From: Craspedostauros australis
Lineage: Eukaryota
Reading direction: 5' to 3'
Length of the DNA stretch: 38,792 nucleotides
Assembly: GCA_030167865.1 (NCBI GenBank)
Contig: JALAGF010004182.1
Coordinates: 1-38,792, forward strand
A model generated the notes under the pieces. That model was not told the DNA's origin. It did not search any database and saw nothing but the letters and a program-made list of their open reading frames with translations. Below are positions 1 to 38,792 of the stretch, in pieces (the first letter of the stretch is position 1; each line of letters starts with the position of its first letter). The translations under genes and the position numbers were made by a program.

Positions 1-73
1 TCACCTTTAGCTCAGTTGGCAGAGCGTGCGACTGTTAATCGCAAGGCCACTGGTTCGATCCCAGTATGGTGAG
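1..73 (+). tRNA. trnN-GTT: tRNA-Asn (anticodon GTT)
   Basis: Full cloverleaf. Acceptor stem TCACCTT(1-7)/ATGGTGA(66-72) has a U6:U67 mismatch. D arm is GCTC...GAGC. Anticodon stem TGCGA/TCGCA encloses loop CTGTTAA (GTT at 34-36). T arm is ACTGG-TTCGATC-CCAGT and the discriminator is G73. No encoded CCA; TTTT follows at 75-78 (Pol III terminator-like). Confidence 0.96.
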
Positions 74-424
74 CTTTTACTCAATATGTTTTGGACAAGT
101 CCCCTTTTGTTCCTCCTTCGACTCCGCCCAATTCAACCAGGGCTCGCAATCAGTGTTTTGCATCCACAAGTGCGCGAAGGTTGCTGTCTCATCCATAGTC
201 GTAGTATCCAGTATGTCATTATGTGCTCATGACACAAACGCACCTTGGAACATGACCCTGACGGTGTACTGTTTTGTTAGTCGTATCGACCCACGTGAGC
301 GTTGGCATCAACAGCAGCAACATCGTACGTGAAGTGATCTGCGCAGCACATGCGAAGGGATCCATGCGACGCATGCGTACGCAGCTCCATTCCACCCTAA
401 CATGCATATTGGCTGCTTCTATCC

Positions 425-2029
425 TTATTTCTTGTGTCGGTACTTCTTGGTTTGCTTGCCAATCGTGCGGCCACGACCGCCACCCGAATACCCTTTGTGG
501 ATTTCATTCTGGATCATGCCTTCCAGCCCGTCCTCTTCCGACCCCATGCGTCCAGGCTTGCGCTTTCGGCGACCTCCGTGGCCCTTGGCGGCTGCCAGCT
601 GCTCCTTCAATTCCCGTGTCGCCAACCGCTGCGCATCGTTGACGCGTTCCAACAGCACCAGCACCGTCTCTTCATCCAGCTTGTATTCGGGCAGCTTCCT
701 GCCGAGCAGGTGCTCCAATCGCTGGTACACCTCGACATCGTACTGCGTCACCATCGCGATGGCCTTTCCGGATCTTCCAGCACGCGCCGTGCGTCCGACT
801 CTGTGAATGTAATCCTTTCCATGTCCGGGCAGATCGAAGTTGATGACCACATCCACCTGTGGGATATCCAAACCACGGCTGGCCACGTCCGTGCAGATGA
901 GGATGGATCGGTCGCCCGTTGTGAAATTGTGTAGCGCACCCAAACGCTTCGGCTGCGACATCTGACCGTGCAAGCAAATTGCCGGGAAACCGAGGTTGCG
1001 CAGCATCAGCGCCAGCCTTTGGACGTTGTTGCATGTGGCCCCGAAGACCAAAATGGACTGCCCGGCGTGTTCGTGGATGAGGTAGGTCAGGTAGCAGTCC
1101 TTGTACTTGGCGGGGATGAAGAGGTAGTTCTGCAGCAATTGCTTGGGGGTGGAGAACTTGGTCGATACCTCCACCTTGACGGGATCCTTGAGCGCCGCTC
1201 GTTGCAGCTTCTGCACCTTCGACGTCATGGTCGCGGAGAAGAGGAGCGTCTTGCGGCCCTCTGACGGAATGACCTCAAGCAGCTCGTTCAGCTCCTGCTC
1301 GAAATCCAACGAAAGCATGCGGTCGGCCTCATCAAGGACGAGATACCTCAGCTTGCGCAGATTGAAGCCCTTCGTGTTGGTGAGGTGATCGAGCAACCGT
1401 CCCGGCGTGGCAACGATGATGTGCGGATTGCGTCCCAACGCGATGGATTGCTGTGTCATGGGCACCCCACCCACGACGCACACGCTGGTGGCCCCGATGG
1501 TCGTGCCCAACGCATCGACGACCTTGTGGATCTGAAAGGCCAGCTCACGTGTTGGTGCCAGCATGACCGCGAACGCAGCACCGCGCACAGGATTGTTCAG
1601 CAGGTCCTGCAGGACCGGCAGGCAGAACGCCGCTGTCTTTCCCGATCCTGTCTCCGCCAAACCAATGATGTCTCTGCCCTCCAGAGCTTCCGGCAGGACC
1701 TTCTCTTGGATGCGGCTGGCGAACTTCCAGCCCAACGAATCGCACGCCTTGCACAGTGGCTCGCAAACGCCAAGCGTTTCGAATTTGGTCGTCGTGATGA
1801 TCCCTGTGTCGTTGTCTTCTTCTGCCGCCGATTCTGCGCTCTTGCCAGAATCGTTGCTTGCATCGTTGCTTGTATCGTTGCCATCTGCGGCAGCGGCGGC
1901 CAGCTTGGTCTCCTTGTCGGACACATCTTCTTCCACCTTTCTCTCTCGAGGCTTGGATTCTGCCTTGCTCGACCTCTTGACCTTCTTGACCTTCTTGTTG
2001 CTCTTGGATTTCTTGTCGCTTGATCCCAT
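425..2029 (-). CDS. RRP3: DEAD-box RNA helicase RRP3/DDX47 (18S rRNA processing), 534 aa
   Basis: Q motif, GLAETGSGKT, PTRELA, TPGRLLDHL, DEADRML, SAT, TDVASRGLDIP and YIHRVGRTARAGRSG. The KYKDCYL and TQYDVEVYQRLE segments are typical of DDX47/Rrp3. Confidence 0.93.
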   Translation of the reverse strand: MGSSDKKSKSNKKVKKVKRSSKAESKPRERKVEEDVSDKETKLAAAAADGNDTSNDASNDSGKSAESAAEEDNDTGIITTTKFETLGVCEPLCKACDSLGWKFASRIQEKVLPEALEGRDIIGLAETGSGKTAAFCLPVLQDLLNNPVRGAAFAVMLAPTRELAFQIHKVVDALGTTIGATSVCVVGGVPMTQQSIALGRNPHIIVATPGRLLDHLTNTKGFNLRKLRYLVLDEADRMLSLDFEQELNELLEVIPSEGRKTLLFSATMTSKVQKLQRAALKDPVKVEVSTKFSTPKQLLQNYLFIPAKYKDCYLTYLIHEHAGQSILVFGATCNNVQRLALMLRNLGFPAICLHGQMSQPKRLGALHNFTTGDRSILICTDVASRGLDIPQVDVVINFDLPGHGKDYIHRVGRTARAGRSGKAIAMVTQYDVEVYQRLEHLLGRKLPEYKLDEETVLVLLERVNDAQRLATRELKEQLAAAKGHGGRRKRKPGRMGSEEDGLEGMIQNEIHKGYSGGGRGRTIGKQTKKYRHKK

Positions 2030-2510
2030 GATGCCGTTCTCCGTGGAGTACTCTAGAGCATAGTGTATTGTCTCTTACCCCGGTTCTTGTAGTATTGGTC
2101 ACAATGCATCTACTGCTGGTGGTGCTTGTTGTACTTGTGGAGGTTCGTTGCTAACGGTGCCATTCATCACTCGTATCAATGCGACGACGAACAGAACAGG
2201 ACTGAATGGTGTTGTTGGTTGGACTTCTCTCCTTTTCATGTCCCGGTATTTGTTTCCTTCCACGCAGTTTTGGTGGTTGTTGCTCAATTTCGCGCGCGAA
2301 GGACAGATTGACAGACCGTGTGAGGATCATTGAGTCTTGTTGATTCACACTTGAAGCGTCACGAAGAGGAACACGTTTCCACGATGATCGTGTATGCAGA
2401 CACAAGACTCCGAGAGTCCAATCCCACCAGACAGACATGGGACCAGTGAAATAGACATCCTACATGGTAAAGGTCAACAACTAACCAGCAGAAAGCGAAA
2501 GCACCATACA

Positions 2511-2580
2511 GCGAGATGATGCGGGAGCTAACGAGCCGATGGGGAAGCTAACGAGATGATGGGGAAGCTAATGAGATGAT
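2511..2580. repeat. 20-bp tandem repeat, ~3.5 copies (consensus ACGAGATGATGGGGAAGCTA)
   Basis: gcgagatgatgcgggagcta / acgagccgatggggaagcta / acgagatgatggggaagcta / atgagatgat, in the divergent intergenic region. Confidence 0.9.
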
Positions 2581-2705
2581 GAACCAGATGTGAGCCCCCT
2601 CCGTCAACTTCACATAAAAACGAAAAGAGAACAACCAGAAAGGTCCACAGCAAACTCACACAACTACCAATCGGAACAACAATAATCAATCGCGAGAAGG
2701 AAACA

Positions 2706-3494
2706 ATGAACAAACTCATCCAGGACATTTCAGATGTGGCTGCACAGGCAGTTAGCGATCATGGCAAGGATGCTGCCCGGCTTCTCACTGGCACGATCAT
2801 TCTTACAATTGCGATGGAGGTGTGGTGCATCGACACCGTGAAGGGGCTCCTATCTCAGCCCAAGGGGAAAGACTTGTACATGAAGGGAATTGCAGCCAAC
2901 ATCCTGTACCTCGTCATTCTGGGTGTTCCAGGCTTCATCATCTCTTGCATGATTGCGATCGATGAACATGCCCTGGACATTCATCGGCAGATACTCAGCG
3001 TTGCTTGCTTCCTCTTTGGGCACGGAGCGCAGTACTACGTCATCCACAAGGCGTTCCACGAATACCCCGCGCTGTACAAATACCACAAGTTCCACCATCA
3101 GTTCAACGTCTACGCCCCGCCAAGCGCAGCCAACGCTGTGTCGTTCACAGAATACTCTATGGCGTACGTCACACCATTCATCATCACGACACTTATCTTC
3201 CCACTGGATAAACTGTCGCTCACCATCGGAGCGGGGATCCTGTCCACAGGCAATATCCTTGTTCACACACCAAAGCTCGAAGCTTGGGCGCAGCGCGTGT
3301 TGCCGGAATGGTGGGTCACCACACACGACCATCTGGAGCACCACCGCAAGCAGCAGTGTCATTACGCATCGCCGACACTTGATTTCGACTACATCGTGGA
3401 GGTTGCGAACAATGCACTCAGCACGCTCAACGCAGGTTCAAAATCCGATTTGAACTTGGAAGCCACATCCACTGTGTCCCATATCGATAAATGA
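2706..3494 (+). CDS. Fatty acid hydroxylase / sterol desaturase family membrane protein, 262 aa
   Basis: His boxes YYVIHKAFH, YHKFHH and HDHLEHH, with interspersed hydrophobic helices. Confidence 0.85.
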   Translation: MNKLIQDISDVAAQAVSDHGKDAARLLTGTIILTIAMEVWCIDTVKGLLSQPKGKDLYMKGIAANILYLVILGVPGFIISCMIAIDEHALDIHRQILSVACFLFGHGAQYYVIHKAFHEYPALYKYHKFHHQFNVYAPPSAANAVSFTEYSMAYVTPFIITTLIFPLDKLSLTIGAGILSTGNILVHTPKLEAWAQRVLPEWWVTTHDHLEHHRKQQCHYASPTLDFDYIVEVANNALSTLNAGSKSDLNLEATSTVSHIDK

Positions 3495-3763
3495 CGAAAG
3501 ATATCAGTTTTGTGCTTGAACGATACAGGAGGGCATTGCGACGACTCGGAACAGACCTCTGCACACAAATCACTGAACACTCAAAGAGATTCGGCATTCC
3601 ATTGGATGATATTATAGAATAATAAACATAGACATACAAACGTTACAGGAAATATGCAGTAGGATGAGTCAAAGGATGCTTTCGTTTTCTGTGTGTGGTT
3701 TGTTCTTGGTCTTGGTCTTGGGACTCTACGACTACTCCAACGTTTGTTTCCTCCCATTCGTCT

Positions 3764-5616
3764 CTCTCTCCAGTGTCTTTTGGCTTGGGTGGAGGCCAAA
3801 TTTTTTGGTAACCATTGGTAACAATTGGTAACTAGTCGTACGAGTCAGTTTCGCTGTAGACGATGGTACAAGCTGTACGTCAGTCCCACGCGAAGTTGCC
3901 CCAAAAACACCTTTTCTGCCACAAACCTCATCGGCAAGTCCATGCCGCTCCATTCGTTTGAGCTCTCCTTTCGTGAGCACTTTCATGTGTGGCTTTTAAT
4001 CGCACCCTCCAACTTTGGTGGCGATTGGTTGGGGAGTTGTCGAGATCTGCTCGTTTCTTTGGAGCAGGCACTCGTTGTTCCCATTCACGAATGCCAATCA
4101 CCACGATATATCGTGGCGAATTTCTGTGTACCCCACCGCATGTTAACACGCGGTGGAAATGATCACAAAACAATGTGATACCAACCGATGTGTTCCTCAC
4201 ATGCTATGATCAGTTCCTTACATCCTGATATCATCCATTGTGGCTTCGTTCATCGTATTGCATTGTAGTTGATGATATGGTTGATACTTTCTGCAATAGC
4301 ATTTCAGTTCTGCTCTAGAATACCGTATGCCAGCAACCTTCTTGGCAACAGCAACTTGGATGCATGCATATCATTGCATCCATCCTGCTTGGGGGAGAAA
4401 TGATCCCTTGATTACCAGCAGCACACAAGAGCAGTCCAGAATGGATCAGAGTAGAGCGTTTCACACCGAGGAGTCCAATCTCGCCATGCTCTGACCACTC
4501 TTCTTTGGATCTTCCGCATCGCTGAGCATGTGCAACTGCGCCGCGCAAAATTTCCACGCAATATGCGTGCATTTTAGCACGTATCGCGTGCGCAATGTAG
4601 AGGCCAGCAGTCGATTGGCCTTAGCGGCGCTGAAGATCAGTAGAGAACATCAGGCTTCCTCCATACGACTAGAACGGTTCGAACACGGTTTGATAAAGCA
4701 CGAACAGTGACTGCGTCAACGAATTCACCCATGGCATGAACGTGAGATAAGTGGCAAGTCTTTGCGAGGGTGTAGCAACCAATGTCAATGGAGGCAGTTG
4801 TGGCACGTGATCAGGAAGCGGTGTTTCCTCGCAAGGATAGTACGCGATAAAGCGACGAACAGAACTTGCAGTTGGTATATCTTTGGAGGAAGTGAGGTTC
4901 GAAGACCAATACTACACGGGCAGGCGCAGGAGAGAATATTGCGTCTATTGAAAGCAACGGCACGATGATCCGACGTCAGGGCAACGCACAACCTTGTATC
5001 AAGTAGAGAGACTCAGGTGAGCAACACAGTCCGAATCTACAACACGTTAAAACGCACGATAATTTTTGGCGCCAACTTTTGTGCGTTCACGGATCGATGA
5101 TCATGGCTGTCACGAGCATTAGTGACTAACTTTAAACACCCAAAGCAACACACAAAGGCATCCTGCACTGCTGACCAGAACACCACCCGAAGCAGAATGA
5201 AGCGACGAATACAACCATGCCATTCACTTGAGCAATAGACGAAACAGAATTGGATGCGGGTCTTTGGAAGGCCGTCGGCCAAGATTGGACCAAGAAGCAA
5301 TAAATTATTGTACCAGAATGTCGTAGACTCTACGCAGTCACCAACGAAAAAATTCCGAAACCACGTCCGTGCGTCGTCCGTATGAAAAAGGTCGATAAAG
5401 AGTTAAAACAGGCATCGAGATGAACAGGAAGCGGAGACCGTTTGCCGACAATGAACACATCAACAGAGAGCTCTCACTCTCTACTTTCTAATGATGTCAA
5501 GATGTCAGGCAACGGCCATCACCTCATCGAATGGCAGCTTGTGCCGTCGGCGATATGCCAATGGTTACCAATAATTACCAAAAAACCGGAAATTAGCCAC
5601 GAGACACTAGAGAGAG
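3764..5616. mobile_element. Putative decayed/non-autonomous TIR DNA transposon (~1.85 kb)
   Basis: Bipartite inverted repeats: 3764-3785 vs reverse complement of 5595-5616 (19/22 identical) and 3801-3828 vs reverse complement of 5558-5585 (25/28). Flanks TCGTCT/TGGTCT are a possible degenerate 6-bp TSD. The interior has only short, stop-interrupted frames. Confidence 0.6.
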
Positions 5617-5950
5617 TGGTCTGGAGAGTTTGAATTATTTCCTCGTCCACGCCAAACAGTTGTGGTCTCGCAGTTGAGGACAAATACCAACGTACTTATC
5701 ATACGATCTATGGTACTTGGACGCATGGTAACTGTCATGACAAGCGGGAAGATCTGGATTCTTGATTGGAATCTGCAAACGCGAGGCTCCCCCAAATCCC
5801 GCGAGCTCTCGAGAGACGGTCGAATAGATCCCCCACGCTGCGGCATATCATATCACAACTCCACCCCATTGGCAAACATCATAAAACTGACACAAAATTC
5901 TGTTGTACGGTCCAGTATTCGATCTTATGTTTCGGTATTACTGCGTGAGT

Positions 5951-6656
5951 TTACTCCTCGGGGATCTCGATCTCACCATCGTCGATGGCGGATTGGATGT
6001 CACGTGGGGATTCTCCGTTGACGGTGCATCCGATGGAGTTGCAGGTTCCCAAGATCTCCTTGACGGTTCCGGACAACTTGCGGGCCATAGATCGCTCGCG
6101 CATTTCCTTGGCGATGTCGATGACGGCATCGAGGGTGAGGTTTCCTTCGTGCTTGACGTTCTTCACCTTCTTGCGGTCACGGACTGGCTCGTTGAGAGCC
6201 TTCATGACCAAGGAGGACGAGGATGGGATCATGCTGACAGTGGCCTGACGGTTGACGACCGTGAGCTTGACAGTGACGTTGAGACCCTTCCAGTCCATGG
6301 TGGCCTTTTGGATGTCCTCTCCAACCTTCTTTGGAGAGAGACCAAGAGGACCGATCTTTGGCGCAAGGGAGGAGGCCGAACCGACCTCACCTCCCACGGT
6401 GCGCATGATCACTGCATGATGAAGCGTTCATGATCGTCGCAGGCAGCAGGTGCGTGTGCATCGGAGAAGGGAAGAAGAGTGGTGCGTGAGTTTGCATTTT
6501 TCCTTCATTTCATTTTGCACGCGCAACACGGAGGACGGCGCATCTGCGCTCACAATGCGTTGAACGATCACCTCCATCTCCAGCTCCGTCGGCACCACCA
6601 TCACAGCTTGCTTGTCACATACCGATCTTGACATCATCACTTGGTGGAGGGCCCAT
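5951..6656 (-). CDS. RPL12: 60S ribosomal protein L12 (uL11); exons 6656-6623 and 6411-5951, intron 6412-6622
   Basis: [32 protein letters not shown]...WKGL...[19 protein letters not shown]...TGCAG phase-1 intron restores the N-terminus [20 protein letters not shown]. Confidence 0.96.
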
Positions 6657-7303
6657 GGTGTTTAAAGACGATGACAGTAACTTGCTGACTACGACAACCC
6701 TTGAGGAACTTTAGCTTGTTGCTGATTTATGTTTTTCGCCGTCATCCACTGTTGCTGCAGTTTTGGTGGTTGTTGGCTTTCGTGGGATGCCTTTGTTGAT
6801 GGTGGTTGTCGCTGTTGTTGGTTTTCTTGTTGGATGCACATTACCTGTTACTACACAGCACACACGTGACTGAAAATGCGTGACTCGTAGTCACTAGACT
6901 GTATCTAGAGAGTAGAGTGCTGTCGCTCCCGAGAGAGAGAGAATCTCGATTGTGATGTACGTACCGGCATGTATAGTACAGTACATACGACTATGGTACA
7001 CACGCACAATGGAAGGCTGATCGATTTTCACAAAGTCGATTAAATCAATCTGTGGTGGAGTGTGCAGACTAGGAGCAGCCCGAGAAACTGCATTCCGACG
7101 CTGCGTAGCATACACCAGAGAGAGTGAATGACGAATTGAGCAGCACAGCACACGTGCGGTGCATTTGTCCTTGTAGATCATGGTTGATGATGTCGCTGTT
7201 GCTTGGGCGCTTCCTTTCACATTCGCGATCGGGAATCCACATAGGAAAAGTGACAGGGACTCTGCAGAGCTGACGGTGCATCGGCCTCCATCCTATCGTC
7301 TCT

Positions 7304-9334
7304 TTATTCGTCTTCGCCTTCCCCTTCGTCTATATCTTCATTCTCGTCTCTGTCCTCCATGAGGCTATCAAAGAAGCACTGGGGAGCATCCTTGACGAAG
7401 AATCGGTGATCGATGCCATGCGGGATGAGCATGGCCTTGTCTTCATCTTCTTTGGAGACTGATGACTTGACCTCCTCCCATGCTGGCGTGATCAAAGGCA
7501 TGGGCACAGAATCGAGCTTGGCTAGTGCGGATGCCGTGTGCTTGGTGATTGATGCGTCGCTGGCATATCCAGACTGGAGCTGCTGCACCCATGTGTGCTC
7601 CTGCGATGCCGGTGGCAACGGACCACACGGTCCATACAGACGTCGGTTCGTCATCTTCTCCGGCACATTGCGGGTCCAGAATCCAACCAAGACCGTGAGG
7701 CGATGATTGACTTTCTGGTTGGATGATTTGGCTTCAGCCGAGGAAAGCGCCGCGTGCCACTGTTTTAGCAGGTCTGCCGACTTCGTCGATTGATCTTCCT
7801 GCGTTGATTTCTGGGCATCGGCTTTGCCTGGACACGGAAGGACCCCGTGCAGCAAGTTGCCAGGGAACATCATGAATGTGTTGTCGTGCGGCGTTGATTT
7901 CCAGCAGCAGTGCGACGCCTCTTCCGATTGAGGGGGTTGATCGAACACGATCGTCGCACCTGCCTCGCTCTCATCGTTGCCGCCCGTCAGATACAGCACG
8001 GAGGAGATGACGGGATGCGTCACCTTGCCTTCCTTCGCCAGCATGGATTCATCTGTGTCGAAGTGCAGGTTGTGTCCGAGATTAGCCTGGATGGGACGCG
8101 TGTGCGCCCACCATTCAAACCCGCAGATCGTCTCATCCGACTTTGAGGCGGACAGCACTTCTTTCGCGCGCGGTAGCAAGTGCCGTATGATGACATCTTC
8201 CATGAGGTCTGTTGGTTGCTGGCCATCACCGTTGATGTCTCCAAAAAACGAGTAGTACCCTCTGTTGGAGTAATCACTTTCCTTCCAGAATGCGGCGTCG
8301 GGGGCGAAGACCTTGAGCAGATTTTGGTAGACGTCTTTTGGCAAGAACCCGTCCTGTGGTCGGAATGCCAGCGGTTCGAAGAGTGCATGTTGAGACTTGA
8401 CCTGCGTCGGCGTCCCTGCCATTTGCCATACGTTGGGGTGTATGCGATGCGTCAGAGCGAAGTGCTGCAGATGCTGCATGGCCTTGTCGTGATCACCTGC
8501 TGTGGACAAAAGCATCGCCAACATGAACCGTGACGTTGCTTCCACCATGGAATACGAGTAGTATCCTTCATCTTCGCCTTCGTCTTCCTCGTCCTTCAGT
8601 TCTTCCTCTTGCTTGTCCTGCCCACTGTCTTCGTCGTTGTCATCGTTGTCGTCGTTGTCATCGTCGTCATCACCGATGAATTCGACGCCCAACACCTGAT
8701 GCAGGATGAGCAATTCGATCCATTCCTTGACAAGCGCATCGACATCTTCGTCCTCCAGCATCTTCAAGGCCAGAGGACGAAGGCCTTGGGATGCGGACAC
8801 CGCCTTTTCGTACCACTGCCGGATCGCCGCGGGCGACAGATGCTTCGACATGCGCCCGAAGTTGGCGCCCATGGACCATGCCCCCGCGTTGTGCGGATAA
8901 TACTTGAGCGCCATCGACACGTGATGCCAGGGCTGCTTGTTTGTTTCCGCGATGGCATCTTCGCCGCCTTCCAACATCGCTTGATGCTGCAGGTACTCCG
9001 AGATGGCCGCATCTGCCAAATGATAATGCGCGACGCTGATGAGGATCGGGAGCATGGTGATCACGCTCAACGCAGAACCGGCGGATTCGAAGAGATTGCT
9101 GACATGCGGCTGGATGTGATCTGATGTGATCTCCAAGAGCTCCCGCAGTTCGTCGTGATCGCCTTCGTCGTTGTTGCCGCAGGAGTCCAGATAGTTGCGA
9201 TAGTGCTGCCAGGCAGCGCCAGCGAGTTCGTTGGCGTCAGCAGTCTTTTGCTTCTTGCTGGTGCTGTTGTTGCTGCCATCGTTGCCGCCGGCACTGCTGC
9301 TATCAGGATCGCACTTCCTCGATGGCTTTGTCAT
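7304..9334 (-). CDS. Uncharacterised protein with helical N-terminus, acidic linker and C-terminal 2OG-Fe(II) oxygenase-like domain (~676 aa; probable start MTKPSRK)
   Basis: FEWWAH...GHNLHFDTDE (HxD), HPVISSVLYL, GATIVF, FPGNLLHGV (distal His) and RLTVLVGFW (2OG-binding Arg). The ORF is open to 9469; the start was chosen by inspection. Confidence 0.7.
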   Translation of the reverse strand: MTKPSRKCDPDSSSAGGNDGSNNSTSKKQKTADANELAGAAWQHYRNYLDSCGNNDEGDHDELRELLEITSDHIQPHVSNLFESAGSALSVITMLPILISVAHYHLADAAISEYLQHQAMLEGGEDAIAETNKQPWHHVSMALKYYPHNAGAWSMGANFGRMSKHLSPAAIRQWYEKAVSASQGLRPLALKMLEDEDVDALVKEWIELLILHQVLGVEFIGDDDDDNDDNDDNDEDSGQDKQEEELKDEEDEGEDEGYYSYSMVEATSRFMLAMLLSTAGDHDKAMQHLQHFALTHRIHPNVWQMAGTPTQVKSQHALFEPLAFRPQDGFLPKDVYQNLLKVFAPDAAFWKESDYSNRGYYSFFGDINGDGQQPTDLMEDVIIRHLLPRAKEVLSASKSDETICGFEWWAHTRPIQANLGHNLHFDTDESMLAKEGKVTHPVISSVLYLTGGNDESEAGATIVFDQPPQSEEASHCCWKSTPHDNTFMMFPGNLLHGVLPCPGKADAQKSTQEDQSTKSADLLKQWHAALSSAEAKSSNQKVNHRLTVLVGFWTRNVPEKMTNRRLYGPCGPLPPASQEHTWVQQLQSGYASDASITKHTASALAKLDSVPMPLITPAWEEVKSSVSKEDEDKAMLIPHGIDHRFFVKDAPQCFFDSLMEDRDENEDIDEGEGEDE

Positions 9335-10311
9335 GTTGGTTCGGTCAATTGCAATGCGATTCAATTCCGCTTGATGGTGAGATCGTGTGGTCGTGTGGTC
9401 GTCTCGTTGTTGATGTTGGGTGGAGCAGATGCATGTGCGAATGCTTCTGTGTGCTTTGCATACCTCCACCTCTCTCTCTCGAGTCGCAGAGTCTTGCTAT
9501 GTCTTCCCACTTGCCAGTGTAGGTACTTATTCTATGATTGTTGCAGCCCATGCCTCTGTTGGATAGTCGTACGAGTGCCGTGGACTGCGCGATGCTTCAT
9601 CGGTTTGGGAAGCTGCAACGTCAGGTGATCGGTTTGTGTCTTTCTCTTTCTCTGCGGTCGTATCTTTTTGGTTGGTCCTGGTTGGTGGTGATGTTGGCGA
9701 TGATCGTGATGTCATGAATTTGGTATCTTTCTCACTCCGCAGAGAGCCGCGCTCACGCGTGCTGTTGAGATTTGTCGCATGCGGCCTGCCTCGTGCGTGT
9801 GTTTGGAGTCGCGGCTGCTGACGGTTAACGGATTCAACCGATGCGAGTGGGAAGAAAGCGGGCAGGCGCAGAGTTGCGACATTCTTTGCGTTCCCAGTCG
9901 TGTAATTGTTGTGCGGTGAAAACAGCAATGATCTCTTGAGACGGCCAGTAGGACACGAACGGAATTTGAATGTTGGATGGCGCCACAAGAGAGACAACGA
10001 GCGGACCTTTTCGAAAGGACGCCCTTTCGCACGAGCAAACACACGGAGGGAACAGACGCACTCAGCACAGAAGACAGGAAGGCCAACGCGGGCGAGAGCG
10101 ACAGCTCATCCTCCACAAGAGGCGGCTCCAACCCAGCGCATTTTATTGCTCCATCATTGTTGCGACCATCATTGCGACCATCATCGCTGTTGGTGCCATC
10201 ACTATCTGCTCGCTCGTCGGCATTGCGTTGTTGCGGTTGCACTCCGGAGGCGACAAGCAACAGGCAAAGTCTCATTCATCTGAATTGAATGTCCATGCTC
10301 GCAGCTCGTGC

Positions 10312-10360
10312 AAGTACGAGTACGAGTACGACTGAGCCGACGTTGACGTTGACGTTGACG
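10312..10360. repeat. Adjacent hexanucleotide microsatellites (AGTACG)x3 and (GACGTT)x3-4
   Basis: aagtacgagtacgagtacgac ... gacgttgacgttgacgttgacgg, just upstream of the 10383 start. Confidence 0.8.
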
Positions 10361-10382
10361 GCAGCAACGAAACGAGCACACA

Positions 10383-13300
10383 ATGTTTAGGGGAAGGTCC
10401 ACATTCTCGCCCGATCGCCACCGCCGAACCAACGTGAATCCTCCTCCTGCCATCCTCCCAGTCAACCCTGCCAAATCCAGAGGCAGCAGAAGCGCCAGCA
10501 ACGGACCGCACTCATCCGTCACTTCGCTGGACTACGGCCACAAGCAAGGCCACGACGCATCCACATTCAGCACGGCCGAGTCGACATCGGCATCTCTCAG
10601 CACAGCATCTGTTGGAAGGAAGGCGGTCGCTGGCAGCATCGATCCCAAGCAAGGGAGCAGCAGGTCCACTTCGGCATCAGCATCGACAAAAATGATGGCC
10701 GGCAATCCGCAGGCTTATCCATCGTACTATTATCCAAAAACGCATCCGTCGCAGTCGAGACAAAGCCATGATGCTGGTCACAGCCAGCAGCAGCATCACT
10801 CTCAGCAGCATCAAAGTCACGCCAATGGCTCTCAACATCCGCAGCATACACAGCAGATGCTAAGCAATTCGTATCATTCCGCAACGCGAAGGAGCGGAAG
10901 TCAGGAATCGCTTTCTTCTTCCAATCTGGATTCGTCTGACCATCGAACCCAGCGATCATATGGCCGCCCACCGGACCGATTGCGCCCGGTTCACAACTTC
11001 AATGACAGCTTCAACAGCAGCAACGGCGATGCCGACCAAGAGACCCATGATAATCCCGGCACCATGCCGATGCGAGCCCAGTCGGAGCCAGGAGCTGCGA
11101 CCTTCGATCATCAAAGATTCTCGGCCTACGTCAACCGCTTCAACATCCTCGAGGACCGACGCAAGGACCCCCAAAAGGTCACCTCCGTCGAACCAATCGT
11201 TCCGCCCACGCCGTCTACTTTCAAAAGCAGACTGCGTCGGATGAATCAGCGGCAGCTCCCATCGCCTGACTCGCGTCGTGCATCAATGGATCGTCGACAA
11301 TCCCCCAGCCCCGTCACGCGTCAGCCGCTGGATGCGAGCAATCATGGAAGCGAATACTCAAACGCGGATGTCGGTGCGCGGCAGCAGTCGTCTGCAGATC
11401 ATGAGCACACTTACAATCAAGGCGTCCGCGCATCGAGCCAACACGCGGTGGTGATGGCATCCAGTCCGCATCAGCATTCTCAGCACATCCTACCTCACAG
11501 AACTCCGGCAAGATACTCGCCAGTTGTCAAAGCCAGCCCCAATCGATCACGTTCCTTCAGTGGCATGTCAAAGGATGTCCCTGCATCGCCCTACGCGCAA
11601 TCGTATCCATCGCCTTTACCGACTCGATCACCGGCCAGAGCCAAATATCTCAGCGCACAGCAACAACAGCAGCAATTCGACAACGAAGATCAGAGAGGTC
11701 CCACCGTCCAGGATACCCCAACAAAGCAAGATGCACTCATGCGCCTGCACAGCAACATCGAAACCCCGCCTCCTGCTAACGTGCGACGCCTCAAAAACCA
11801 GCTGTGGGATCACGAGGAGATGCTTCAGGTCGCCGTCCCTCCCACTCTCCATTACAACGGTGAGCCGGACACGAAGGACGAGCAGTCCGAAGCTCAGACC
11901 AAGTCCAAAGGGTACTACCCGACAGCAATACCTGAAATGGCGGGAAAGCAAGGCCAGCGAACGTCGCAACCTGTCAGTCCGGGTCGACACACTCACGACG
12001 ACACCGACGAAAGCCAGGGGACAGCACAGCGATTCAAATCCAAATTCTACGAGGCTGCCATCGCGGCCAGGTTGCGTGGGACCTCCGTCGTTGTTCCATC
12101 ACAGGCCACGGATTCTGCGCCACCACCTGACTCGGAACCCATCAGCAACAATGCTGATACGAGTGCGGAACAGTACGTGCAAGAGAACCCTCGCATCGCT
12201 ATTGATCAACAGAAGCATCGCGCTGTCCATCGCGTCGTGGCGAGTACACCTACCGACAGCCCCTATCATCAACCGATCGCCCGGTCTGCATCAGAACGCA
12301 GCAAACCATTCGATGAACGTTCCGAACGAACTTCATCCCCCGTCGAGCTGCAGCAGCATGTGGCTGCCGAGCCGCGGCAAGCGCTGCCTCAGAAAAGGCA
12401 ATCAACCAACAATGCGGACCGTGGCTCCGCCAGATCAACCAGCCGCAGCACCGATGGACCGAAGAAGAGCACTGCCCGTTCTCATTCGCATGAACCACGA
12501 AGCCGCACGCACCAACGCAAAACACCTTACGAAGTGCGTGCTGCCAGAGGCGTATCCGTGGAGCGATCGGCTGCTGGACGTAGTTCGGCGTCCAAGGCGT
12601 ACGAGTACGCCAAGGCAGGCAACTACTCCAGCGAGTATGGCGCGGGCAGCGGCGCATCGACCCGTAAGAAAGGCCAACGATCGCACTCGGCCAGCAGGGC
12701 GAGAAGAGCCAGTTGGGGTGGAAAGAACGAGAACGGTGCCACCGGCACGAATCAAGATGCCGGCGCGAACTTTCACTCGGCTCATCCAACGGGTAACAAG
12801 GTTGCTTCGTTGCTTGCAAGGCTCAATGCCGTGAACAGAGAAGATCCGCAGGCTGCACTTGCTGCGATCGACACCATTCTGCGGGATGAGAGCAAGTCGT
12901 CGTCGGGTGAGCCGAGTCCATCGAAACAGAGGGATACGCAGCAGCAGAAACAAAAATCGCGGTCGCAGCCACTGAAGGATAAAGCCATCGCAATGGGTTT
13001 GCAATCCATACAACAGGTCGACGTGGTTCCGACCAGAATGAAAGGCAAGGGCGACGACGACGACGACGCATCGTCGGGCTCTGGAGATGAGACGACCGTG
13101 TCCTCTCTCACGAACCCGAGCTTCCAAAGCAAACGGAAGTCACGCGAATCCGTCCAAATTGTTGCAGCCAAGGCTGCGGAACACGAGGATGCATTTGGGA
13201 CACCGTTCCACGCGATGGACATGCCCGGAAGATCGGGCAACGTCGCGAATGGAGGCACGGGCAGGAGAAATAGCTTGACCAAGACGTCTGGACCATCCAC

Positions 13301-15092
13301 GGCCTCCTTCCGCAAACCACGCCCATCGTCCTTGAAGAACTACTCGTCGGCTCAGGTCTCCGCGATGACATCGACGGAAACAAACAGGCTCGCTGCATCG
13401 TGCTATGGTGGTGACAATCGGCGCAAGTCCAAATCTGCGCACTCGCAATTCTCGCAGGCCGACATTCTGATGTCGAAGGGGAAGCAAAAACAAGAAAAGC
13501 AGCAGCAACAACAGCATGATGGGCAGGATGCCGCACAGCTGGCTCCGGTACCATTTGCGAAAGCGGACTCATTCAATAATGACAATTCGATCCTCGCCAA
13601 TTCTGAGGCGTCACCAACGCCGCCACCTCAACCACTTCGGAGCACGGCAAACGAGGCCCGCAAGAGTTCGAACCCCTTCGATGGTGACAGCGTGGATGCT
13701 GATCGTAATATTTCACAGACGAACAAGGGACCTATCAAGCAAGACAAGCTAGATGACTTCATGAAGGATTCGGATGCGCTCGCCAAGCAGATTCAGGTGT
13801 GGGACGAGATGAGTTCCACCATGTCAGCAGATCGCTCATTTCTGGACCATCCTGCCGCGAAAGCGCGAGATTCGTCCCAATCGCCATCGACCAGGAAACC
13901 CAATGGTAGCAAGCCCAACTCAGCACCACAGATGTCCACGCCAGAGAAGACCATGATGTGGCCAAGCCCGCAAGGGAATAGGAAATCGTTGACGCCAGGA
14001 GATGCCGGCGCGAGACCGCCCAAGCCTCCACCGTCGTCAACAACGTCATCTAATCGCCGGCAGCATCCATGGGACGATTCCGTTCCTCCGCATCGTCAGC
14101 AGCCGGTGGATCTCAAGGACACATCCATGGATGAGGGTCACGGCATGGAGGCTGCGTTGGCAGGATTGACAGCATCGTACGATGCGCAGAAGGCGTCCAA
14201 CAAGCCCTTTCCCAGATCCTCGTCTTTGCCATCGTCACGGCATCAGTCGAGATCGCCATCCTCGAGAGATTCCGCACGAGAGAGCGATTCTTCGCCGATG
14301 AGGACGTCGGTCGATACTGAGATGGATTTCACCTCGGCATCGTCGTCATCACCCATGGAACATGGGTGGGACGTGACACCCGGAATCACGCCGCAGCAGC
14401 AGGAGAAGCAAAGAGGTCTTGCGGATTCATTTGATGCCCAGTGGGTGTCGCATGCCAAGCTCCCAACGTTCCTTGAGTCAAACTCCCAGCCAAAGCAGCG
14501 GAATTTCACGGAAGAGAACGTGCTCCAACCGCAGTACATAGATCGTACGCGAGAGGAGATGAGCAAGCGGAAGGCACCGAATTCACCGCCGCAATTTATC
14601 CCTTACGATCTCGCCTCCTCGAGCGCAAGCAACTCTGATGGTGTCGAGATCTCTTTGGCCACTCCACAACAGCCGATGGTCATCCCACTGCAGCAGCCGA
14701 AGTCACAGACAAAGCCACTGGCAAAGAGCAAAATCAACGGCCGGATGCAGCGAAGACAGGAGAAGGAATCTCCCAAGCCACAAAAGGAGCAGACCAAACG
14801 CAGAGGCTTCCTCCGTGCATTCATGCGCAAGGACAAGAAGAAGGATTCGAGCAAGCAGCAGCAGCAACAACGCTTCACTTCCGAACCAAACACCGGGCGG
14901 GAACCTCTCAATCCTCCACAAACCTTCGTCAGCGCCAAGTCCCCCACGAACTTTGACGCGAAGGAGATGGAACCTCCTCGGCGTGGGCGCAACAACAGAC
15001 GATCATCAAGCGGGCGATCTCGGTCGCATTCGCTGGAAAGATTCCGTTCCGCGAAGATCGGCAGAGTTCTGCGAATGTACGGGAACGACTAG
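10383..15092 (+). CDS. Large Ser/Gln/Pro/Arg-rich, mostly disordered hypothetical protein, 1569 aa
   Basis: 4.7-kb uninterrupted ORF with low-complexity composition and a few short amphipathic segments; no recognisable domain. Confidence 0.8.
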   Translation: MFRGRSTFSPDRHRRTNVNPPPAILPVNPAKSRGSRSASNGPHSSVTSLDYGHKQGHDASTFSTAESTSASLSTASVGRKAVAGSIDPKQGSSRSTSASASTKMMAGNPQAYPSYYYPKTHPSQSRQSHDAGHSQQQHHSQQHQSHANGSQHPQHTQQMLSNSYHSATRRSGSQESLSSSNLDSSDHRTQRSYGRPPDRLRPVHNFNDSFNSSNGDADQETHDNPGTMPMRAQSEPGAATFDHQRFSAYVNRFNILEDRRKDPQKVTSVEPIVPPTPSTFKSRLRRMNQRQLPSPDSRRASMDRRQSPSPVTRQPLDASNHGSEYSNADVGARQQSSADHEHTYNQGVRASSQHAVVMASSPHQHSQHILPHRTPARYSPVVKASPNRSRSFSGMSKDVPASPYAQSYPSPLPTRSPARAKYLSAQQQQQQFDNEDQRGPTVQDTPTKQDALMRLHSNIETPPPANVRRLKNQLWDHEEMLQVAVPPTLHYNGEPDTKDEQSEAQTKSKGYYPTAIPEMAGKQGQRTSQPVSPGRHTHDDTDESQGTAQRFKSKFYEAAIAARLRGTSVVVPSQATDSAPPPDSEPISNNADTSAEQYVQENPRIAIDQQKHRAVHRVVASTPTDSPYHQPIARSASERSKPFDERSERTSSPVELQQHVAAEPRQALPQKRQSTNNADRGSARSTSRSTDGPKKSTARSHSHEPRSRTHQRKTPYEVRAARGVSVERSAAGRSSASKAYEYAKAGNYSSEYGAGSGASTRKKGQRSHSASRARRASWGGKNENGATGTNQDAGANFHSAHPTGNKVASLLARLNAVNREDPQAALAAIDTILRDESKSSSGEPSPSKQRDTQQQKQKSRSQPLKDKAIAMGLQSIQQVDVVPTRMKGKGDDDDDASSGSGDETTVSSLTNPSFQSKRKSRESVQIVAAKAAEHEDAFGTPFHAMDMPGRSGNVANGGTGRRNSLTKTSGPSTASFRKPRPSSLKNYSSAQVSAMTSTETNRLAASCYGGDNRRKSKSAHSQFSQADILMSKGKQKQEKQQQQQHDGQDAAQLAPVPFAKADSFNNDNSILANSEASPTPPPQPLRSTANEARKSSNPFDGDSVDADRNISQTNKGPIKQDKLDDFMKDSDALAKQIQVWDEMSSTMSADRSFLDHPAAKARDSSQSPSTRKPNGSKPNSAPQMSTPEKTMMWPSPQGNRKSLTPGDAGARPPKPPPSSTTSSNRRQHPWDDSVPPHRQQPVDLKDTSMDEGHGMEAALAGLTASYDAQKASNKPFPRSSSLPSSRHQSRSPSSRDSARESDSSPMRTSVDTEMDFTSASSSSPMEHGWDVTPGITPQQQEKQRGLADSFDAQWVSHAKLPTFLESNSQPKQRNFTEENVLQPQYIDRTREEMSKRKAPNSPPQFIPYDLASSSASNSDGVEISLATPQQPMVIPLQQPKSQTKPLAKSKINGRMQRRQEKESPKPQKEQTKRRGFLRAFMRKDKKKDSSKQQQQQRFTSEPNTGREPLNPPQTFVSAKSPTNFDAKEMEPPRRGRNNRRSSSGRSRSHSLERFRSAKIGRVLRMYGND

Positions 15093-15922
15093 AGCGAGAG
15101 AGACTGATGCAGAATTGGGTGTCTGCAGAGTTCGACATGTGGCAGACACGGCAAAGATGAGAACACTGTTGCCGTGCGCGGTCGTGCATGCAAGGCTTTG
15201 GGTGAATCAGGCTGAAGGCCATGTTTCATTCTTCAAAAATGCTATGCTCCACAGCTGAATAGCCTGTAGTACTCGCACGTTATGAATGACACTCTGATGA
15301 TCTCATGATGCCGTTGTGCAATACCACAGCTCCTACGTAGACTAGAAGACTGCACACACAGTGATGGACAAAGGAGCGACACAGATCATGTTGTGGCTTT
15401 CCCTTTGGGTGTTTGCTCGCCCTGCGTGTTTCGGATGTTCTTGGTGCGGTGATGGCGAAACCGTGGATCGGGAGCGGGTGTCATGAGCGTGTCTGCTGCT
15501 TGGATGAGCGTTTCAGACGTCCCAAGGACATGATGAGAAGCAGGAGCCCACAGCTCACAACCAACTGCCTTGAATTCTGTTTTCATGTTTCGAAGAACCA
15601 GCTTCTTGTTCTCTTCGTGTTCTCATTTCGCTTCATCCGTGTCAACTTGATGAGATGATGCCGCACAGGGAACAGGAGAGGAAACACCTTTGCCGATCCT
15701 TCTCGTACGAGCTACGTTGCGGACCTTGGTACTCTGCACTCGGCTGGCGCAACACAACAAGACAACAAGACAACAACGAACGCTTCGTGTGGTGGCACTC
15801 GAAAGAAAGAGAGAGAGAGAGAGATGAAACCTGCAGATGGTCCTCATAAATCAAAAGGTGTCACAACTCAAAGCAAAAACAATTCGCAAAGCAAACACAA
15901 GCACAAATACAATCAATCCACC

Positions 15923-16597
15923 ATGAAGATCATTCTCTCGTCCCTCCTCCTCGCCGTTGTCGCCGCACGCCGCACAACCGAAACTACCACGACGCCCACG
16001 AAGCCATTCGATCCAGCATGTAAGGACGACCCTGTGCCTCCGTGCTTCTATGCTTGCGCTTGCGCTTGCACTTCCATGATATTGATGTTGTTGTGCTTTG
16101 AGGTCCCGCAACCGCAGGGTACCGCGATGGTCGTCATTATTCCTCGTTCGTCATCTGTATTGCTCTCTCATGTGCATGATCTTCTGCGAACTCACCCATG
16201 TCGCCGTTGCTTTTCGTCAACTGTTCGGATCCTTCTGCTTCGCATGTACGTATGGTATGGTGCACACCACGGATGATGGGCATCTCAATTCGATCCGGCC
16301 ACACCCAACCGCGCAACACATGATGGCACAGTGACCAGGAACTACTGGGGATACCCATACGGGTGGAGCCTCCAAGACCTTCCCACAGCCACAACAGATG
16401 AAAACAAGCACGACGAGGTGAAGGAGGTCAAGAACGTCCAGACCGCCAAACCCAAGGCCAAGCATACCGTGACGAAGTCGAAGAAGACTGTCACCCCCAC
16501 CAAAGAGGCGGAGACCCCCAAGTCGCGCCGCCTTCCATTCTTTCCCGGCATGTCCAACTCCTTGACTATGGATGACATGATGGATGGATTCGAGTAA
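15923..16597 (+). CDS. Small secreted Thr/Lys-rich protein A (~120 aa); exons 15923-16019 and 16332-16597
   Basis: Signal peptide MKIILSSLLLAVVAA follows an A/C-rich leader. The GTAAGG donor at 16020 and CAG acceptor ending at 16331 join in phase 1 to give ...PFDPA-L-TRNYWGYPYGWSLQ... Both exons show high-GC3 codon use. Confidence 0.65.
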
Positions 16598-17921
16598 AGC
16601 GCGCGGACCGACAGACCATGATGGGTCATACGAATAGCCGATGTGGAGGCGCCTGGCTCGATAATATTCACGAGCGGCAAGAGGCCGCGGCACCTGCAAT
16701 GCCAATGCCAATAGGATCGGCAGCTGCGAAGCCAGCCCCGTTGGAGACAACAAACATGATACAGAAGCAAGAGCAAGACGCAAATAGACAAGCAACCAAG
16801 TAGAATGCAGTGTACTATCACATATTCCAGGACGCAGGGAGGCAGAACAACAAGCACTCACGGGGATCCCATCCGATGGAACCCACAACAAGAGCGCGCA
16901 GCGCATCACATCCGAAGAGAATGCAATCCAAATCCGACTTGACGAAGATAAACTCCAACACGAAGCCACGCAACAAGCACGCATAACACGACCTCCGGAT
17001 ACGCGCCATTCACAAATATTACATTCTACAACACACTATCATCATCACCAGCATGATCAACAACCACAGCAACAAAAACAAAAACAATTTACAGTGATTT
17101 TTAGTAAACGAGCAAACAATATACAACCCCCTGAAACCATGCGTACCATACACCACAGATGGATCGCAAGAGATGATAGCCTCTGATGCGGGTGAATGGC
17201 TTGTTACTCTGTTTGTTGTCCTTCTTGCTGCTCACCTTGCCTTGCTGTCGATCTTGTGCTTGATGTGTTGGGTGCGGACTTGTGTTTCTCACATCGTGTT
17301 CGGGATTGTGGTCGTTCCCATCACAGAACAAAAACACGATTCGCATTTTCTGTGTTTTGTGACATTCGGGAGTTGGGCTTTGTGGAAGTAGTTGTAGTCG
17401 AAGTGATCGACAAATGACATCATCATTCTTCTTGTCGTTGGCGAACACAATCTGCTGGAAAAGAAGTGTCACTAGTGGATCGTGTCACGAACACGTCGCG
17501 ACCTCGTTGCTCGCAGAAGAACAAATCAAGGGCAAAAAGAAGCACCTTCCACACAAAGACACGCTTCTTGTTCACTGGTCTGCCCCACAAACATGACAAC
17601 CATCGCAAACATCACAAACATCCACCCAAGACCACCGGAATCGCCACAAGAGAGAGAAGACACGAGTGACACCATCAACATCAACATCAACATCATCAGC
17701 ATTGCCAAGAAAGAAGTGGCGAGCGCAAAAGCAAACATAAAACTGCGAATGCAAACGATACGATACGAGAATAGCCACACGAACTTTCACAGCATCCGCA
17801 CTCTGGAAAGGCCATCATCATCCGCGACGATAGCAACAGCAATACGCACATCAGCACCGAAACGATATTCATACCCACGCACGCGAAGGCACATCAGCCA
17901 AGTACCATGCATTCGGGAAAG

Positions 17922-18473
17922 ATGACGACGAGAAGTTCAATGAGAGCATCAGCATTGATCCTTCTGGCCTTGCTGTTCATTGGCGCGGACTGCCGTCGAT
18001 CTTCCTTTGGAACGGGTCCAGCACGCCCGAACTCTTCCGGCAGTGCTCCTGCCAGACGTCCGGAAAAGGATCTTGGCAACAAACATACGAATGGTGAGCA
18101 ACGAATGAAGCGAAGCAGACGCGATCATTTTGCAGGAGGTGCCCGCGGATACCTACTGCCTGGATCGCGAGGCATCCAATGGCCCGGTGGGCCATGTATG
18201 CGTGCGAATGCAAAACGTCTCCCGTACCCACGCGCAACTAACGGCTCTACCACCCCTCTGTTCTGCGAACTTTGCATTTCGAACGATTTTTCGCGGCTGG
18301 CAGAATTTTACGATCCCATGTTCGGTTGGGGGCTTCAGCCGGTGAGAAAGGCAGGCGAGGAGCAACGGAATGGAATTGATAAGACAGCATTCGTGAAAGA
18401 AACTCGGGCGAAGAAGCAGCACAACACACAGCAACAGAGAGCGCAAGAAGATCAACACAGAAAAAAGAAGTAG
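17922..18473 (+). CDS. Small secreted basic protein B (~107-113 aa); exons 17922(or 17940)-18093 and 18304-18473
   Basis: Signal peptide MRASALILLALLFIGADC. The GTGAGC donor at 18094 and CAG acceptor ending at 18303 define a 210-nt phase-1 intron, giving ...KHTN-E-FYDPMFGWGLQ... Confidence 0.55.
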   Translation: MTTRSSMRASALILLALLFIGADCRRSSFGTGPARPNSSGSAPARRPEKDLGNKHTNGEQRMKRSRRDHFAGGARGYLLPGSRGIQWPGGPCMRANAKRLPYPRATNGSTTPLFCELCISNDFSRLAEFYDPMFGWGLQPVRKAGEEQRNGIDKTAFVKETRAKKQHNTQQQRAQEDQHRKKK

Positions 18474-19309
18474 GGTGGGGGAGATACGGGTACTCCCATC
18501 AATGCACACGTACTTTAATGCATCACAGTGCGACCACATGGTGCAGGTATCGATAAGGCATCGATAAAGCATACCTACGAGCGATCACATGTTCCATGAT
18601 CCGCGTTACGACACCCAACCATCATTTTTTGCTCGTCCACATTCGCACGCAAAGGATCAAGCAAGCACATTGTTAATACTGCGCCAATATCCTTATCCTT
18701 CATCTCAATTGAGCAATACGCGTCCTGATCTCATGTGTCATGTCTCATACTCCTGGCATTCTGTCGCTACTTACATTGCGGTGTGTCCTCCTCGCACCCT
18801 CTTCCCCTTTGTGGTTGTTGTTTCCGAATCGCGGCTGCACCAGTTTCGGCGCCATTTGACTCGTTCGATTGGATCCTGTTGACTTCGCTTTTGTGTTGTG
18901 GTGTTGTTGACGCCAAAGATCGCGAAAGGCAAACACAACCACACAAGAACCATCCCGAACCCCGATACACAACACATCGCAACAAGCGCATCTTGCGATC
19001 CTTTGCCCCATCACCAGGACGAAAGGAGGCACATCACATCAGACCGCAGCACGCAACAGCGCAGCTCAAGGTATCGACGCTTCATCCCGCGCCCCCTTCT
19101 CACCCACATTGTGCAGCATCGTTTCAGCGAAGCGACAATCACGAAGAAAAGAGCACTGGGCGAGAGCATACTGTGTTGGGACGGCGCAATAGGAGAGCAC
19201 TCGTATGGTAGAATACTCCTGCTCGACACTCAAGTAAATCTGCAGGACGCTCCCGCACGAGAGGATAGAACGGAATAGAACAGAGCAAAGTACGCACCGT
19301 ATTACCAAC

Positions 19310-20191
19310 ATGATGCCTCTGAAGCGAATGGGCCTGGCTGTTGTGGTGACCCTCGGTTGGTTGTCCCAACCATCGCACGCATTCCAACTTGGCGCGATGC
19401 ATCCTCGCAGGGCGACGCATTCGCGCTCGTCACCAAGCTTCATGGCAGCCTACGAGAATGAGAATGTGGACGGCGAGCCCGTGGATTTGTCGTTGGATGA
19501 CCGCCTCTACCGCGTGCGGCTGGACCGATTCCCAGGCATTGACTGGGGCACGGATCTGAGCTTCTCCTTCGTCTACGTGCGCGGCATGGAACCGGCCGGG
19601 GCGGCGTCTCTGTCCGGCCTCGTGGACAAGGGAGATCAGCTGTGCGAGATCATTCCGGTGCCGACGCGGGAGGATGAGACGGTGCCCGTGATCGGGATGA
19701 TCGGCGCCCCGTTCGACTTCGTGATGTCGTCCTTCGCGGAGCTGGACAGGAGAGTGCAGGCCATCGACTTTGTCTTCTTCCGCGGCACCAAGGATGAGCT
19801 GAAGGAGGCCTGCGCGGGCGATGGCGGCGTGACCAAGGATCCGGAGACCATCGCCGTCACCGTCGTTCAGAATAAGGGCGCGAAGGATGAGCGCACTGTG
19901 CAGCTGACCGCACCAGCGGGCGTGAACGTGAGACAGCTGCTTGTGGACAACGGCATCAACGTGTACCAAAGCGTGACGCGGTGGACGAACTGCAAGGGCA
20001 AGCAGCTGTGCGGCACTTGCATTGTGAACATCGCCGAAGGTGCCAATGGGACCAACCGGAAGAGCATGGATGAGGAATCCACCTTGCGTGAGAACCCTGA
20101 AGGGTACCGAATATCTTGTGTTACATTTGCGTATGGCGACATCACGGTGGAGACATTCCCACCAATAAATCCCGCGCAGTGGACGAGGTAG
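19310..20191 (+). CDS. Plastid-targeted protein with PDZ-like domain and C-terminal 2Fe-2S ferredoxin domain, 293 aa
   Basis: Signal peptide ending SHA-FQL plus an R/S-rich transit peptide. PDZ-like segment PGIDWG...VYVRGMEPAGAASLSGLVDKGDQL. Cys pattern NCKGKQLCGTC...RISC (CX5CX2C...C). Confidence 0.8.
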   Translation: MMPLKRMGLAVVVTLGWLSQPSHAFQLGAMHPRRATHSRSSPSFMAAYENENVDGEPVDLSLDDRLYRVRLDRFPGIDWGTDLSFSFVYVRGMEPAGAASLSGLVDKGDQLCEIIPVPTREDETVPVIGMIGAPFDFVMSSFAELDRRVQAIDFVFFRGTKDELKEACAGDGGVTKDPETIAVTVVQNKGAKDERTVQLTAPAGVNVRQLLVDNGINVYQSVTRWTNCKGKQLCGTCIVNIAEGANGTNRKSMDEESTLRENPEGYRISCVTFAYGDITVETFPPINPAQWTR

Positions 20192-21516
20192 AGAAAAACA
20201 AGAACACTGAAAGCGCGTGATCTGTTGGCAGCGGTTGTTGGCTTTTCTCCACATCGCTCTTGGGCTGGTGGAAACATCACGAAGGCCCTCGATGGCAAAA
20301 CTTGATGGGAGGAATGACGAAGCAGCCGATGAACCTGCCCTGTCCCATGGTTCGTAGGCGTACGTAGGAACATGGAAAATAGAACAGACAATTCAGCCAG
20401 CGAACATGCATCAACTTGTTCTCCTCCACAGGTCGTCGTATGAGCCATAGAGACAGACTGCCGATTCGCGTCAGAGAGAGACAGGACTTCACATACGAGC
20501 TACTCCACCATCGTCTCCGCGTTGATCGGCTTTGACACTCGCCTGTGCACTCTCTGGAGTACTCTCCAAGTAAGGTATGTCGGTACACTTCCCACATTCG
20601 AGCTTTCCTGAACTCCGACAACGTGATACCCTGCTCTTCCCACAAGAGAGAGTCTTGTTGATGTATGGTATGCTGCACAGCAGTGACGCAGCAGGACAGA
20701 TGTGACACAGCAGTGCAGCACGAACCAGTACCGGCAGTTCCAACCAGTCTCCACGCCACGTGCTTGTTCTTTCAGTTGTTTGTGGTTGTGGCGTTGGCCC
20801 ATCTGAGCTGCGCACTGGTGCAAATGCGAGTTGTTCGTGATGGCACTTGGACCCGGATGTAGTATCCGGGACCATTTGCGCCAATAACTGTTAACTGGCA
20901 AGATTGTACGAGTAGCACAATTTATCTCGTCCAAGAGCTTTGGCACATACGACATAGCCTGCACGAGGTCCGCACCTGTGAACCTCTCGCTCGTTTGTGA
21001 TGACTTGTCCTCCCGCCCACATCACCGGTGCATTTGTATTTCGCGGGAAGTGTTCGTGACCCGCCCTCGTCTGTTTCCAACCGATATAACGCAAATGTTT
21101 CGTCTGACCTTCGGTTTAACGTCGTTTTAACGTTCTTTTCTGCTACAAATGTGTGAAGAGCACACTTTGATCAGTCACGATGTCGGGACTTATTGAGAGC
21201 AACTAGCGGGATTGGCCGTGAATCAAAGCAATGCAGCAAACTGGTGGGTGAGCGCTGGGAACTTGTCCGACGAACTCGCATGTGCTGGAAACAACACACG
21301 CGTGGTCAAATCAGCACCAGTCATTTGGGCAAAGCCAAACTGACGACGAACGTGACTTCACCAAACGCGGCATGCGCACGATCACCCACATGCGGGAAAC
21401 CCCAAAAGAAAACGAAAGTGGAAAACGAAAGTGGACAGAGAGAGATTCGGCAACAGTGACTACAGAGCAAAGAAGCGATACTTGGCAAGTACGTGGATAC
21501 ATGGGTCATCGGTGAA

Positions 21517-21543
21517 TGCAGAGAGAGAGAGAGAGAGAGAGAA
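21517..21543. repeat. (GA)n microsatellite upstream of GCH1
   Basis: gcagagagagagagagagagagagaga; a shorter (GA)n tract also lies upstream of secreted protein A (~15808-15824). Confidence 0.85.
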
Positions 21544-21785
21544 AGCGCAAGTGCAACTGGGACTACAGTCCACAACGCATCATCCCTGGTGGTCATCTCG
21601 TCTTCATTCGGATCTCATCCTCAACACCTCACAAAACTCAACCACCAAAGAACAAAAGACAACAACAAAAGCCACCACCAACAACGACAACCAAAGCATC
21701 GACCAACCGCAACAGTAACAGCACCAAAGCCTCATAAATTCAACTTCCACTCAATAATACACACACCGCAGAAAACAATTCCATC

Positions 21786-22427
21786 ATGACCAACCCAGCC
21801 ACCATCAACACCGCCGTCGTCACCAAGACCGATGCCGAGGCCGAGCAGGAAGCCAAGCTCGCCAAGATGACAGAGGCCTGCAAGACCATCCTCGAATGCA
21901 TCGGTGAGGACCCAACCCGCGAGGGCCTTCAGAAGACGCCATCGCGATGGGCCAAGGCCCTCCTCTTCCTCACACACGGATACAACCTCACCTGCCAGGA
22001 CGTCACCAACGAGGCCGTCTTCGAGGAGAACCACGACGAGATGGTCGTCGTGCGTAACATCGACATCCACAGTCTCTGCGAACATCACATGGTGCCATTC
22101 ACAGGACGCGTCCATATCGGATACATCCCCAACGGCAAGATTCTCGGACTCTCCAAGCTCGCCCGTATTTCCGAGGTCTTCGCCCGCCGCCTGCAGGTCC
22201 AGGAGCGTCTCACCAGCCAGATCGCCGATGCCATCGTTGAGGCCATCGAACCACTGGGTGTTGCCGTCGTCATCGAATGCGCTCACTTCTGCATGGTCAT
22301 GCGCGGAGTGCAGAAGGTCGGCGCCTCCACAACCACCTCGTCCGTGCGCGGAGTCTTCAAGGATGACGGAAAGATCCGATCCGAGTTCTTTGGAATCATC
22401 CACGGCAACGGCATCAAGATGTGCTAA
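21786..22427 (+). CDS. GCH1: GTP cyclohydrolase I, 213 aa
   Basis: [41 protein letters not shown] and HFCMVMRGV. Confidence 0.97.
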
Positions 22428-23556
22428 ATACACTCGCACACGAAGAAAAGAATGAATGAATGACAGATCCATTGCGGACGGCACAACCGTCCTCCGGGAA
22501 CAAGGTACGATGAGACCATCGTATCGGTACGAAACGATAGACGACAGGAACAACCGCATCGGCATGCTTTGACTAAACTACATCGAAATGATGAGAGAAC
22601 GAACCCACGACCATCACACTCCTGCATAACCTAGAGAAAAACAACTCGAGAAACAGACGCAAACAATTTCTTTTGAAGCCATAAGAGAGAGAACCACGAG
22701 TTTGGAACCTTTCGCAAATCTTGAACCTGCTCATGCGTTGTCCACCACAGACACACGCGCGCGATACGTAGATTGTGTGCCCAATTCCTTCGCGAGAAAG
22801 TACGAAACCCGGAGGCTGGTGTCAAACTTTCGGTGCGGATGCGCCAACCATCAACGGGAAAAGCAAACCACAATCCTCGATCAAATCAGACGACGAACCG
22901 CGCCTCAATCATCATTGGAGGTGAAGCGTTTGTGGGAAATTCCGGAAGGTTGCGGAATCCTGTTACTGTGCACTTTCCACCATCGAATCTTGGAGACAAA
23001 CATACTTTTGTCTCCCCTCATGCAACACGTGTCAGATGGATGATAGGCTCCCTTGTTTCGTCAGTCCGTGCAACTCGCGTGTACAAGGTTTCGTGCGTGG
23101 CAGTGCTGTCGCTGCTGGGGCCTCGTCAATTCGACTCCGCGAGGTCGGTATCACTTTCTTAGGTAGTTTGGGGACAGCACAAGCATGGCCATGGATCATT
23201 CTTTGGAATGAGGTATCGTATCATCTATTCCACATATCCGCAACATGGTACCATACCATACACTCGATCGGACTTTGTTTGGCGGGAAGATGCTCGTTCC
23301 ATTCATCGTCGCAGCATTCGGGTAACACGCAGCACACACAACATGAATGTATTCATTCCACAAAGCGCAATGGAGTGGAGCAATCTTCTCGTAATGTTAT
23401 TGCAAAAGCATGGTGCGAAGCCGTGTACGCTGCTCTGCTCGACTCCGTCTGGAGCCGTATTCTGCCATGCTGGTCTCACAGTCCGATGCATCTGTTGGTC
23501 CCAAAACAAGATGCACATGCACATCTGTATGCCGTGCCGCACCATAATGTATGGTA

Positions 23557-24309
23557 TTAGCTCATGAAGAGCTTGGTGCACTGCTCCTTGGTGTCCTCGG
23601 GGCTGGTGACGGTGTGGCCGATCGTTCGCTCGTGGGAGAAGATCTCGTAGTCGTTGCCACCTTCGAACGTCTTGTCTCCGAAGAAATGGATCTCATCAAA
23701 GTCCTCCTTCGGCAGGTACTTGAGGCAGTACGTCTTATCCCATCCATTGGGGAAGCAATCGAAGGAGATCTGGCCGCCGATGGAGAAGGTGAGGTCGAGG
23801 TCGGAGAAGTCCTTCTTCATGGCCGCCACCATGTCCTTGCGGATGTCGTTGGCCAGATCGAACTTCTCGAAATCGTTGCGCTCCTCGCGCGAGCAGTTGC
23901 GCCCGATGGGGGAGATGTTGAACATGCCGCTGCGGAACTCGATGAAGGTCCCGCGCTTGATCGGGATGTCGACGCTGGACAGGTACTTCAGAACCCAGTT
24001 GACGACGCGCTTGACGTTGTCCTCGCCCAGGTGCTTCGAGATGGTCTGGATCTCCTGCAATTCGCCGTCCTTGTAAGCCACGAGGCCGTTCTGGCTGAAG
24101 TTGTACGGGAAGACCTTGGCGATGCCAGCGCCCAGCTGCTCCTCCTGCTTGGGCAGATCCGATCCGCCGACGATGCCGACGGTGATCTTCTTGGAGAGGT
24201 CCTTCATGAACGTCATCATGGGCTCCGTGACCTCTCCGCGCGGGATGGTCAGGGTGCCGTCCACATCGAACAGGGCGAGGATGCGTGGTTTCTCTGGTGC
24301 GCTGCTCAT
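23557..24309 (-). CDS. PMM: Phosphomannomutase (eukaryotic HAD type, SEC53/PMM2), 250 aa
   Basis: [42 protein letters not shown] and [15 protein letters not shown]; start at MSSAPEK. Confidence 0.96.
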
Positions 24310-25409
24310 TGTTCCTGCTATACTAGTGATGCGAGTGTGGTTGCGATTGCGGTTGCGGTTGTGGATGGATGGGTGGCAAGGTCTCCGATCAATCAAACAG
24401 AATGGAGTGAGTGGAGTTACCCTCTTCCAGGTTTGGAGTTCTCGCCGCGTGCCACCGTCTCCGGAGATTCGATCTGATGTCCATGTTGTCGCCGTGGTTG
24501 CCGTGTCGTGGGATCCTCTTTCGCTGCCGAAATTGCGTTCGATCTCGTTGGCATTTTGCGCGAAAAAGTATCATCCAACGGCACAGCGAAATGACTTTGG
24601 AATGACAATCGCGAGTCCTGATTGATCGGGAATCACATTTCTAAGGAGCTTCGATAGACTCAATACCAGATCCGAATCCTTCAAACCAACTGTTCACAAA
24701 GTTCGCAGGAACCAAGATGGCAGAACACCATCAGTGGATTGCCGATCTATCGAAAGCAACAGAAGCCGCGCAAAACAAATCCACAAGAAGATCGCGACCT
24801 TCTCTGTCTGCAACCACCTCGGTGGCGTTTCTCTAAATCTCCAAGGGATTGAGTGAGAAAAGTGCTCGAGGGCGCTTTCACCCAACCGCAGACAGAGCAA
24901 AGTGATTGTAAAATAGTCGGAATAGAGCAGAAGCATCCGAGCAACTATACGAGTGGGGTGTCGAAGAGCAAAGGAGTAGCAACCGTAGTTGATCAAGACC
25001 CTACAGACCAACAAACATACTCTTACGAGTACCATCCGTACATGCCCGTACCACACATTACGACAGAGCCCCGCGTCTGAAGCGGAACCTCCATCCTTGT
25101 TCTGCACAACACAACGAGGAAGAAGACCGCGAGGCATCATCGAAAAGAATTGATCGTCGTGTCTCGGCAATCCGCCCGGAGATCACAAAATCTTGCCTCC
25201 TGTGAATGCAACAATAGACACAAAGGTCAGGGCATAAGACAGGTTGGACAAACATTTACACTTTTGCGCATCACGCATCAACGTATCGCGCATCTCACAA
25301 TCGTCAACAAGCATCAACAAGCATCGATAAGCACCGACAAGCATCATCATCTGCACACCAGCAACAAAAACCAGGCAGACAACTGGCCAAGGACACCCCA
25401 TCGATCATC

Positions 25410-26714
25410 ATGGTGAAACGTAGCTCTGCGGATGCAGCCAAGATGGTGGTCTTCGCATCAGCATTGCTGATGTGCCTGTCATCGGTATTCGGTTTGCGCC
25501 CTGTGGGACTTCCCCGATCAACCGCACCGCTGACACCGCCATCGGCAAGCGCGGCGCATTTGATGCCGCATGCTACGAGTGGAATGGCCAACCGCATTTC
25601 GCATGCGTGGGCGCGGCCACAGCGACGAGGAGGGCATGGTCAACAGAACATACAGCTGTGGCAGTCATCAGCAGCCGCCAACATCGACGAGCAAAACGAT
25701 GATTCCACCAGCTCCGCCGCAGCTTCTGCTGCTACCGAGGTCATCACCAAGAGCACGAGCAAGCCACCGTTGCCGCTCGTGTTGTGGAGATTCACGCGGC
25801 CGCATACCATCATTGGCTCGGCGCTCGCCATACCGGCCCTGCACGTCCTGGCAGCACCCACCTTCCGGGACGCGTTCCGGGTCAAAACGGGCATATCCAT
25901 CCTGTTCGCCCTGGTCCCGTCCTTGCTCATGAATCTGTACATCACTGGATTGAATCAGCTCTACGACGTGGAGATCGACAAGATCAACAAGCCCGATTTG
26001 CCGTTGGCGTGCGGGGACCTGTCCATGCGCGGCGGCATCATCGCGGTCACCGTCTCGCTGATCGTCTCCTTGGCGATGGGCGCGTCGAATTCCGTGCTCG
26101 GTTCGCAGGGACTCAACATGGCCCTCTGGTTTTCCGCCATCCTGGGCACCATGTACTCCGCCCCGCCGTTCCGTCTGAAGCGCTTTCCGCTGCTGGCCGC
26201 CTTCTGCATCGTGGCCGTGCGCGGCGCCGTCATCAACGCCGGCTTCTTCGCTCATGCCACGCTGGCGGCGTACGGCTCATCAACGTCGGTGCTGCACTGC
26301 CTCACGACGGACGCGCGCTGCATCCTGTCCAGCCTCTACTTCGCCGTCTTCGGCGTCGTCATCGCGCTGATGAAGGACGTGCCGGATGCCAAGGGCGATC
26401 GAATGTTCAACGTGCGGACCTTCTCGGTGCGCCTGGGTCAGAAGCGGGTGTACAAGATGATGCATCGGCTGCTGTCGACCCTGTTTGCCGGCGTCGGAGC
26501 GAGCTTCCTGGGTGGCGCGGCGCTTCCTGGCGTGTCGTCCACCCTGCGCGTGTGCCGCAGCATCGTGGGCGCGTCATCCATCGCGGCGTCCGTGTCGGTG
26601 CAGAAGGAGGCCGCACCGGTGGATGCCGAAAACCCGAAGGAGGTCTACGGATTCTACATGCATCTCTGGAAGCTCTTCTTCCTTTCCTACATCGTTCTTC
26701 CGTTGGCGAGGTGA
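25410..26714 (+). CDS. HPT: Homogentisate prenyltransferase (UbiA family; phytyltransferase VTE2/HPT-like), probably plastid-targeted, 434 aa
   Basis: FTRPHTIIGS, NQLYDVEIDKINKPDLPL, RLKRFPLLAAFCIVAVRG, KDVPDAKGD and YMHLWKLF, with an N-terminal signal plus transit-like region. HPT versus HST is judged by eye. Confidence 0.85.
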   Translation: MVKRSSADAAKMVVFASALLMCLSSVFGLRPVGLPRSTAPLTPPSASAAHLMPHATSGMANRISHAWARPQRRGGHGQQNIQLWQSSAAANIDEQNDDSTSSAAASAATEVITKSTSKPPLPLVLWRFTRPHTIIGSALAIPALHVLAAPTFRDAFRVKTGISILFALVPSLLMNLYITGLNQLYDVEIDKINKPDLPLACGDLSMRGGIIAVTVSLIVSLAMGASNSVLGSQGLNMALWFSAILGTMYSAPPFRLKRFPLLAAFCIVAVRGAVINAGFFAHATLAAYGSSTSVLHCLTTDARCILSSLYFAVFGVVIALMKDVPDAKGDRMFNVRTFSVRLGQKRVYKMMHRLLSTLFAGVGASFLGGAALPGVSSTLRVCRSIVGASSIAASVSVQKEAAPVDAENPKEVYGFYMHLWKLFFLSYIVLPLAR

Positions 26715-27487
26715 GGCAAGATGGGACGGGACGCGGTGGCATGGATGGATGGACGGATGTCTGGGAATGAGCCAGAGTTGATGAGCCCGGGAAATGTCAT
26801 GTGACAGGAAAGATCCGGAACGGACGTAATCATAAAGTGCCATGCAACATGAGGACATTCCAAACACATGGATTGGCATGTGCTTCTCCTTGTACTTGTG
26901 TGTACATTCACACCTTAGGATTTATTAGAACTGGTCAATGATGCCAATCGAGACAGAACAATGTGGAATGCTCAAACCGGCTGCTACGCTCTCCACTGAA
27001 CTGCTCAACGAGGTAGTCGTATCATGGACAAGGAAGGATTTATCCAACAAGAGAATGAACGCCAAAGTGGAGTGCTCGTGGCTTGTACAGGAATGCGCAT
27101 TGTGGTCAAACATCCTCCTCCAGCATGTGCGCAGGTTCTCCTCCTTGGTCGGAACATGGATGGATTCGACTGTGGCTGTTGGTTGCAGTTCGACCTTTTG
27201 TGATGCGATGTCTTCGGAAGTCACAATTTGTGAACGAACGACAAAATCCACACAGAGAGATGAGAAGGCACAAGAGAACCTCACAATGAGCCTGCTTCAG
27301 TACGCTTCGACACCACAAACCAAGAACGGCGCCACCCCTTCAGCGCTTTCGGGGCAGTGATGGTTGGATGGTTGTCGAGAGCGAAAGAGGAACACTCTTG
27401 CGCGAGGGCATCAGACGAAATATAGTATTGCTCAGCACGACCGCGAGCCACTCTTTCCTGAAGACAAGCACAAGGAGAAGGATACAG

Positions 27488-27537
27488 CAAGGAAGCATTG
27501 TATTATCAAGGAAGCATTGTATTATAGCAAGGAAGCA
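27488..27537. repeat. 19-bp tandem duplication CAAGGAAGCATTGTATTAT x2 plus a partial third copy
   Basis: caaggaagcattgtattat caaggaagcattgtattat ag caaggaagca, upstream of the C2 gene. Confidence 0.9.
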
Positions 27538-27569
27538 GCAACCGTGAACCATAATCGTGGAGAAACACG

Positions 27570-29235
27570 ATGGAAGCACCGATACCGACAACAACCTACG
27601 AAGCAACGCGCGCCCGCGAATCGAACCTGCGCCGCCCCGATCTGATCCACTGGCAACGCAATGCTGCCTACCGCGATCAGAATTACCGGCATCTCGATCA
27701 TCAGCGCGGTGTGATCGGTCATTTCGACGTGCACCTGCTGGAGGCCTGCGATCTGCGTCGGTCGCATTGGAGCGCGTTGGCGTTGGGGCCCGTGCGGTTG
27801 CTGGGATTGTCCAAGGCCCACGGTGCGGTCAGCAGCTTCTGCACCTTGTCGCTTGGGTACGAGCAACGGCCTGTGCAGCCTGCTGTCGACTCCAAGCCGC
27901 GTGCGCGCATATCCCTGCCCAGCAACATCAACGAACCGGAGCGGTTCGTGTCGCCCATCGTGCCCGAAGATGATAATCCCGTCTGGAACAATTGCAGCTT
28001 CAAGATTCCGTTTCACAAGGGCGTGCTGCAAGATGGGCAGAAACTGCGGTTGGACATTCGTGTCGATGAAGACTCGACAGCTGTAGAGAACATCATTCCA
28101 GGAGGTACGTGCGTTGGTTGACCGATTCATTGATTGATTGATTGATGGTACGCCGAATGATGACCTTTCTGTAATGAATACGCTCTCATCGTGCATCATC
28201 GTGTCTCACGACTGCTGCTCCACGATTTCGCATGCTGCCGCCCTCCACTGCTCCATGCGGGTATCGTGGCAATTGATTGTGCTCGTATGCTCCACATATG
28301 CTCCACGCATGTCCTCCGCTCGACTTGGCTCCAATCAAATTACAGTGTCACCGGGAAATGACGGTCGCATGTTGGGTTCCGGATCACTGGATCTGACAAC
28401 GCTGTGTCTGGGAAGCAACCCTCGGACAGGACAACCGCAGGTGAACGTACTGGATACGTGGATACCAATTCAAATCAAACACGGCGACATGGATGACGAC
28501 GACGAGAATGACAAGGACGTGCTGTCCGAGCAGTCAAGCTTGCGCAAGAGTTTGGAACGGTCGGCTTCCAAAGACAGGAAGCAAAAGGCGGATGCGCAGA
28601 AAGATAGCAACAGCAGCAGCAACAACAACGACGGCAATTCCATCACGGGACGCGTCCGCGTGCTCGTCACGTACAAACCATTCGGCATGGAACCGCGGCA
28701 GCACGATATCGTGGCGTTGGAAGCATTCGCACGTCGAACGCCCAGCACCATGAGCTGCGCGCCCATCCTATCTCCCCACACGCCGTTGCGCGTGCGCGAA
28801 GTGTGCGGTCCGTGGCTGTTGCTGGAGCACTCGCAGCAGGCCTGTCTGCGCATGCATCGCAACACGGTGTTCGTGATCGAACGCAAGAATCTGGTGGACG
28901 AGACCATCAATCTCGCTCTGCTGCCGGCCGATGTGTTTTTGTCGACGCCGATCGGGCAGACGACGTGGCAGGTGGCCAGGCCCATGGTCGTGGCGGGTCG
29001 TCAGCTGCTCATGCCGGCGCTGTTATCCGCCAAGCTGTTTTGGATGGCGGCCCGCACGACCATGTTGGCGAGCTTCACGGGGGTCACGGCGGCGTCGACG
29101 GCCATGTGGAATGAAGGTTCGACGCAGCTGACGACGGATGAGTACGACGATGCGCCGCCGGCGGCAGCATCCAATCTGCAGATCGTCCCTGCTGCCTCCG
29201 CGGTGGCGCCAAACTACAAGTTCATCAGTCTGTGA
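27570..29235 (+). CDS. C2-domain-containing protein; exons 27570-28104 and 28346-29235, intron 28105-28345
   Basis: C2-like strands FDVHLLEACDL, SPIVPEDDNPVWNN, LRLDIRVDED, MLGSGSLDL, DTWIPI and GRVRVLVTY. A GTACGT...TTACAG phase-1 intron joins the two ORFs in frame. Confidence 0.75.
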
Positions 29236-29775
29236 TGGCAATGTCATACATGCGGTATGCATGGTGTAGGGCAAGTGCATGGAGAAGGGTATGTAGAGCG
29301 TTCTATGCTTTGTTGGAGATAGCGCACGAGAGGGGGCGTGTATAGATGATCCGCCAGACTTTCACACAGTTGTTGGATAGAATATATCAGATATTACACT
29401 TTCGTACATACAAGCTACTCGCCGTATTGGTAGATACAATGATGTTGTCCTGTTGGCCAGATCGCTTGACAACTCAATGGTTGTAATTTGCACATGGCAA
29501 CACAGATGAAGGATGGGGAATGAAACAGGTGATACTGGTTACACTGCTCTGCAAGATGCAGGCATGATTATGTTCGTTTTTGCTTTGTTCGTGTGGAGAG
29601 AGAAGAGTCGAGTAGAGTGTCACGGCTCCAACCACATTCCTGCCATACTCTGGGTCCTCCGTGGCCGCCGTGCTCCACTCCGTTCCACCCAACTCGACTC
29701 AATTCTACGCAGCGATTGTGTACTCGTTTGAAGAGCATTACCGCAGCTGGACGCATACTCGTCGCACTCCAAGTC

Positions 29776-31138
29776 CTAACTAATGACACAGCAGCTATTC
29801 GTCTTCTTGGCCTGCTTGTAGAACATCTTGGACTGGGCGGAGAGGTCGTTGGATCGCTCCACCAGACTGTCGAGTTTGGTGCCACGCTCGAGGACGGAAT
29901 CGATGGTCTTGTGCAGAATCTGCGTGGTCTCATCGAGGTCCTTTTGGATTTTGGTGACCTTGTCCGCAGCGGATGGGTCCTGGTATTTCTCAAGGTATTC
30001 GTTGATGGGTGGGAAGGGAACGGATTCCGGCAGGGTCGCGGCCTTCCAGGAATCGCCCTTCTCCTGCGTGAATTCGTCGAGCAGCTGTCCCAGCAGGACG
30101 AAGGCAACACGGGCCGGGTATTCCAGATCCGTGGTGACCGTTCCCGCCAATCCGTCCGATCGCACGTAGCAATGCACGACGTATCCTTCATGCGTGATGG
30201 ATTGGCGCTGTCCTGGCTCCGTGCGTTTGGAGAATGTCTTTGTCAGGAATGTGAGCATCTCTTTGACCGTCTGCGCCAGTTACCACGGAAGAACGAGCAT
30301 TGGTTGTTGCAGTTGCATGGCATTGTATGGCACCAAATGGCACATGGGATGGTGAAGTGTGCATAGTAGGGAATGTAAGAATGACAGAACCGCGGAAGCA
30401 CCATGATGTGATTGAGACGTGTGCATTTGATGGAAGATTGAGTCATGGTCCCAGCATTGCGAATAGAAGGATAGAATGCCGCGCAATTCCATTTCATGAT
30501 GAGTCATGGCCGGCGATGGAGAGTATTGTATTGCATTGCATTGCATGTGTTGATCGATAGGATGTGCCCGACGATGGTGATTCGGAATGCCGCCGAGAAG
30601 GAAGGCGAAAGCGGATGCATTTGAGACGGAAGGATGAAGAGGAGGACGAAGAGTGTGAGAAATGACGGACGGAACAGAGTAGGAGTGAAGAATGGTCTTC
30701 CGTCATTGAGTATCGTGCTCCATTGCAACTCGGAAAGGGCAGCATGTCACAAGGTTCCAATCAGTTTGATGGGAGCCTCTTGCGATGGTCAACAAAGATG
30801 AACATCAGAGCCTTTGCCATTCCTTCGCACTCGCAGCAACGCCTCCATGCTGGCACGAATCGCATTTGCATTCACAAAGACTCCAATGCGCTGTTCTTGC
30901 AAACAGGAAGAAACGATTGCATCTCGTCTATGCTTGCTTGGCTGTGTGGTATGGGACGTCGCGACCATTTGCATTCGTGGATGCGATACAACGCAGCACC
31001 GAGTGGAGCAGAGTGGTTGGAACGCACCGGCCGTTGGAAGAAACCAAACGACGACAGGTCTGTCGCCATGGTAATTGGGATGGCATCGGGGATGTCATTT
31101 CCCGTTCTGACGATCGCAATTCCAAGTACTTTCACCAT
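29776..31138 (-). CDS. YKT6: Longin R-SNARE YKT6, 201 aa; exons 31138-31028 and 30270-29776, 757-nt intron
   Basis: DLSSFGFFQRP|TVKEMLTF, EYPARVAF, KYQDP..ADK, LERGTKLDSLV..S.DLS.QSKMFYKQAKK and a C-terminal CCVIS (CCAAX); GTGCGT...CGCAG intron. Confidence 0.96.
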
Positions 31139-31799
31139 TGTATTGTCTTGTCTTGTATTGTATTGTGTGTTCGTCTCTTTGCTTGCTTGTGTCGGAGGTT
31201 CCTTCTCTGTTGGTTGATGCGCCTGGATCAATGCAACGAGCAGTCGTATGATGAAGTGTGTGTTGGAATGTGTTCGCGGAGAGTGCAATTATGGTGTCGC
31301 TGCGAAACCTGGCCCCAAATCGAGTCATGACTCTCTCCGTCCACCGTCGTCTTTGGGTTTTCCCCATTTCGCCATCTCCTCATCGTGGTGGTTCCGTGGA
31401 GATTTCGCTTCGTTTCGTTGCGATGTGCGCGTTGTCGTTTTTCGCCCCAGCCAAAAGAAGTCCATCGAATCATGCGGACCGAAGCCCGTCTGACCGTATG
31501 CACGCTTGCAGGACTGCGGACAATGACGACAAAATTGTGAGGAGACGCACTTCTTGCGCCCTTTTCAAATTCATTCGCCTTCATCTCATTGCATGTGTGT
31601 GTCATTGCGATCCTCTTTGCGTGATCATTGCGCATCACCATCGTTGCCTCCGTCATCATCATTGCCGACATCACCAACATCGCCACCAGCACGACTGCCA
31701 CAATTGCAATACAAACGCAAGCACAAACAAAAACAGAGCAACCACAACAGAACAGCATCAAAAGGACAACAGCGGGGAGTTTGTGTGCGCTCCATCATC

Positions 31800-33593
31800 A
31801 TGTTGGAATCACTGACGATCTTCGACAAGGGTGGCCTCATACTGTACCAACACGTGGGAGATTCGCCATCGACCATATCTTCTTCTACTTCTTCTTCTCA
31901 ATCTGCAGCCAATAATGGCGACAACAGCGAGGAACAGAAACGGCAGCAGCAAGCCGACATCGTGGATCGTTGGATGGAGGAGGTGTACTTCAATCCCACG
32001 CGATCACAGACCGAACGATACTCGACGATCAAGATCGGAAACGCCAAGATAGTCGTGGAGTGGGAAGAGTCTGCGGACTTTCTCTGCGTGGCCATCTATC
32101 CAGACATCACAGCCTTTCCCTGGATTCGACCGCTGCTGCAGGCGACCGTTGCGGAGTACCAGATCTTTGCGCATTCTCAGCTGCGGAATGATGGCGAGGA
32201 CGGCGAGAATAAGAACGATCTCAACGCCCATCTCTTCCTCGCCATGACGACGTCGCAACACCATGGGAAGCTGTTTGACAAGACCTTCCAGGTTCTGCTG
32301 CGAACGCACAAGGCCAGCGGCAAAGGATCCAATCCTCTTGGGCCGTCGTCGTCTCGTGCAAACAATGGCAGCAATGCAAAGCAGACCGGAAAATCCGCGA
32401 GGGTGGTCCCAAAACCGGGCAAGGGCGGCAAGGAAAAGCGTCATTGGCACGATGGCAAGGCCAAGGTCACCAAGGAGGCGATGGCGTCGCTGGACTTCAG
32501 CAATCCCGCGGAGAGCACGGAAGATGCCCAACAGCAGGCCGAGGACCGTGCGCTGTCCGAGGCCAGGGCCGCCTACCTGCCGACCGACGCGGATCTCGAT
32601 GACTTCAACGCCCAGGTTTCGATCGATGACAATGCAGATGAGGATTCCGATCAGGGCTGGGGAAGCTCTCTGTCCTCCCTCTTCCAGCAGATGACGGGGC
32701 AGAAGGTCCTTGCCGCCCAGGACCTCGAGGCGCCCCTCAAGGAGATGCACAAGCTCCTCACGAGCAAGAACGTCGCCGCCGACATCGCGCAGCAAATTTG
32801 CACCAAGGTGGAAGCGCAGTTGGTGGGCAAGAAGCTCAACAGCATGTACCGCGTCAAGACGGCCGTGCGACAGGCCCTGGAGAGCGTCATCAACAAACTC
32901 CTGGCACCATCTGCGGAGCTCGACGTCGTGCGACGCGTCGTCTCCAAGCGCGACGCCATCTTCGGAAACAAGCGCCCCTACGTCATCTGCGTCGTGGGCA
33001 TCAACGGCGTTGGCAAATCGACATCGCTGGCCAAGATCGCTTACCATCTCAAGACGCACGGCGGTTGCAATCCCTTGCTGGCTGCTTGCGATACCTTCCG
33101 CAGCGGCGCCGTCGAACAGCTCGGCATGCACGCCAAGTGCCTCGATGTTCCCATCTTCTCCAAGGGATACAGCAAGGACCCGTCCAACGTCGCCAAGGCG
33201 GCCATCGAGCAGGCCATTCAAGACAAGAACGATGTCGTGCTGGTCGATACGGCGGGACGCATGCAGAACAACGTGCCCCTCATGAAGGCGCTGGGCAAGT
33301 TGGTCATGGAGAACAAGCCAGATCTCACGGTCTTCGTCGGAGAAGCGCTGGTGGGGAATGACGGTGTGGATCAGGTGCGCATGTTCAACCAGGCGGTCAG
33401 CACGTACGGTCGCAATCACAAGATCGATGCCATCCTCCTCACCAAGTTCGACACCGTCTCGGATAAGGTCGGCGCGGCGCTGTCCATGACCCACGTCACG
33501 AACGCGCCCATCCTCTTTGTCGGAACAGGACAAAAGTACCATCATCTGCAAAAGCTGTCGACGCAATCTGTCATTCAATCGTTATTCAGATAA
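31800..33593 (+). CDS. SRPRA: Signal recognition particle receptor alpha subunit, 597 aa
   Basis: N-terminal MLESLTIFDKGGLILY (SRX longin domain), GINGVGKSTSLAKI, ACDTFRSGAVEQL, DTAGRMQNN, GEALVGNDG, TKFDT and FVGTGQKY. Confidence 0.95.
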   Translation: MLESLTIFDKGGLILYQHVGDSPSTISSSTSSSQSAANNGDNSEEQKRQQQADIVDRWMEEVYFNPTRSQTERYSTIKIGNAKIVVEWEESADFLCVAIYPDITAFPWIRPLLQATVAEYQIFAHSQLRNDGEDGENKNDLNAHLFLAMTTSQHHGKLFDKTFQVLLRTHKASGKGSNPLGPSSSRANNGSNAKQTGKSARVVPKPGKGGKEKRHWHDGKAKVTKEAMASLDFSNPAESTEDAQQQAEDRALSEARAAYLPTDADLDDFNAQVSIDDNADEDSDQGWGSSLSSLFQQMTGQKVLAAQDLEAPLKEMHKLLTSKNVAADIAQQICTKVEAQLVGKKLNSMYRVKTAVRQALESVINKLLAPSAELDVVRRVVSKRDAIFGNKRPYVICVVGINGVGKSTSLAKIAYHLKTHGGCNPLLAACDTFRSGAVEQLGMHAKCLDVPIFSKGYSKDPSNVAKAAIEQAIQDKNDVVLVDTAGRMQNNVPLMKALGKLVMENKPDLTVFVGEALVGNDGVDQVRMFNQAVSTYGRNHKIDAILLTKFDTVSDKVGAALSMTHVTNAPILFVGTGQKYHHLQKLSTQSVIQSLFR

Positions 33594-33610
33594 ATCACAC
33601 CTATTTCTTT

Positions 33611-34771
33611 TTACACACCAAACAAGAATTCAAACGGCGTCGACAATGCTTCCAGCTGCACGTCCTCCTTGGCGACCGGGAATTTCGTGTGCATCCGAAT
33701 CGATTTCGGTTCCTGTTTCTTTGCGAAGATTGTGCCGGACGACGCAGCCATCTGCTGCTGTATCCGATACGGCCGCAACGCCGATTCTGACGGCTGAACA
33801 TGCGCAAAGTAAATGCGCGCCTGCACCATGTGAACAAAATCCTTGCTTTGCATGCGACTTCCGCCACCCGAATACTGCATACCACAGGCCCGGCTGCAGG
33901 CATCGCCGTAGTTGGAGATCGACGCCACGCGTTGTCTCGTTGCGCTGGATAGGATTTCCAATCGACTGATCTCGTACAATTCCAGATCGGTCGACGACAC
34001 GATTTCGACATCGTCCAGATACTGCAGCGCCAATACATCCTGCAACAATTCCAATTGAATGGTGCGTGAATCCCATAACGACGAGGGCGTCAACGCGACG
34101 ATATCGAACGTGCTGTCGTCGGATGACAGCGATGATGATGATGATACGAGCCCCATGTACTGCGGCACCTGTTTGGCACCAAAGATGGTCTTGGTGTTGT
34201 GATGCTGTTGCGCCACGAACTGCAGCCACGACGGCAGTCCAGTGGCGGATCCCCACAGTGCTTGCATCTGCGTCGCTGTGAACGGATGCTGCTGCGACAG
34301 CTGATGCAACGGGAACTTGGCGAAATGATGCAAGGTGCATTGCATCATGGCGTTCATGGTATCGAACGAATGCTTCCGGGATGATACAGAGCCACGCGGC
34401 TTTTGCAACGCTGGATACATCGCGCGCAACTTGGGATCGAGTTGATTGCCAATGGCGCAGACCAACGCCTTGAGTTTGGCATCGGCAAGGCGCTGTTCCT
34501 TTTGCAATGCCGCGATCTCGGTCTGCAGCTGTCGCATCTGCGCAACGATCGCGGCCTTGTCTGCGATAGGGGGCTTGTCCTTGCCCGGTCGCAGACTGAC
34601 CTGCAGCTGACGCACTAGCTTGCCCTTGTGATTGACATCAGTCGTCAAGCGGCGGAACACTTCATCAGCTTGCAGGAATTGATCCACGCTGCCCGCATCG
34701 AGTCCTCTCTCCACCTGCCATTGCTTCACGATGTCGGGAGATGTGCGGATGATCTTCAGGTCGATCGGCAT
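33611..34771 (-). CDS. Seryl-tRNA synthetase-like protein with degenerate catalytic core (probable pseudoenzyme), 386 aa
   Basis: SerRS-type N-terminal coiled-coil arm MPIDLKIIRTSPDIVKQWQVERG...VDQFLQAD..FRR...AIGNQLDP. Core remnants VPQYMGLVS, VASISNYGD..SR, KDFVHMVQA and ALRPY. The motif-2 FRxE and motif-3 Arg are not visible. Confidence 0.75.
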   Translation of the reverse strand: MPIDLKIIRTSPDIVKQWQVERGLDAGSVDQFLQADEVFRRLTTDVNHKGKLVRQLQVSLRPGKDKPPIADKAAIVAQMRQLQTEIAALQKEQRLADAKLKALVCAIGNQLDPKLRAMYPALQKPRGSVSSRKHSFDTMNAMMQCTLHHFAKFPLHQLSQQHPFTATQMQALWGSATGLPSWLQFVAQQHHNTKTIFGAKQVPQYMGLVSSSSSLSSDDSTFDIVALTPSSLWDSRTIQLELLQDVLALQYLDDVEIVSSTDLELYEISRLEILSSATRQRVASISNYGDACSRACGMQYSGGGSRMQSKDFVHMVQARIYFAHVQPSESALRPYRIQQQMAASSGTIFAKKQEPKSIRMHTKFPVAKEDVQLEALSTPFEFLFGV

Positions 34772-35032
34772 GGTGGTGTGAAGCTATTCCTCGGCATGTG
34801 ACGCAATGGTTGCCATGCAGTCTTGTTCGATGCTTCCTCTCCTCTTGGTGGAAGCCTGCGGAGAGAGGCAAAGAGGGAGGTGATGGTCTTGTTCTGGCGG
34901 ACGCGAAATCGGTTGGAGTTCACATCAAGCGTTTGAGACAAGATTGGATCAGCGATACACGATGGAAATACGTTATTGGTTTGAGGAGGAAATCGACGAA
35001 TCGAGTTTAGCATTGCAGTACCTCGCAGAGAC

Positions 35033-35082
35033 GAATGGTTGCGCCAAAACCTGAATGTTTGCGCCAAAACCCCAATGTTCGC
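35033..35082. repeat. 20-bp tandem repeat (2.5 copies) carrying GCGCCAAAA (reverse strand TTTTGGCGC, E2F-like)
   Basis: gaatggttgcgccaaaacct / gaatgtttgcgccaaaaccc / caatgttcgc, in the divergent promoter region 34772-35293. Confidence 0.75.
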
Positions 35083-35293
35083 AAGAAGATACTGCGCGAT
35101 GCTTGCGTTGCTTGGGACCAGAACACTCCGTTGTGAAACTTCAACAAGGCAGCCAAGCATGTCGCCATGCACTCCATTCTCTTCCCTTCCTTTCTCGCTT
35201 CACGGAGGATTCAAACCAAGGCCTTCGAACCACCACTTTCCTTCAGGGGTGAACGGCTCACAGTCGCAACATTGACTCCAATTTCAACCAACC

Positions 35294-38200
35294 ATGCGCT
35301 CCCACGCTCCCCCCACCACGACACTCATGGCAACGATGACGATGATGGTCATCATGGTGATGACGATGATGGTGATGGAAGTCAGATCCGTGGCGGCATT
35401 CATTGCTCCATGTCCTTGGCTACCGCGCCTGTCGTCAATGCCATTGCGCTCTCTTCTCTCCCAACAACAATTGCGACGTGGGTCCAGCTCTTGTCTTCAT
35501 GCGAACGACAACAACAACCTGGAAGCAGAACAACCAGCCGCTGGCGAGCCCACATTGGCAGAAGCGCCGACGGATCCAGCCCAGTACGCAGACCTCTTCA
35601 ACAATGATGACTTCTGGGACGCGAATTTGGACGAGGAAGATGTCAAGGAGATGCTGGACAAGCACTTCAAGATATCTGCTCCAAAAGATGGCTTCTGGAC
35701 AAGCGTGATTCTTTCCTGGGAAGCCATCATCCGTACCGCAAAAAGAGAAAGCAGCAATGAAGGCGCGTTGGAGAGTACAGCATCTGTCATCCAACGTCTA
35801 ATTCCCAACGATGTCACAGCCATATGGATCATGGGCGAAAAGCAAGACCCGAAGCACAGAGAGAAAGTCTTGGTTGCCGTCAAAAGATCGCTGGTGGTTG
35901 CCAGTAAAGATAGACCAACAACCCTCCGTGATTCGATCTTGATGATATTGGGAATCGTCCATGACTCCCAGAAGAAGAAGCCATTCGGCATGCTCCGCGT
36001 AGGCGAAGACGAATCAACATTCTTCTTTGGTGAAGCCCACTTTCGACACAAAGGCAACTTCGAACAGCAACCAACAACGGTGTTTCTGAAGCCGCTGAAG
36101 CTTGGCGCGAACCGCGACAGGGTGGCGATGTTCCACACCGAAAGTGGAAGTGGCAAGACCGTCGAGCTGGCTGCGAGCGCTCATCTGAGAGATGCTGTGA
36201 TCAGCATCGTGGAGATCATCGATGTAGACATACGCACGAAAGAAGCAGGCGATCAGCGGTACAATGAGGCCTATGAAAGCTTGAAGAGCTGTTTGAAACG
36301 TGACGTGAAGTCGAAGCCCATCGCCTTCCAAACCATCATCAAAGAAATGAATGCTTGGGCGGAACCAACTGCAGATGGGGCTGAGGGAGACCCCGGCTCC
36401 ATCCGAATCGTGTACTGTCTCGACGAAGCAGCCGGATGCCCAAACCTCGTGCGGGAAATCATCCGAAATTACAGTCGACTCGGTGATGAGATGGGGAAGT
36501 ACATTGCGAACGGATGTGATGGCACAACTGAGACTACCAGCCGAGATATTCAAGTTGTGTTTTCTGTTGCAGGCACAGGAACACATGGAAACACCGTCAG
36601 AAGCTTGGGTGCAAACTACCGAAGTCTTGAGCCAAGTGGCCGAAAGGTTGACAAAGAAGTCTACGAAGCACTCGTTTCGGAGTATGACAAGGGCGATGCC
36701 AGATACCAGAAAATTCCATCACAGGAAGACCTGGTGAAATCCACAGCCCTTCTTGGGATCGTTGGAACGCACAACGCAAGGATGGCATCCATCTTGATCG
36801 ATCAGCTCTTCCATTCGCCATTCTCGTACACCCATCCACACGAAGGGGCCAAGCTCATGTCGTTGGTCTTCCAGAAGTTCATCGCGTGTAATGCAATGGA
36901 ATCGCTGTGGAATGACGACCCCGCAAACACTGATGCAGAACTGGCTTGCACAAAGACGCGCATGTTGGAATCGGGACAGTCACTTGCCACTTTTCTCTTT
37001 CCGCAACCCTTCACACTACCATCCAAGGATGACGAAGCGGCAGAAAAGGTACGAACACTCAACTACGGCATCAGATTCGATGACGACGAAGATCCCGGCA
37101 CCAACTTCGATGATGGCGAGCCAACATCGATGTACTACCTTATGCGGAGATACGGATTGGTAGCTCCCAACGATTTTCGTCATAGCAGCAGCAAGGATCG
37201 CACTCTGGATCAGCCGTTCGAAGTGAGTGAGGCAATGCAACTACTCTGCATCTGGCTCATGCATGGCGGCACGCGATTGGCAGACGGCGAAGCGCTGTTG
37301 GGAACAGCTCCGCACGCTTTCGAGGTGCTGTCGACTCAGCTCGTCAGTTGTGCTATTTCAGCAGCCATGACGGTGGCATTGGAAGAACGTCCAGACGCTC
37401 ACCACATCTTGAAGAAGGCTCTCGGGATGTTCCTGAGAGAAGGCACTGTCGACGGTGAAGGTGAGCGTGGGACTCCACATGTGGATCCGGAGATCGAGGA
37501 AGCGTGGGCAGCACTTGAGGATGTGATCCCTGTGTCGGTAGACTACGATCTTGCATTCAACGGCATGTACTACCACAAATCTGAAATGAAGCTGAGGGAA
37601 GAGAAGGAGAAAGATACAATGTCAGAGTCAGAGTCAGAGCCAGAGCAAATCAACACGGTTTGGCGGAACATACCGACGATGGAAGTCGACCGAGACAAGG
37701 ATTTGGATCTGCCGAACTTGAAAGACAGGCGAGATTTCAACGCTGCAGAGGTGGTGTCAGGCAACACGGAAACGACTCTCGTCATGGACCGGGATCTGTT
37801 GGAAGGACTGATGCAAATGAAAGGTAAGAACACTGCAGCACGACGTTTCAGCCCAGCTCTTACGTGCGTGACAGAAGGCAGGTGCAACTTGGCAGATGGG
37901 ATCGTCGCTTTCATTGGTGCGAAACGCAACGAAAAGGGCGAGCTGGTTGACCATGCGCTCTACACCATCTTCATCCAATCCGAGGATCTTTTTGGAGATT
38001 CCGACATCGACACCGCAGGTATTCGCGACAAGAAGAACAGGGTCGATCAGGAGGTGCTGGATATTCCGTTTGGGAATACCCGACTGTACTGTGTGGCCAG
38101 TCGATCGGAGGCGTTGTCGACGAAAATGCTGGAGATCAGTGAAACCGACGAAGTCAAAGACAGCATCCAAAACAAACAATCGAAGAAGAACAAGAACATG

Positions 38201-38365
38201 AAGAAGAACACGAAGAAGAACACGAGAGTTCCGTTTGTTTCGTATCCGACTGATGAAGGCATGATGCTGCCAAATGTGATGTTGGCCCTTGATCCACTTC
38301 GCAATCACCAGAAGTTGGATGACAACGCAGTTATGTTGAAATTCTCCAACAGCAAAGATGAGTGA
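35294..38365 (+). CDS. Intronless P-loop NTPase with putative C-terminal restriction-endonuclease-like domain (Crinkler/RHS-like) and putative plastid presequence, 1023 aa
   Basis: Walker A TESGSGKT (~36137-36160), Walker B IVYCLDEA (~36407-36430), then SVAGTG and HNARMA. The C-terminal LADGIVAF...IFIQSE resembles a PD-(D/E)xK core. A hydrophobic N-terminal stretch ends VAA-FIAP. Confidence 0.6.
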   Translation: MRSHAPPTTTLMATMTMMVIMVMTMMVMEVRSVAAFIAPCPWLPRLSSMPLRSLLSQQQLRRGSSSCLHANDNNNLEAEQPAAGEPTLAEAPTDPAQYADLFNNDDFWDANLDEEDVKEMLDKHFKISAPKDGFWTSVILSWEAIIRTAKRESSNEGALESTASVIQRLIPNDVTAIWIMGEKQDPKHREKVLVAVKRSLVVASKDRPTTLRDSILMILGIVHDSQKKKPFGMLRVGEDESTFFFGEAHFRHKGNFEQQPTTVFLKPLKLGANRDRVAMFHTESGSGKTVELAASAHLRDAVISIVEIIDVDIRTKEAGDQRYNEAYESLKSCLKRDVKSKPIAFQTIIKEMNAWAEPTADGAEGDPGSIRIVYCLDEAAGCPNLVREIIRNYSRLGDEMGKYIANGCDGTTETTSRDIQVVFSVAGTGTHGNTVRSLGANYRSLEPSGRKVDKEVYEALVSEYDKGDARYQKIPSQEDLVKSTALLGIVGTHNARMASILIDQLFHSPFSYTHPHEGAKLMSLVFQKFIACNAMESLWNDDPANTDAELACTKTRMLESGQSLATFLFPQPFTLPSKDDEAAEKVRTLNYGIRFDDDEDPGTNFDDGEPTSMYYLMRRYGLVAPNDFRHSSSKDRTLDQPFEVSEAMQLLCIWLMHGGTRLADGEALLGTAPHAFEVLSTQLVSCAISAAMTVALEERPDAHHILKKALGMFLREGTVDGEGERGTPHVDPEIEEAWAALEDVIPVSVDYDLAFNGMYYHKSEMKLREEKEKDTMSESESEPEQINTVWRNIPTMEVDRDKDLDLPNLKDRRDFNAAEVVSGNTETTLVMDRDLLEGLMQMKGKNTAARRFSPALTCVTEGRCNLADGIVAFIGAKRNEKGELVDHALYTIFIQSEDLFGDSDIDTAGIRDKKNRVDQEVLDIPFGNTRLYCVASRSEALSTKMLEISETDEVKDSIQNKQSKKNKNMKKNTKKNTRVPFVSYPTDEGMMLPNVMLALDPLRNHQKLDDNAVMLKFSNSKDE

Positions 38366-38792
38366 TGAGGCGGTGGTGGTACTACCAACGGACGAGATGA
38401 CTATGATGCAGGATGGATTCAATCTCCACTTCATCCATATGACAATGTCGAACTATCTAGCAATATCATGTTCCAATGATGATCTTGATCTGATTGTTGA
38501 TACTGTGCATGGTAGCTGCTGTGTCTTCATGATGGGTAGACTGACATCTGGTGGATGGTGTTTCTTTGCCTGTGCTGTCAGATCTTGTCTCATGCGATGG
38601 CAAGATCCGATCCTGTACGAGCTCCAACCCTGGTGTCTTCTTTCATTGCCGTTTGATCAGGGTGGGTGATGCCTCTCATGTCAGCCAACGAGCCGAATTG
38701 TGAGATATGGAACAACCCTCATCACACTTCCCCTTGCATCTTGCAAATCGGCCGATCTCCAAGGTGATAATGAAAATAAGAGGACCGCAGCT

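Follow-up and report, generated by a model that had tools for sequence, protein, structure and literature searches.

An apparently non-catalytic seryl-tRNA synthetase paralogue with a retained N-terminal arm in Craspedostauros australis

The SerRS-like gene and its surroundings

The window analyzed here is a stretch of 38,792 nucleotides from Craspedostauros australis (contig JALAGF010004182.1 of assembly GCA_030167865.1). Its minus strand carries, at 33611..34771, a complete coding sequence for an apparent pseudoenzyme of the seryl-tRNA synthetase (SerRS) type. The open reading frame (ORF) list and the translation show an intact frame of 386 amino acids that starts with ATG and ends with TAA (stop codon at 33611-33613), in agreement with a previous reading made from the nucleotide sequence alone, here referred to as the sequence-only reading. 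The exact 386-aa protein is also on record in JGI/IMG and in the mmetsp data, where it is carried on a contig of 1297 nt. In addition, a transcript-sized contig of 1251 nt from public run X1 lies at 33582..34832 on the minus strand with 0 mismatching letters and 0 gaps in the read layout; it extends beyond the coding sequence by ~61 nt upstream and ~29 nt downstream and contains no intron. The label "RNA?" attached to X1 is a guess made by the tool, and no run with this gene is on record as RNA; judging by the exact, gap-free match of a transcript-sized contig, the gene is apparently expressed.

The SerRS-like gene converges with a gene on the plus strand (31593..33593) that codes for a GTPase resembling the SRP receptor alpha subunit, as recognized by the Pfam families SRP54 and SRP54_N, and the two stop codons are separated by 17 bp. 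The same tail-to-tail pairing was found at metagenome loci L002, L004, L006, and L008. On the other side of the gene lies a 1023-aa upstream ORF; synteny with it was sought in eight metagenome loci, and it was present in none of them. An exon that would restore the missing catalytic motifs, a possibility raised with the sequence-only reading, was considered and ruled out by the gap-free X1 contig, by the conserved N and C termini of the orthologues, and by the 17-bp distance between the stop codons. The window is GC rich and long spurious ORFs are common in it, examples being a frame of 524 aa antisense to the SRP-receptor-alpha-like gene and one of 236 aa in another frame of the SerRS-like stretch.

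SerRS descent and the state of the catalytic motifs

The product of the gene is a SerRS paralogue that combines a coiled-coil arm with a class II core of reduced size. The arm occupies residues 1 to 112 (34436..34771, minus strand, as are all features of the gene) and is delineated by Pfam, by an AlphaFold2 (AF2) model, and by matches to the arms of SerRS structures in the PDB. AF2 places two long helices at residues 27 to 59 and 69 to 105 with a pLDDT of 95 to 98; the tip carries a conserved LRP, and IGN marks the end of the arm. Two Pfam families had been named as a check on SerRS homology, and one of them matched: Seryl_tRNA_N was found on residues 3 to 109 with 48 bits against a cutoff of 28.2 (E 1.7e-12), while tRNA-synt_2b gave no match for the query even at E<=10 and is not one of the nine families that a scan of 35 members of the protein family listed at E<=0.01.

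Colinearity with SerRS extends beyond the arm. A profile built from the family matched SerRS in the PDB with an E value of 3.5e-12, and phmmer aligned residues 274 to 319 of the query with residues 351 to 396 of Arabidopsis SerRS. In hhalign, the family profile aligned to proteobacterial SerRS with a global probability of 95.3 (E 6.3e-9) and a local one of 85.0 (E 6.3e-6) when the partner was an 81-sequence SerRS alignment; E. coli SerRS alone gave a probability of 0.8. Supplied with an alignment of 39 relatives, AF2 produced a full-length SerRS fold (pLDDT 84, pTM 0.80); from the single sequence, the pLDDT was 43.8 overall and the arm alone was confident. Foldseek matched the former model to SerRS in the PDB (E 7.7e-16), and VIA-align superimposed 326 residues on human SerRS 8p7b_B with a Z score of 25.9 and an rmsd of 4.6. 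All of the top 45 VIA-align entries were SerRS structures, the next being ProRS at a Z score of 14.8, and the SerRS-tRNASec complexes 4rqe and 4rqf were among the fold matches. A homodimer prediction with two copies and the 39-relative alignment scored 0.19 against a mark of 0.42, which speaks neither for nor against a dimer, and a search of the ESM Atlas with the protein gave no usable match. The motifs on which the sequence-only reading had based its assignment were all located, namely, IGN at residues 107 to 109, VPQYMGLVS at 202 to 210, SISNYGDACSR at 284 to 294, FVHM at 312 to 315, and LRPY at 332 to 335.

The arm is followed by a putative remnant of the motif-1 region, residues 113 to 193 (34193..34435), with a helix at 136 to 149 and a strand at 155 to 157 according to AF2 and the family alignment. 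The helix in this region, which corresponds to the dimer interface, has a pLDDT of 73 to 89, and the equivalence with motif 1 is a reading of a low-confidence part of the hhalign alignment. Residues 194 to 205 (34157..34192), KTIFGAKQVPQY, are the counterpart of SerRS tLYGTGQLPKF with high column confidence in hhalign, and G198 and P203 within this block are invariant across the family.

The serine- and aspartate-rich run SSSSSLSSDDS, which had been taken to stand in the place of motif 2, is present at residues 210 to 220, at 34112..34144 rather than at ~34120-34150. It does not replace motif 2, however. In the AF2 model it is a loop on the protein surface that links strands 204-210 and 221-228 (pLDDT block of 63 for residues 211 to 220) and varies within the family, and the relatives have long low-complexity inserts at the same site (columns 595 to 665 of the family alignment). 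Moreover, hhalign pairs the run with E. coli SerRS HTRPLEEEADTSN, between the GTGQLPKF-like block and the LIPTAE-like strand. This loop lies upstream of motif 2, whose deletion maps a few residues further on. There, residues 221 to 247 (34031..34111) form an ungapped conserved block, TFDIVALTPSSLWDSRTIQ..., which includes T228, D234, R236, and Q239; its residue-level mapping onto SerRS by hhalign is of low confidence. The one conserved sequence in this region is a stretch of 18 residues, L.LVA.TA....D[AS]R..Q, which runs without a gap through all 41 sequences and allows no space for a motif-2 hairpin. Furthermore, the distance from QLPxY to SxSN is 79 aa, compared with 139 aa in E. coli SerRS (hhalign); ~60 residues are therefore gone from this interval, and with them the hairpin. 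Read from these alignments, motif 2, the fRxE ... R.HQF hairpin with its ATP-binding arginine, is deleted. Compared with the usual SerRS topology, two strands and one helix are missing from the AF2 model.

With regard to the TxE serine-binding loop, said by the sequence-only reading to be missing, the glutamate is found in 0 of 41 sequences, G, S, P, or A standing at the site, provided that the low-confidence hhalign pairing of LVA.TA with LIPTAE is right. On the same mapping, the threonine may persist in most members (T228 in the query), so that the loss would concern the glutamate. The C-terminal half of the class II sheet is retained at residues 263 to 321 (33809..33985), as indicated by phmmer, by the profile search of the PDB, and by high-confidence hhalign columns. 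It contains L..YE.SRLE, SISNYGDACSRA (SerRS SCSN..DFQARR), and KDFVHMVQA (SerRS LVHTLNGS), and it is followed by LRPY at residues 332 to 335 (33767..33778), which hhalign equates with the SerRS C-terminal vPevLrPYM. The spacing between VH and L.P is only 18 aa in the query versus 37 in E. coli SerRS, and the motif-3 helix is therefore missing in the window copy; consistent with this, AF2 shows no helix after strand 314-321. At the motif-3 arginine site, defined as VH+10 in a HMMER alignment to Arabidopsis SerRS, Arg or Lys occurs in 1 of 40 sequences. Both the shortening of the core and the loss of this arginine thus agree with what had been proposed.

SerRS needs the arginine of motif-2 FRxE, the glutamate of TxE, and the motif-3 arginine to form seryl-adenylate. 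As far as the alignments allow this to be judged, the catalytic apparatus has apparently been lost and the protein is a non-catalytic SerRS paralogue. One might argue that it is still an active enzyme with a different chemistry that uses the D234/R236/Q239/E267/S286 cluster, as the remnant sheet bears a number of invariant polar residues and the amino acid:carrier-protein ligases, other SerRS homologues, are reported to have evolved a new acceptor chemistry (PMC9437257). However, the class II ATP-binding elements are gone (motif-2 hairpin and motif-3 arginine), the window copy also lacks the motif-3 helix, and we consider a new enzymatic activity very improbable.

A family of relatives under purifying selection

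Single-sequence searches found one protein relative, and a metagenome scan with the single protein found none. A full HMMER scan gave 53 matches at E<=1e-3, of which ~33 are full-length relatives, and eight metagenome loci hold further family copies; a family-alignment search among proteins of 1706 to 4870 aa revealed no relatives. Across 39 sequences that are 22 to 35% identical to the query, 12 columns are invariant, including the polar residues D234, R236, Q239, E267, S286, D290, and R294. In four orthologue pairs with a dS of 0.23 to 0.64, the dN/dS was 0.31 to 0.38, and over all 15 pairs it was 0.10 to 0.38, the pairs with higher dS being near saturation. These values indicate purifying selection across the family. 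In a GC-rich window in which long spurious ORFs are common, one could suspect a chance ORF or a recent pseudogene; yet the significant Pfam and fold matches, some 40 orthologues with conserved N and C termini, the dN/dS values of 0.31 to 0.38, and the exact transcript-sized contig all speak against it, and the chance that it is correct is negligible. The proposal of a pseudoenzyme as opposed to a decaying pseudogene is hence borne out by the orthologues, the selection, and the exact gap-free contig. The proposal that it is lineage specific holds for a pseudoenzyme family but not for one species, as the family spans about 40 diverged sequences. These come from environmental and microbial-eukaryote data, and the hint of diatoms is limited to the source label "mmetsp." Our literature search, which covered openly accessible articles, supplements excepted, found no paper describing the family. 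Its members are currently annotated as unnamed "hypothetical protein," and naming the family would therefore improve genome annotation.

The start M[PTS][IV][DS] falls at the position of SerRS residue 1 in 36 of 41 members, the other five being fragments or read-throughs. Since an N-terminal presequence is absent, the SerRS-like protein is probably cytosolic. Among the parts that Pfam can recognize, the arm is conserved best, with a Seryl_tRNA_N match in 22 of 35 members, and in many members its tip bears long low-complexity inserts in the family alignment. Most relatives have a His..WGC..CxxC insert in the motif-1 region, where the query has LWGS and lacks CxxC; counted as a His/Cys knuckle-like insert, it is present in at least 19 of 41 members. 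The window copy is the most reduced member, being without both this zinc-knuckle-like insert and the motif-3 helix. At the other end, a family-specific tail, KFP ... EALSTPFEFLF (residues 363 to 386, 33614..33685), is conserved in 38 tails and has no SerRS counterpart; P379 and F382 are nearly invariant, and the tail is modeled by AF2 with a low pLDDT of 55 to 67.

These features bear on whether the protein has given up contact with RNA and serves as a scaffold or regulator, with the SerRS fold reused for contacts with proteins or with a small ligand. The tail is a family-specific linear motif, the knuckle-like insert is widespread, the arm-tip inserts could disturb contact with tRNA, and SerRS is described as having aminoacylation-independent roles (PMC11479938). 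On the other hand, it is the arm that is best conserved, it is modeled as a full-length coiled coil, and the fusion partner described below is a tRNA enzyme, which makes a role divorced from RNA decidedly unlikely.

Possible role and comparison with known systems

In one relative, P0038 (974 aa), all family blocks are followed by a C-terminal domain that matches human METTL6 with an E value of 4.8e-34. This METTL6-like fusion is seen in one of the 35 members scanned, and P0038 is known from a single ENA contig, for which a misassembly or a gene-call artifact is possible. The match does not tell whether the fused domain belongs to the tRNA-Ser type, because METTL6 alone represents this enzyme family among the PDB matches. 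Compared with human METTL6, P0038 keeps D46 and has Leu, Gln, and Thr at K43, K50, and R51, respectively, and R51 of METTL6 is reported to contact SerRS and said to be exclusive to tRNA-Ser enzymes (PMC11479938). On the SerRS side, the segment corresponding to the human K12/G13 loop, which touches METTL6, seems to be missing from the family, judging by the alignment offsets (query residue 10 equals Arabidopsis 13 and query 11 equals human 15, but query 3 equals S. aureus 2). The region of the second contact loop (M416/M417, before the VH strand) contains GGG and variable inserts in the family. As the contact loops are not conserved, contacts between the SerRS-like protein and a methyltransferase would have to differ from those in the human complex 8p7b. 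No methyltransferase gene was found in the window or beside the family gene in L001, L006, and L008. P0038 lacks the C-terminal family tail; the alignment suggested, by way of the P0038 sequence "EALPWDTFY", homology between the tail (EAL.CPFDFLF) and the "WDLFYK" helix of METTL6, but this was unsupported, as a hidden Markov model of the 38 tails misses this site, its best domain scoring -4.2 bits elsewhere in the protein.

Canonical SerRS is described as the factor that selects tRNA-Ser for METTL6, in a complex that depends on tRNA and in which the variable arm lies between the SerRS arm and METTL6 (PMC11479938). For yeast Trm140, SerRS likewise is reported to select tRNA-Ser (PMC5311504), and DALRD3 provides an example of a non-catalytic adaptor derived from an aminoacyl-tRNA synthetase (aaRS) (PMC7237682). 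In light of this, we take the protein to be a probable helper in tRNA recognition and tentatively favor a more specific role, that of a non-catalytic adaptor devoted to tRNA-Ser in m3C32 methylation, which we regard as possible rather than probable. The retained arm suggests that the protein may still grip tRNAs with a long variable arm, i.e., tRNA-Ser. It would then be the subunit that chooses the substrate for an m3C32 tRNA methyltransferase of the METTL2/6/8 (Trm140) type and would present tRNA-Ser to it; canonical SerRS plays this part for human METTL6 and yeast Trm140, and the ArgRS-derived DALRD3 plays a comparable one for METTL2. Speculatively, the KFP...CPFDFLF tail may dock the methyltransferase partner, the fused P0038 being without it. 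Specific support has come for just one of the four roles offered by the sequence-only reading, that of a tRNA-modification helper, through a single METTL6-type fusion, and the lack of conservation in the contact loops on the SerRS side counts against it.

Alternatively, the protein could bind tRNA without any methyltransferase, as a chaperone, as a factor that exports or sequesters tRNA-Ser or tRNA-Sec, or as a helper in the Ser-to-Sec conversion. The arm is retained, and SerRS is described as recognizing tRNA-Ser mainly through it (PMC10570016), SerRS-tRNASec complexes are among the fold matches, and the seven invariant polar residues suggest a binding surface that has been kept. Set against this, no link of the family to Sec genes or transport factors was seen and the sole domain fusion seen is with a methyltransferase, and we give this alternative limited weight.

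Extending the adaptor reading to its origin, it is conceivable, although we hold this with more reserve than the adaptor role itself, that in an algal lineage the moonlighting function of SerRS in selecting tRNA-Ser for m3C32 passed to a dedicated paralogue, which shed the aminoacylation machinery and became fused with the methyltransferase in at least one species. If true, nature would here offer a clean example of subfunctionalization, in which the "tRNA identity reader" is split from the "charging enzyme," and the protein would be a SerRS-derived counterpart of DALRD3.

Dead aaRS paralogues reveal which parts of an enzyme can work alone. To our knowledge, SLIMP is so far the only well-studied dead SerRS paralogue. 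A second, independent, cytosolic family would show that an arm and half a sheet, with motif 2 deleted and a new tail, are sufficient for a selected function. Should the methyltransferase link hold, the family would also offer a testable system, with a separate and presumably non-essential gene, for the choice of tRNA-Ser in m3C32 formation, a question difficult to approach where an essential enzyme, SerRS itself, serves as the cofactor.

With canonical SerRS (human SARS1, 8p7b and 3vbb; Arabidopsis, 6gir), the protein shares the N-terminal antiparallel coiled-coil arm, the GxxQLPx[FY] block, the SxSN..D..(A)R motif, the K..VH strand, and the C-terminal P..L.P. It differs in having no motif-2 hairpin, TxE glutamate, motif-3 arginine, motif-3 helix, or tRNA-synt_2b match, and it adds a tail of ~50 residues ending in PFEFLF. 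The bacterial amino acid:carrier-protein ligases are not known to carry the tRNA-binding arm and keep an active site, which is the opposite of the pattern seen here. These SerRS homologues, likewise truncated, are described as having taken on a new role (PMC9437257).

SLIMP, from insects and other invertebrates, is likewise a SerRS paralogue that has kept the arm, lost the catalytic pocket, and been retained by selection, and it is reported to be a mitochondrial protein that goes back to mitochondrial SerRS2 in the ancestor of the bilaterians and kept the overall class II core (PMC10570016). The family described here has no presequence and a physically shortened core, and, its sources being environmental and microbial-eukaryote data, its origin was most likely independent of SLIMP. 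By analogy, the protein might be the inactive arm-bearing subunit of a heterodimer with canonical SerRS, giving tRNA binding or regulation while its partner does the chemistry. SLIMP, with its coiled coil kept and active site lost, is described as needed for charging together with an arm-less SerRS2alpha (PMC10570016), and a helix in the putative motif-1 region, the dimer interface, is retained in our model. However, the missing presequence makes an organellar partner unlikely and no arm-less SerRS is known here; a diatom aaRS survey, in the text available to us, has just serRS1 (cytosol) and serRS2 (plastid/mitochondrion) and is silent on arms (PMC4494062). The core is also much more reduced than that of SLIMP, whose overall catalytic-domain structure is reported to persist (PMC10570016). 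Such a heterodimer is therefore unlikely, albeit worth keeping in view.

For the adaptor role that we favor, the SerRS-METTL6 and Trm140 systems are the closest comparison. In P0038, the SerRS-like part precedes the METTL6-like one, just as in the fusion of SerRS with METTL6 that was engineered for cryo-EM (PMC11479938), and the family has retained the elements with which SerRS acts in that complex, namely, the arm and the part of the sheet that precedes the VH strand. In contrast, the contact residues differ, the K12/G13 segment of SerRS being absent and R51 of METTL6 being Thr in P0038, and whereas the known cofactor is an active and essential SerRS, the adaptor proposed here would be a dead paralogue distinct from it. 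DALRD3, in which an aaRS-derived domain is reported to give METTL2 its tRNA-Arg m3C32 specificity (PMC7237682, PMC11479938), is a functional analogy only: it has the class I DALR anticodon-binding fold, serves a different tRNA, and is not homologous to the protein described here.

SerRS ancestry and likely expression of the gene

The protein encoded at 33611-34771 on the minus strand is derived from seryl-tRNA synthetase (SerRS) along its entire length. The ORF runs uninterrupted for 386 codons from ATG to TAA, and the strings quoted in the sequence-only reading are all present in its translation: IGN (residues 107-109), VPQYMGLVS (202-210), SSSSSLSSDDS (210-220, nt 34112-34144), SISNYGDACSR (284-294), FVHM (312-315), and LRPY (332-335). 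The SerRS homology put forward in that reading was borne out by profile and structure comparisons. Pfam Seryl_tRNA_N, the arm domain, matched residues 3-109 (E value of 1.7e-12; 48 bits, with a cutoff of 28.2), and no class II core domain was found in the query by Pfam, even at an E value of ≤10. SerRS arms were likewise the only matches in a phmmer search of PDB sequences (best match, 6r1n; E value of 7e-4), with a subthreshold stretch pairing residues 274-319 with residues 351-396 of Arabidopsis SerRS. With a profile of the family, about 40 diverged relatives of the query, the arm match reached an E value of 3.5e-12, and a C-terminal stretch matched human SerRS at 0.016. Alignment of 39 family sequences with 81 proteobacterial SerRS sequences by hhalign gave a probability of 95.3 (E value of 6.3e-9) in global mode and 85.0 (6.3e-6) in local mode. 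High-confidence columns formed five anchors, the arm and four core blocks, in which the family sequences KSIWGAKQLPxY, VSNxGDAASRA, KEYVH, and P..L.P were paired with tLYGTGQLPKF, SCSNxxDFQARR, LVH(TLN), and vPevLrPYM of SerRS, respectively. An AlphaFold2 model of the single sequence was uninformative (pLDDT of 43.8); that built with the family alignment had a pLDDT of 84.0 and a pTM of 0.80. Foldseek matched the latter to SerRS structures end to end (E value of 7.7e-16; TM scores of 0.62-0.65), and VIA-align superimposed 326 residues on human SerRS chain 8p7b_B (Z of 25.9; rmsd of 4.6 Å), the first 45 entries all being SerRS and the next fold ProRS (Z of 14.8).

The window has a G+C content of ~55%, and one of its ORFs, 524 aa long, lies antisense to the neighboring gene, so ORF length is weak proof here, and the case for a gene rests on homology, conservation, and a transcript-sized contig. 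The exact 386-aa protein is recorded in JGI/IMG and, on a 1297-nt contig, in 'mmetsp'. A 1251-nt contig from public sequencing run X1, presumed to be RNA, spans 33582-34832 (-) with 0 mismatches and 0 gaps; the convergent neighbor, an SRP-receptor-alpha-like GTPase gene, lies on a different X1 contig ending at 33570. The SerRS-like gene is likely expressed.

Probable loss of the catalytic apparatus

Judging from the alignments and the model, the protein should be catalytically dead, in agreement with the sequence-only reading. The interval between the QLPxY and SxSN anchors comprises 79 residues, versus 139 in E. coli SerRS. The corresponding SerRS segment is made up of the TxE strand, a helix, the two motif 2 strands, the next helix, and two further strands; the model, with strands at 204-210 and 221-228, a helix at 232-247, and strands at 254-257 and 269-274, is short of one helix and two strands. 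Since the block [LFIY].[ILV].A.TA....D[AS]R..[QR] is ungapped in all 41 sequences, there appears to be no space for the motif 2 hairpin between Thr and the next helix, although residue-level mapping around motif 2 is of low confidence and derives partly from counting secondary-structure elements. At VH+10, the position aligned by HMMER to the Arabidopsis motif 3 Arg, just 1 of 40 family sequences has Arg or Lys, and the window's copy has lost the motif 3 helix (18 rather than 37 residues from VH to L.P; no helix in the model). The proposed loss of TxE holds for one residue: if 'LVA.TA' corresponds to 'LIPTAE', a low-confidence hhalign mapping, the Glu is replaced by G, S, P, or A in 41/41 sequences, whereas the Thr survives. 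A further proposal, that the Ser/Asp run stands in place of motif 2, has to be abandoned. The run lies in a loop bounded by strands 204-210 and 221-228, which carries long low-complexity inserts in relatives, and hhalign sets it opposite a variable segment of E. coli SerRS, HTRPLEEEADTSN; it would therefore lie just upstream of the deletion rather than substitute for the motif.

A hidden exon restoring the missing motifs is excluded, as the stop codons of the two convergent genes are only 17 bp apart and orthologues keep conserved termini. Invariant polar residues on the remaining sheet (D234, R236, Q239, E267, S286, D290, and R294) indicate that a conserved surface persists; that it serves a new enzymatic chemistry seems very unlikely.

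A conserved family and its gene neighborhood

The query is a member of a conserved family rather than a lone relic and very probably represents a conserved non-catalytic SerRS paralogue. When 1.84 billion representatives were scanned exhaustively with HMMER, 53 matches had an E value of ≤1e-3, of which ~33 are full-length relatives (330-974 aa) and the others short fragments of the arm region only (query residues ~1-119); eight further loci (L001 to L008) came from a pattern scan of metagenome contigs. Shared blocks run from MPIDLKWVR..P..V.EWQ at the N terminus and LASPVD, which closes the arm, through LP.W...L...P.KSIWGAKQLP.Y, L.LVA.TA.S..DAR.IQ..L..EL, L..HE.SRIE, LG.VSN.GDAASRAC...FAGGG, and KEYVH.V.ASVV to the C-terminal KFP...EAL(S)CPF.FLF, and 12 alignment columns do not vary among 39 sequences whose identity to the query is only 22-35%. 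Nei-Gojobori dN/dS ratios for metagenome orthologue pairs, the window's own copy having no close relative available for comparison, were 0.38 for L004/L008 (dS of 0.23), 0.38 for L005/L007 (0.50), 0.33 for L002/L004 (0.63), and 0.31 for L002/L008 (0.64); all 15 pairs fell within 0.10-0.38, those of higher dS being near saturation. A pseudogene, for which the sequence-only reading had looked to missing orthologues and a ratio near 1, is thus exceedingly improbable. Our literature searches found no paper on this family, and the available sections of a diatom aminoacyl-tRNA synthetase gene survey list serRS1 and serRS2 as the only SerRS genes (PMC4494062).

Of 41 sequences, 36 begin with M[PTS][IV][DS] where SerRS residue 1 lies, and the remaining five are fragments or read-throughs; given the lack of an N-terminal extension, the most economical assumption is that the protein acts in the cytosol or nucleus. 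At the other end, a family-specific linear motif, KFP(P)... E(A/K)L(S)CP[FY].FL[FL] (residues 363-386; 33614-33685 [-]), lies at the terminus or ≤4 residues from it in almost every one of 38 listed tails and is possibly a partner-docking peptide. Comparison of this tail with the METTL6 WDLFYK helix gave no support for a likeness. At least 19 of 41 members, a lower bound because the regular expression missed some rows, carry an H..WGC ... C..C insert between the motif 1 region and the LP.W block (columns ~430-500 of the alignment with relatives), whose one His and three Cys look like a zinc knuckle in sequence; the window's copy reads LWGS there, without CxxC (residues 165-178, nt ~34238-34279).

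The tail-to-tail arrangement of the GTPase gene (31593-33593 [+]) and the SerRS-like gene (33611-34771 [-]) recurs in four of the eight loci (L002, L004, L006, and L008); L003, L005, and L007 end too soon past the stop to judge, and L001 has other neighbors. Identity to the query is only ~25-30% for the SerRS-like proteins of the paired loci, whereas the GTPases show 75-89% identity over GTPase-domain/C-terminal segments and, in L008, 45% over the N-terminal part. In L006, two ORFs share the family gene, the first (7627-8118 [+]) encoding an N-terminal part of 163 aa and the second (8131-9519 [+]) 462 aa that begin inside the motif 1 region, which suggests an intron or frameshift in that species, versus the intronless window copy. 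A UbiA-family prenyltransferase gene (25410-26714 [+]) lies ~7 kb from the SerRS-like gene, and its 62% identical counterpart in L001 (6918-8438 [-]) lies ~5 kb from the family gene and is oriented likewise relative to it, pointing to wider synteny of the window with L001. The divergent upstream ORF (35294-38365 [+]; 1023 aa) had no Pfam match and no counterpart in the eight loci; ORFs at 10383-15092 (+) (1569 aa) and 7304-9334 (-) (676 aa) had no Pfam match at an E value of ≤1e-4. A tRNA-Asn (GTT) gene occupies 1-74 (+), starting at the first base.

Possible role and relation to known systems

Among 35 members scanned against Pfam, one contains SAM-methyltransferase domains: P0038, a 974-aa protein from one ENA contig. 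Its SerRS-like part has every family block, and in place of the family tail it carries a methyltransferase module, the last 305 residues matching residues 42-270 of human METTL6 (E value of 4.8e-34), with the WD.FY and FFKDRH motifs as well as the SAM loop GCGVGN inside the matched region. [quoted passage not shown] Excerpts of other reports state that SerRS is likewise required by yeast Trm140 for tRNA-Ser (PMC5311504) and that the METTL2 helper for tRNA-Arg, DALRD3, bears an aminoacyl-tRNA synthetase-type anticodon-binding domain (PMC7237682). In light of this work, the fusion appears meaningful, and we tentatively propose that the family is a dedicated adaptor, a dead SerRS paralogue that might present tRNA-Ser to an m3C32 methyltransferase.

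This proposal rests on a single fused sequence, known from one contig, and in the window, L001, L006, and L008 the family gene has no methyltransferase gene nearby. PDB matches of the P0038 domain do not separate METTL6 from its paralogues, and Leu, Gln, and Thr occupy the positions of human METTL6 K43, K50, and R51, the last reported in the same excerpted study to be specific to tRNA-Ser enzymes (PMC11479938). Going by alignment offsets, the family seemingly lacks the stretch that contains the K12/G13 contact loop of human SerRS, and the loop preceding the VH strand is variable. We infer tRNA binding by the family; a tRNA-binding factor unrelated to methylation, a Sec-pathway helper included, is a doubtful reading, and a scaffold acting independently of RNA is less probable still. 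Equally doubtful as the former is a heterodimer with canonical SerRS in the manner of SLIMP, the inactive insect paralogue. SLIMP is the closest known kind of protein: according to the consulted portion of PMC10570016, it resembles the family in keeping the arm and losing the pocket, but it is mitochondrial, originated in bilaterians, and has kept the overall core.
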